DNA of 64,000 nucleotides, from contig CM075981.1 of NCBI GenBank assembly GCA_038087875.1, positions 20,336,001 through 20,400,000 on the forward strand, read 5' to 3'. Of this stretch, positions 1 through 64,000 are shown in pieces; within the stretch, counting starts at the first letter, position 1; each line of letters begins with the position of its first letter. The position numbers and the translations under genes are program-made. Below the pieces are notes generated by a model, which saw only the letters and a program-made list of their open reading frames with translations, had not been told where the DNA came from and searched no databases. The DNA is from Malacoraja senta (Eukaryota).

Positions 1-297
1 CCCGAGATGGAAATATCAAATACTAGAGGGCATAGTTTTAAGGTGAGAGGGGCAAAGTTTAAAGGAGATGTGTGGGGCAGGTTTTTTTTTTGCACAGTTG
101 TGGTCAGTGCCTGGAACATGCTGCCAGGGTTGGTGGTGGAGCAGATATGATAGTGGCATTTAAGAGGCTTTTAGATAGGCAGGAAATGAAGGGATATGGA
201 TCACGGGTAAGCAGAGATATGTTTAACTTGGCAACATGTTTAGCATGGACATTGTGGGCCAAAGTGCCTGTTCCTTGCTGGACTAGTCTATGTTCTT
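1..297 (+). mobile_element. CR1-like LINE 3' fragment
   Basis: Degenerate TRGH.FKVRG / WN.LP.VVVEA coding remnant with 3' tail. Confidence 0.75.
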
Positions 298-396
298 TGA
301 AGAGTTGCAGAATGGTGGTGATAAATGTGGAGAAACAAATCTAATCTTTAATCCAAAGGGGACAAGAAATGGTAATTCCTGATAGGGTTTATTTGA

Positions 397-606
397 TAGA
401 CACAAAATGCTGGAGTAACTCAACGGAAAGGCAGCATCTCTAGAGAGATGGAATGGGTGACACTTTGGGTCGAGACCCTTCTTCAGTCTGAAGTTACCCC
501 TTCATCACCCATTCCTTTTCTCCAGAGATGCTGCCTGTCCCGTTGAGTTACTCCTGCATTTTGTGTCTATCTGTGGTGTAAACCAGCATCTGCAGTTCCT
601 TCCTAC
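397..606. mobile_element. Penelope-derived hairpin element
   Basis: Inverted arms gacacaaaatgctggagtaactca / tgagttactcctgcattttgtgtc. 13-bp TSD agg(g/a)tttatttga (384-396 and 607-619). Confidence 0.85.
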
Positions 607-2025
607 AGGATTTATTTGAGTCTTGGTTTTGATTGAGATCCCAGATGACAGCCGTTTGCCTTCGTAACCCTAACATTTGTTTGTGCTGCAAACTCGGGTC
701 ATCTCGCTAATAGTTACCAGGACTTCACCCAGTTGATACCCGTACCATTAAATGCACCTGAAGGCCCATCTCTGGAAAGCCTGCTCGAAAAAACAATTTA
801 AACCCATTTTTCCAGTGGTAGTCTTGGAGGCTGAGTTAATGAATTGACAGCAATTTTCCATCCCAGATTCAGAAACAATTATATGCAACAGAAAAATAAT
901 ATGTAGTCAGTCAAGTGAATATTCGTGACAAGTCATCTACAGTATTTTTAAAATGTACATGGTAATTAAATAAAGCCATTGAAAATAAGTCCAAATGAAT
1001 ACATATCTATGGTTTACTAAACACAAAGTGCTGGAGTAACTCAGTGGGTCAGGCAGCATCTATGCTGTTATGGGTCGGAAGAGTCTGAAGAAGGTCCTAA
1101 CCTGAAACATCACCATCCTTTTCTCCAGAGATACTGCCTGACCCGCTAATTTACTCCAGCACTTTGTGTCTATCTTCAGTATATACCAGCATCTGCATCC
1201 CTTTCTACATGGGTTCCTCCAGCACTTTTGTGTTTTGCTCAAGATTCCAGCACCTGCAGTTCCTTCTCTGCATGCTCATGGCTTGTCCAGCTGAGTTTAA
1301 GCTGTGCCAGTGATCCTGATGGGAAGTAAGTTTTATATGGAGAGCTGCTGGGGAAATTAATTAAAAGTTTCGGAGTGCTGTAACCTCCCAGGTTTGGTTT
1401 CAGTAGTCATGCTATCTTTTGTAATGTTTGAAAGAGAGAAATTAAAATACTTTCGCAGAGAAGAAGTCTTTGCAATACTTCAAACATCGAAAAGCACAGC
1501 ACCAGAACATGTCCTTGCCAAATCTGATGCCGACCAATTCTCATCTACCTGCACACAATCCATCTCCATTCCCTGTATATCCACGTTGCTATTCAAAAGC
1601 ATCTTGAATGTCACTATCGTATCTGCCTCCACCATCACCCCCCGCAGCACGTTCCAGATACTCACCATCCTCTGCGTAAAAAAAAACTTTCACCGCACAT
1701 CTCCTTTAAACTTTGGCCCTCACACCTTAAAGCTGTGGCCTCTCATATTTGATTTTCCATGCTGGGAAACATGTTCTGACTGTCAACCTTATCTATGTCT
1801 CGCATAATTTTAGATACCCGAGGAAATAGAAAAGGTGACTTCAGAGTATTGTTTTAACTTAAGATGGTTCACTTTCAGACCAGAAAATACTCAATTTTGA
1901 ATGGTCAATACAAAGGTTTTCCAGCAACGGGCAGTGCAGAGGCACAGTTGGTAGAGCAGCTATCCCACAGCACTAGAGACCTGGTTTTGATCCTGACTTT
2001 GGGTGCTGTCTGTGTGGAGTTTGCA

Positions 2026-2810
2026 GAAACAGGAAAGCAGACTATTATCTAAATGGTGGCCGACTAGGAAAAGGGGAGATGCAGCGAGACCTGGGTGTCA
2101 TGGTACACCAGTCATTGAAAGTAGGCATGCAGGTGCAGCAGGCAGTGAAGAAAGCGAATGGTATGTTAGCTTTCATAGCAAAAGGATTTGAGTATAGGAG
2201 CAGGGAGGTTCTACTGCAGTTGTACAGGGTCTTGGTGAGACCACACCTGGAGTATTGCGTACAGTTTTGGTCTCCAAATCTGAGGAAGGACATTATTGCA
2301 TAGAGGGAGTGCAGAGAAGGTTCACCAGACTGATTCCTGGGATGTCAGGACTGTCTTATGAAGAAAGACTGGATAGACTTGGTTTATACTCTCTAGAATT
2401 TAGGAGATTGAGAGGGGATCTTATAGAAACTTACAAAATTCTTAAGGGGTTGGACATGCTAGATGCAGGAAGATTGCTCCCGATGTTGGGGAAGTCCAGG
2501 ACAAGGGTCACAGCTTAAGGATAAGGGGGAAATCCTTTAAGACCGAGATGAGAAGAACTTTTTTCACACAGAGAGTGGTGAATCTCTGGAACTCTCTGCC
2601 ACAGAGGGTAGTTGAGGCCAGTTCATTGGCTATATTTAAGAGCAAGTTAGATGTGGCCCTTGTGGCTAAAGGGATTAGAGGGTATGGAGAGAAGGCAGGT
2701 ACGGGATACTGAGTTGGATGATCAGCCATGATCATATTGAATGGCGGTGCAGGCTCGAAGGGCCGAATGGCCTACTCCTGCACCTAATTTCTATGTTTCT
2801 ATGTTTCTAT
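2026..2810 (+). mobile_element. CR1 3' fragment (same subfamily as 28211-30466) inserted into a V-SINE
   Basis: [13 protein letters not shown]... coding remnant and (TTCTATGT)n tail. The SINE halves lie at 1930-2025 and 2811-3031. Confidence 0.9.
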
Positions 2811-3589
2811 TCCCCTTGTGACCTTATGATTTCCTTCGGGTGCTCTAGTTTCCTCCCACATCCCAAAGACATACAGGTTTGAAGGTTAATTGGCCTCTGC
2901 AAATTCCCCCCAGTGTGTAGGGAGTGGATGAGAAAGTGGGGTCACAGAACTAGTGTGAGCAGGTGGTCGATGGTCGGCATGGACTTGGTGGGCTGAAGGG
3001 CCCGTTTCCATGCTGTATCTTTCAATCAATATTTCACTTCATTTAAATTCTTCTATTATCTTTAATTTACTTTCTCTATTCCCAGTTGATTTTAATGTTG
3101 CAAATTGTTCTTTTTAATCTAATTTCCTCTTTGTCTCTCTGTGGTTAGTAATTTATTATTTTTTTGTTTATTGCATATTATCCATTGTGTATGCAGGGCT
3201 GTAAACTGATTGAAGTAAAAATGTCATTGTTCCCTTGTGATGTGAAGGAAGGTGCTGTCAGCTGCTTTCCATATCACTCCTTAAGTTGGTGTTCTGCTAA
3301 AGCAGCCCAAGATGACCAGGCTTTTAGTTATTCCAGACCCTGGAAAAAAAGAGCCTCGACTTTAACCCAGAGTTTTTGACCCAGAAGCAGCAGGAAAATG
3401 ACTTCATAGGTCTGGCATTTTGTCCTTAGATCATAAGTGCAATATTAAGTAAAAGTCCATTAATTAGTACACTCGGACGCTGCCCAAATCAGACTACTGG
3501 ATGTTATTCATATTAACACTATGACTCACTTTTAATTAAGCTTTTTGAAGAAATTACTTTGTGGAATATTACTCAATAGAACAGAGGAC

Positions 3590-4100
3590 ATATTTTAAGG
3601 TGAGGGGCAGAGTATTTGGAGTATTGTGTTCTGTTTTGGTCACCATGTTACAGGAAGGATGACATTATGCTGGAAAGATTGCAGAGAAGATTTACGAGGA
3701 TGTCGCCAGGACAAGGATCTGAGCTATTGGGAGAAGTTGGACAGGCTAGGACTTTATTCCTTGGAGCACAGGAGGCTGTGTGAACTTATTGAGGCATATA
3801 AAATCATGAGGGGAATAGTTAGGGTAAATGCACAATCAAGAATCAGAGGACTTAGGTTTAATGTGAGAGGGGCAAGGGGTGACTTTTTTTACACAAAAGG
3901 TGGTGGGTATATGGAACGAGCAGCCGGAGGAGGTAGCTGAGGCATGTACATTTCAGAAACCTTTCGACAGGTACACGGTTAGGACAGGTTTGGAGGGATA
4001 TGGGCCAAACGCAGGCAGGTGGGACTAATGTAGATAGGGCCTGTTGGTCGGTGTGGGCAGCTTGGGCTGAAGGGCCTGTTTCCATGCTGTGTGACTCTAT
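3590..4100 (+). mobile_element. CR1-like LINE 3' fragment
   Basis: LEYCV.FWSP and [10 protein letters not shown] remnants; gggcctgtttccatgctg tail. Confidence 0.8.
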
Positions 4101-4589
4101 TACATTAAATTCCCCAATAAAGATTCTTGTGACCAGGGCCCCAGTGAGATTGAAATAAACACATTTTTGTTTCAGGCCACCAGTGAGGTTCCACTGAGTT
4201 TGGCGATGGAGCCCCAGTCAGTTAAGAGAGAAATTGGGGGGGGGGGGGGGGGGGGGGAAGACACAAAGTGCTGGAATAGCTGAACGGGCCAGGCAGCATC
4301 TGGAGAACATGGACAGGGTTAGATTACAGGTCGAGAACCTTCTCAAAAACCATTTGTGAGACAGCTGCTAAATCACTGGGAGTTCCAAATAATAGAACAG
4401 CATTTACACATTTTCCCAATTAAATATATTTATAATTCCCAAAATATTTAATTCATAAAATTTACGATTTATTTACACAAAAACGTTACTGATCAGTTGA
4501 TTTTTCTAATTGAAAGTCAAGTCTGGCTTAAAAGATATTAAACAGCTGGTGTCTATCATCCACTCTTTATTAGTTATTATGTGCATGTT

Positions 4590-4889
4590 AAAAAGTTCTA
4601 ATGAATTAATGCGCGCCGTTGTTGGACAGATGGCAAAACCGCTGGGTATCGCTGGGTATAAGGTGACGGCGCTCGCCTGTGCCAAAACCACTCCTTTCTT
4701 GCCTGTTCGGTAGAGACTGATTGGCAGTGGGATTTCCACACCCACTGTCATTTTCAGGACTATCTCAGCAGTCAGTGGACTGGAATGAATTGAGTCGGTG
4801 CAGAGAGAGCACCGGCCAGCATCGCAGTAATGTTGTAGAGTGGGACGATAGTGTGGACACTTCTAATCGGGGAGAGGTAGTGCCAAAGT
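4590..4889 (+). promoter_or_regulatory. Possible proximal promoter or 5'UTR of the semaphorin gene
   Basis: Repeat-free, locally CpG-containing stretch (gcgcgcc, ggcgctcgc) with TATA-like gggtataagg at ~4654 and reverse CCAAT (attgg, 4720). An acceptor-like ttttcag| at 4757 could instead indicate an upstream non-coding exon. Confidence 0.3.
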
Positions 4890-5004
4890 ATGCTCCCTCC
4901 ACCGCGGATCACTGCTATGTGCCTCTGCCTTGTATTCCTCTTTCGGATACCAATGAATGAAGCTTGGAAACAAAGCAAACCTCGCCTAAAGTTCTCGTAC
5001 AAAG
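4890..5004 (+). CDS. sema3d-like: Class-3 semaphorin (SEMA3D-like), coding exon 1: signal peptide and N-terminus
   Basis: ATG at 4890 (A at -3; a second in-frame ATG at 4917). Translates MLPPPRITAMCLCLVFLFRIPMNEAWKQSKPRLKFSYK: hydrophobic signal followed by the SEMA3 'PRLK.SYK' motif. Ends aaag|gtaaaa, phase 1, matching exon 2. Confidence 0.9.
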
Positions 5005-6314
5005 GTAAAACTTTTCCGTGTGTCACTTGTTTTCTCACATCTCGTGTAACCACCCCAAAAGCATTGTCAACCCTGTAACTAAACTAAAAACACAGGGAGA
5101 CATGCAAGACTTTGTGTTTCTGAGCTGTAACAGGACGAAGTAGTTATTCTGACACAATACAAGATGCAGATGGTTATCATGTCAGCTGAAATCTTTCTGA
5201 TTTGTCATTTGAGCGAGTATACTCTGTAAAGCTGAGGGATTATCGAAGGTTGGGTGTAAATTGTCCCTGGGGATGCCAAATAATGATTTTGTGACCGCAT
5301 CGAGAAAAATATGACAAATTCACAAAAAAAGGAAAATGGTTTAACTGAACACAGTCTGACTTAATGGCTTAACTTAACACTTCCAGGAGAGAGGGGATTG
5401 TAAGTTTTCTGCTTGCCTTTTGCGGCTTGGATATCAAATTTGCATCAAGAATTCCTGAGGCATTTGAAATGTTGATCAATGTACCCCCCCCCCCCCCCCC
5501 CACATCAAAACATTGCAGTATTGGAGATTGGGCAGATGGTTTGTGAAGGGAACGGGCGATAAATGAGGAGGGATACGGAGAATTGTCGAGGGGATAAAGA
5601 GAACTATTTCATCAGTGAAGGCCAATGCATGACAGAGGTGAACTGCCCGAGGTAATTGTAATAAAAGGCAATGGGTTGTCTTAAATCAGCAGAAATGGTG
5701 TGAATTTCTACTCGAGGTTAATTTCAACTCTTCTTTCCTCGCCTCGTCCTCGGCTCCCGCTGAAAGTGATCAGTTTAAATCACATTTATGGCCTAACTAA
5801 ATTGAGAAACGACCCAACGACCCGCTGACAGCAGCGGGTCAGAAGGTGGGAAGGCATTGTGCTTTTTTAAAACCGTGAAGCAATGTGTCAGATCTCCACA
5901 CGGCTCCACTTCTACACGTCGTGACATGTGACACTTCATTATATGAACCCCGCCTCGCGTGTTAATTGGAAAGAAAAGCAAATTATAACACGATCTAACA
6001 TTTAGTCTAGAGTGCAGAATACAAACTTCAACTCCAAATCAGATTTTCAGTTTGTTTCTTAGGAATGGTGGTCACTAACGTACAAAGTACTTGGTTTCAC
6101 CTGACAGGCTAAATTCTATAGCTTGTCTTTTAACAAAAGTGCAACGCAAATTGTTCGGAGTCCCAAATGCGAACGCCAATTTAATGAGGTTTGCAGGGCG
6201 GAGGATCAGGACTGAACGAACTGGAGGAGGTGAAGTGGAACTGTCACAAAACGGCCAGGATTAGCACAGCTTTCGCCTTTTATAATAAGCAGTCTCTCTT
6301 CTGTACATTCCCTC

Positions 6315-6920
6315 NNNNNNNNNNNNNNNNNNNNNNNNNNNNNNNNNNNNNNNNNNNNNNNNNNNNNNNNNNNNNNNNNNNNNNNNNNNNNNNNNNNNNN
6401 NNNNNNNNNNNNNNNNNNNNNNNNNNNNNNNNNNNNNNNNNNNNNNNNNNNNNNNNNNNNNNNNNNNNNNNNNNNNNNNNNNNNNNNNNNNNNNNNNNNN
6501 NNNNNNNNNNNNNNNNNNNNNNNNNNNNNNNNNNNNNNNNNNNNNNNNNNNNNNNNNNNNNNNNNNNNNNNNNNNNNNNNNNNNNNNNNNNNNNNNNNNN
6601 NNNNNNNNNNNNNNNNNNNNNNNNNNNNNNNNNNNNNNNNNNNNNNNNNNNNNNNNNNNNNNNNNNNNNNNNNNNNNNNNNNNNNNNNNNNNNNNNNNNN
6701 NNNNNNNNNNNNNNNNNNNNNNNNNNNNNNNNNNNNNNNNNNNNNNNNNNNNNNNNNNNNNNNNNNNNNNNNNNNNNNNNNNNNNNNNNNNNNNNNNNNN
6801 NNNNNNNNNNNNNNNNNNNNNNNNNNNNNNNNNNNNNNNNNNNNNNNNNNNNNNNNNNNNNNNNNNNNNNNNNNNNNNNNNNNNNNNNNNNNNNNNNNNN
6901 NNNNNNNNNNNNNNNNNNNN
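6315..6920. other. Assembly gap (606 N)
   Basis: Run of N. Confidence 1.
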
Positions 6921-7026
6921 GCATGCACACAGACACATGTGTACATGTGGTCACAAACACATGCTCACACGAACACATCCTTGCCACACAAACACATGCG
7001 TGCACATGCACACATTCACACACAAG

Positions 7027-7241
7027 NNNNNNNNNNNNNNNNNNNNNNNNNNNNNNNNNNNNNNNNNNNNNNNNNNNNNNNNNNNNNNNNNNNNNNNNNN
7101 NNNNNNNNNNNNNNNNNNNNNNNNNNNNNNNNNNNNNNNNNNNNNNNNNNNNNNNNNNNNNNNNNNNNNNNNNNNNNNNNNNNNNNNNNNNNNNNNNNNN
7201 NNNNNNNNNNNNNNNNNNNNNNNNNNNNNNNNNNNNNNNNN
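7027..7241. other. Assembly gap (215 N)
   Basis: Run of N. CA-rich low-complexity sequence (6921-7026) lies between the two gaps. Confidence 1.
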
Positions 7242-7319
7242 GTAATCTCTAATCCACCACCATGACTGGGTATTGTCAGTACTGAGTTTACTGCAGTGAC
7301 CTTCAACTCAACAACAGAA

Positions 7320-7740
7320 TCATAAGATCATAAGTGATAGGAGCAGAATTAGGCCATTTGGCCCATCGTCTACTCTGCCATTCAATCATGGCTGATTTAT
7401 CTCTCCCTCCGAACCCTTCTCCTGTCTTCTGCATATAACCTCTGACACCTGTACTAATCAAGAATCTATCTATCTCTGCCTTAAATATATTCACTGGCTT
7501 GGCCTCCACAGCCCTGTTGCATAAATCCATAGATTCACCAACCTCTGACTAAAGAAATTTCTCCTCATCTCCTTCCGAAAAGAACATCCTTTAATTCTGA
7601 GGTTATGACCTCTAGTCCTAGACTCTCCCACTAGTGAAAACATCCTCTCCACATCCACTCTATCCAAGCCTTTCACTATTCTGTGTGTTTCAATGAGGTC
7701 CCCCTCATTCTTCTAAACTCCAGCGAGTACAGGCGAGTGC
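7320..7740 (-). mobile_element. CR1 3' fragment
   Basis: MKGLDRVDVERMF..GESRTRGH..FFSQRLVNLW on the minus strand. Confidence 0.85.
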
Positions 7741-8419
7741 CGTGAAACGGTCGGCAGTAATCCTGATGTGGCAACACTTGAATTGAATTGAATATATTTT
7801 ATTAGCCAAGTATGTACACATACACGGAATTTGCCTTGGCGCTTTGCTCGCAAGTAACAACATGACATACAGTAAAACATTATAATTTAAACATGTGGAG
7901 AATGAAATAAATAGCAGAGTAAATGGAGGCTGCAGACTTTTGGCTGTTGAGTAGAGCTACTGCTTGTGGGAAAAAAACTGTTTTAATGTCTGGCTGTGGC
8001 GGCTTGACAGTCCGGAGTCGCCTTCCAGGGGGAAGTGCTTCAAAGAGTTTGTGGCCGGGGCGAGAGGGGTCAGAGATGATCTTACCCGATCGTTTCCTGG
8101 CCCTTGCAGTGTACACTTGCTGCAGCTACAGGCACCACAGCTCTCTCACACTTTGTCTGAGTGTGGCACAAGACAGGCTTGGCTGTTCAATAAACCGCGA
8201 TACATTTGCATGTGACGTTTCAAATTCCTCACTTTAGGAGATGATCTTTAAAGCTCAATACCTTTTACGGACTTAACACAATGGCTGGAGTTGCTGAGAT
8301 TAATCACAGTTAAACAGAATTTTCTCCATCTACATGCTCTCCAGGGTGAGGCAATTGACGTATCAGCCAGATATGAGACATTTGACATCTGATATTGGTC
8401 TGAGGTAAGGAGCTATGTG

Positions 8420-8925
8420 TGAATTTTAAGTATTGGGTGGTTGGTGCTGACAGAACAGGAGGCAACGTGACCCCTCGGCCACAAGGAAAGCCAAATTACT
8501 CCGAGTTTATGCCATTGACTGGGACACACATCTGCATACATCGGGCAGATGGGGCCCATCAGCCTGGGAAGGCAGTCCATCTAGGAGAGGGAAAACTCTG
8601 ATTTAAAGCCTCAACTGCCTTGAGGCCATATCCAGTCATGGAAAAGGCTCCAGGAGTAAACCTCAAGAAAATCCGGAGTCGGAGCCCCTAAGGCAGTTCG
8701 TCGTTGTCTACTACCTCGCTCTGGCAGCTTCTGCGACGGCGGTGGTGCCAAACTGTAACGGTCCTGCTGTTCCTTTGGATCGATCAGCGACGTGGAGTGG
8801 GGGGACGTGCTGCATGGGCAACAGCCTCTCCTCCACTTGACATCGCCCAGGCTTGCATCCGACCAGGATGCATCACCCTACATTGGTCAGTCATGACCGA
8901 GGGGGGGGGGGGGGCTACTACATCT
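8420..8925 (+). mobile_element. Probable RTE-derived non-autonomous element
   Basis: gggaaggcagtccatctaggagagggaaaactctgatttaaa resembles RTE-clade 5' regions (recalled). Ends with a short ctacta tail. Confidence 0.45.
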
Positions 8926-11089
8926 GCAACATAGACGGCAATAATATTACGTTTAGTTTAATTTAGAGATACAGCATGAAACAGGCCCTTCGGCCCACCG
9001 AGTCTGCGCCGTCCATCGATCACCCGTTCACGCTAGTTCCGTTATCCCACTTTTTCGTCCACTCCCTGCAAACCAGAGACAATTTACAGTGGCCAATTAA
9101 CCTGCAAACCCGCACATCTTTGGAAAGTGGCCGGAGCATCCGGATCATAGGAAGAACGTGCAAACTCCACACACACAGAACCAGAGGTCAGGATCGAACC
9201 CTGGTCTCTGGCGCTGTGAGGCAGCAACTCTACCAGCTGTGCCGCCCAGAATTATGTATTAGGTTAAAGAAAGCAGTGATTCTGCTTCTGAGTGCTTATC
9301 GATCTGCTCCTGAAGATGAGCGGGTTAAAGTCAGTCCCATCAAACGCGCACATCTGTAACACAGCGGTGACAGCGTCTTGATGGGACTGAGAATGAAATC
9401 AATTCACAGCGCCACAAAGTATGTTACCATTCATAATGTTCCCAAAATAAGTTGGACATGAAACCCTGGAAGGTCTTGTGATTCTTATTTACAGACACAA
9501 CGAGTACGATGTTGTTGCAGGAATCATTCATTCATTTCTCTTCTGTGGCATTTGGAATTCTGTTAGCTGAAAGGATCACGTTAATTGTAGGAAAGCGGTC
9601 AGCGATCATCTGGTGACACGACTGCCTTGAGTTTGCAGCTCATCATAATCTGCCTTTGTCTTTCTCTCATCAAACTTCACGGCTACTTTTAACGGTTATC
9701 CAGGAAAGAACTCATTACCACACAAACCTTCGACCTACCTTGGCCCGGTTGTTAATTAATCGGCGATTTATTGCAAGGCACCGCCATACATATCACACGG
9801 ACCAGACTCCCCACCACTGACTCCATCTACACTTCACGCTGCCTCAGAAAAGCAGCCAACATAATCAAAGACTTGTCCCATCCGGATCTTGCCCCATCCG
9901 GATCTTGCCCCATTCCTCCTTCTCCCCGCTCCTGTCCCGCAGAAGGTACAGAAGCTTGAAAGCGCACAGCACCAGACAGAAACAACTTCTTCCCCCTGTT
10001 ATCAGGCTTCTGCACGGTCCTTCCAGAGCTAGGGTGCTGTCCGATTCACCTCTGTCCCATTGCGGACATTGGACTTTGTCTATGCAGCACTCTGTAACTT
10101 CCCCTTTAATCTATTTATCGTATTTTAGTTTATATTGACTGTATTCATGTTTTGTATTATCTGATCTGTTTGGATAGTATGCAGAACAGTGTGCCTCGAT
10201 CCACTGACAATAATAAACTTAACCCTAAACCTAACAGTTTGTTATGCAATAGTCAGGAAATAAAATGTATCATTCTTATTCTGGTGTTTAGTTTGATACA
10301 GTTTGCCCTGAAAACAATCGTAAAGCTGTGAGTAATATGTGGTGGCATTATCTAAATCCACCAATTGTTCTATATCTCCTGTGACTTGCATAATGGCTCG
10401 AAGGATCTTACTGTATTGCACAAGAGATTAACGGAAAACGTTACAGCTGTTTGAAACTCTCATGCAGAGTAATCCCGGGGGAGCCACACATCTGCTCTCC
10501 GTGATCACTCTTGGCACGATCTCTGCACAGACACGTACAGCAGAGGGGGAATAAAATGTTGAGGCCTGGTTCAGTCACAAGGGAATTTTTACCTGGTGTT
10601 TCGGACAGCAAAGAAAATATATGGATTAAAAAAAAATCTAAGCTTTCAACAGGTCAAGGGAACAAATGTGGCAAAGGAAAACAGACACAGAATACTGGAG
10701 TAACTCAGCGGTTCAGGCAACATTTCTGGAGAAAATGGATAGGTGGCATTTTGTGTCGAGACCCTTCTTCAGACTGAGAGTCAGGAGAGAGTTTGAAAAG
10801 GTACAAAGAACAAATGAATGAAAGGTATGAAAAGAACACATCAAAGCCAGCAACGATCATCAAGGAAAGGTGGAGCCCACAATGTTCCATTGTTGGCTAT
10901 GGAAAAGGTGATAATGAATGGATACGAAGTGAAACTAAGCAGAATGACGGTGAAGCCAGTAATATGACTAGGGTGGGAAAGGAAGGCAGAGAATGAGTTA
11001 ACATCTCACATCAAGGACTACTCAGAAGAACAGGAAGATGTTTGAAGTGAATGGATTTTAATTGTGGAAGTCATTCTTGTCATTGGAAA

Positions 11090-11152
11090 TCACAACACAA
11101 CACGACTCAACACAACACAACACAACACAACCCAACACAACACAACCCAACA
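11090..11152 (+). repeat. (CACAA)n pentanucleotide microsatellite
   Basis: About 12 imperfect units. Confidence 0.9.
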
Positions 11153-11401
11153 CGTATCAAGGTAAAGGAGGAGCAGAAGTATGGCAGACACAGTTACATC
11201 ATTCTCCATATAAAATACTTCAATAACATTTCACTGTACATGCAAGTCCGAGATGCCGGCCTTGCAGAAAGTACTGTAATCATTTATTTTACCACTCACC
11301 CTGGCATCACTGATGTTCTCATGGTGCAGTGAGAACTCTTTAGAGAACCTTGAAGAACTGACAATTCTTCCGGTTTTGAAAGGCGAGTGACATGAATTGT
11401 T

Positions 11402-11621
11402 GGATACAAGGATCTGCAGACGCTGGCTTATAAAAAAAAGACACAAAGTGCTGGAGTAATGCATCAGGTCAGACAGTATCCCTGGAGGACATGGATAGGT
11501 AGAGTTTCAGATCAGGACCCACCTTGAGAAGAGGGGTCCTGACCAGAAACGTTGCCTCTCCATGTTCTCCAGGGATGCTAGCTGACCTGCTGAATTACTC
11601 CAGCACTTTGTCTTTTTTTAT
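11402..11621. mobile_element. Penelope-derived hairpin element
   Basis: Inverted arms. 10-bp TSD atgaattgtt (11392-11401 and 11622-11631). Confidence 0.8.
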
Positions 11622-12433
11622 ATGAATTGTTAACTACTTTTCTCTCTCCAGAGATGCAGATGGACAATTTGAAAGCTTTCCAACATTTCTGACTCTTGTG
11701 TAATATTGTCAGCAATATTTTATTGACCATGTGTGTCTTTGTGTGATCATCATTGATAAACCCAGCCGTGGATCATAGCAGTTTTGCAAATGTTCTTTAT
11801 GTTGAAGTAACACGCAACCTCACCACATCCCAGCCCTTCACTCCTGTCTCTGCTCACGTCTCTGCTCTGTGAGGGGTCATGTTTCAACAGTCTGAGAACC
11901 AATGGATCACAAAGGCAGAAAGTGTCTCTCTGGTTAACACACAACAAAAGCTATTCACGGTACCCTGGTACACGTGACAATAAACTAAAACTAAAAACTA
12001 AAACTAAATGGCTTAAAAAAAGACTCTGTGATCTGTTCATTTCAGTGGACATGACTGAAAATATATTTAGCACAGTTTGAATGTGAATTTACGCCCACTT
12101 TTCAGTTTGAGTCATTCTGGTAATTTAGCGTGTACTTGAGTTTGAAGAAGAGTCCCGAGCAAAAAAGTCACCTATCTGTTCCCTCCCCAAAAGCTGCCTG
12201 ACCTGCTGATTCCTCCAGCACCCTGTGATTTAAACTTCATGTGTGTTTTGTTTGAGCTGTCTACAAGGGCCATTTAAAAATTAAATATTTTTAGTTTTTC
12301 GTTTAGTTTAGTTTGGAGATACAGCACGGAAACAGTGATCAGTGACCAGTGGTCCCCACACATTAACACTATCCTACATATGTACACTAGGGATAATTTA
12401 CATTTATACCAAGCCAATTAGCCTACAAACCAA

Positions 12434-13517
12434 AGTGTTAAAGAAGGAACTGCAGATGCTGGAAAATCGAAGGTGCACAAAAATGCTGGAGAAACTCAGC
12501 GGGTGCAGCAGCATCTATGGAGCGAAGGAAATAGGCAACGTTTCGAGCCGAAACCCTTCTTCAGACTGATAGGGGGTGATGAAATGTCCTCATTCTTCAG
12601 GGAACGGGGGTTCCCCTCCTCCACCATAGATGAGGCTCGCACCAGGGTCTCTGCCATACCCCGCAACACTGCTCTCTCTCCCCATCCCCCCACTCACAAC
12701 AAGGGCAGAGTTCCCCTAGTCCTCACCTTTCACCCCAGCAGCCATCACATACAACAAGTGATCCTCCGTCAGTTTCGCCACCTCCAACGTGACCCCACCA
12801 CTCGCCACATCTTGCCATCTCCCCCCATGTCTGCCTTCCGCAAAGACTGCTCCCTCCGTAACTCCCTTGTCAATTCTTCCCTTCCCTCCCGTACCACCCC
12901 CTCCCCGGGTACTTTCCCTTGCAACCGCAAGAGGTGCAACACTTGTCCCTTCACCTCCCCCCTCGATTCCATTCAATGACCCAAGCAGTCGTTCCAGGTG
13001 CGACAGAGGTTCGCCTGCATCTCCTCCAACCTCATCTATTGCATCCGCTGCTCTAGATGTCAGCTGATCTACATCGGTGAGACCAAGCGGAGGCTTGGCG
13101 ATCGTTTCGCCGAACACCTCCGGTCGGTCCGCAATAACCTACCTGACCTCCTAGTGGCTCAGCACTTCAACTCCCCTCCCATTCCGTATCTGACCTCTCT
13201 GTCCTGGGTCTCCTCCATGGCCACAGCGAGCAACACCGGAAATTGGAGGAAATGCACCTCATATTCAGTCTACACCCTGGGGGCATGAACATTGAATTCT
13301 CCCTACTCTGCTAGCCCTTGCTGTCCCCTCCCCTTCATCAGCCCTGTGGTTGTCTCCTCCCATCCCCCAGCCCTCGGGCTCTTCCTCCGCCTTTTTTCCT
13401 TTCTTCTCCCCACCCCCTATCAGTCTGAAGAAGGGTTTCAGCCCGAAACGTTGCCTATTTCCTTCGCTCCATAGATGCTGCTGCACCCGCTGAGTTTCTC
13501 CAGCATTTTTGTGTACC
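12434..13517 (+). mobile_element. Penelope-like retroelement (Neptune-type), 5'-truncated, with GIY-YIG endonuclease and inverted pLTR
   Basis: Translation ...PCNRKRCNTC... (Cys linker), then NLIYCIRCSRCQLIYIGETKRRLGDRFAEH (GIY-YIG), with one in-frame stop at 12977-79. Inverted terminal repeats ~12470-12577 and ~13410-13517. Perfect 15-bp TSD tagcctacaaaccaa (12419-12433 and 13518-13532). Inserted in a minus-strand V-SINE. Confidence 0.92.
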
Positions 13518-14214
13518 TAGCCTACAAACCAATACGTCTTAGGAGTGTGGAAGGAAATTGGCGCATCCGGAAAAAACCCACACTGTCACAGGGAGAACGT
13601 GCAAACTCCATACATACAGCACCCGTAGTCAGGATCGAACCCGGTTCTCTGGCACAGTAAAAGGCTGCAACTCTACTGCTGTGACACTGTGTCGCCCTAT
13701 TGTTTGGTTTGATTGTATTTATTTATGGTATATCTGATCTGTTTGGATAACTTGTAAAACAAACTTTTCACTGTACCTCGGTACATGTAACAATAATAAA
13801 TCTAAACCCAAAGCAATAGCTAGAATGTTGAACACTTCTAAACTTTACAAGAACAAATTGCCCATGTGTGAGGTTCACATATGATATGATGGGAAAATTT
13901 GATAGTCTTTGAACTGATTATTGTTGGACCTGGAACAAGAAAATTAATGCCTGTTCATTTACTTTGGCTGGAGGTCTGTGGGACAATCAGCTCCCTTTGA
14001 GATCCACTTTCTGTGATCTAAGGCAAACACAAAGTGAATAAAAAGAAAATATTTTGTGTCATGAATTTAATGAGTTTTGTCTGAGCGTGGAACTTTCACA
14101 GCACTTGTGTCAGACAGTTGATTGGGTGACTGTTCTTCCAGGATACTGTTTCCCACTACACCAGCTGATCACTATCTGCACCTAGCTTGGCCAGGCTAAA
14201 GTCCACAGGCTAAA

Positions 14215-14401
14215 ATGTTCAAGAAGGAACTGCAGATGCTGGAAAATCAAAGGTAGACAAAAATGCTTGAGAAACTCAGCGGGTGAGGCAGCATCTATGG
14301 AGCGAAGGAAATAGGCAACGTTTCGGGCCGAAACGTTGCCTATTTCCTTCGCTCCATAGATGCTGCCTCACCCTCTGAGTTTTCCAGCATTTTTGTCTAC
14401 C
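14215..14401. mobile_element. Penelope-derived hairpin element (inverted pLTR pair, no coding sequence)
   Basis: About 75-bp near-perfect inverted arms centred at ~14327. 14-bp TSD gtcca(c/t)aggctaaa (14201-14214 and 14402-14415). Same sequence as the ends of 12434-13517. Confidence 0.9.
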
Positions 14402-17400
14402 GTCCATAGGCTAAAGATGTTTCTTCTGGGAAGAAAGGAGTTGAGTCACCTACACAATTGCAGCTAAATTAACTTTTTGCAGAGACTGGCACAAGAGAGA
14501 TTTCTGCATTAACACGTGAAACTCATTACAACGCAACATGGCAAAAGACAAAGTGCAGGAAGAACTCAGCAGGTCAGGCAGCAGCTGTGGAGGGAATGGA
14601 CAGACATTATTTCGGGTCAGGACCCTACCTCAGATTTATACGTCACCAGCCTTTGTCATCTACTCCATCCACCTGCTAATCATTCCCTCCCCCTCATCTT
14701 TAGACTTTAGAGATACAACGCGGAAGCAGGCTCTTTGGCCCACAAAGTCCGCGCCGACCAGCAATCACCCCATATACTAGATCTATCCTATACACTAGGG
14801 ACAATTTACAATTTTACTGCGGCCATTTAACCTACAAACCTGTGTGTCTTTGGAATGTGGGAGGAAACCAGAGCACCCGGAGAAATGGTCACAGGGAGAA
14901 CGTACAAACTCCATACAGACAGCCCTGTAGTCGGGATCGAACCCTGTTCTCTGACGCTGTAAGGCAGCAACTCTACCGCTGCGCCACTGCGCTGCCCCAC
15001 CCATGTATCACCTATCACTTGCTAGGCTTTGCTCTGCCCCATCTCTCATTTTCAGCTTTCTCCCCCTCGACTCCAATCAGTCTGAAAAAGGGTCCTTAGA
15101 TAGACCATTTCCCTCCACAGATGCTGCCTGACCCACTGTTCATCCAGCATTTTGTGTTTTGCTCAAGATTCCAGCATCTGCAGTTTCTTTTGCCTCCATA
15201 CCACACAACATAGGGCTGGCAGAAGGGAGTTGTAAAACCCTGCCATGCAGTTCTGATTTACCCATTCAATCTTAGATGCTAAGGAATGGTTAAGGCTTTA
15301 CACAATTGGTACATGTTGCAAGGTTAGGAACGCTATGTAAATATGGAGCATAAAATATAATGACTGAATCTTGCGTGCTTCTTTCTGTTTCTTCAAAGTC
15401 ATTAGACATATAACATGTACCACATAATAAAAGCTGTCGGAGTCAGTTTTCTCTCCTTGGCGAACTCCAGCAACACATATTCTGGTCATTACCACTGTGT
15501 TCTGTTTTGGAGTTTGCTATGTGTAAATTTCCATCCTTTCAGCAATGGCTTCATTACAGACTTGCCTTCAATGGTTGTAAAATTACTTGGGACACTTTGG
15601 TTAAAATCCAAGCTTTCTCATAATAGTTAAGCAAATTGAGAATTTTGGTCAGACAGCTCGTTACTATCAATACATATCAACAGACAGAGATTTGGATTGT
15701 GTTAAGAGTTGAGATGCAGCATGGAAACAGGCCCTTCAGCCCACCGAGTCCATGCCGACCATCGATCACCCGTTCACACTAGTTCTGTTATCCCACTTTC
15801 TCATCCACTCCCTTCACACTAAAGGCAATTTACAGAGGCCCTTCTTCAGAATGAACATCACCTATCCATGTTCTCCAGAGATGCTGCCTGACCCGCAGAG
15901 TTACTCCAGCACTTTGTGTATTAACCAGCATCTGCAGTTCCTTGTTTCTACGGCCTCAAGAGTCAGTCAGTTGTATCAAACTTTGCCAGACATATTTGAG
16001 ACATACCAGAAAAATATTTTACACACGTTTCGACAAGAGACTTGGCTTTTATATTAAGATATTCAGCAGTTGCAGAGAATTACTCTGAGAAACGTTGTCA
16101 CCACTTGGTAATTTATTTAATAAAACAGATTTAAATTTAATGATATATTTGGCAAGTATACTCCTGTCTTATGATCCAACTTGGTTGCTCAATATAAAGT
16201 GAAGCATATCGTGGATGTGAATTGATTTTGATACAGATATAGAATTTAAATGTGGAGATATTTATAATGCAAAGAAAAGACACCAAGTGCTGGAGTAACT
16301 TGGCGGTCAGGCAGCATCCCTGGCGACTAGAGGTGATGTTTTGGGTCGGGATTGCTTCTGTTGTAGACCAGTATCTGCAGTTCCTTGTGTCTACATTTGG
16401 AATGCACTTGGGTAAGCCAGCTGGACCAGTTTCAGGAAGCAGTCTGTTTATATGAAGGCATAATGTGGATATATTCCCTCCACAGATGCTTCCTGACCTG
16501 CTGAGTTACTCCACCACTTTGTGTTTCATTCAAGATTCCAGCATCTGCAGTTCCATGTGACTCAGCAGTCAAGTTAAATGTTGAGTTCAAAACACAAAGT
16601 GCTGGAGGAACTCAGCGGGTCAGGCAGCATCTGTGGAGGGAATGGACAGACGACATTTCAGACTGAAAAGAGTCTCAACCCGAAACGTCGCCTACTCCTT
16701 CACCCAAAGATGCTGCCTCACCCACTGAGTTTCTCCAGCTTTTTTGTCTACCTTCAACAGTGCAGCGATGATTCAAGATTGACGGCACATTGTGAGTATC
16801 AGGAATGATGCAGTTTGACCCTGAAACCACCCTAATCACGCTCCTCTCTAGAAATAGCCAGACTTTGTGGGAAAACAGTGATGTGATCATAGATTTACGG
16901 ATTTCTATTCCTTTATTTGCATCTGTGTGTTCTTGTGTAGAAAGTTTATGCAAGTGGAGTAAACAGGAAGTGGTTTGTATATTTGGGAATTCAGATATGC
17001 TTGTCTTAAATAGCCCAAGTTAGTATTTGTGGTGGTCTTGTATATAAGGATGCCACCTGGACGTGGGCTTGGGTACTAGGGAGAGGTTGGATAGGCTGGG
17101 ACTTTTTTCTTTGGAGCGTAGGAGATTGAGAGGTGACATTGAGATGTACAAGATGAGGGGCATGGATAAAGTGAACGCTCACAGTCTTTTTCCCAGGATA
17201 GAGGATTCTAAAACTAGAGGGCACAACCTTAAGGTGAAAGGGGAGGGTTTTGAAAGTAACCTCAAGGGACAGCTTTTTCACTCCGTGTAGTCTGTATCTG
17301 GAACCAGCTGACAGGGAAAATAGAGAAATGGATACAATTGCGACATTTGGACAGATACAGTATATGGATAGAACGGGTTTAACGGGTGTGGGCCAAATGC

Positions 17401-20257
17401 AGGCAAATGGGACAAGCCCAGTATTTCATTGTGGTCAGCATGGGTAAGATGGGCCGAAGGGCCTGTTTCCATGCTGTACAGCTTTATGACTGTCTGTATA
17501 TGGCTGCCAGCAAAATCTGAATTAGATTCTTTGTGCTAATCTTTGACATGCAAACCATTGGGAGTTAAATTAGCAGAAACTGTGAAGGGTGCGATATCTT
17601 TACTGCACATCTCTAAAGCTGCAGGGTGAGGAAAGCGCTGAGTGTTGCAGAGAGTTCAGCCTCAGCTGCAGCACATCTAAGAATGCGACCAAATTCTCTG
17701 GAGGTTCTGAAATAGTGTTGTGCCTGAATGGCTCCACACACTCCTGTGGGAAATTACTTCCCCACCACATCAAGGGCTCGATTCGAGATTTGTTTTATTC
17801 AATGGTGCTTTCATAAGTTCATAGGTTCTAGGAGCAGAAATAGGCCATTTGGCCCATCTGGTCCACTCCATTCAATCATAGAGTGATACAGTGTGGAAAC
17901 AGGCCCTTCGGCCCAACTTGCCCACACCGGCCAACATGTCCCAACTACACTAGTCACACTAGCCTGCGTTTGGTCCATGTCTCTCCAAACATGCCCTATC
18001 CATGTACCTGTCTGTTTCTTAAATGTTGGGATAGTCCCTTGTTCCTTACACCCACCACGCTTTGTGTGTAAAAATTATCCCTCAGATTCCTATTAAATCT
18101 TTTCCCATGATAGATCATGGCTGATCTATCTTTCCCTCTCAACCCCATTCTCCTGCCTTCTCTCCATAATTCCTGACACCCGTACTAATCAAGACCCTAT
18201 CAATTCCCCCACAACCATTGTTGGCAAGGTACATCCTTTTATTCTGAGGCTATGGCTTCTGGTCCTTGACTCTCCCACTAGTGGAAACATCTGCACCTAT
18301 TGTCACAAATGCAAACATTCTTTTTTTTAATTCTTCCCAATGAAATAATTCTTGGACTATAAAGATTATTTCCCTTGTGGAACAAACAGCGTAATACAGC
18401 ATGAAAACAGGCCCTTCGGTCCAACTTGCCATGCCAACCAAGACACAGCCCCACCTGCCCATATTTGGCCCATTTCCCTCCAAACCTTAGGCACAAGGAA
18501 CTACAGTTGCTAGTTTAGAAAAAAATACACAGAATACTGGAGTAACTTAACGGGTCATGTAGCATCTCAGGAGGTTATGGATAGGTGATATTTCGGGGTG
18601 GGACTCTTATTCAGACTGACTTCTTCAGTATGAAGAAGGGTCCCGACCTGAAATGTCAACTATCCATGTTCTCCTGAGAAGCTAACTGACCCGTTGAGTT
18701 ACTCCAGCACTCTGTGTCTTCTTCCCGCTAAACCTATCCTATCCATGTACCTGTCCAAGTGTTTTAATTGCTATTATAATACCAGCCTTAATTACCTCTT
18801 CCGGCAGCTCATTCCATACCCCACCCTCCATATCTTTATTATTTTAGCTCAGTCTGAATTAGCCCTTATGGCAAATTAATCCTCCATCTTCTACGATCAG
18901 CCTCCCTCAGTCAAACAGTGATACATCAGCGGCTGTAAAGATTAAGTGAGGAGCCCCAAGTAAATTCAAAGTCTAGACATTGCTGAATTTTGGGAGATTA
19001 GTGATGTACGTGCAAATGTAACTGTTGGATTCACGCAAGTTCAACCCTGACTGATTTCTTCGCTGCTTATCTTAACGTCAATCTCATTAAATTTATTTCC
19101 TGAAATCTGTTTTTGTTTCCACCCAGGTGTGGGCTTTTAAAATCAGTCTGGCAGCAATCTCCTGTGGGAAGCAGGGTGGGGTTTACTGTTGGGACAAGCC
19201 TGTGTCAATCAGCAACTCTCCGCGCCTGTAACCCTTTGCAGCATCCGTACACAATTCACTGACCTGTTTTGCAGTTTGCAACTGAATTGGCTGCAAATGG
19301 ATAAGAAGTGAATACGCTCTGCATATCAGGTCACAGGTTTGGGAAGCCTTAAACATACGGCCAACGTCCGGGTCAGATTACAACTTTCTACGATTGATGT
19401 TGCCTGGAACGTACTGCCAGGGGTGGTGGTAGAGGCTGGCATGATAGTGGTGTTTAAGAGGCTTTTAGAGAGCCATGTGGATGTGCAGGGAATGGAGGGA
19501 TATGGATCAAGTACAGGTTTTTGAGATTAGTTTGCCTTGGCATCATGTCCAGCACAGATATTTAGGGCCAAAGGGCCTTTTCCCCTGCTATACTGTTCTG
19601 TTTTATGATACAACAACCTCTCACATTGACGTGAGCTTTGATTGATAAAAATACATATCATAGAGTGATAGTCATAGACCCATACAGCACAGAAACAGGC
19701 CCTTCAGCCCAACGTGCCCATACTGACCAAGAAGCCCCATCTACACTAGTCCCACCTGCCTGCATTTGGCCCATATCCCTCTAAACCTTTCCTATCCATG
19801 TACCTGTCCAAATGACTTTTAAATATTGTTATATTATCTACCTCAAATACCTCCTCTGGCAGCTTGTTCCATATACCACCCACCTTCTGTATGAAAAAAA
19901 TCGCCCTTCCGGTTCCTATTAAATATTTCCTCTCTCACCATAAACCTATGTCCTCTGGTTCATGGTTCCCCTATTCTCTGTAAAAGGCTTTTCGATAAGC
20001 GCATGGATATGCAGGGAATGGAGGGATAAGGATCATTGTGAACCCAGGATGAGATTTGTTTGCCTTCGCATAAAGATTCGGACTATTTACTGCAAAATCC
20101 AGCAAGGATTCCATCAAATAATGAGGGCTTCTCTCATCTAATCCTATTAAACTTCAGGAACTATTTTAATTGTAAATCAAATTGAAAATAGGACCTCTGG
20201 AGTAAAGGGTGCAAGTTTCAATTTTAATTTAAAAATTCTGAGGCTTAAAGATTTAGT

Positions 20258-20557
20258 GTGGTACGGTGGCGCAGCAGTAGAGTTGCTGCCTCACAGTGCC
20301 AGAGACCTGGGTTCAATCCTGACTATGGGTGCTATCAGTATAGCGTTTGTACATTCTCCCCGTGACCACAGGGGTTTTCTCCGGGTGCTCATGTTTCCTC
20401 CCACACTCCAAAGAAGTGCGAGTTTGTACGTTAATTGGCTTTGGTAAATTTACAAATTGTCCCTAGTGTGTAGGATAGTGCAAGTGTGTGGGGATTGCTG
20501 GTTGGCACAGACTCAATGGGCTGAAGGGCCTGTTATCTCTAAACTAAATTAAACTAA
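20258..20557 (+). mobile_element. HE1-like V-SINE
   Basis: tRNA-like head (ggtggcgcagc...ggttcaatcc, A/B boxes), V-domain (gtttgtac.ttctccccgtgacc...tttcctcccacactccaaag), CR1-type tail and (taaac)n. Confidence 0.85.
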
Positions 20558-20641
20558 GATGTTGAATATAGCTGGTTACTCCTAACGGCTACTTTAAATT
20601 ATTTGTGAAAGTAAATAGATAATTTGGAATATTGGAATATA

Positions 20642-22258
20642 CAGTGGCTTGCAAAAGTATTCATACCCCTTGAACTTTTCCACATTTTGTCACGTTACAA
20701 CCACAAACGTAAATGTATTTTATTGGGATTTTATGTGATAGACCAATACAAAGTGGCGCATAATTGAGAAGTGGAAGGAAAATGATACATGGTTTTCAAA
20801 TTTTTTTACAAATAAAAAACTGAAAAGTGTTGCGTGCAAAAGTATTCAGCCCCCCTGAGTCAATACTTTGTAGAACCACCTTTTGCTGCAATTACAGCTG
20901 CAAGTCTTTTGTGGTATGTCTCTACCAGCTTTGCACATCTAGAGACTGAAATTTTTGCCCATTCTTCTTTGCAAAATAGCTCAAGCTCAGTCAGATTGGA
21001 TGGAGAGCGTCTGTGAACAGCAATTTTCAAGTCTTGCCAGAGATACTCAATTGGATTTAGGTCTGGACTTTGACTGGGCCATTCTAACACATGAATATGC
21101 TTTGATCTAAACCATTCCATTGTAGCTCTGGCTGTATGTTTAGGGTCATTGTCCTGCTGGAAGGCGAACCTCCGCCCCAGTCTCAAGTCTTTTGCAGACT
21201 CTAACCGGTTTTCTTCCAAGATTGCCCTGTATTTGGCTCCATCCATCTTCCCATCAACTCTGACCAGCTTCCCTGTCCCCGCTGAAGAAACGCATCCCCA
21301 CAGCATGATGCTGCCACCAACATGTTTCACAATGGGGATGGTGTGTTCAGGGTGATGTGCAGTGTTAGGTTTCCGCCACACATAGCGTTTTGCATTTAGG
21401 CCAAAAACTTCAATTTTGGTCTCATCTGACCAGAGCACCTTCCTCCACATGTTTGCTGTGTCCCCCACATGGCTTGTGGCCAACTGCAAACGGGACTTCT
21501 TATGGCTTTTTTTCAACAATGACTTTCTTCTTGCCACTCTTCCATAAAGGCCCGATTTGTGGAGTGCACGACTAATAGTTGTCCTGTGGACAGATTCTCC
21601 CACCTGAGCTGTGGATCTCTGCAGCTCCTCCAGAGCTACCATGGGCCTCTTGGCTGCTTCTCTGATCAATGCTCTCCTTGCCCGGCCTGTCAGTTTAGGT
21701 GGACGACCATGTCTTGGTAGGTTTGCAGTTGTGCCATACTCTTTCCATTTTCGCATGATGGATTGAACAGTGCTCCGTGAGATGTTCAAAGCTTGGGATA
21801 TTTGTTTATAACCTAACCCTGCTTTAAACTTCTCCACAACTTTATCCATGACCTGTCTGGTGTGTTCCTTGGGCTTCATGATGCTGTTTGTTCACTAATG
21901 TTCTCTGACAAACCTCTGAGGCCTTCACAGAACAGCTGTATTTATACTGAGATTAGATTACACACAAGTGGACTCTATTTACTAATTAGTTGACTTCTGA
22001 AGGCAATTGGTTGCACTGGATTTTATTTAGGGGTATCAGAGTAAAGGGGGCTGAATACTTTTGCACGCGACACTTTTCAGTTTTTTATTTGTAAAAAAAT
22101 TTGAAAACCATGTATCATTTTCCTTCCACTTCACAATTATGTGCCACTTTGTGTTGGTCTATCATATAAAATCCCAATAAAATACATTTACGTTTGTGGT
22201 TGTAACGTGACAAAATGTGGAAAAGTTCAAGGGGTATGAATACTTTTGCAAGCCACTG
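20642..22258 (-). mobile_element. Tc1/mariner DNA transposon copy 1, full length (1617 bp), Passport-like IR/DR type
   Basis: TA|CAGTGGC...GCCACTG|TA ends. About 212-bp TIRs, each with two copies of TGCAAAAGTATTCA. Carries an open transposase ORF. Confidence 0.97.
20860..21879 (-). CDS. Tc1 DD34E transposase (339 aa), copy 1
   Basis: Paired-like HTH N-terminus, GRPPK linker, WSDETK (D152), QQDNDPKH (D243), SPDLNPIE (E278). Several substitutions at conserved sites (e.g. KHVGG, YHKR). Confidence 0.93.
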   Translation of the reverse strand: MKPKEHTRQVMDKVVEKFKAGLGYKQISQALNISRSTVQSIMRKWKEYGTTANLPRHGRPPKLTGRARRALIREAAKRPMVALEELQRSTAQVGESVHRTTISRALHKSGLYGRVARRKSLLKKSHKKSRLQLATSHVGDTANMWRKVLWSDETKIEVFGLNAKRYVWRKPNTAHHPEHTIPIVKHVGGSIMLWGCVSSAGTGKLVRVDGKMDGAKYRAILEENRLESAKDLRLGRRFAFQQDNDPKHTARATMEWFRSKHIHVLEWPSQSPDLNPIEYLWQDLKIAVHRRSPSNLTELELFCKEEWAKISVSRCAKLVETYHKRLAAVIAAKGGSTKY

Positions 22259-23879
22259 TATGTCAGTAAGAGTCAAAAGGGTCCAGATTGTTTAATTCTT
22301 ATATGTACTGGCAATGGAACAATGACATTGTTCGGCCACGGTGGCGCAGCGGTAGAGTTGCTGCCTTACAGCGCTTGCAGCACCAGAAACCCGGGTTCGA
22401 TCCCGACTACGGGTGCTTCCTGTACAGAGTTTGTACGTTCTCCCCGTGACCGTGTGGGTTTTCTCCGAGATCTCCGGTTTCCTCCCACACTCCAAAGACG
22501 TACAGGTTTGTAGGTTAATTGGCCGATGGGCCTGTTTATGTGCTGTATTTCTAAACTAAACTAAACTTTTAGCAGTTAACAGGCCCATAATCTCAATAAC
22601 ATAGAGATAAATATAAAATAATCAAAAATACAATAAATTAATAATTCTGGGTAACCATCACCATGTGAAAAACTGAAGTGAGTCGTGCAACCAAAAACAC
22701 TCTCCATAGTAGATCATAGTTGCTGAGGTTAGTTTTGTGCACTGTTCGAGAGCCTGATGGTTGTACAATGTGTCCTTGTATGTAAGGCATTTAATTATCT
22801 TTTCTAACATACCATTACCAAGCCTACGTTTCATGGGAAATCGGTTGAACAATCCAGGCCAAGTGTTTCATTGAAAGCTGAGAAAATTAAAACCAGCATC
22901 ATCTCCAGGGATTAGTTGATGTTTCCGGTGTCAAATCTTTTATTAATTTCAACTGTGGATGGTTAATGTGGCTCCGAAAATATTTCTTTAAAATACATAC
23001 TTGCTAAAGCAAGTACTCGTTTTCCCCTTCTTTGAAGAAGCTTCATCCTGAGGTTAGATGAAATCTGGCAATCCTTATTCATCACGAAAATGAATGCATT
23101 TGAGATTCTAAACTGTTCAATATGATGAGGACGTCACAGCCCCGATCAGAATCATGTTGTCCTGTGTATTGGGAACGGATCTATGAGATTCTTACTTGCC
23201 TTGGCTTTGCAGGCCGTGGCTTTTTAACCTTTACCCTTTCACCTTAAACCTTTATCCTCTGGTTCTTGATTTCCCTACTTTCCCATGTGCATTCGCCCAA
23301 TCTATTCCCCTCATGATTTTATACACCTCTTCAAAATTACCCCTCTGCATCCTGCTCTCCGAGGAATAAAGTCCTAGCCTGCCCAACCTCTCCCTGTAGC
23401 TCAGGGCCTTGAGTCCTCACAACAACCTCAGTCTGCTATTAAAATCTCTCAAGGTATTAATAGCTGGATGTGGAACGAAGCAACAAGGATAATTGAACAC
23501 CTTAACCTAAGCAATGGTTGTACTATTGATTCTTTTATTCTTTATTCCAATCTGTTTCAACATGCCTGTCATAATTACTTGTTGGGAGAGATCAAGGCTA
23601 CTGTTGTATTCATTCAGTGCATGCGATGCTCCCGATGTGACCTGCTTTACATCGCCAAGAACATGCAAGAGCAGGCGACTATTTCGCCGAACACTTCCCC
23701 TTCCCCAACACTTACCCTCAGCCCACCAAGGCCTGCTGCATCCCAGTTGCCAACCATTCCCAACCAACTCCCCTTCCCATTCCCATATTCAATGGTTCAA
23801 TGGCAATTTATTTGTCACATGTACCCAGATACAGTGAAATTCAATTTTGTATACAGTTCAGTACAAGTATCATTATATA

Positions 23880-25496
23880 CAGTGGCTTGCAAAAGTATTC
23901 ATACCCCTTGAACTTTTCCACATTTTGTCACGTTACAACCACAAACGTAAATGTATTTTATTGGGATTTTATGTGATAGACCAACACAAAGTGGCGCATA
24001 ATTGTGAAGTGGAAGGAAAATGATACATGGTTTTCAAATTTTTTTACAAATAAAAAACTGAAAAGTGTCACGTGCAAAAGTATTCAGCCCCTTTTACTCT
24101 GATACCCCTAAATAAAATCCAGTGCAACCAATTGCCTTCAGAAGTCACCTAATTAGTAAATAGAGTCCACTTGTGTGTAGTCTAATCTCAGTATAAATAT
24201 AGCTGTTCTGCGAAGGCCTCAGAGGTTTGTTAGAGAACATTAGTGAACAAACAGCATCATGAAGCCCAAGGAACACACCAGACAGGTCATGGATAAAGTT
24301 GTGGAGAAGTTTAAAGCAGGGTTAGGTTATAAACAAATATCCCAAGCTTTGAACATCTCACGGAGCACTGTTCAATCCATCATCCGAAAATGGAAAGAGT
24401 ATGGCACAACTGCAAACCTACCAAGACATGGCCGTCCACCTAAACTGACAGGCCGGGCAAGGAGAGCATTGATCAGAGAAGCAGCCAAGAGGCCCATGGT
24501 AACTCTGGAGGAGCTGCAGAGATCCACAGCTCAGGTGGGAGAATCTGTCCACAGGACAACTATTAGTCATGCACTCCACAAATCGGGCCTTTATGGAAGA
24601 GTGGCAAGAAGAAAGCCATTGTTGAAAAAAAGCCATACGAAGTCCCGTTTGCAGTTTGCCACAAGCCATGTGGGGGACACAGCAAACATGTGGAGGAAGG
24701 TGCTCTGGTCAGATGAGACCAAAATTGAAGTTTTTGGCCTAAATGCAAAACGCTATGTGTGGCGGAAACCTAACACTGCACATCACCCTGAACACACCAT
24801 CCCCACTGTGAAACATGGTGGTGGCAGCATCATGCTGTGGGGATGCTTTTCTTCAGCAGGGACAGGGAAGCTGGTCAGAGTTGATGGGAAGATGGATGGA
24901 GCTAAATACAGGGCAATCTTGGAAGAAAACCTGTTAGAGTCTGCAAAAGACTTGAGACTGGGGCGGAGGTTCACCTTCCAGCAGGACAACGACCCTAAAC
25001 ATACAGCCAGAGCTACAATGGAATGGTTTAGATCAAAGCATATTCATGTGTTAGAATGGCCCAGTCAAAGTCCAGACCTAAATCCAATTGAGTATCTCTG
25101 GCAAGACTTGAAAATTGCTGTTCACAGACGCTCTCCATCCAATCTGACTGAGCTTGAGCTATTTTGCAAAGAAGAATGGGCAAAAATTTCAGTCTCTAGA
25201 TGTGCAAAGCTGGTAGAGACATACCCCAAAAGACTTGCAGCTGTAATTGCAGCAAAAGGTGGTTCTACAAAGTATTGACTCAGGGGGGCTGAATACTTTT
25301 GCACGTGACACTTTTCAGTTTTTTATTTGTAAAAAAATTTGAAAACCATGTATCATTTTCCTTCCACTTCACAATTATGCACCACTTTGTGTTGGTCTAT
25401 CACATAAAATCCCAATAAAATACATTTACGTTTGTGGTTGTAACGTGACAAAATGTGGAAAAGTTCAAGGGGTATGAAAACTTTTGCAAGCCACTG
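23880..25496 (+). mobile_element. Tc1/mariner DNA transposon copy 2, full length (1617 bp), Passport-like IR/DR type
   Basis: TA flanks at 23878-79 and 25497-98. TIRs at 23880-24091 and 25285-25496. Near-identical to copy 1 in the opposite orientation. Confidence 0.97.
24259..25278 (+). CDS. Tc1 DD34E transposase (339 aa), copy 2
   Basis: Open ORF with D152/D243/E278 (34-aa spacing), KHGGGSIMLWG and the C-terminal AAKGGSTKY. Confidence 0.95.
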   Translation: MKPKEHTRQVMDKVVEKFKAGLGYKQISQALNISRSTVQSIIRKWKEYGTTANLPRHGRPPKLTGRARRALIREAAKRPMVTLEELQRSTAQVGESVHRTTISHALHKSGLYGRVARRKPLLKKSHTKSRLQFATSHVGDTANMWRKVLWSDETKIEVFGLNAKRYVWRKPNTAHHPEHTIPTVKHGGGSIMLWGCFSSAGTGKLVRVDGKMDGAKYRAILEENLLESAKDLRLGRRFTFQQDNDPKHTARATMEWFRSKHIHVLEWPSQSPDLNPIEYLWQDLKIAVHRRSPSNLTELELFCKEEWAKISVSRCAKLVETYPKRLAAVIAAKGGSTKY

Positions 25497-27779
25497 TATA
25501 AGCACTGATACGCATATCTTAGCTAAGCATCTCAGATACAGTACGTATAGCAATAGTACACTAAGACAGTATACATAGATGCCAGTTTGGCACAATTTTC
25601 ATGTCCCAGTTGTAAGTGCAGGGTTCTTAACCTGACAGTGAAGGCCCGTTGTCCTGGTGACATTGGCTTGGCCTAGTGTAGCCGTTGGTGTCCTCTGCCA
25701 CTGCTCCACTCCTAGGCCTCTTGGAGTAGTGTCTGGTCCAGCTGAGCCCCAGGCCACTCCAATGTTGATGCAGTGCCTCATATTCCACTTGGGTAGCTTA
25801 CAACCCAAAGGTTTGAACAGTGAATTCTTCATTCTCAAGTAATACCTCCTCCCCTCCCTCTCTCCCACCTGCCCCTTCTCATCCTGGTACACACACATTT
25901 CCCACACCATCTCTCATCCCCCACACTCATCTTGCTCATTCCCATTCCTTCCCCCACTCACCTCCCATCCCAAATCCCATATTTCCCTTTCATCTCTCTT
26001 CTTTCCCCTCCCCCGTCCCCTTCCACCCATATCCCTTTCTACATTTCACTCCTCCTATTCCTTCCTTCTCTGACACCTTTTGTCTCTTTCACCTCCAGCC
26101 TTTGTCACTCACTCCACCCATCTGTCAATCCACACCTCAAGCATAATCAAGGACCAGTCCCACCCCAGTCATTTTCTCTTCTCCCCTCTCCCATCAGGCA
26201 AGAGGTATAGAAGTGTGAAAACGCACACCTCTAGATTCAAGGACAGCCGTTATCAGGCAACTGAACCATCCTATCAACAACTAGAGTGTGGTCTGAGGAA
26301 GGGTCTTGACCCAAAACGTCACCCATTCCTTCTCTCCAGAGATGCTGCCCATCCCGTTGAGTTACTCCAGCATTTTGTGTCTATCTTCGGTTTAAACCAG
26401 CATCTGCAGTTCCTTTCTACACATGTGGTCCTGACCTCCCATCTATCTAAATGGAGACCATCAAACTGTATTTAATTAGACATTACTGGACTTCATCTTA
26501 CACTGAATGTTATTCCTTTTATCCTGTATCTGTACGCTATGGATGGCTTGATTGTAATCATGTATAGTCTTTCCACTGACTGTTTAGCACACGACAAAAG
26601 CTTGTCACTGTACCTCGGTACGCCTGACAATAAACTAAACTAAACATTTTTAGCAATTATGACCGCAAGAGTGTAGAAAACATAACCAACCTGAAATTTT
26701 CAAAGAACGATAATTTTGCAATCTCCTTCATCAGCTGTTCTGATAATCACTGCATGCATGTTCAATCACAGGCACCAGGATTGGGGCGATCTTTCTTGGA
26801 ATCAGTTCCACGTGGAAGTTTAATCGAGAAAGCTTTACAGATCCCGACAGGTGACATGAATAGAACTCTTGCCAAAAGTATGCAGTAACTAGGCTGTGCT
26901 CGGTGCTACGTTCTGCATAATAATAATACATTTACCCGTTCACTCAACTGAGCTTTATTATAATAATATGTTTTTGAGATGTCATTAATCATTTATGCCT
27001 GCTCTCATTTAGGAATGTTATAAATTTCCAGGAGCTTTTGGGGCAGGGGACTGGCTCAGCGGTAGAGTTGCTGCCTCCGCACCAGAGACCCGGGTTCGAT
27101 CCTGACGACGGCTGCTGTCTGTACAGAGTTTGTACATACTCCCTGTGACCATGTGGGTTTTCCCTGGGTGCTCCGGTTTCCTCCCACACTCCCAAAGACG
27201 TACAGACTTGTAGGTTAATTGGTTTCGGTAAAATTGTAAATTATCCCTAGTGTGTAGGATAATGCGAGTGTGCGGGGTGATTGCTGGATAGCGCAGACTC
27301 GGTGGGCGAAGGGCCTGTTTCCGTGCTGTATCTCTAAAGTCTAAAGTAATATCAGAACTAGGGTCACTTTTGACAGAGCGGGGCAAAGAAATTCGTCTTA
27401 TTTTTCTGAATACCTCAGAAGCAGCAGAGTATAATGACCTGTTGGCAAAATATTTGGCTTATGTAATCAGCGGTCGTGTGATAATGTCTCATAGAGTTTT
27501 TTTACTATTCTGAAAGAATGGGGTTTGGCAATTTAAGAGTCATTCAGTCAGTATAACTATTGACTCGTGGAATCATTCATAACTGCTTTCAGAGAACTAT
27601 TTTAGTTTTATATACCACGCATGTTTAACATGAATATTTTTAGTTATGTTACTGATCTGTTTGATAAGCTGTTTGAAAAACACACAATGTAACAGGTTCC
27701 CTTTGATCAAAGGCACTGAAAAACTGCTGTGGGATTACAGCCCCTTTAGACTGCATCCTGGTACACAATTTCCTTCCAT

Positions 27780-30700
27780 GAAAATTAGCAAATTTGCAGA
27801 TGACACAAAGCTGGGTGGCAGTGTGAACTGTGAGGAGGATGCTATGAGAATGCAGGGTGACTTGGACAGGTTGGGGGAGTGGGCAGATGCATGGCAGATT
27901 TTTAATGCGGATAAATGTGAGGTTATCCACTTTGGTAGCAAAAACAGGAAGGCAGATTACTATCTAAATGGCGTCAAGTTGGGAAAATAGGAAGTACAGC
28001 GGGATCTGGGGGTCCTGGTTCATCAGTCTATGAAAGTAAGCATGCAGGTACAGCAGGCAGTGAAGAAAGCGAATGGCATGTTGGCCTTTATAACAAGAGG
28101 AGTCGAGTATAGGAGCAAAGAGGTCCTTCTGCAGTTGTACAGAGCCCTAGTGAGACCACACCTGGAGTATTGTGTGCAGTTTTGGTCCCCTAATTTGAGG
28201 AAGGACATTCATAGATACATAGATACATAGAAAATAGGTGCAGGAGTAGGCCATTCGGCCCTTCGAGCCTGCACCGCCATTCAATATGATCATGGCTGAT
28301 CATCCAACTCAGTATCCTGTACCTGCCTTCTCTCCATACCCCCTGATCCCCTTAGCCACAAGGGCCACATCTAACTCCCTCTTAAATATAGCCAATGAAC
28401 TGGCCTCAACTACCCTCTGTGGCAGAGAGTTCCAGAGATTCACCACTCTCTGTGTGAAAAAGTTTTTCCTCATCTCGGTCTTAAAGGATTTCCCCCTTAT
28501 CCTTAAGCTGTGACCCCTTGTCCTGGACCTCCCCAACATCGGGAACAATCTTCCTGCATCTAGCCTGTCCAACCCCTTAAGAATTTTGTACGTTTCTATA
28601 AGATCCCCTCTCAATCTCCTAAATTCTAGCGAGTATAAGCCAAGTCTATCCAGTCTTTCTTCATATGAAAGTCCTGACATCCCAGGAATCAGTCTGGTGA
28701 ACCTTCTCTGCACTCCCTCTATGGCTATAATGTCCTTCCTCAGATTTGGAGACCAAAACTGTACGTAATACTCCAGGTGTGGTCTCACCAAGACCCTGTA
28801 CAACTGCAGTAGAACCTCCCTGCTCCTATACTCAAATCCTTTTGCTATGAAAGCTAACATACCATTCGCTTTCTTCATTGCCTGCTGCACCTGCATGCCT
28901 ACTTTCAATGACTGGTGTACCATGACACCCAGGTCTCGCTGCATCTCCCCATTTCCTAATCGGCCACCATTTAGATAATAGTCTGCTTTCCTGTTTTTGC
29001 CACCAAAGTGGATAACCTCACATTTATCCACATTATACTGCATCTGCCAAACATTTGCCCACTCACCCAGCCTATCCAAGTCACCTTGCAGTCTCCTAGC
29101 ATCCTCCTCACAGCTAACACTGCCCCCCAGCTTAGTGTCATCCGCAAACTTGGAGATGTTGCCTTCAATTCCCTCATCCAGGTCATTAATATAGATTGTA
29201 AATAGCTGGGGTCCCAGCACTGAGCCTTGCGGTACCCCACTAGTCACTGCCTGCCATTGTGAAAAGGACCCGTTTACTCCTACTCTTTGCTTCCTGTTTG
29301 CCAGCCAGTTCTCTATCCACATCAATACTGAACCCCCAATACCGTGTGCTTTAAGTTTGTATACTAATCTCTTATGTGGTACCTTGTCGAAAGCCTTCTG
29401 AAAGTCCAGATACAACACATCCACTGGTTCTCCCCTATCCACTCTACTAGTTACATCCTCGAAAAATTGTATAAGATTCGTCAGACATCATTTACCTTTC
29501 GTAAATCCATGCTGACTTTGTCCAATGATTTCACCACTTTCCAAATGTGCTGCTATCCCATCTTTAATAACTGACTCTAGCAGTTTCCCCACTACCGATG
29601 TTAGACTAACTGGTCTGTAATTCCCCGTTTTCTCTCTCCCTCCCTTCTTAAAAAGTGGGGTTACGTTTGCTACCCTCCAATCCTCAGGAACTACTCCAGA
29701 ATCTAAAGAGTTTTGAAAAATTATCACTAATGCATCCACTATTTCTGGAGCTACTTCCTTAAGTACTCTGGGATGCAGCCTATCTGGCCCTGGTGATTTA
29801 TCGGCCTTTAATCCATTCAATTTACCCAACACCACTTCCAGACTAACCTGGATTTCACTCAGTTCCTCCATCTCCTTTGACCCGCGGCCCCCTGCTATTT
29901 CCGGCAGATTATTTATGTCTTCCTTAGTGAAGACGGAACCAAAGTAGTTATTCAATTGGTCCGCCATATCCTTGTTCCCCATGATCAATTCACCTGTTTC
30001 TGACTGCAAGGGACCTACATTTGTTTTAACTAATCTCTTTCTCTTCACATATCTATAAAAACTTTTGCAGTCAGTTTTTATGTTCCCTGCCAGTTTCCTT
30101 TCATAATCTATTTTCCCTTTCCTAATTAAGCCCTTTGTCCTCCTCTGCTGGCCTCTGAATTTCTCCCAGTCCTCTGGTATGCTGCTTTTTCTGGTTAATT
30201 TGTACGCATCATCTTTTGCTTTGATACTATCCCTGATTTCCCTTGTTGTCCACGGATGCACTACCTTCCCTGATTTATTCTTTTGCCAAACTGGGATGAA
30301 CAATTTTTGTAGTTCATCCATGCAGTCTTTAAATGCCTTCATTGCATATCCACCGTCAACCCTTTTAGAACTAATTGCCAGTCAATCTTGGCCAATTCAC
30401 GTCTCATACCCTCAAAGTTACCTTTCTTTAAGTTCAGAACCGTTGTTTCTGAATTAACAATGTCACTTCTTGCTATTGAGGGAGTGCAGTGTAGGTTTAC
30501 AAGGTTAATTCCCGGGATGGCGGGACTGTCATATGCCGAGATAATGAAGCAGCTGGGCTTATACACTCTGGAGTTTAGGATGAGAGGGGATCTTATTGAA
30601 ACATATAAGATTGTTAAGGGTTTGGACACGCTGGAGGCAGGAAACATGTTCCCGATGTTGGGGGAGTCCAGGACCAGGGGCCACAGTTTAAGAATAAGGG

Positions 30701-30980
30701 GTAAGCCATTTAGAACGGAGACGAGGAAACACTTTTTCTCACAGAGAGTTGTGAATCTGTGGAATTCTCTGCCTCAGAGGGCGGTGGAGGCAGCTCTCTG
30801 GATGCTTTCAAGAGAGAGCTGGATAGGGCTCTTAAAGATAGAGGAGTCAGGGGATATGGGGAAAAGGCAGGAACGGGGTACTGATTGGGGATGATCAGCC
30901 ATGATCACATTGAATGGCGGTGCTGGCTCGAAGGGCCGAATGGCCTAATCCTGCACCTATTGTCTATTGCCTATTGTCTA
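27780..30980 (+). mobile_element. Older CR1 3' fragment (27780-28210 + 30467-30980) split by the younger antisense CR1
   Basis: The coding text KFADDTKL...WSPNLRKDI resumes as [15 protein letters not shown] across the insertion. Ends in a ctattgt-type tail. Confidence 0.9.
28211..30466 (-). mobile_element. Young 5'-truncated CR1-clade LINE carrying an RT domain
   Basis: ORF pieces 29488-30342 and 28309-29442 give NYRPVSLTSVVGK, QHGF, DFQKAFDKVPH, GVPQGSVLGP and KFADDTK, with frameshifts near 30340 and 29490. Ends in a (CTATGTAT)n tail at 28211-28230. TTC occurs on both sides. Confidence 0.95.
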
Positions 30981-31164
30981 AAATACTCAAAAATACATTA
31001 CGGGCGGTTCATCTAGTGAGGCTATATGGGAGGAGCTGAGGAACAAGAATAAGGGGTAAGCTATTTAGAACGGAGACGATGATCACCTTGTTGGAGGTGT
31101 ACTACAGACCCCCAAATAGTCAATGGTAATTAGAAGAACAAATATGCCAAGGGATTGCAGACAG

Positions 31165-31648
31165 ATAGTGAAGATGTTAGGCGAGGCCTAACATCGCCCG
31201 GCGCGGGTTAGCGGCCACGGGACTTACCATCGTCTGCCGGGGGCTTTAACATCGGAGCCCCAGTTCGCCTAGACGCTGCAGTTGGACTGCGGGTTGGACT
31301 GCTTGAACCGCGGGGTTTGAAGGACACGGAGCCGGGGCCTGGCATCGCCCGGTGTGGCTAAATGGCCACAGGACTTACCATCGTCCGCCGGGGGCTTTAA
31401 CACCGGAGCCCCAGTTAGCCTAGACGCTGCAGTTGGACTGCTGGACCGCGGGTGAAGAATAAAGGGAAGAGATAAGACTTTGCCTTCCATCACAGTGAGG
31501 AGGTGTTGGAGACTCACTGTGATGGATGTTTATGTAAACTGTGTTAAGTGTGGGTCTTGTTTTTTTTTGTAATGTAAAAAAAAACTGTAGTAATGATATT
31601 TCGTTCAAGCCTAGGTTTGAATGACAATAAAGAGCATTCTATTCTAAG
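31165..31648 (+). mobile_element. 5'-truncated copy of the GC-rich non-autonomous element, with an internal ~155-bp tandem duplication
   Basis: The unit catcgcccgg...ggacttaccatcg...gacgctgcagttggactgc occurs twice. 14-bp stem-loop at 31486-31526; tail at 31620-31648. Confidence 0.7.
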
Positions 31649-31649
31649 A

Positions 31650-32515
31650 TGGTTTTGAAAAATTGCAGCAGGATCTTGATCGGTTGGCCAGATGGGCTGA
31701 GGAATGGTTGATGGAATTTAATACAGAGAAACGTGAGGTGTTGCATTTTGGGAAGTCTAACATGGGCAGGACCTACACAGTGAATGTTAGGGCTCTGGAG
31801 AGTGTTGTAGAAGACAGGGATCTAGGAGGGCAGGTGCATGGTTCCTTGAAAGTGGAGTCGCAGGTAGATAGGGTGGTCAAAAAGGCTTTTTGCACATTGG
31901 CCTCCATCAGGCAGAGTATTGAATTTAGAAGTTGGGAGGTCATGTTGCAGTTGTATAAGACTTTGGTGAGGCCACATTCAAAGTATTCTGTTCAGTTCTG
32001 GGCACCATGTTATAGGAAAAATGTTGTCAAGTTGGGAAGGGTACAGAGAAGATTTACGAAAATGTTGCCACGACCAGAGGGTCTGAGCTATAGGGAGAGT
32101 TTGAGTAGGCTGAGACTCCATTCCTTGGAATGCAGGAGGATGAGGGGTGATCTTATTGAGATGTATAAAAGCATGAGAAGAATAGATCGGGTAGATGCAG
32201 AGTCTCTTGCCCAGAATGGGTGAATTGAGGACCAGACGACAAAGGTTTAAGGTGAAGGGGAAAAGATTTAATAGGAATCTGAGGGGTAACTTTTTCACAC
32301 AGAGGGTGGTGGGTATATGGAACAAGCTGCCAGAGGAGGTAGTTGAGGCAGGGACTATCCCAACGTTTAAGACACAGTTGGACAGGTACATGGGTAGGAC
32401 AGGTTTGGAGGGATATGGACCGAACGCGGTCAGGTGGGACTAGTGTAGCTGGGACATGTTGGCCTGTATGGACAAGTTGGGCTGAAGGGCCTGTTTCTAT
32501 GCTGTATCACTCTAC
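31650..32515 (+). mobile_element. CR1/HER1-like LINE 3' fragment
   Basis: LQQDLDRL..WAEEWLMEFN, VRPH..Y.VQFWAP, FFTQRVVGIWNKLPEEVVEAG, followed by the gggcctgtttc tail shared with the SINEs. Confidence 0.9.
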
Positions 32516-32799
32516 AACTAGAGGTATGGAAAGCTACAGAACAAATCGGAGTCAGCACCGATGACTTAGGAAAGATGGAGCCCACAATGATCAATTGTTG
32601 GCTGTGGAAGACATGATAACAAAGGGATACAAATACAAGACGACTAGGGTGAGGGAGGGATGGAGAGAGAGGGAATGCAAGGATTACTTGAAATGAGAGA
32701 AATCAATAATCATACTGCTGGGTTGTAAGCTGCCCAAACAATTGATAATGTGGTACAATATCACGCCATTTGAACTGGCCACAGATGACACTCAAAACG

Positions 32800-33245
32800 G
32801 GCTGGCACTGTGGTGCAGCGGTAGAGTTGCTGCCTTACAGCACCGGAGACACGGGATCGATCCCGACTACGGGTGCTGTCTGAATGGAATTTGTATGTTC
32901 TCCCCGTGACCTGTGTGAGTTTTCTTCCGGGTCCCTCGGTTTCCTCCCACACTCCAAAGATGTAAGGATTTGTCGGTTGATTGGTTTCGGTAAAATTGTG
33001 AATTGTCCCTTGTGTGTGTAGGATAGTGTTAGTGTGTGAGGATGGCTGGCCAGCACAGACTCGGTGGGCCGAAGGGCTGTTATCTCTAAACTAAATTAAA
33101 CTAAGATGTTGAATGTAGCTGGTTACTCCTAACGGCTACTTTAGATTATTTGTGAAAGTAAATAGATAATTGGGAATATTGGAATATATGTCAATGAGAT
33201 ACATATTTATACAGCCCACGCTGTATCTCTAAACTAAACTAAACT
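32800..33245 (+). mobile_element. HE1-like V-SINE interrupted in its tail by a templated insertion
   Basis: SINE body at 32800-33077. The tail ccacgctgtatctctaaactaaac resumes at ~33216. Confidence 0.85.
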
Positions 33246-33406
33246 TAAATATCCAAAGCTAACGTTTGAGCTTGGGCTTCTTGCTCAGAATTTTGGCAGC
33301 AGCTTGAACCTTACCGAGATCATTTATGTGTGTTGTCGGGTGTGCAAGACATTCCCGTTGGCAATAATGATTAATACTTGCAGTTTATATTGTGTTTCTC
33401 TGTCAG

Positions 33407-33567
33407 ACCTGCTGATGAACGCCAGTTGTATCCCATTTCACGGATCAGCCGAAAGTTCAAGTTTCCAGTCTTTATTAATAGACGAAGAAAGGGGCAGACT
33501 ACTGGTCGGAGCGAAGGATCTGATTTATGTCTTGAGTCTGGAAAATCTGAACAAGGAACCCGAAAAG
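33407..33567 (+). CDS. sema3d-like: SEMA3D-like coding exon 2 (start of Sema domain)
   Basis: tgtcag| acceptor, aag|gtacaa donor, 161 nt. (D)LLMNASCIPFHGSAESSSFQSLLIDEERGRLLVGAKDLIYVLSLENLNKEPEK resembles SEMA3D DLLLSNSCIPFLG...LLDEERGRLLLGAKD. Confidence 0.95.
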
Positions 33568-36333
33568 GTACAATCATCAACATTGAAGCCAAGCTATTGG
33601 AAATAAAACATTGATATCAATCTCACTGCAAGATAAATTATTGCAGGTTTGAATTCAAAACAACACAACAGCACATTTTCACGCTTTATCCGCAGCAATC
33701 CTAAAATAGGGCTAAAACACAAAGTGCTGGTGGAACTCTGTGGGTCAGGCAGCATCTGTGGAGACAATGGGCAGGCGACGTTTTGGGTCGGGACCCTCCT
33801 TCAGACTAATGGAGTAGGGGAGCAGACAGTTAAATTTTAGCATCATACAGCATGGAAAAGGCTCTTCAACCTAACTGGCCTATGATGTCCCATTTAAGCT
33901 TGTCCCATTTACCCGCGTTTTGCCATATCCCTCTAAACCTTTTCTTTCCAGGTATCTGTCCAAATGTTGTTATAGTAGCTGCCTGAACTACCTCCTCCGA
34001 CAGCTCGTTCCATATACCCACCATCATCTGTGTGAAAAAGTTGTTCCTGAAGTTCCAATTAAATCTTTTTCCTCTCTCCTCAAAGCTATGCCCTCTGGTT
34101 CAAGAATCCCCATCCCACGGCAAAAGACTATGCGTGTTCATATTAGGGCGGCACAGTGGCACAGCTGGTAGAGCTGCTGCCTCACAGCGCCAGAGACCTG
34201 GGTTCCATCCTGATCTCGGATGCTGTCAGTGTGGGGTTTGCACGTTCTCCCTGAGACCGCGTGTTTCTTCCGGGTGCCCCGGTTTCCTCCCACATCCCAA
34301 AGCCACGCGGGCTTGTAGATTAATTGGCCCTCCGTAAATTTCCCCTAGTGTGTCGGGAGTGGATGAGAAAGTGGTGATAACATAGAACTAGTGTAAACGG
34401 ATGATCGATGGTTGGCGTGAACTCGGTGGATTGGAGGGCCCATTTCCATGCCGAATCTTTCATATCAATAAATTCAATTTAAAAAAATCAAGGATCTGGG
34501 GAATAAAAACCACTGACTCCACCGTGAATCCAAGAGTTTCAATTCTTTTAAAAAATTGTTCCACAGAAACATGAAACTATGTGGTCCAACATTTAGGCAA
34601 GATCTCCCTGTGGGAACTGCCTCTGAATAATCAGTTGAAAAGGCTACTGTTAAAAGCTGTGATGAAAGTTTCTACAGATTGTTCCTCTGCGCTAATTAAG
34701 TTGGCAGGGTAAAGTGTGAGTGGTATTTCAAGCTGTGCAGAATTTCTTTGTAGAATGTTGCAAAAATGATCTCTGGCCATTGTGCAGGAAAGTAATCTCA
34801 AAGAAATTTGATACTCTGTTAGAATGTCACTCCTCAGAAATTCTCAAATCCCTGCAGGGGAACCTGAAGTTAGAAAAGCATAGCTGACTGAAGAATAAAC
34901 TGTGTGGGTCAGACAACAGTGGGGAAGAGAAGTGTGTAAGAAGGAACTGCAGATGCTGGTTTAAACCGAAGAGAGACACAAAGTGCTTGAGTAACTCAGC
35001 AGGTCAGACAGTACTTTCTCCGGACTCTCAGTCTGAAGAAGGGTCTTGATCCAAAACGTCACCTATTCCTTTTCTCCAGAGATGCTGTCTGACCGGCTGT
35101 GTTATTCCAGCTTTTTGTGTCTATCTGTTGGAGTAACTAAGTGGGTCCGGCAACATCCTTGGAGAACAGGAATAGGTGATGTTTTGGGTCGAGACCCTTC
35201 ATCAGACTGACTGTCAGGAAGGGTAGATTAGGGGTAAAGTAGATCAGTGGTTCAATATTTCTTTATTATCACATGTACCGTGGTACATAGAAATATTATT
35301 TTTGCATACAGTTCCGTAATTTCCACACAGCCTTTGATAGCTGCTGTCATCTATTTATCTTTGCCAGGAGATACAGCATGAAAACAGGCCCTTCAGCCCA
35401 CTGGATCCACACCGACCATCGATCACCCGATCACGCTAATTCTATGTTATCCCACTTTCTCATCCAACTCCGCACAGACAGTACCCATAGTCAGGATCGA
35501 ACCCGGTTCTTTGGTGTGTGAGACAGCAGCTCTATCGCTGCGTCACTGTGCTGCCCTGCATTCACCTTCCCCGTCCAGAATCCCACTGATGTTATCTGCC
35601 CTCCCCACTATCTCTGAACTCTCTGTCCCCTCAGGTTTACCCCAACGTTTCTGCCAAAGAGGCGGGTGGCTGAGATTTGGCAAGTTGCCTGCAAATGTGT
35701 GGCTCCTAGTGATCTTGGGTGGGCCTTGCAATGTGGAGAGTGCAGAGTTCCAGCCACATGGTTGATCACCTTCGGTTTCGTCTTTGTTCAGACCTTTGCA
35801 TCATTTTGACAACTGGCCAAAGGATCTATGTTGAGTTTAGTTTAGAGTTTAGGGATACGACAGGGAAACAGGCCCTTTGGCCCACCGAGTCCACCACGAC
35901 CATTGGATTACCCGTTCACACTAGTTTAATGTCATCCCACTTTCTTATCCCCTCCCTACACACGAGGGGCTATTTACAGAGGACAAATCAGCCTACAAAC
36001 CTTAATGTCTTTGGGAAATAGGAGGAAACCAGAGCCCCCTGGAGGAAACCCATGTGATCACAGGGAGAACGTGCAAATTCCATACAGAGAGCACCCGTAG
36101 TCAGGATCAAACCCGGGTCCCTGGCGCTGTGAGGCTGCAACTCTACCAGATGCGCTACTGTGCCATCCTTAAAGTGACTTAATCTAGTTGATTATTTGAA
36201 GAAGGTTTACAACCTGAATCTTTGCCTATGCATGTTCTCCAGAGATGCTGCCTGACGTGCCGAGTTACTCCAGCATTTTGTGTTTATCTAATCTATTTGA
36301 TTTCTCTTTGTAATGATTTTTTTCTCTCGTCAG

Positions 36334-36393
36334 ATTTATTGGCCTGCAACTAAAGACAGAGTGGAACTCTGCAAACAAACTGGCAAAAAGGAA
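36334..36393 (+). CDS. sema3d-like: SEMA3D-like coding exon 3
   Basis: Polypyrimidine tract + cag| acceptor, gaa|gtaagg donor, 60 nt. IYWPATKDRVELCKQTGKKE. Confidence 0.95.
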
Positions 36394-36519
36394 GTAAGGA
36401 ACGCCATTTCATTTTATTTCTCAGACACAGTTTATCATATTTTCTGTCAGCCTTAATTTGTTAAGTATGTTAAAAAGAACTGCTGCTATTTATATGTATA
36501 TGAATCACAGAACATTCAG

Positions 36520-37065
36520 AGTTATAGAGAGTCATACAGGCCCTCTGGCACACACCGATCAATGTGCCCCATCTACACTAGTCCAACCTGCCTGCGTTTG
36601 GACCGTATCCCTCCAAACCTATCCTATCCATATACCTTCTCAATGTTTCTTAAACGTTGCGATAGTACCTGCCTCAACTACCTCCTCTGGCAACTCGTTC
36701 CATAGACCCAAACCCTTTGTGTAAAAATAGTTACCCTCCAGGTTCCCTTTAAATCTTTCCCCCCTCACTTGAAGCCCAAGTTCTCTGGTTCTCAATTCCC
36801 CTACTCTGGGCAAAAGACTGTGCATTTACCTGATATATTACTCTCATGATCTTGTACACCTCTATAAGTTTCCCCTTCATCCTGCGCTCCAAGTAATAAC
36901 GTCCTAGCATGCCCAACCTCTCCTTGTAGCTTAGGACCACTAGTCCTCGTAAATCTTCTCCGCACCCTTTCCAGCTTGACGAAATCCTTCTTTTCTCTTG
37001 GTGCCCAAAACTGAACACAATGCTCCAAATGTGGTCCCAACAATGTCTTGTTTAACTGCAACATG
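36520..37065 (-). mobile_element. CR1-like 3' fragment in intron 3
   Basis: MLQLNKTLLGPHLEHCVQFWAP and WNELPEEVVEAG on the minus strand. Confidence 0.85.
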
Positions 37066-37167
37066 TTAGCAGGCTAGGACTTTATTCCTTGGAGAGCAGG
37101 ATGCCAGTGTGATTGTGTTTCTCTCCAAGTCTGAAGCTGATGGTAACTGTGTCGCTGTTGTTGTCAG

Positions 37168-37287
37168 GCGGAGTGTGCAAATTTTGTCCGACTGTTGCAC
37201 AACTTCAACAAGACTCACGTCTACGCTTGTGGGACGGGAGCCTTCGACCCTGCCTGTGGACGTCTCCTGCTCAGCCCCCCTGCACAG
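37168..37287 (+). CDS. sema3d-like: SEMA3D-like coding exon 4
   Basis: ttgtcag| acceptor, cag|gtaacg donor, 120 nt. [40 protein letters not shown] contains the Sema ECANF and CGTGAF motifs. Confidence 0.96.
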
Positions 37288-39189
37288 GTAACGCATTTTG
37301 ACTCCGCTCAAGGTAATGGTCCACAGCTGTCACTTCAGCTGAGCCAAATTCAAAGCTTATTATCTCCAGGTCACCAGAGTTCAAGCTGTTTAATGACTAC
37401 AGCCCTGTAGAGAGCGGAGAGAAAGCATGGTTTAATTGTCTGAATTTACAATGGCAAGCTTTTGCCATAAAACACCATTTCATCACCTACAACAGATTCC
37501 TCTCTGTCTGTGCCTTTCCAAATAGTGATGATCAAATATATCAATTGAGGAAAAAAAATGATTTTACCGAGGGCAATGCAGCATGCAACACACACAGTGT
37601 ACATATATTTTGTAAACTGCGCTGAGACAGGCTCTATTATCACCCTCTAGAATTATCTCCTAGCATTTTCCCAGCGTAACATTTTGTCAAGGGAATCAAT
37701 GACCTACCCAGGGCCTGGATCATTTGGATCCCGGCCAGATCTGTAGCGATTCCTCCACATTCCTGCAGGAGTTGCAGCTGGAATGCATCGGGAGAGGGGG
37801 CTGGAGATTTTTGTTCAAGTTTCTTTGTTATTTTTGTCTTTGTTCTGCTGCCTGGAAGGCGGCTGGACTTTGTGGAGATGAAATCTCTGAGATCCTAGCC
37901 AACAAGGTCTTTGTGTGCAAGGAGCAACTTTGTGGGAGCAATGTCATTGAGTCTTACAGCATGGAAACAGGCCCTTCGGCCTAACTCAGCCATGCCGACC
38001 AAGATGTCCAATCTAAGCTCATCCCATTGCCTGCATTTGGTCTGAATCCCTCTAAACATAGAAGTCTGAATAAGGGTCCAAACCTGAAACCTATCTATTT
38101 TCTCCAGATATGCTGCCTGACATTGAGTTACTCCAGCATTTTGTATCTCTGGTATAAACAAGCACCTGCAGTTCTTTTTTATTATATTTCCTTCTCAACC
38201 TTTCCTATCCATTTACCTGTCCAGGTGTCTTTTCAACCTGTTATTGTACCTGCCTCAACTGCCTCCTCTGACAGCTCATTCCATATACCCACCGCCCCTC
38301 TGTGTAAAAAAGTTGCCCCTCAGGTTCCTATTTTTTCCCCTCTCATCTTAAACTTATGTCCTCTAGTTCTTAATTCCCCTAACCTGGGTAAAAGGCTCTG
38401 TGCATTCAACCTATCTATTCCCCTCATGACTTTATACACCTCTATACGATCACCATTCAAACTTTTGTGTCAATATAATATTAGTAGATGAAATAACAAA
38501 CATCACTTTGTAGATTTTCTCATACTTTGCATAGGTGCGGGAATATGTTTAGTAAACGTTAGGCCTTCACCTGCCCACCGTGTTGTAGTGTAAATGAGCC
38601 ACGGCAACACGTGTTGGTCTGTTGCACTTTCAACCCAACTTGTTTGTCGTAACCCAGCGTCAGTTGCTACAGGCATTACTTACGATCTCACTAATCATGA
38701 TGAAGAGCCATCTTCAGAAGCAATTGGACGAGAGTCTCACTAAACTTATCGCCAACAATCTGTCCTGGACCAACCACTTTGAAGCACCGGCCAAAAAAAG
38801 CACACCAATGCACAGGACCGCCCGGTGGCGCAGCGGGAGCGTTGCTGCCTCTGGCGGGGGAGGGGGCTGGAGATTTTTGACTTCAAGTTTCCTCTGACAG
38901 CTCGTTCCATATACCCAGCACCAGAGACCTGGGTTCGATCCTGACTATGGGTGCTGTCTGCACAGACTTTGTATGTTCACCCTGTGACCGCGTGGGTTTT
39001 CTCCGGGTGCTCCAGTCTCCTCCCACACTCCAAAGATGTACAGGTTGTAGGTTAATTGGCTCACGTAAATTGCTAATTTTCCCTAGTGTGTAAGATTGTG
39101 CTGGTACATGAGGTGATTGCGGTTCGGTGTGGACTCGGTGGGCCGAAGGGCCTGTTTCCACGCTGTATCTCTAAAGTCCAAAGTAAAGC

Positions 39190-40030
39190 CTCTATTGCCG
39201 CAGGGGAATAAAGAAGTTCAGCATGTCTCCAAAGACACTTACCAATTTCTGCAGATGCACCATAGAAACCATCCTGCCTTGTTGCTTCACAGCTTGGCTT
39301 GGCAACAGCTCTGACCATGACCACACAGAACTGCAGAGGGTTGTGGATGTAGCCCAGTCCATCACACAGACCAGACTCCCCACCATGGACTCCACCTACA
39401 CTTCACGCTGCCTCGGGAAAGCAGCCAACATAATCAAGGACGCAAAGGGCTGGAGTAACCCAACAGGTCAAGCAGCATCACTGGAGAACATGAATAGGTG
39501 ACGTTTACGTCGGAACCCATCAGTCTGAAGAAAGGTCCTGAACCGAAACGTCACCTTTCCATGTTCTCCAGAGATGCTGCTTGACCTGCTGTGTTACTCC
39601 AGCACTTTGTGTCCTTTTGTGTGAACCAGCATCTGCAGCTCCTTGTTTCACCATAACTAAGGACCATTCCCCTCCCGGTCACTCCTTCTCTCTTCACCTG
39701 TCGGGTAGCGGTAAGCACGTACCACAGACTCAGGAACAGCTTCTTCCCTGTTGTTATCAGACTCCTGAACGGTCCTCCCATAAACTCGCGTGCAGTCCTG
39801 ATCTTCCAACCCACCTCACTGCGGACATTGTTTTTTTTTCTCTGCAACTGTAATACTATGATGTTGAAAACCATAATCTGCACTCCAGTATTCTTCTCTA
39901 TGCTCTACCTGTTGTACATGTGTATGGCTGAATTGTACTCGTGTATGGTATCATTTGATTTAATTGGACAGTGCGCAAACAAAATCTTTTCACTGAATCA
40001 CAGTACATGTGACAGTAATAAACCTAAACC
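39190..40030 (+). mobile_element. Rex1/Babar-type LINE 3' fragment; others at ~7780-8115(-), 9770-10235(+), 26140-26645(+), 55680-56230(+) and 63540-64000(+)
   Basis: LTNFCRCTIETIL..CFTAWLGN...YTSRCLGKAANIIKD..HPGH..F..LPSGRR..NSFFP.VIRLLN coding remnants and tgacaataa-type tails. Confidence 0.75.
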
Positions 40031-40989
40031 AATTTATTGAGTGAAGGAATATATACACGAACTGTGGAAAGAGCCATTTAACCCTCACAGAGAAATGTCC
40101 CTTGTGATATTTAATACTGCACTCTCCTGTCTCCTCCGTTAAAGTCTTCCAACATTTTTTAGTCATATTGATTGAATTTCCTTTCTGAAATAGTTATTCA
40201 AGGAATTTTTAAAAATTTATTGGAAGGAAGCATGTCGACAAGGAATAAGTTGGCTGTGAAATATTACATGAGGCTCTCCCCCTGGTGATCAGTGACTCCC
40301 TTTTATAATACAAACCTGCACGCTGAAGATTTCCTGTGATCTTAACTCCTGACCACAAGATTTGACTGATCTTGCTTTGAAGTAATTGAATATCTACCAG
40401 TGCTAACTTCATGCTGTAGTATGGTCTTCCGTTAGCTTTCCCATCTTGGCTTTCCATTTTCTCCAGAAAGTATAATCATTCTTGGCATTTGTGCAACATC
40501 AACTCACATGGGACAAATATCCTTACCACTGTGTATAACTTTGCAACTGTGATAAATGATAAAACTCTCAAGTTAAGATAAGGAGTGGATAAGTTATTGT
40601 ATGTGATTAATAGTTCCATCGCCATTAAGATATTGATGCTGATAGTATCTGTAAACATATGAACAGCAACAGGCCATTTGGCCCTTCGAGCATGGCTGAT
40701 ATCTCCCTCGTTTACAAGGACTATCTCCATATCCCATTATTCCCTTGCTTGAAGCCAGCATAACGGAGCAACCTAACAGGGTAGATATAGAGAGGATGTT
40801 TCCTCTTGTAGGACAATTTAGAACTTTGAATTGCTCTTTAAAATTAACAGGTGGGCTGTTTAAGTTAGCAACTGTTCATGATTGTTTTTCTTGAATATCT
40901 GAACGAACTGTTATTCTTGGTAATTCATTCACACCAAATGTACAAAACTGCACAAACTTCATACAAAAAAGTTTTTAAAAATCAATTTT

Positions 40990-41286
40990 ACTTTAGTTTA
41001 GTTTAGAGATACAGCATGGAAACAGGCCCTTGGCCCATCGAGTCCATGCCGATCTGTGGTCCCTGTACACTACTAGCACTACACACAAGGGGCAATTTAC
41101 AATTTTTACCAAAGCCAATTAACCTACAAACCTGTACTGCTTTAGAATGTGGGGGGAAACCAGAGCACCTGGAGAAAACCCATGTGGTCACAGGGAGAAC
41201 GTATAAACTCCAGCACCCGTAGTCAGGATCGAACCTGGGTCTCTGGCACTGTAAGGCAGTAGCTTTACTGTTGCTCCACCATGCCA
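40990..41286 (-). mobile_element. HE1-like V-SINE; other copies at ~1930-3031(+, split), 8952-9246(-), 12300-13697(-, split), 14700-14997(-), 22335-22567(+), 27043-27348(+), 34146-34470(+), 35365-35558(-), 35832-36168(-), 38815-39188(+), 42592-42888(+), 43800-44090(-), 44918-45210(-), 48967-49260(+), 49895-50106(+) and 50880-51082(+)
   Basis: The same ~300-bp head / V-domain / tail architecture recurs about 20 times on both strands. Confidence 0.85.
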
Positions 41287-42474
41287 AGCCTTCAGTGCTT
41301 GCCGCTCGTTACATTATCTAAATTTAACACAGTTAGGGCTAAGATAGAAATTAGTTTAGAGTTGGGTTTGCCATGATGTTTACGGTGTATGTCCATTAGT
41401 TGTCATGGAAACTGCTACCTTTAAGTCCATGGGTAATCTTACTTTCACTTTGTGTCACGACTTTAGTTTTCCTCAAGTCCAAGTTTACCACAGTTACCTC
41501 AATGGGTTGACATTCCTTGATTACTTGAAGCTCTGCAGTTCATGTGAGTTCATACTTCATGGTACAATCTCGCAAGATGCCAGTGCACCAGAATGTTGTT
41601 AAATGGAGCAGTTCTGATTGACGTTAGGCCTGCATCCATTTCATATGATGCAGTGTTACCTTAAGAAAGATTAAAGTTACGTAATGTGGTCAATGTGTAT
41701 CTTGCTATATGGACAATGGACTAATTAATTCATTGATTATGAATTATTCAGGAAATTTGACAATGATGGAGCTTAGATGTTGAATCTCATAGATATCCAA
41801 CTGCCTTCTGCCCAATCGGGCAAATGGTTTATTCTTTTCAACAAGTTACTTTGCTCAACATGACAAATTGTAAGCAATATGTTGCCTTTGCTAATAAATC
41901 ATATCCAAGAGACATATTTAAAGTGAACTGTGGAAAACACAGAGGGCAGCCAAGTATGGAATCTGTTGTGTCTGATTCTCCAAAGACTGAACGATGTAAT
42001 CTATGAGCCCGGACATTTCACCATGATGGACCTCTGCTTATTGAATCTGTCCGTGAGTGTGTTTCAACTAATAGCATTCAGCCAGACCTTTCCTCAACCT
42101 CGCTCAGTGAGCTAACGATTATTGGCATCAGAAAACGGAAATGTCGTAAGCTGAAATCTAATGAAGATATATTGGATGATAACTTGTTAAATCATCATAA
42201 CTGTATTGATGATGAAATTGGTTAATAATGTGGTTTAAAAAGCCCGTCTCCCACTATTTATTCTCCAATCCATCGACACATTAGCGTAAAAATATTCTGA
42301 CATGTTGCATTTAGGAAATGGATGACTCTTTATGATTTTGCTAACTCCAAATCCAATTTCTAGTCTAAAATCTGTGTGACGCATTACTTTACTGTATTGA
42401 ACATACAGGAAGAGTACAAAGTATTAGGTTTCAGTCGATTTTGATCTCTATTTCTTGTGTAACTTTACTGACAG

Positions 42475-42568
42475 GAGCTCTCATTGTCGTTTGACCTAAA
42501 GAGTCTGGAATCTGGAAAGCTGAAGTGCCCTTATGACCCCAACCAACCTTTCACATCGCTTCTCATTG
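42475..42568 (+). CDS. sema3d-like: SEMA3D-like coding exon 5
   Basis: acag| acceptor, attg|gtaagt donor, 94 nt. ELSLSFDLKSLESGKLKCPYDPNQPFTSLLI contains the ESG..KCPYDP motif. Confidence 0.96.
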
Positions 42569-45449
42569 GTAAGTGAGTTGTACGATATTGAAGGCGGCTC
42601 AGCGGTAGAGTTGCTGCCTCACAGCACCAGTGCCCTGGGTTCGATCCTGACTACAGATGCTGCCTATTCGGAGTTTGCACGTTCTCCCTGAGACCACGTG
42701 GGTTTCCTCTGGCTTCTCCAGTTCCCTCCTACTCTCCAAAGATGCCCAGGTTTGTAGATTAATTGGCTTTGGTAAAACTGTCCCTCCTGTGCAGGATAAT
42801 ACTCGTGTGGGGGGTGATGGCTGGTCAAAGCAGACTCGGTGGGTCAAAGGGCTTGTTTCCATGCTGTATCTCTAAAGTAAAGTAAATAAAATGCCACATT
42901 GCAAAAGGAAACCCCATTCTGAGTATCTGTTTGAAGGGATTTATCATAGATTTGTCACAGGAGCAACACAACATGTGGCTCGAGTTAGTTTTGTATGATC
43001 ACTTCCACAATCACCACATTTAAATCTTGTCACCCAGCATATGAACTGCATTTCCCTGAAAAGCCACATCAATAATCATTGCAGATTGAAAAAAAAATAA
43101 CTTTGTAACACTGGGATTTTTTTTAAATAATTGTGCATAAGGGGGGGTTGTTAACAGTTCTAACACACTTCTCCTAAATCATCACCAATTTCCTCAGGTG
43201 TCATCCAATATGGATCCACAGTTTCCTCCACTCTCACTCAGCGTCCTTAATGCTCAGTAAATCAAACAAGGAATTACTCTCAAGTTTAAAGGAGATGTGC
43301 AGAGCAAGTTTTTACCCAGAGGGTGTTGAGTTTTTACTCAGAGTGTTAGTAAGTAAATTTTATTTATATAGCACGTTTAAATGAACTCGCATTGAAACCA
43401 AAGTGCTTTACATAGAAGAAATAATTAAGTTTCCGTACATCCATAGAAAAATTTAAAAAAAGAAAAATGACACAACACATTATAGAATTCAACATGAACG
43501 TCCCCCCACAGCAGAATCAAAATTTTCCACTGTGGGGAAAGGCACCAGAAAGTTCATTCCTCTTCCTCTGTGATCACCCGAGGTCAGGGCCTATTTGTGC
43601 TGCCAGGGGTGGTGGTGGAGGCAGATACAAATGTGACATTTAACAGGCTTGTGGATAGGCACATGGATATGCAGGGAATGGAGGGATATGGATCACGAGC
43701 AGGCAGATAAGAGATGGTCTTGGCATCATGTCGGCATAGACATTGTGTGCCGAAGGGCCTTTTCATGTGCTGTGCTTGTCGATGTTCAGCATTCTATCAT
43801 TTTAGAGTTTTAGTTTTAGAGATACAGCATGGAAACAAACCCTTTGGCCTACTGAGTCTGCGATGACCTTCAATCATCCCGTACACTAGTTCTATCCCAC
43901 ACACTAGGGACAATTTTTACAGAAGTCAATTAACCTACAAACGTGCACGTCTTTGGAATGTGGCAGGAAACTGGAGCACCTGGAGCACCTGGAGCAAACC
44001 TACTCAGTCACAGGAAGAACGTGCAAACAGCACCAGTGGTCGGAATTAAACACGGGTCCTTGGCGCTGTAAGGCAGCAACTCTACTGCTGTATAAATGTG
44101 ACACCTACAATGTTCTGTGTTCAAATGCTATCATTAAAAGAGTCAGCCAGGCAAGGTTTCTTGAAAAGGCTTAAGGTAGAATCACTACCCTCGGTAGGCC
44201 CTGGTGAATAAAAGCACACTATTTCTATGTTAAAGTCCCTGATAATTGGGCATTTTTATGTGCAGCGATGTCTTGCACCTGGATCATCTGTGGCCAAAAT
44301 GTGGCTGGAAATCCCTTACAGAAAGGAAACAAATAATTGAAAGGTTCTCCCAGTGGGTTGAAGCCCCATTAAAGTTGAGAGCACGGGGAGAGAGGACCCT
44401 GTGACCTTCCTGTGGATGGTTCGGTGCAAGGGGCCAACAGATTTCAGTTTGCAGATTCCCCAGGTCCCATTCCTTGAGTGAGGAAGGACTTTACCCGTTG
44501 CCTTCTGGCCTCACTTCCCGCTGCTCGCTGCTGCTGTTAAAGAGGTCTGGCCAGAACGTTGATGGATCATCACCTTGCTACTTGACCCCAGCAGCTTCCT
44601 GCCAGTAATGGAAGTCGCTTGACTGAGTAAATGGTTCTGCTGCAGTTCTCCAGCGACCGTGTCACTCCACTGGCCCATTCTTTATGTGTAACCCGGACAT
44701 TTTATCAGCTGGTTATTTGATGGCGAGGGAAGAGGATGGACACCACTAGACAAGCCTGTCGCTGATGATTAGGTTTAGGTTTATTATTGTCACGTGCACC
44801 GAGGTACAGTGAAAAGCTTTGTCTTGCTTGCTATCCAAACAGATCAGATCTACTGTACATAAAGACAATCAAGTACAGTAGGTAGTGCAAAAGTGAAGAT
44901 ACAGAGTGCACATAATAGTTTTAGTTTAGTTTAGAGATACAGCATGGAAACGGGCCCCAACAGTCCACAGACCAGCGATCCCCGTACACACTATCCTACA
45001 CACTAGGGACAATTTATACTATTTTTTACTGAAGCCAATTAATCTACAAACCCTCACATCTCTGGGCTGTGGGAGGAAACCTGAGCACCCAGGGAAAACC
45101 TCCTGAGCACCCAGGGAAAACCCATGCGGTCACAGGGAGAATGTACAAACTCCATACAGATGGCACTTGTAGTCAGGCAGCAACTCTACCATTGCGCCAC
45201 TGTGCCATTCCCTTAATTGTTAGCATTGTACAAAATATCATTGGAACATTTAGAAAAGGTGCTATGCTTACAGGTAGAAAAGAGATTTGAAAGTCTAGGG
45301 AGAAAGAGGGACAATTGCAATGTGTGGTGTCTAAATTCAACACAAGGAGAATGCAGCTGAAAGGCAGGCCATTTGCTACATGGTTCCTTCTGGCCTCCAT
45401 GCAAAGATGCAAAGTGCTGGAGTAACTCAGCAGGTCAGGCAGCATGGAT

Positions 45450-45485
45450 AGGTGACGTTTCGGGTCAGGACCCTTCTTCAGACCC
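45450..45485 (-). ncRNA. Minimal hammerhead-ribozyme-like motif in a Penelope pLTR
   Basis: Minus strand reads GGGU-CUGAAGA-A-GGGUC-CU-GACCC-GAAAC-GUC-ACCU: conserved core, stem II, palindromic ACGU in place of stem III, short stem I. Activity untested. Confidence 0.55.
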
Positions 45486-48400
45486 GACAGGAAACATATA
45501 AAATTGGACACGCTAGATGCAGGAAACATGTTCCCGATGTTGGGGGAGTCCAGAACCCAGGGCTACAGTTTAAGAACAAGGGGTAGGCCATTTAGAACTG
45601 AGATGAGGAAAAACGTTTTCACACCAAGAGTTGTGATTTTGTGGAATTCTCTGCCACAGAAGGCAGTGTAGGCTGATTCACTGGATATGGGGAGAAGGCA
45701 GGAATGGGGTACTGATTATGGATGATCAGCCATGATCACATTGACTGGTGGTGCTGGCTCGAAGGGCCGAATGGCCTACTCCTGCACCTTTTGTCTATGT
45801 ATCTATGTATCACCTATCCATGGATGTATCTATGTATCACCTATCCAGAGATGCTGCCTGGCCCGCTAGGTTACTCCCACACTTTGATTTTTTTGCTCAA
45901 GCTTCCTGCATCTGCAGTTTCTTGTGTCTCCGGATAAGACAGGAGTCAGCCAGGAGAGCAGTAAAGAGGTCAGGGCTGGAGGTCACGATGCTATTGATGA
46001 AGGTTTCAGAACAAGATTGGTGGAGACAGCTGGGCAATGTTTCAGAGGCAAAGGTGGGCTGTGTTGTTTAACGAGAGGATATCGGGTCAGGAGTATAGCT
46101 CGGGATAAAACAGATACCGAAGAATCTGGTTCAATGCTCTTTGCCAGAGTATCTTTATTTGAATAATCCAATTCCTGGCTGGAAGCTACAACTGAAGCTG
46201 TCCCACTCCTCCTCCACAATCAACGTCATGTGTCGAAAAGAGATCTCTCATCTCCCATCTTGTTCTTTGGCAAGTCTTCTTCAATGTCTGCCCTCGGGTG
46301 ACCAAACCTCCTGCCAAAAACAGTTGTTTTTTCCTCGTTGGACTTACTCACTGGCAACTCTTTGCAGCAGAAACGAGATTTGAAATGGGGACTTGACTGA
46401 ATTGCCTTCCCCACCCTCACAAATGCTCGCCGTTTCTGGCAAACCTGCAGCTGAGAGCGATTAACTGGACACAGTTAAAGGACTCAACCAGTGAATTCCC
46501 TCATAAGAGTGGCTCATTTCTACAAAGGTTAGGCATTAGCTCAATGAACCGTAGGTGAAGCGATTACATACCCATTTACTTTACATAAGGAATGTATGTA
46601 ATCAAGCTGTAGGTATGTTTTAGGACGTAGAAGAGTTTTGCCCCAGAATTATAGAACTAACCTTGCTCCCAGTTCACACGACAGATTTGCCAACAACAAC
46701 TCTTCCAAAACTGTACCTTCACCTTTGACCCTTGTATTATGAATAGTTGTGTTAACACCTGGTAATGCTTAACTATTGATATGTTAATTACCATGTACGC
46801 CTCAATTGACACCTTTTCTACTGCCATATGAATCTAATCTTGGTTTGATAAATGTGCAGAATTTGACAGAGTGACTTTGGTAATCCAATAATAACTCCTT
46901 TGGTAATTCTAACATATTATGATGCATATTGCTGGCCATTGAGCCAACATTAAATGATATAATGTATGAGCGACAGTGCCTTAGTGCTCAAACTCCTGAT
47001 CCTGAAACACACTCGAACCATCTGGAGAGTTCAAGGCGTGTCAGCAGGAGAATTTAAATTCACTTTGCTAAATAAATAAACAATAAAAGCTCCTATAATG
47101 GTGGCCATCAAGCTACTGTTTTGTTATAAAACTTGTCCATTTTGCTAATGTTCTTTCGGGGACCTCTGCCCTCTTGACCTGGGAATGGACAAATTGTGAT
47201 TCCAGACCTGCTGTGGTGACGGTGCCTTTTAACTTCTCTGAAATGCCCTGGCAAGGTGTTTAATTTAAGGGAAGCCCCCAGCATTTGTAATGAACAAATG
47301 CTGCCGGACCTGCTGAGTTCCTCCAGCACTTTGTGTTTTACTCAAGATTCCAGCAGCTGCAGTTCTGTGTGTCTCCAAAAGAAAGTGCCCAGTGAAGAGT
47401 GGTTGGGGCTGTGAAATCATTGGAATTCCATTTATTGTTTTTATGGGATTTCCCACTGTTCCATTGCAGGAGAAATATTTCATTTTGGCACCAGCATTAC
47501 AAACACTTGCTGGTTCCGAACAGAAATAAATAAAAGCTTTGTGGTTTTGTAACAAAGCTCACCCGCAGTTGGTCAACGTAATCCCTTGGTGTTTATATGA
47601 TGAGGAGTGGAAGGTCACTGCCCACGTTTCCTGAGATGTTTTTCTAAAGCAAACAATGATTCAAGATTCCTATCGCCAATAAACTTCTTCAATGCCAGAA
47701 ACTCTGGCCGGATGGAGTTTGTTTGATAACCTTTCCAGTTTTCTCACAATCCCGCAAGTCATTCGTTTCTCGAAATTAATCTTTTTTTTTTAATGGGCAT
47801 AGTTAACGTTTATTTCCCATTCATTGTTACTTTTGTCACAGTGGCCTTGAGCTATCTTCCTGCCTCTGCCTTTGGTGAAGCAGTCTCTGCAGCGGTGTGG
47901 AGCTGATAAATCTCGGATGTTGACCCAGTAACATCAGAGGGATAGCAAAGTGTATCTAAATGGCATCAATGAGTCACTGGGAGAGGAACTTGCAGACAAT
48001 GGTGTCTCCGTGCGCCAACTGCCCTTATCCTGCTAGCTCAACATTTCTCAAACTGTTTTCTACGCTCTCAATCCATTTTACGTTTGCAGAATCCATGCAA
48101 CTTATTCCTGTGCACCCATTTTGAAAAAAATGTCTCCGGGTATTCTGACAGTAAAACAATAATGTGTAGAAAGGAACTGCAGATCCTGGTTCACACCGAA
48201 GATAAAATGCTGGAGTAACTCCTGGTCTGAAGAAGGGTCTTGAACCTTAAGGTCACCTATTCCTTTTCTCCAAAGATGCGGTAAAACAATAATAATCAAT
48301 ATACTCTAGACACAAAGTGCTGGAATAGCTCAACATGTCAGGCTGCATGCCTGGAGTACATGGATAGGTGATGTTTCGGATCTGAAGAAAGGTCCTGACT

Positions 48401-49703
48401 TGAAAAGTCACCTATTCCTTTTCTAATGCAGGTAAACAATAATAATCAATATGCTGTAGACACAAAGTGCTGGTGTAGCTCAGTGGATAAGGCAGCATCT
48501 ATGGAGAACATGGATAGACGATGATTTTGGTCAATTCCCTTCATCAGACTAATTGTGGGCAGGGAGGGGAGAAGGCTGGAGGGCTGGAGGAGAGGAGGGC
48601 AGCACAAAGCCTGGCGAGTGATAGGTGGATACAGGTGGGGAGGGGGAGGGGTTGATTTTCAGATGGTTGGACAAAGGCCAGAGCTGAAAAGGCAAACAGT
48701 GTGAGATAAGGATAGAATAGGTCTGAGTCCAGGTCGGAACATGATTAGAGAAGAGAGCAGCAGGAATCACAGAGGGGGAACAGTGAGAGAGGTCTCACAG
48801 AACTCCCGTTGGAGAGACGTGGAAAACTTTTGTGAAGTAGGCAGACCTGGAGGAGATTTATTTCTACTCTAAAAAGCACATCTGAAGTGAGCAAACTATA
48901 GATAGGGTCATAGTCATATAGTGTGGAAACCAGCCCATTGGTCCAACTTGCTCACGCCAACCATTAGGCTGGTACAGTGGTGCAATGGTAGAGTTGGTGC
49001 TTACAGCGCCAGAGACCTGGGTTTTACCCTGACTATGGGTGCTGTCTGTAAACAGTTTGTACGTTCTCCCTATGACTGCCTGGGTATTCTCCTGTTTCCT
49101 CCCTCACTCCAAGACATGCTTGTTTGTTAGTTAATTGGCTTTGGTAAAAAATATATAAATTGCCCCTTGTGTGTAGGATAGTTAGTGTACTGAGTGATCT
49201 CTGGTCAGAATAGACTCGGTGTGCTGAAGGGCCTGTTTCCACACTGTATCTCTAAAGTTTGTCGTTTGGCCCATATGCCTCTAAACGTTTCCTATCCACG
49301 TACCTGTCCAATTGTAAATGTTGTTATAGTACCTGTCTCAACTACCTCCTCTGGCAGCTCATTCCATATACCCACCACAATTAAAGAATTCTTAGCCATA
49401 AAAGTGATTTGGGGTTAACAAACTATTATATTGAGGAAAACATTGGGATGTCAGACCAACTGGGTTGAGATTTAAAAGTCTTGAAGTTAGAGGTTGTAGG
49501 GTTGGCAAGGGCTGTCAAAGAATCCTTGTGGTACCAATTCAAAAGATGGCGGTGAGCATCTTAAAGACTGCTGAAAGTGAGAGTCCTAACTTCTATTTTA
49601 CAAGATAATACATTAAGTGATACTTCTGAAATCTTCTTGAATTTTAAAGTTGTGCCTTCAATCCTGAGAACTAAATAGCGCCATGTCACGTTTAAATCCC
49701 CAG

Positions 49704-49832
49704 ACGAACATCTCTATGCTGGGACTTCTTCTGACTTCCTTGGGAGAGACACGGCTCTTTTTCGCTCCCCCATCCATCGCCTGGAGAATCAGCATATCCG
49801 TACAGAACACAACCAGCCGCTCTGGTTAAGTG
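49704..49832 (+). CDS. sema3d-like: SEMA3D-like coding exon 6
   Basis: ccccag| acceptor, agtg|gtgagg donor, 129 nt. (D)EHLYAGTSSDFLGRDTALFRSPIHRLENQHIRTEHNQPLWLS. Confidence 0.95.
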
Positions 49833-51386
49833 GTGAGGCTGAGATTTGCTGCAAAATCACTGCTTTAAGGTTGTAAATCTTTACTCAGTTCAAACTGTAC
49901 GATGTTTATACGTTTCCCTGTTACGGCGTGGGTTTCCCCCGGGTGCCCCTGTTTCCTCCCACACTCCAAAGACGTACAAGCTTGCAGGTGAATTGGCCGG
50001 TAAAATTGTAAATTCTCCCTAGTGTGTAGGATATTGCTAGTGTAAGGGGATTGTTGGTCAGCGCAGACACAGTGGCCTGTTTCCATGCTGTATCTTTAAA
50101 GTCTAAATGTCAAGAGTCAGTGACAGAAGTTAATTAAAAGATTTAAAAGCAATTGCAATTCAAAGTCATGCTGCACGGAAATAGACCCTTCAGCCCCATT
50201 TGTCCATGCTGACCAAGGTGCCCCATCTGAGCTAGACCCGTTTGCCCACATTTGGTCCAGATCCCTCTAAACATTTCCTATCCATGTACCTGTCTAAATG
50301 TCTTCTAAATGCTGTTATGGTACCTACTTCAACTGCCTCCTCTGGCAGCTCGTTCCATACTCCCACAACCCGTCATGTCTGATCTCAAGAACCATTGCCT
50401 TACAAACGTTAGAAGAGGAAGGCTCCCACAGGGCTCCATGACCTCCAGGGCAGCCGGCGCTGAGTGAGATCCGAGTCCCTGGAGGTCGGAACGAGGTGGA
50501 CGGGCCGCGCCGCCGAAAGCAAAGAGGGACCCGGCGTGGGGGGGGGGGGGGCGCCGAGAACAAAGAAGGACCATTGTGACTACATTGAACACTTTGTAAC
50601 TTTGTCAGCGCTCTATACGTGGTGACTCTTTGCATACTTTGTGTATTGTCTGCAAAACATAGAATTTCACCGTGACTTGTCACATGTGATAATAAAGCAC
50701 CTTTCATTCAATAAAGTATCATTCAGTCCATCGTTCAGAATCAGATTATTTTATTAGTTTATTGCTAAGAGGCTTTTAGATAGGCACATGGATATGCAGA
50801 GAATGGAAGGATATGGGTCATGTACATCAAGGTGCAATGAATTCCTTGTACACCTGAAGCTTGTTCCATATACCCACCACCCTCTGTACAGAGTTTGCAC
50901 GTTCTCCCTGTAACCGTGTGGGTTTTCTCCGGGTGCTCTGGTTTCATCCCACATTCCAAAGACGCGCAGTTTGTAGATTAATTGGCTTCTGTAAATTGTC
51001 CCTAGTGTGTAGGATAGAACTAGTGTACAGGTGATCGATGGTCAGCATGGACTCAGTGGGCCGAAGGCCCTGTTTCCATACTGCAACTTTAACACTCAGA
51101 GGATTGTGGGTATATGGAACGAGCTGCCAGAGGAGGTAGTTGAGGCAGATACTGTAACAACATTTAAAAGACACTTGGACAGGTACATGAAGAGGAAAGG
51201 TTTAGAGGGATATGGCCAAACGTAGGCAGGTGGGGCTAGTGTAAATGGGGCTTCTTGGTTGGCATGGACGAGTTGGGTCGAAGGGCCTGTTTCCATGCTG
51301 TATGATGCAATATATTTTATTCATATTTTTAACATTTGTACCAAAACTACGTGGGGTCACAATACCTGCTGTGCTTTTCTCTTCAG

Positions 51387-51529
51387 ATGCCAAGTTTATC
51401 GGGATGTACCTCATTGCTGACACCTCTGATGACGACGATGATAAAATCTATGTGTTTTTACGAGAGACAGCTGTGGACACAGCTGGCACTGAGAGAGCCA
51501 TCTACTCCAGAGTGGCCCGAGTCTGTAAG
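51387..51529 (+). CDS. sema3d-like: SEMA3D-like coding exon 7
   Basis: cttttctcttcag| acceptor, aag|gttggt donor, 143 nt. (D)AKFIGMYLIADTSDDDDDKIYVFLRETAVDTAGTERAIYSRVARVCK contains the DDKIY.F.RE and SRVARVCK motifs. The next exon was not found in the window. Confidence 0.96.
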
Positions 51530-53289
51530 GTTGGTTTGTGAAACCATGAACATCGATTCTGTCAACGGCTCTCAGCGATTTTATGCAGCTGTTTATTTTA
51601 TTATTATTGGCTTTATGTGTTTTGCCACAGACGGCTGTGGAGGCCAAGTCATTGGATATTTTTAAGGCGGAGATTGACAGATTCTTGATCAGGCAGGGCA
51701 TCAAAGGTTATGGGGAGGAAGCAGGAGAATGGGGTTGAGAGGGAAAGATAGATCAGCCATGATTGAATGGGGTAGTAGACTCGAAGGACCAAATGGCCTA
51801 CTGCTCCTATGACATATGAGCTTATGAACTTGAAAGCTTTGCATGATTAGTCATGTGATAACCTGGACTGGAAACAACCGTTGTTACTTCTGAATGGTAA
51901 ACCCTCGTTCCAATCAAGAAGAATACTCCATTTCCCATTCCAACCACCCATATCCCCCTTGTTTCAGTGTAAAGGACATAGATTTATTTGTGTTTTGTGA
52001 AACCAGCCAAAAACAGTGCATTGTGTCCAACAAATGAGTTTACAATATGTGTTGGATTATGAGAGGAAATGTATAAGATTATGAAAGGAGTGGATATAGA
52101 GAATGCACTGAGCCTTTTACCCAAAGTAGGAGAATCAAGAACCAGAGGACATAGGTTTAAGATGAGGGGGGAAAGTTTTAATAGGTACCTGAGGGGCAAC
52201 TTTTTTTCACAAATGGTGCTGTGTATGTGGAACGAGCTGCCGGAGGAGGTAGTTGAGACAGATAGTAATATATAGTTTAAGAAACATTTAGGCAGGTCTC
52301 CTTCTTCCAGCGAACTGACGTCCCTCTCCTCGCCTGTCTACCTTCATGCCCCGGGGGTGTGGAAGGCAAGACCCTGGTTCACTCATACTGGACTTCCTCC
52401 TCGCGACAGTCTTCACCATCTCTGGTCTTCAGGGTACGAGCAGGGTCCAGCTTGGTGTCTTCCCCTTACAGGCCATGGGCCGCCGGGTCGTTGTTAGTCC
52501 AGCCGCATGGCCCACCAGGTCATTCTGCCAAATCATGCCTTGATCCTTGCTAGGAACGCCACCTATCCGTGTTCTCCAGAAATGCTGCCTGACCTGCTGT
52601 GTTATTATTCCATCACTTTGTGCCGCATTTAGTATAAACTAGCATCTGCAGTTCCTTGTACGTTGCATCCCTGAAGGTTTCTCCTCGTATTTAATCGCAG
52701 TCTCCTCCCTTCGGGAGTATGACAATGGGAGGGAGGGGAAGGGGTGTACACAGATGTAAGTTTGAAGTAGTGCACTGAAGTCGTGTTTTCATTACCAATG
52801 AAGAGCCATCTGCTCATATTTGCACCAGAGCTGTCTCTGTTCCCCATTATGGCCTTGATTAGATCACGTCAATGGGCACTGGGAGAATAATAACGAGAGA
52901 GACAGCATAGTTGAAAGAAAACATGAAAGAATAAGAATGTAAACAAGAGTGAAAAAATAGCAGTTGAACCAAAGGAACTTAAGGTCAGGGATGCAGAATA
53001 CCATTTATATGCTGCTTTATCCCGTTCATTAGAAACAGCCTAAAACACATCAAAGGCGATGACTTATTTTGAGATTCATTCTTTGTCATAACACTGACAA
53101 ATGTCTCTGAGGCAGCGATGTGATCACAGGCCAATGAATGTGTTCTTGATTATGCCGATCGAAAGAAATCGGGATAATTCCCAATCTTTTCGGAATACCA
53201 CATCTACCTGAACAACGAGATGCAATGTATCACCCGCACTGAGCAAACTTGGTCCATGCAGTGACCATTCCATGTGCTGATATACTAGA

Positions 53290-53597
53290 GAGTCTAGGAC
53301 CAGAGGGCACTGCCTCAGAATAAAAGGATGTACCTTTAGAAAGGAGTTGAGGAGGAATTTCTTTAGTCAGCGGGTGGTGAATTTGTGGAATTCATTGCCA
53401 CAGACGGCTGTGGAGGCCAAGTCATTGGGTATTTTTAAGGCTGAGATTGACAGGTTCTTGATTAGTAAGGGTGTCAAAGGTTACGGAGAGAAGGCAGGAG
53501 AATGGGGCTGAGAGGGAGTGATAGATCAGCCATGTTTGAATGGCGGAGTAGACATGATGGGTCGAATGGCCTAATTTGACTCCTATGACTTATGAAC
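53290..53597 (+). mobile_element. CR1 3' fragment; related fragments at ~1480-1810, 17060-17495, 17815-18290, 19410-19985, 23225-23430, 33840-34140, 37945-38455, 43280-43790, 45495-45810, 51090-51305, 51625-51830, 52060-52297, 54060-54480, 57375-58050 and 58725-58990
   Basis: Recurrent SRTRGH / FFSQRVVNLWNSLP coding remnants and CR1 3'UTR tails. Boundaries approximate. Confidence 0.75.
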
Positions 53598-56500
53598 GTA
53601 GGTTGGAGTCAGCGTGGAACTGACATCCAAAGAAGCAGCATGCTGGAGTAACTCAGTGGGTCAGGCAGCGAGCTGGAGTAACTCAGCGGGTCAGGCAGCG
53701 TGGTCCACTGTTGGCCGTGGAAGCGGTGATATCAAAGGGATAAGTGGATGCAAACAGATATATGAATTCGACCCGAAATATCACCTATTCCTTCTCTCCA
53801 GAGTTGCTGCCTGACCCGCTGAGTTACTCCAGCATTTTGTGACTGTCTTCAATGTCAAGTTGAGTTTATCATCATCTGCATGAGTATGGTGAGGTACAGG
53901 AACAATGAAGACCTTACTTGCAGCAGCATCACAGGCACATAGACAACACATAAACATACATTAATCATAGTTATACATGTGGTTACTTTCAGCGAGCTAT
54001 GGAATTAGATCCCAAGTTGCCTCTATGGAATTAGATCCCAAGTTGCCACTGTTGTTAGGAGTCCTGCCATGAACTCTATATTTTCCCTTTACATTTGACT
54101 TCCCAAAGTATAGCACTTCACACTGGCCCAGATTAAACTCCATCTGCTATTTCTCCGCCCATATTGTAACTGATCGATATCTTGCTGTGTCCTTTGGCAG
54201 CCTTCTTTACTGCTCACAACTCCAACAAATTTTCTGTCATCTGCAAACTTACTAACCAACTCATCGTCATTTTTTCCAAGTCATTGATATATATCACAAA
54301 CAAAATAGATCCCAGCACAGATCCCTGTGGAACACCATTGGCACTCAGCCTCCATAAAGAACAACACCCTTCCACCACTGCTCTCTGCTTTGATGGGTAA
54401 GCCAGTTCTGAATTCAGACCTCCAAGTCACCATGGATCCAAAACATCTTAATCTTCTGGATCAGCCTACAATGAGGAACCTCACTAGCCAACAAAGGAGT
54501 GTATTGGCTTGCTGTCCACATGTCTGAAAGATGTCCTGATGTTACATTGGATCAGAAGTCTTCCAGATGTCCTTGGGACAGTGAGGGTTGGTCTCTGTCA
54601 TTGGCCTTTGTTGTTCCTGTACTACACTCCTGAATCAACTCTTGATCTGTCCAATTTTGAACCCTGGTTTGCTAATTGCACCAATAAGTACTAAAATGTT
54701 TGTGTAGAAAGGAGCTGCAGATTCTGGCTTATACTGAAGATAGATACAAAGCTCTGGAGTCACTCAGTGGGTCAGGCAGCATCTCTGGAGAAAAAGGATG
54801 GGTGATGTTTTGCAGGCACGGAAACCGCTATCAAAACATGCGGGGGACACAATTTCTTGGTGCCCACGCGCGCGCATGCGCACACACGCCAGGCTTCGGC
54901 CGTGGCCCCTGTGGACGGTAACATCGGGAGCTGACCTGGTTGGTGACCGACTCCGAACTCCAGCAACAGCAGCTTCGTCCGCCCCGAATCGTGGGGCTTG
55001 AATCGGCCCATTCACCGGGTCTTTCATCGGCCGGCGGGGCCTTCAACATCGAGAGCCTCGATCGCCTCGATGCAGCAGTTTGATTTTAAGCCGCGCCGGG
55101 CGCTGAAAGGCTCTTAGAAAGCATCTGATAAAGTCTGGATTACAAAACATGGAGGGGGATTGTCCCCCACCTCTCAAAGCAGGGGGGTCCCGACCTGAAA
55201 TGTCACCCATCCTTTTCTTCCAGAGATGCTGCCTGACCGTTGAGTTACTCCAGCACTTTGTGACTAAAATTTTGTTTTTGGATGTCAAGATAAACTTTAC
55301 ATTCAAAACTTTAAGGTGAATAATCCTACAAAATAGTATAACAGGAAATATCTTGAAAAAAGTGCAGATCAGTAGTATTTTACAAAGCAAGATGACATTG
55401 AAGAGACTTTGGTTCATGACAAGGTATGAAAGCAAACTTCTCGCAAACACAGAGAGAAATGTGGATCACTAAATTACACAATGAGCTGATGTGGAGATGG
55501 GTGGGGAGTTGGAAAAAAGGTTGTGGCATCTTTCCAACTCCGATGAGGGATGGGTGGGTTTTGCATCATTTATGAGTGACAAAGAGAGGAGATGTGGGAA
55601 CAGGACACATGGTGTCCTCCCTCTGATCTTGCACTCTGACAGTCGTGTAAGGCACTGACCAGTAGAAAGCAACTGGGCAGAATGCGGATGAACTGTAGAA
55701 TACGTACTATCAGGTTGCATCACCGCTGGGCTTGGGAACAGCCCTGCCCAAAACCGCAAGAAATTGCAGAGACTTGTAGATGAAGCCCACAATAGACTCC
55801 ACACTATTGACTCCATGTACACTTCGGAAAAGCAGCCAATCCCACCCCGGTCATTCCTTCTTCTCCATGCTCCTGTCCAGCAGATGGCACAGAAGCTTTA
55901 AAGTGCACACCACCAGACTCAGGAACAGCTTCTTCCCCTCTGTTATCAGGCTTCTGAACAGTCCTTCCATAGACTCTGGTACTGTCTGCTTCACCTCTAC
56001 CCCATTGCAGACATTGGACTTTGTCTATAGAACTGATGCACTACAATGCTATATTCTGCACTGAGAATTATATTCTGCACTATATCTTCCCCCTTCTTCA
56101 ACCTATTATAGTTGAGTTTGACGTGATTGTATTTATGCATGGTATATATCTGGCATGATTGGAACAAAGCTTTTCAAAAACAAAAACAAAGCTTTTCACT
56201 GTACCTCGGTACATGTGACAATGATAAACCTGCACTGAGGAACCCCCAGGGTTGGATTTGGCTGGATTTGTGGTCCTCCCGACAGCACTTGGCACAAGTT
56301 CAGTTTATACATGCATACAAAGGGTGGAGCACACCTGCGTGATATTACAGAGGCACAACCATTCACAGCAACATCTTGGACGATCATTTTTTTAAACTTG
56401 GGTAGCTTAGAACCCAACAGTCTGAATATTGAAGTCTCCAATTTTATGTATCTATATAAACCTCCCCTTCTCCCTTTTTCCGTCATATACCCTGCTTTCT

Positions 56501-59154
56501 ACACCCGCCCTCCCCCCTGCCCCCCCCTTGTGCCCCACCTGGATGGAGCTATTTATCCCCTCCCCCTCCTCTTCATCTTACATTCCTTCCTCTTCATAAT
56601 TTCTTTCGCTTCATAATTTGCAACTCTTCAATCCTTTTGTCTCATACCTGCCTTTTAATCTCTGCCCTTTATCTGACCAGCTGCCCCATCTTCAGCTGTA
56701 TCAGCCTAATACCCTCCACCCTTTGTCCTGCCCCTGCTCTCTTCCAGTTTTCCTCACTCCGCCCCTCCACAATTAGCCTGAAGAATGGTCTCGACCCAAA
56801 ATGTCACCTATTCATGTTCTCCAGAGATGCTGCCTGACCTGTTGAGTTACACCAGCACTTTGTGTCAACTTTTTAACCTACGTGGTTCAAAACTAGATGG
56901 ACTACTAGTTTAGGAAGGACAGCTGCAGGTTAGATGTGAATGCCCTCTCTCCCTCCGTCTCCACTCCCCCCATGAAGTTGTAAATTCTTGGATTCAATAC
57001 TCTGCACAAGATTCAAGATGAATTGCCATACGTGCCGACAACGGAACAATGACATTCTTACCTGCAGCAGCTTAACAAGCCCGTAAACACAATACACATA
57101 GATAATAAACAATAAATTAAAGTTAAAAAAGTTAATAACTACAATACTTGTGCAAAAAGCATTAGTAGTCCTTAGTGCGACCAAAGAATGTCCGTAGAAG
57201 TGCATAGTCGAGGATAGTGTTGTGTGGTGTTCAAAAGCCTGATGGTCGTCTGGTAGAAGCTGTTCCAAGACCTGGTAGTCACAAAGCATTCTCAACATTT
57301 TAAGTCTAAGATGTTCTCTCTAAAAACAGTAGATTTCCCCTTGTGTCTCACTTTACGGTTGTAACCGCCCTTAAATTGGAACGAGTGCAGGGAAGATTTA
57401 TGAGGACTCGAAGGGTTGAGCTACAGTGAGAGGTTGGGCAGGCTAGAACTTTATTCCTTGAAGTTCAGGAAGATGAGGGTGATCTTCCAGGGGTGTATAC
57501 AATCATGAGGGGAATAGATGGGAGTGAATACAATGTATCCAGAGTACAATACAATACAATACAATACAATACGGTTTTATTCGTCACATTGCACATAAAG
57601 TGCAAGTGAAATGAATTTGCCAGCAGCGGTACAATGAGAAAGAACACACAAAAACACAATAAAAAGTTAACACAAACATCCACCACAGCATTCATCACTG
57701 TGGTGTAAGGCACAACATTTGGCCAGTCCTCCTCCATTTTCCCCCGTGGTCAGGACCTCGAGTATGGGAATCAAGTACTAAAGGGCATCGTTTTAAGGTG
57801 AGAGGGGAAAGATTTAATGGGAAAATAAGGGGCAACCTTTTCACACAGAGGGTAGTGGGTATACAGTATGTAATGAGCTGCCAGAAAGGGGTAGAAGAGG
57901 TAGGGATATTAACAACATCTCAAAGACATTTATTATATGTACATGGATAGGAAAGGCTTACAGGGATATGGGCCAAATATGGTCAATGAGCACAAGCTTA
58001 GATCGGGTCAGTACAAAGGAGTTGGGCCTGTTTCCATTCCGTATGACTATGGTGCTAAAGTGAATTTGCTAGGATTAACTAGGATTAACCTCACTAGGTT
58101 GCCAATCCTGCAACAAACTTTCAAACAGTGCAGTGATTATTCCTTGGTGAATTATGCTCATTTCTATTCATAAGATGTTCGGAGAAATGAAAACATATTC
58201 ACAGGTTAAGGACAACATCAGAATCCAAAGCCAACCTAAATGTTAAACACAAAATCTTTATCCTCCCCCTTGCTGCCTCTTTCCTTGGAAGTCCACTGTA
58301 CTTTAGAAGCTGCACTAACTGTGGTACTTCTGTGACTGATATATTGTTTCAGTACTTTGTCATGGACAAGTAGATAGGAATATTGGATAGATTTATGGAC
58401 TAAACTTGGAACCGCACCGGAGGCTCGTGAAGGGTCATTGGCATTCCATGTAAGTTATTTGTGAAGTTTTAAAGCGTTTCCACATGTCAGTGGAACCTTG
58501 CAGAGCCTCGGTGAAACAGGCAGGATCCTGTCCTTGTTCAAACACTGGAGCACCAAGTGCTTGACCTGCAAAATGTCATAAAACTCATTTTATAATGGCT
58601 AAGCATTTCTGCCTGTCCTGGATAATTGTGGTCAATTGAACTTGCTTTTTAATGTATTTAATTGCTCTCAATTGGAACAGCTCGGGTCAACCTCACTAGT
58701 TTGACAATTAGGACATGAGATCAGAACACATCGGAGCAGAATTAGACCATTCGGCCCATCGAGTCTACTCCACCATTCAATCACGGCTGATCTATGTTTC
58801 CATCTCAACCCCATTCTCCTGCCTTCTCCCCATAAACCTTTGACAACTAATCAAGAATGATATGACAATGAATTCCATACATTCACCACCCCATTCTAAA
58901 GGTGCGTCCTTCCATTCTGAGGCTGTCCCCTCTGATCCTAGACTCCCACTAATGGAAATGTCCTCTCCACATCCAGTCTATCTAGGCCTAACATGGAACA
59001 ATACAGCACAGGAACAGGCCCCACGCGGGCACCTCTCCAAATATTAAAATTTATGGATTGAAGAGTCAAGGAAAGCGGGTGTAAGTAGGGAGTTATTTTC
59101 CTACTTGGAGAACTGCCAGAGGAAGCTGTAGAGTGGATAGGACTTTTAAAAGAC

Positions 59155-59193
59155 GTGTGTGTGTGTGTATAATATATATATATATATATATAT
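59155..59193 (+). repeat. Compound (TG)n(TA)n microsatellite
   Basis: Seen directly in the sequence. Confidence 0.9.
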
Positions 59194-59220
59194 GACACTG
59201 TGGCATAGCCAACCTGGATG

Positions 59221-59403
59221 TGCAGGAAGGAACTGCGGATGCTGGTTTACACCGAAGATAGACACGGAATGCTGGAGTAACTCAGTGGGACAGGCAGCAT
59301 CTTTGGAGAGAAGGAATGGGTGATGTTTCGGGTCGAGAAGTTTCTCTCCAGAGATGCTGCCTGTCCCGCTGAGTTACTCCATCATTTTGCGTCTATCTTT
59401 GAT
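59221..59403. mobile_element. Penelope-derived hairpin element; further copies or half-copies at ~1021-1270, 10680-10780, 16590-16755, 18490-18720, 26291-26423, 34935-35210, 39442-39651, 45405-45485, 48164-48550, 53640-53850, 54700-55262, 60385-60490 and 63370-63465
   Basis: aaggaactgc.gatgctgg...tgctggagtaactcag...gcagcatc arms. 13-bp TSD gccaacc(t/c)ggatg (59208-59220 and 59404-59416). Confidence 0.85.
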
Positions 59404-61251
59404 GCCAACCCGGATGGCAAGGACAAAGTGCATTGAAGAATCTGTTTCCGTGCTGATTGAAGAAGGGCGCTAACCAGAAACGTTGCCCATCCATATTCCC
59501 CACAGATGCTGCCTGACCCGCTGAGTTACTCCAGCACATTGCGTCTTCTTCCGTGCTGTGCCGCTCAATGACACTTTTCTCAAGTAATCAGCTATTTTAT
59601 GCTGTCGGTGACACCTCAGATCACTCGCTTGCTTTTCACAGAAGCGCTATCAGACCTTTTGCATCCTCCTGTATGAGTAATTGGCTCCTTCACTTGGCAT
59701 CTTATTTGCTGGGCAACTGTGCAGATGTTCTTTGTCAGTCGGTCCGCCCAAAAATACCACCCCAAAGCCAACTCCTCCACCTCCAGAGTTCATTTGATTA
59801 AAGTCAATGGAATAAACATTGGAGGTGGACTGATGGTCAGAAGACAGTTATATGGCACCAATTGCACTGAAGTTCGACTCCAGCACCTTCAACATTACGG
59901 TGACTTCTCAGATGTGCATTGGATTGTTACATTTACAAGTCCATGGAGAATACTTTGAATCAGAACTGCAGAGCTCAACATCAAGTGTGGTGGCCAAGTG
60001 AGTCTCATTTGAAAAGTGTCTGAAGAGATTTAAATTCCTCCATTTTCCAGAAAATCAAATCTGTTGTGAATGAAAATTAATTTTCCTTTCTGTGCTCCAA
60101 ATTTCCTGCCATAGTCCAGTGTGATTGACTTCTCTGGAAAAGGGAACCTAGAGCCCAAATGTCACAAAATAAATGTCTAACATTCAATGTACTATCTTGT
60201 GCTCCAGTGACTCAGTCCTTGGTGTTGACTGCATTATAACTCATCTCTGAACTCTCCATGTTCCAAGTTACAAATATTGCATAGATCTGAATGAGTTAGA
60301 GTGAGTAATTGCTGCAAAGTGAGGTCTACTCAGGTTGAGTTTATTGAAAGAATGAACTATAAAGCTATTGAACACTATGAACTACAAACTGAAGATGGAC
60401 ACAAAATGCTGGAGTAACTCAGCGGGACAGGCAGCATCTCTGGATGGAAGGAATGGGTGAAGTTTCAGGTCGAGAGCCTTCTTCAGACTGAGCGTCAGGG
60501 AAGAGAGAGTTACAGAGATAAAGAAGTGAACAAGATCAAAAGAGAAGAAAATCAGGGAAAATGTACAATCGACCATGGTTAGCTCAGAGGTGACAACCTT
60601 CTCACGGTACTCAAAGCTTCTCAAAGCTTTTCACAGTATGGTTCACCAGGGGCGGGCCCAGTACTCACGCCGCCTTTATGCTGCTCGCTCTGTCCACTCC
60701 CACCAACCAGTAGCTGGTGGGTGGGTGCGGGGGGGGGGGAGGGGGGTGAAGGGGGAAGCGAGAAACCTGCTACATAGAGATCCGTTATTGCAAGGGATTA
60801 CTGTACACATATATTATAGATATGCCAACTGTGGAGAATTGGTCAATATCTTTTTTATAATTACATCAGGATTAAGTGTTTAATTTTTGGTATTCACAGT
60901 CTGAATTAGTTTCAACACTACGTAGCTTTTAAAAACCAGCTAAAAATGGTGAATACCTAGATTACAGTATGAATATATGTGTAGAATTACATCTAGATAT
61001 CCAAATCAATTATCAACATTTGAGATGTCTTAGTTCTGATGTGAATTAGTAACTTGACATTAATTTCTGATCTCACTGTGTGTGGGTGGATTGCGTTTCA
61101 GTCATTACAAGCCCCAATTGCACTGAGCTGACTGTTTGTACAAGGCGCGTACTTGACATACTTGGAAACTGGAGAGCAACCAATTCTCACGTCGACTTTC
61201 ACTATTCAATGTTACAGAGCCAGGAATCTCCAAAACCACAGGGAAGGTCAA

Positions 61252-62060
61252 TGATAGAATAGAATAGAATAGAATAGAATGCCTTTTATTGTCATTCAAA
61301 CAGCTTGGTTTGAACGAAATTGCATATTCTACAGTCTTACATTACAAAAACCCCAAGACCCACACTTAACATAGTTTACACAAACATACATCACAGTGAA
61401 TCTCCAACACCTCCTCACTGTGATGGAAGGCAAAAGTCTTATCTCTTCACTTTGTTCTTCTCCCGCGGTCCAGCAGTCCAACTGCAACGTCGAGGTGACT
61501 GGGGCTCACGATGTTAAAGTCCCGGCGGGCGATGGTAAGTCCCGCATCCGTTAAGCCGCGCCGGGCGATGTTAGGCCCGCTCCAAGTCATTTAAACCCCG
61601 CGATTCCAGCGGGAGAATTTGCCGTTGCTGGAGCTCCGAAAAGCGGTCTTCCACCAGGGACCTGCGAGTTCCCGATGTTCCTGTCCACCGGGCCTGTGGC
61701 CGGAGCCTCTGAAGCTCCGAAGTCAGGTCGCAGCCCCGCCACAGCTCTTCCCGTTACGAAGATGGCCAGCTCCACGATGGCTGGTCCGCAGGCTCCGCGA
61801 CTGGAGCCCTTAGGTTGGGCCCGGCCGGAGGCCGTCGCCGGCTCCACAATGTTAGGCCCAACGACATCGGAGACCCAACAGGGAAAAAGTCGGGTCCCCG
61901 TACAGGGAATAGATTAACGGTTTCCCCCACCCACCATATATACACAGCTAAAGAAAAATAATAAAAATTAGAGCCAAGACATACATTTAACGAGACAAAA
62001 ATAAAAAAAAAGACAGACGGACTGTAGTTGAGCCGCTGCCATTAGGCGCCGCCTCACCAC
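61252..62060 (-). mobile_element. GC-rich non-autonomous retroelement (~0.8 kb, no ORF homology recognised)
   Basis: Homologous to 31165-31648 (+). CpG-rich body, internal stem-loop, and a tgacaataaa + (ttcta)n tail. Confidence 0.7.
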
Positions 62061-64000
62061 ATGATAGACGTCAAAATAATGATTCCATGCCTTTGTTTGA
62101 CCTGGGTACTGTCCAAATGTACTCTAATAACTTGCCACAGTTATCCACCTTCTTCCCCTACTTTCCTGCTGTAAAATGTAAATTCTTGCAAAATAGAATC
62201 ATAAAACAGTTATGGCCTGTGACAGACCTTAAGCTTCATATGGTCTGCCCATAAGGTTCATGCTAGCTCTCTGTAGAATAATTCATTCGGTTGCATATCT
62301 CTGCTCTTTTCATAAAGAATGTCATTCTTCTGTTACAGGTACATGTGACTATTAGGTCTTGATTCTTGGCCCGTGAAGTCCTGCAAATGGCCTCTCCAAC
62401 TCTGGACGACCTAATTGCCCCTATTTTCACCATTCTTCCATGCAGTGAATTCTAGATAATAAAACTTGTTGCGTCCTCCTATTTTTTAAATCAAAAATCA
62501 TTAGTTCTTTCACTATTGCAGAATGAAGCATTTACGTCCAGTGTCTTCAGACAAGTCTAATGCACAACTGATTTATGAAAGCTAATCCGATTATACATTA
62601 CTGTCTATCAAACTATCCATGTTATCTATCCTTAGAGAAAGTCCAATGTTTTATTTTGGGCAAATTGCAGCTATAACTGAGCCAGCAAGATTCTCAAGTA
62701 GATGAGAATTGGGATAAGGAATGCTGGCTACGTTGTTGTGTCTTGGAGCGATGGGACAGGCAACCATTCCAACATTTCATTTCACTGGTGCCATCACAGA
62801 AAAGGTCTTGGCATTGGAGTTTTCTACCAATAACTCTCCAAAGTTCAAAACATTCCTCCACTTTTATTCAATATTTCTTAATTCCTGCGTAAGCAATTTT
62901 TCATTCCTTCATGCAAATTGATAATGAATAGAGTGACAAGTTTCCAGATTAGATTGATGGAGAATATTATTGTTCAGATATTCTCAAGAACATTTTAATT
63001 AATTTTTCAACCCACTGCCGCAACATTATCTTTAATAATGTGAACAGTCATTTTTACTAATGTTCTTCTGTCAAAATCTTACAGCCTGATTTTTAGAAGT
63101 TTATAGATTGTCATCTTTCCTAAACTTTCCTACATCCACCAAGCTAGTAATCAAAAGGGAGAACATAGAACAGTACAGCACAGTATTAGGCCATTCGGCC
63201 CACGATGTCCATGCTGAACGAGATGCTAAGCGAGGAGGGTAGAGATAGATGAGATTGGTCTGTTTGGAGCTGGCATGAATCCGATATACCAAATGACCTC
63301 CATTGTGGCATGGTAGGTAGGTACCAGGCAAGTCCCACACTCCCACAAACACTATTTACTGACCTTTAAAAACACAAAGTGCTGGAGGAACTCAGAGGGT
63401 CAGGCAGCATCTGTGGAAGGAATGGACAGGCGATGTTTCAGGTCGGGACCCTTCTTCAGACTGGTGGAGTAGGGGGGCGAAAGCTGGAAAAGAAAGGTGT
63501 CCACTGGAATTTAAAAAACATGAGAATAGCCTAGTTATCCTGCCGCAGTCCATCACAGGTACTGACCTCCCCAACATCAAAGGGATCAACTGGAGTCACC
63601 GCCTTAATAAGGCAGCCAGCATCATCAGAAACCCACACCACCCTGGTCTCACTCGCATTTCATTCCAGCCATCGGGAAGAAGGTATAGGAGCCTGAAAAC
63701 TGTAACATCCAGGTTCAGGAACAGCTTCTTCCCTTCGATCATCAGACTATTAATCATTACAAACTCCAAATAGGCTTCAAAACAAAGATCTTAGAGCAGA
63801 TGATCTTTGCTCCAAACTATATAAACTTTGGGACACTGTTTTGTCTTTGCACTACGATTGTTTGCGTGGTTTTTACTGAACTTTTTCAGCCGTTTATTAC
63901 AGTGTTTACAGAGTAATATGTTTACATATCTGTTGTGCTGCTGCAAGTAAGAATTTCATTGCTCCATTTCGGGACATATGACAATAAAACACTCTCAACT

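Follow-up and report, generated by a model that had tools for sequence, protein, structure and literature searches.

The 64-kb stretch of skate DNA analysed here (the window, at its full length) carries four insertions that share one conserved core with a compensated hairpin. Our best explanation, to which we give a probability of roughly 0.6, is that they belong to a group of skate retroposons that are headless, lack open reading frames (ORFs), depend on LINEs for their copying and are structured at the RNA level, the core being a selected, cis-acting RNA module. The four insertions are old, gene-less mobile elements, and are listed here with the handles used below.

31177 to 31645, plus strand: c31k, a 5'-truncated member of the long family, inside the ORF of a CR1-type LINE.
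~43348 to 43593, minus strand: c43k, a short element that starts at the core and has a tail type of its own.
57547 to 57759, minus strand: c57k, a short element that starts at the core, inside the C-terminal region of a CR1-type LINE.
61257 to 62060, minus strand: c61k, the longest copy, 804 bp and non-coding.

The preliminary description had reported four insertions with a common core. All four lie where it had placed them, and the core, approximately 110 nt long, is homologous among them. As locations, its insertion boundaries also held, with small corrections to the exact ends of c31k, c43k and c61k. Target-site duplications were checked in three of the four window copies. AAGATG flanks c31k (31171-31176 and 31646-31651), TATCAT flanks c61k (62061-62066 and 61251-61256), and c57k is bordered by TACTC on the minus strand, which is GAGTA on the plus strand. 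Taken with their LINE-type tails, these three duplications (AAGATG, TATCAT and TACTC) are what LINE-mediated insertion leaves behind. When c31k was excised in silico, the reverse transcriptase (RT) frame of the CR1-type host was restored, reading ...DSEDGFEKLQQDLDRL..., and the excision of c57k likewise restored the frame of its CR1 host. The host of c43k is another repeat. Its 5' edge was set against a paralogous copy of that host repeat, with an uncertainty of about 6 nt, and this comparison made no clear target-site duplication visible. Finally, c31k, which shares 84% identity with c61k over 351 nt, is a 5'-truncated relative of this longest copy.

The search for copies covered 196 kb, that is, the 64-kb window and 132 kb from seven other loci, the latter being DNA around transposable-element proteins in Leucoraja erinacea, Pristis pectinata and two ENA assemblies. 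Five copies were obtained, all from skates: the four in the window and one in the 132 kb, which lies in the public L. erinacea assembly (L001:13600-14005, minus strand). Profile and covariance-model (CM) searches detected no further core copy within the window, and a CM search detected none in the 21 kb of Pristis. The hosts in which the core was seen are the present skate and L. erinacea only (n = 5 copies). Weak extra matches at 14011, 27701, 47200-47480, L003:5218 and L004:16987 were rejected, as by eye they were chance or CR1 sequence. A 24-base core pattern, which matches four of the five known copies, had 0 matches in the JGI metagenomes, in 596 Gb of prokaryotic genomes (GTDB) and in IMG/VR. 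Searching for copies via spurious ORFs of the element returned no candidates, and the tail motifs, when sought in published text, returned unrelated primers only. In keeping with the skate origin of the window, its CR1-type RT ORF is 88-93% identical to L. erinacea proteins, and its CR1 DNA is 93-97% identical to L. erinacea loci.

Several other features of the sampled DNA were observed along the way. Copies of a Tc1 transposase occur in the window (20639-22260 and 23878-25499) and in an ENA contig (L005:1055-2676, 9621-11260 and 17765-19385). Teleost proteins (Oreochromis, Pygocentrus) match the transposase of the window at 88-91% identity, and among its best 120 matches, several of which are ENA or Logan contigs, there is no named skate protein. 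Its DNA is 95-98% identical to the three copies of the ENA contig, where CR1 is only ~80% like that of the window; this pattern of similarity agrees with a possible horizontal acquisition of Tc1. A second ENA contig contains what is by appearance a near full-length CR1-group LINE (L006:6344-11050, minus strand), with an ORF1 that has a GDSL-lipase/OSK-type domain, an endonuclease and an RT, and this LINE is a possible reference for the ends of skate LINEs. Finally, positions 51260-51400 of the window (plus strand) form an exon-like stretch that encodes a semaphorin-type peptide (...KIYVFLRETAVDTAGTERAIYSRVARVCK) and is followed by GT. If this is a semaphorin exon, the insertions are intronic and three of the four are antisense to the gene.

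We then compared the insertions with one another. From 5' to 3', the core consists of GACC-N-CGGG, a purine-rich tract, TGCCTT, a hairpin with invariant CACAG/CTGTG, and GGA(T/C)GTT-N-TGT, the last of which reads GGATGTT-N-TGT at the 3' end of the c31k core. Its extents in the two long-family copies of the window are as follows.

31436 to 31548, plus strand: core of c31k (alignment A2; 124 bits in CM R1).
61366 to 61478, minus strand: core of c61k (alignment A2; 124.8 bits in CM R1).

A long-family profile was trained on c31k, c61k and the L. erinacea copy only. Searched with nhmmer, this profile gave c57k (E=2.5e-7) and c43k (E=0.046) as the best other matches in the window. With c57k as the sole query, c43k was found at E=1e-6 and c61k at E=3e-6, and the query c43k in turn found c57k at E=1.4e-6. 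Thus three diverged families carry the core according to both nhmmer and the covariance models, and the shared similarity is beyond chance. Plain BLASTN misses the links between the families because the conserved blocks are short and broken by loops of unequal length. A simple motif of the core, TGCCTT-N4-CACAG, occurs eight times in the window, where 1.7 occurrences would be expected; four of the eight are the copies. Conservation of the core exceeds that of the flanks; flanks and loops show 25-55% identity or are unalignable. In addition, c57k and c43k, which belong to different subfamilies, begin identically with (G/T)AGG(T/C)CCTGACC. This common start argues for a defined 5' end over random truncation, on a basis of two copies.

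Whereas the short elements start at the core, the long family has more sequence beyond it, namely a GC-rich, VNTR-like region and an AT-rich 5' part. In c61k the order from 5' to 3' is an AT- or T-rich part, a GC-rich middle, the core, a T-run and the tail. In c31k the repeated region is the following.

31179 to 31444, plus strand: GC-rich, VNTR-like unit of 151 bp, present twice upstream of the c31k core (two 115-nt copies, 87% identical, at a spacing of 151 bp).

The VNTR-like unit of the L. erinacea copy is 45-51 bp long and is present three times. Within the GC-rich repeat unit of the long family, upstream of the core, its 5' motif CTGGA(C/A)(C/T)CGCGGG occurs once more (31300-31325, and 61600-61625 on the minus strand), and the VNTR may have incorporated part of the core. 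We also considered the 5' 170 nt of c61k as a partial duplicate of the 3' flank of the core, and rejected it, as 28 of 300 shuffles scored as high.

The tails of the window copies have the following parts.

31601 to 31645, plus strand: tail of c31k, with the hairpin TTCAAGCC/GGTTTGAA, the box TGACAATAAA (31622-31631) and (ATTCT)2.
43348 to 43395, minus strand: tail of c43k, with an AGCAC...GTGCT stem (AGCAC...GTGCTATATAAATAAA), the box TATATAAATAAA and (TTAC)2.
57547 to 57612, minus strand: tail of c57k, with the hairpin TTGCAC/GTGCAA closed by TCAC/GTGA, the box TGACGAATAAA (57576-57586) and (TATTG)5.
61257 to 61316, minus strand: tail of c61k, with the hairpin TTCAAAC/GTTTGAA, the box TGACAATAAA (61285-61294) and (ATTCT)5.

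Every tail contains AATAAA. Overall, the tails of c31k, c61k, c57k and the L. erinacea copy read AATTTC, a hairpin closed by TCA../..TGA, TGAC(A/G)ATAAA and a microsatellite. The inner stems (TTCAAGCC, TTCAAAC, TTCAGACC and TTGCAC) differ, and so do the microsatellites. In these four copies the tail hairpin, 6-11 bp long, adjoins TGAC(A/G)ATAAA, so that a stem-loop stands directly upstream of the terminal repeats as in tails of the stringent type. These tails are variants of a single tail type. The tail type of c43k is the sole example in 129 kb, and we take it to resemble the L2-type tails of DeuSINEs. Of the different LINE tails claimed in the preliminary description, the separate type of c43k was thus borne out; for c31k, c61k and c57k the claim had to be withdrawn, since they have one architecture in which only the inner stem and the microsatellite vary. 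There is one real change of tail type, in one copy (c43k).

The same hairpin and TGAC(A/G)ATAAA also end other retroposons (11930-12008, 26580-26645, 63935-64000, 23760-23817 on the minus strand, and L002:19345-19450 on the minus strand). The microsatellites on the tails of other families include (CTAAA)n, (ACACTCT..)n and (TTGCCATTGAAC)n. One tail type therefore serves many non-autonomous families of this genome, the HE1-like elements and others.

In Rex1 elements the 3'UTR is conserved and leads into oligonucleotide repeats that vary (PMC6274825), a published description that fits the shared tail type of c31k, c61k, c57k and the L. erinacea copy, and the genome coverage of Rex1 peaks in Batomorphi, the rays (PMC13343379). 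The core could be a conserved part of the 3'UTR of one Rex1-type LINE lineage, the copies being LINEs that are 5'-truncated or internally deleted (SIDE-like), with no module kept across switches. Besides the abundance of Rex1 in rays and the suitability of four of the five tails, the fact that c31k is plainly a 5'-truncated c61k would agree with such an origin. We nevertheless consider it unlikely: c61k inserted as a complete element of 804 bp, is flanked by a target-site duplication and shows no ORF2 remnant, the HE1-like SINEs lack the core although their tail is of the same type, c57k and c43k share their start nucleotide where random truncation predicts otherwise, and the tail of c43k is of another type. 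Against our main explanation, in turn, examination of all RT-like fragments in the 196 kb revealed no partner LINE with these Rex1- or L2-type tails. All of the ~60 LINE fragments seen there have short CR1-type ends without the core.

Next, the elements were examined for a head and for coding capacity. The observation in the preliminary description that the longest copy has no obvious tRNA head was confirmed with ARAGORN and Rfam. ARAGORN detected no tRNA-like gene in the window, and Rfam gave nothing at gathering scores and nothing at E<=10 over c57k, c43k and c61k. A classical SINE head for RNA polymerase III (Pol III) of the tRNA, 5S or 7SL kind is thus absent, which places the elements outside SINEs in the strict sense. 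No RT homology, Pfam domain or ORF2 remnant was found in c61k. Between core and tail, every copy has a run of T5-T9 within a T-rich stretch, and such internal T-runs in every copy argue against Pol III. With no Pol III head and with T-runs inside the copies, transcription by Pol II is suggested. We also asked whether c57k and c43k start with a ribozyme, HDV-like or other, and rejected this, as Rfam had no match at E<=10 and the candidate P1 pairing of c57k was, by eye, lost in c43k.

The absence of a head also bears on whether the core is a described SINE domain or part of a catalogued family. It might be a piece of the vertebrate Deu-domain of SacSINE1-like elements, with c43k as a truncated DeuSINE, an interpretation with which the apparent likeness of its tail to those of Deu-L2 SINEs would agree. 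The length of the vertebrate Deu-domain (~330 bp; PMC4824008) and the L. erinacea SacSINE1-like elements, 185-425 bp long with an L2-type tail (PMC5499810), point in the same direction. However, a tRNA-like head is present in none of the five copies, the 5' end of c43k is that of c57k, where it is fixed by the target-site duplication, and the core model does not match the V-SINE-like (HE1-like) copies of the window. We therefore regard a Deu or other catalogued origin as rather improbable.

SINE superfamilies are defined by a conserved central domain, as in the CORE-, V-, Deu-, Ceph- and MetaSINEs (PMC4824008, PMC5499810). By description, the present group resembles them in that an internal segment (~60-110 nt) is common to diverged non-autonomous retroposons, while the LINE tails vary. 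On the other hand, members of the SINE superfamilies bear a tRNA or 5S Pol III head and occur across phyla, whereas the present group is headless, has internal T-runs and a core with a covarying hairpin, and occurs in skates only (n=5). The HE1-like (CTAAA)n copies of the window share the tail architecture of our elements (a hairpin closed by TCA/TGA, TGACAATAAA and a microsatellite), with GTACC/GGTAC as the inner stem. By contrast, they have a tRNA-like head and no match to the present core. From their sequence, read together with the published account of HE1, we take these copies to be V-SINEs. HE1 itself is described as a V-SINE of sharks and rays (PMC4824008). Neither the core profile nor the CM had a significant match to the HE1-like copies of the window, which places the core apart from the V-domain.

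Two further systems are comparable. Kajikawa and Okada reportedly found in 2002, for UnaL2/UnaSINE1 of the eel, that the reverse transcriptase recognises a 3' stem-loop adjoining short repeats (the stringent type). As in UnaL2/UnaSINE1, the tail hairpin of our elements immediately precedes the terminal repeats, and its stem shows covariation from one subfamily to another; its recognition by a skate LINE enzyme is putative. Unlike the eel elements, which have no equivalent of it, ours carry a core hairpin at a distance of 90-120 nt upstream of the tail. SVA is trans-mobilised by L1 (PMC3287187), and the SIDEs of CR1 (cited in PMC11481361) are internally deleted LINEs. Like SVA and SIDEs, the present elements have no coding capacity and no Pol III head and need a LINE enzyme, and they have a GC-rich VNTR-like region (with the 151-bp unit in c31k and the 45-51-bp unit in L. 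erinacea). They differ in their structured CR1-group tail, which is not poly(A), and a LINE origin by internal deletion is for them only a candidate.

We then quantified how well the hairpin is conserved. For the five cores, RNAalifold yielded a single helix of 14 pairs, and a hairpin was predicted in each copy. In the window it is placed as follows.

31486 to 31526, plus strand: core hairpin of c31k, a 14-bp stem with a 13-nt loop (RNAfold, RNAalifold and pair counts).
43502 to 43539, minus strand: core hairpin of c43k, CCCCACAG/CTGTGGGG extended by UGGAA/UUCUG.
57681 to 57705, minus strand: core hairpin of c57k, a 9-bp stem with a 7-nt loop.
61387 to 61427, minus strand: core hairpin of c61k, whose 3' arm bears two point changes.

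Over the five copies, seven of the 14 pairs are invariant; in three only one partner varied, and in four both partners changed. Of the stem cells, 97% are paired, and shifting the 3' partners by 1-3 columns lowers this to 31-57%. The stems had been described earlier as varying while staying paired, and the numbers agree with this, including the 14-bp stem at 31486-31526 as it had been quoted. Between 4 and 29 of 500 shuffles reached the observed pairing counts, a control that is not a probability, since kin sequences can beat shuffles without any structure. The covariation is drawn from five sequences in three or four lineages. For example, the L. erinacea stem TCCACCACAG.../...CTGTGGTGGA, compared with TCCATCACAG.../...CTGTGATGGA in c31k, has C-G in place of the U-A of c31k and c61k, and the rest of the stem is identical.

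The preliminary description had proposed a covariance model as a check. We built two CMs from the long family only, one with and one without the hairpin, leaving out c57k and c43k. With the hairpin, CM R2 recovered both left-out copies, c57k at 40.0 bits (E=5.5e-6) and c43k at 22.9 bits (E=0.011), and they were the top two CM matches outside the long family. Without structure, the scores were 29.4 bits for c57k and 10.7 bits for c43k, so that the hairpin contributed a gain of 10.6 and 12.2 bits respectively. The best unrelated CM matches had 11.8 and 7.8 bits. The structure is thus kept also in copies on which the model had not been trained. As for the earlier proposal of a conserved RNA module retained across LINE switches, the homologous, structured module is upheld, while the plural switches shrink to one tail change in one copy.

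It is very improbable that the hairpin is functionless, the three families having simply inherited from one ancestor a palindrome that has not yet decayed, with paired changes that are chance. In favour of this, the sequences are few, half of the pairs never vary, and relatedness alone can beat shuffles, which are not a probability; against it, the stem is 97% paired with four double changes while flanks and loops are 25-55% identical or unalignable, and structure adds 10-12 bits for the left-out copies.

The invariant part of the stem, CACAGTG/CACTGTG, found at 31490-31496 and 31516-31522 and at the corresponding positions of the other copies, is identical to the heptamer consensus of V(D)J recombination signals. 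This match is probably a coincidence; by eye there is no nonamer at 12 or 23 bp.

How might a headless, LINE-dependent retroposon with such a core work? The elements, with no tRNA, 5S or 7SL head, would be non-autonomous. Judging from their anatomy and from known stringent-type pairs, they would be copied in trans by reverse transcriptases of CR1-group LINEs that recognise the 3' tail with its hairpin and repeats, a tail presumably of Rex1 type in the long family and c57k and L2-like in c43k. Transcription would most likely be by Pol II, either through read-through from the host sequence or from an internal promoter, and the AATAAA box may help to set the 3' end. The compensatory changes indicate that the core was kept by selection on master copies, in which it would act in cis as an RNA module, while the loops, the flanks and the tails around it diverged or were swapped. 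Our best guess for its role is that it helps to assemble or stabilise the RNA for the LINE protein.

A bolder form of this reading, which we offer tentatively and think doubtful at present, is that the elements represent an undescribed superfamily of batoids, headless and transcribed by Pol II, in which the hairpin is required in cis and Rex1-type and L2-type tails are swapped. The short forms of ~215-250 nt would start at the core, and the long forms of 0.8 kb would add a VNTR-rich 5' part. In such a superfamily the hairpin might, for instance, load or protect the RNA for retrotransposition.

That SINEs possess conserved central domains has been known since 1999, and what these domains do has yet to be explained. 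The conserved module described here is a simple hairpin with compensatory changes, in elements without a Pol III head, and this makes a structural RNA requirement directly testable. Among LINE-dependent retroposons the elements are an unusual variant, headless and built around a conserved core with RNA structure. If they prove widespread in rays and have several LINE partners, they would add a headless class to the picture of SINE superfamilies and would help to annotate the sizeable fraction of unknown repeats in skate genomes.

Follow-up and report, generated by a model that had tools for sequence, protein, structure and literature searches.

A probable break-repair patch in a SINE tail, copied from a Tc1-free state of a paralogous SINE flank

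The 3' tail of one SINE in the window (the whole 64,000-nt stretch of DNA analysed here) carries a patch that matches the tail and flank of a second SINE located 12.5 kb upstream, without the Tc1 element that interrupts that flank. The patch was probably acquired when the broken tail of the acceptor SINE was primed by homology on its paralog and extended by copying (aborted SDSA), with closure by alternative end joining. This mechanism is already known and the TA duplication of Tc1 elements is textbook material; the event is an unusually legible natural instance. It represents a well-resolved natural case of a two-step repair known mostly from reporter assays, i.e., ectopic homology-primed synthesis followed by snap-back end joining, and the repair event has reached fixation in the germ line of a vertebrate and is common to related organisms. 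Wider value would come from a genome-wide count of such events.

The copied tract and its two SINEs

The segments of the acceptor and donor loci are as follows.

32803–33077, + strand: body of the acceptor SINE in its own sequence, with 80.4% identity to the body of the donor SINE, ending in the 7-nt junction homology gaagggc (33071–33077)
33078–33104, + strand: copied donor SINE tail tgttatctctaaactaaattaaactaa, identical to 20531–20557, with the donor 10-bp deletion and 'aaattaaac' variant
33105–33193, + strand: copy of the 3' flank specific to the donor, in which the Tc1 target TA (33187–33188) is empty; it matches 20558–20641 and 22261–22265
33194–33215, + strand: 22-nt filler of inverted right-flank copies, as seen by reverse-complement tiling
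33216–33244, + strand: the acceptor SINE's own 3' tail ccacgctgtatctctaaactaaactaaac, back in canonical register and fitting the canonical tail ccaYgctgtatctctaaactaaac of other window copies
20259–20557, + strand: donor SINE, body and tail with a private 10-bp deletion (sequence reading and alignment)
20558–20641, + strand: donor 3' flank, with the left TA (20640–20641) included (sequence reading and alignment)
20642–22258, − strand: Tc1 copy 1, missing from the copied tract; 1617 bp with terminal inverted repeats (TIRs) and TA on both sides
22259–22265, + strand: donor right TA (22259–22260) and the first 5 nt of the resumed flank that are found in the copy (alignment)

Alignment of both loci shows that the tract at 33078–33193 (116 nt) corresponds to 20531–20641 joined to 22261–22265, with three mismatches (33115, 33144 and 33172) and no gaps. 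The identity is 97.4%, a divergence of 2.6%. An earlier note on this DNA, which described a 116-bp match with three mismatches, gave the same coordinates and mismatch count. The single TA that it reported in the copy, as opposed to TA on both sides of a 1617-bp Tc1 in the donor, is read directly in both loci: the acceptor has ggaata-TA-tgtca, and the donor has ggaata-TA-[20642–22258]-TA-tgtca.

The left switch between acceptor and donor sequence lies within the gaagggc at 33071–33077. The SINE register is retained and the last acceptor-private base is position 33070; there is a 1-bp deletion at this junction (gaagggc-tgtt). The copy had been placed as starting in this homologous part of the SINE tail, and the step in identity is indeed found there, in SINE register. 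The SINE bodies are more diverged than the tract, also as previously noted, with 53 mismatches in 270 aligned bases (32803–33077 compared with 20259–20530) versus 3 in 116. When the tract is extended to 33199 (5 mismatches in 122 bases), the difference from the body gives p = 2e-5 by Fisher's test. The donor is no closer to the acceptor body than are other SINEs of the window, e.g., the copy at 27057 (81.1%) and the copy at 22337 (80.9%).

The 3' ends of 16 window copies give a canonical SINE 3' end of gggccgaagggcctgtttccaYgctgtatctctaaactaaac. The donor SINE departs from this by a private 10-bp deletion (tccaYgctgt; cctgtt/atctc) and by the 'aaattaaac' variant. The acceptor tract has both of these features, and they are absent from the other 14 SINE 3' ends examined in the window. 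Beyond the shared SINE homology, the tract continues for 89 nt (33105–33193) in flanking sequence that is unique to the donor. Past position 33193, four of six bases match the donor up to 33199 and there is no similarity thereafter, which sets the right boundary of the tract at 33193–33199. A microhomology join at 'GAG' was considered for the right junction and rejected, in that it predicts the wrong length when read from the sequence.

The insert as a whole is about 138 bp and sits in an otherwise canonical acceptor SINE between 'gaagggc' and 'ccacgc', with a loss of at most 6–7 of the SINE's own bases. After the filler, whose length of about 22 nt and position before the acceptor tail agree with the earlier description, the tail resumes at the canonical position with ccacgctgtatctc... 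Other SINE copies have no insert, and many paralogous SINE contigs from public runs link 33076–33077 directly to 33216–33222. The acceptor is the derived state, since in-register SINE sequence brackets the tract and other SINE copies are without the insert. The direction of copying is from donor to acceptor, because the tract is bracketed by SINE sequence at the acceptor and is plain contiguous SINE flank at the donor.

No meaningful target-site duplication of 6 nt or more is present around either SINE or around the insert. No acceptor sequence is duplicated at the two insert junctions (the insert ends in ...tatacagc), and there is no poly(A) or LINE-type tail at the end of the insert. LINE-mediated (class 1) templated insertions are characterized by a target-site duplication and a poly(A) or LINE-type 3' tail (PMC5110952). 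With no target-site duplication of at least 5 bp and no such tail, the insert therefore does not have the properties of a class 1 insertion or a 3' transduction. The window contains no larger (segmental) duplication that joins the donor and acceptor loci.

The SINE copy number is high, judging from both the window copies and the contig depth in public runs. The SINE copies contain sequences that read as box A-like (tggcgcagcggtagag) and box B-like (ggttcgatccc) motifs, and a search with ARAGORN and Rfam for a tRNA or Rfam identity of the SINE head found nothing. Small or medium deletions are present in five of the 16 window SINE 3' ends (12298, 20531, 22520, 44950 and 50060), in the approximately 30 nt around 'gggccgaagggcctgtttccacgc'. 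This is the region of the break considered here, and subfamily variation or a fragile spot could explain the deletions. They provide a weak hint that the 3' tail of this SINE family is a recurrent break site (e.g., because a LINE endonuclease nicks there or a motif is prone to form structure) that is often mended from paralogous SINEs with run-out into their flanks, a proposal that we consider improbable. If it were true, unique flanking DNA would be dispersed across the genome by a route other than retrotransposition, and former flanks would survive in many dated 'fossil' copies.

The filler at the right junction and the mode of repair

The filler can be read as three short inverted copies of the sequence to its right.

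33196–33203: reverse complement of 33222–33229
33203–33209: reverse complement of 33246–33252
33209–33215: reverse complement of 33220–33226

These pieces tile 20 of the 22 filler bases, and neighbouring pieces overlap by one base. A coverage of 20 of 22 was reached in none of 300,000 shuffles of the filler, and a coverage of 15 bases or more in about 1 of 10,000. Among 62,957 window positions, such coverage is found at only one other place, near 14296, which is a true palindrome. Elsewhere in the window, no direct template for the filler was found on either strand within three mismatches. The inserted bases thus form inverted repeats with the nearby flank beyond chance, as is characteristic of snap-back SD-MMEJ. 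The filler structure is new relative to the earlier note and provides independent support for a break that was repaired at the acceptor locus.

The arrangement suggests that the filler was copied from the bottom strand of the right-hand end, and inverted-copy filler of this kind is a mark of snap-back, polymerase-theta-like end joining. One of the putative templates, 33246–33252, is just past the last repeat unit of the SINE, in the acceptor genomic flank; the match is an AT-rich 7-mer that is weak when taken alone and could be due to chance. As the inverted copies include flank beyond the end of the SINE, the filler appears to have been made at the acceptor locus when the SINE was already resident. 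The post-insertional timing is based on this filler anatomy, since no uninterrupted orthologous SINE (gaagggcctgtttccacgctg...) was seen. The potential for hairpin primer pairing in a snap-back is at most 1 nt (C33215 with G33220), with a 4-nt loop for the innermost copy.

The palindrome that constitutes the only other window site with 22-mers tiled by inverted flank copies is a 150-bp near-perfect structure (14252–14401) with 95% self-complementarity. It is related to sequences at 12432–12554 and 13411–13518.

The proposed sequence of events would start with a double-strand break in the 3' tail of the resident SINE that separates '...gggccgaagggc(ctgtt)' from '(t)ccacgctgtatctc'. On the left side of the break, the 3' end (terminating in ...gaagggc or ...gaagggcctgtt) would pair with the paralogous SINE, which lies on the same strand 12.5 kb upstream, with the SINE register kept, and be extended by about 105–116 nt, through the donor's idiosyncratic tail and then its unique flank, across a Tc1-free TA. 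Synthesis would then abort, in a region where homology to capture the second end is absent. The right 3' end would be lengthened by three short snap-back rounds on its own flank, which would generate the 22-nt filler, and the ends would be closed by alternative end joining. The putative enzymes are of the Rad51/Pol-delta type for the extension and of the Pol-theta type for the joining.

SDSA followed by end joining is the reading to which several properties point. The identity steps from 80.4% to 97.4% at 33071–33078 in SINE register, and the tract has the donor's private deletion followed by the donor-unique flank. Target-site duplication, a poly(A) or LINE-type tail and any larger duplication are lacking. 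The depth of the tract is near single-copy and the same junction is present in two public runs with a flank that differs by about 4% (X1 and X17, see below). Finally, the three inverted right-flank copies tile the filler. The locus thus displays a junction in homologous register, a template-specific tract that extends past the homology, and a non-homologous second junction with filler. The earlier note had proposed that a broken SINE was mended from a paralogous SINE, and the in-register start, the donor flank, the non-homologous end and the filler structure support this. Some features do not fit as well. The homology available to the invading end is about 37 nt with 3–4 mismatches, of which the last 7–12 nt are exact, and such short imperfect homology is a poor substrate for canonical Rad51 invasion. 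In addition, there is no clear hairpin primer pairing for the snap-back step, and the 1-bp deletion at the left junction is not explained.

A different template for the same break has to be considered. The patch may have been copied from RNA, either nascent intronic pre-mRNA or a Pol III read-through transcript of the donor SINE, which served as cDNA or as a direct template; the left join would then be formed by microhomology and the right by end joining, as in a 'class 2' templated sequence insertion (TSI). Class 2 TSIs are without target-site duplication or poly(A), have end-joining features and are reportedly RNA-derived (PMC5110952), and the insert described here is likewise without LINE hallmarks. 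The donor and acceptor share a strand and are separated by 12.5 kb in which the ORFs found are all of transposon origin, and one transcript could span both. However, the left junction keeps the homologous register exactly, which is expected from strand invasion or annealing to a paralog and not from blunt capture. DNA-templated repair prefers donors that lie close by in cis, and the tract has no mark of splicing or polyadenylation. The in-register junction and the nearby cis donor lead us to favour a DNA template over RNA or cDNA, and an RNA origin of the patch seems unlikely, though of the alternatives it deserves the most serious attention.

The acceptor SINE could also have been chimeric from its origin. 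A LINE enzyme would have copied 29 nt of the SINE tail, jumped to a donor read-through transcript, and then returned in register to the SINE RNA. The topology of the product does fit one homologous and one non-homologous switch, and Pol III read-through is conceivable in that a stretch of more than 100 nt of the donor flank is free of TTTT terminators. This model nevertheless requires two template switches, and the filler copies the tail together with genomic DNA past the end of the SINE (33246–33252), which is present on no SINE RNA. The body differs by about 20% from its paralogs and the tract by 2.6% from the donor, which suggests that the body is much older than the patch. We regard a chimeric birth as very improbable.

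The repair reading, i.e., copying from a DNA paralog with subsequent end joining, can be compared with known systems. Ectopic gene conversion between SINE copies is known for Alu. The acceptor resembles such cases in that a SINE copy gained sequence of a paralog through homology, but conversion stays within the homology, and here there is run-out into the donor flank with end joining to finish.

SDSA followed by end joining ('aborted SDSA' or SDSA+EJ) has been described in Drosophila P{wa} gap repair (PMC2895639). The similarities are that one end is extended on a homologous template, that synthesis stops before second-end capture and the donor is left unchanged, and that the end joining is ligase-4-independent with templated insertions at the junction. 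In contrast to the P{wa} system, the template here is an ectopic paralog of approximately 80% identity at a distance of 12.5 kb and not a sister chromatid, and the event is one fixed in the germ line of a vertebrate genome and deduced only from its sequence.

In the SD-MMEJ model, snap-back synthesis yields inverted repeats at junctions (PMC2943611). The filler is similar to the products of snap-back SD-MMEJ and polymerase-theta-mediated end joining (PMC2943611, PMC5728401, PMC4912351) in having short inverted repeats with the adjacent flank, and in consisting of several pieces that overlap by 1 nt, a pattern known from iterative templated extension in cis. It differs in that the primer repeats of the model are at most 1 nt here and one template is about 36 nt away. 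The human class 2 TSIs/TSIPs (PMC5110952) are also patches of about 100 nt that are templated elsewhere in the genome and fill a break, with neither a target-site duplication nor poly(A). They are, however, described as RNA-derived, with distant and often interchromosomal donors and end-joining features at both junctions, whereas homology and register are kept at the left junction here and the donor lies close by in cis.

Copy number and presence in related organisms

In the window, only two places have the non-SINE part of the tract, where shuffles lead one to expect none. Contigs of four public runs (X1, X15, X16 and X17) were placed on 32400–33800, and word depth was summed per bin. The bin at 33152–33198, within the tract, has a summed depth of 35–77, compared with 25–102 for the single-copy flank at 33293–33668 and 10^5–10^7 for the SINE bins; such contig depth is not a copy number. 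Relative to the single-copy flank, the tract bin is at 0.35–3x in the four runs. The adjacent bin, 33105–33151, sums to 240–516, i.e., 3–17x single-copy depth, and this excess is about what is expected from a few very deep SINE-tail contigs that overlap the edge of the bin.

These data bear on a further alternative, in which the tract belongs to a composite repeat with many copies (a SINE subfamily whose tail is extended) or the junction was created by an assembly artefact. The extremely high abundance of the SINE and the depth of the 33105–33151 bin, which is above that of single-copy sequence, are both in the direction of a repeat. Opposed to this are the two window copies, the near single-copy depth of the 33152–33198 bin, and the size of the excess at 33105–33151, which corresponds to the overlap of the deep SINE-tail contigs. 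An extended-tail SINE subfamily is ruled out by a depth gap of three to five orders of magnitude. The acceptor-type junction was also independently recovered in contigs of two other organisms. A composite repeat or an artefact is thus extremely improbable. The earlier note had named a 116-bp tract present at many loci, as the tail of a SINE subfamily, as the finding that would speak against repair, and the window copies and contig depth do not reveal it.

Over 533 bases of flank, run X15 shows no difference from the window; it represents the same species to judge from this identity, and possibly the source sample. The flanks differ from the window by approximately 2.7% in X16 and approximately 4% in X17 and X1. 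In X1, a 107-nt contig covers 33052–33158 with one difference, and in X17 a 118-nt contig covers 33047–33158 with three differences. Both run without interruption from SINE body that is private to the acceptor into the tract; they extend to 33158 and cover the left junction. A second X1 contig, with three differences, begins to fit only at 33077, as would be expected of the donor copy. Because the acceptor left junction is recovered in X1 and X17, it is real and no assembly artefact, and it predates the split of these organisms. The 3 differences in 116 bases agree with such an age when Poisson error is allowed for. Exact products of ORFs (the Tc1 transposase and a flank ORF) were looked up in other assemblies, with no record found.

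The Tc1 copies and the order of events

Tc1/mariner elements duplicate their TA target on insertion. The element that interrupts the donor flank begins with CAGTGGC and ends with GCCACTG, and its terminal inverted repeats of approximately 213 bp are 97.7% identical. It has an ORF of 339 aa on the minus strand (20860–21879) with matches to HTH_Tnp_Tc3_2, HTH_SB and DDE_3. The terminal inverted repeats, the TA duplication and the DDE transposase domain place it among the Tc1/mariner elements. A second copy is found downstream.

23880–25496, in opposite orientation to copy 1: Tc1 copy 2, 98.1% identical, with TA on both sides

The two copies are full-length and 1.6 kb apart, and each has a 339-aa ORF; the domain matches are from the ORF of copy 1.

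The comparison of donor and copy is similar to the empty-site test used for Tc1/mariner elements: there is TA-element-TA at the donor and one TA in the copy, and the element has TIRs and a DDE_3 transposase. It is different in that the 'empty site' is a paralogous repair copy within the same genome and not an allele or orthologue. The patch represents a within-genome 'fossil' of the donor site that confirms the TA duplication of this Tc1 copy. The support for TA target duplication that had been claimed earlier holds in this sense, as a confirmation and not a discovery.

The patch has neither Tc1 nor an excision footprint. The simplest reading would be that the patch copy is older than the Tc1 insertion, and the relative order would then be SINE insertions, repair copy and Tc1 insertion. 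Tc1 would have entered the donor TA later, or had entered another allele only, and duplicated the TA. The earlier statement that copying took place before the Tc1 arrived is upheld as regards a Tc1-free template; the strict order does not follow, as copying from a Tc1-free allele during a polymorphic phase also fits. The two Tc1 copies differ by 1.9% and the patch differs from the donor by 2.6%, figures that alone do not order the events.

ORFs between the donor and the acceptor are of transposon origin only and consist of the two Tc1 transposases and reverse-transcriptase fragments at 28309–30342. The latter are two adjacent ORFs of 377 and 284 aa on the minus strand that match RVT_1 and represent a LINE fragment. 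Runs of N are present in the window at 6315–6920 and 7027–7241. A 790-bp inverted duplicate (28211–29000 and 2023–2810) is 96.3% identical and overlaps the reverse-transcriptase ORF in its 3' part; it probably represents a young LINE family.
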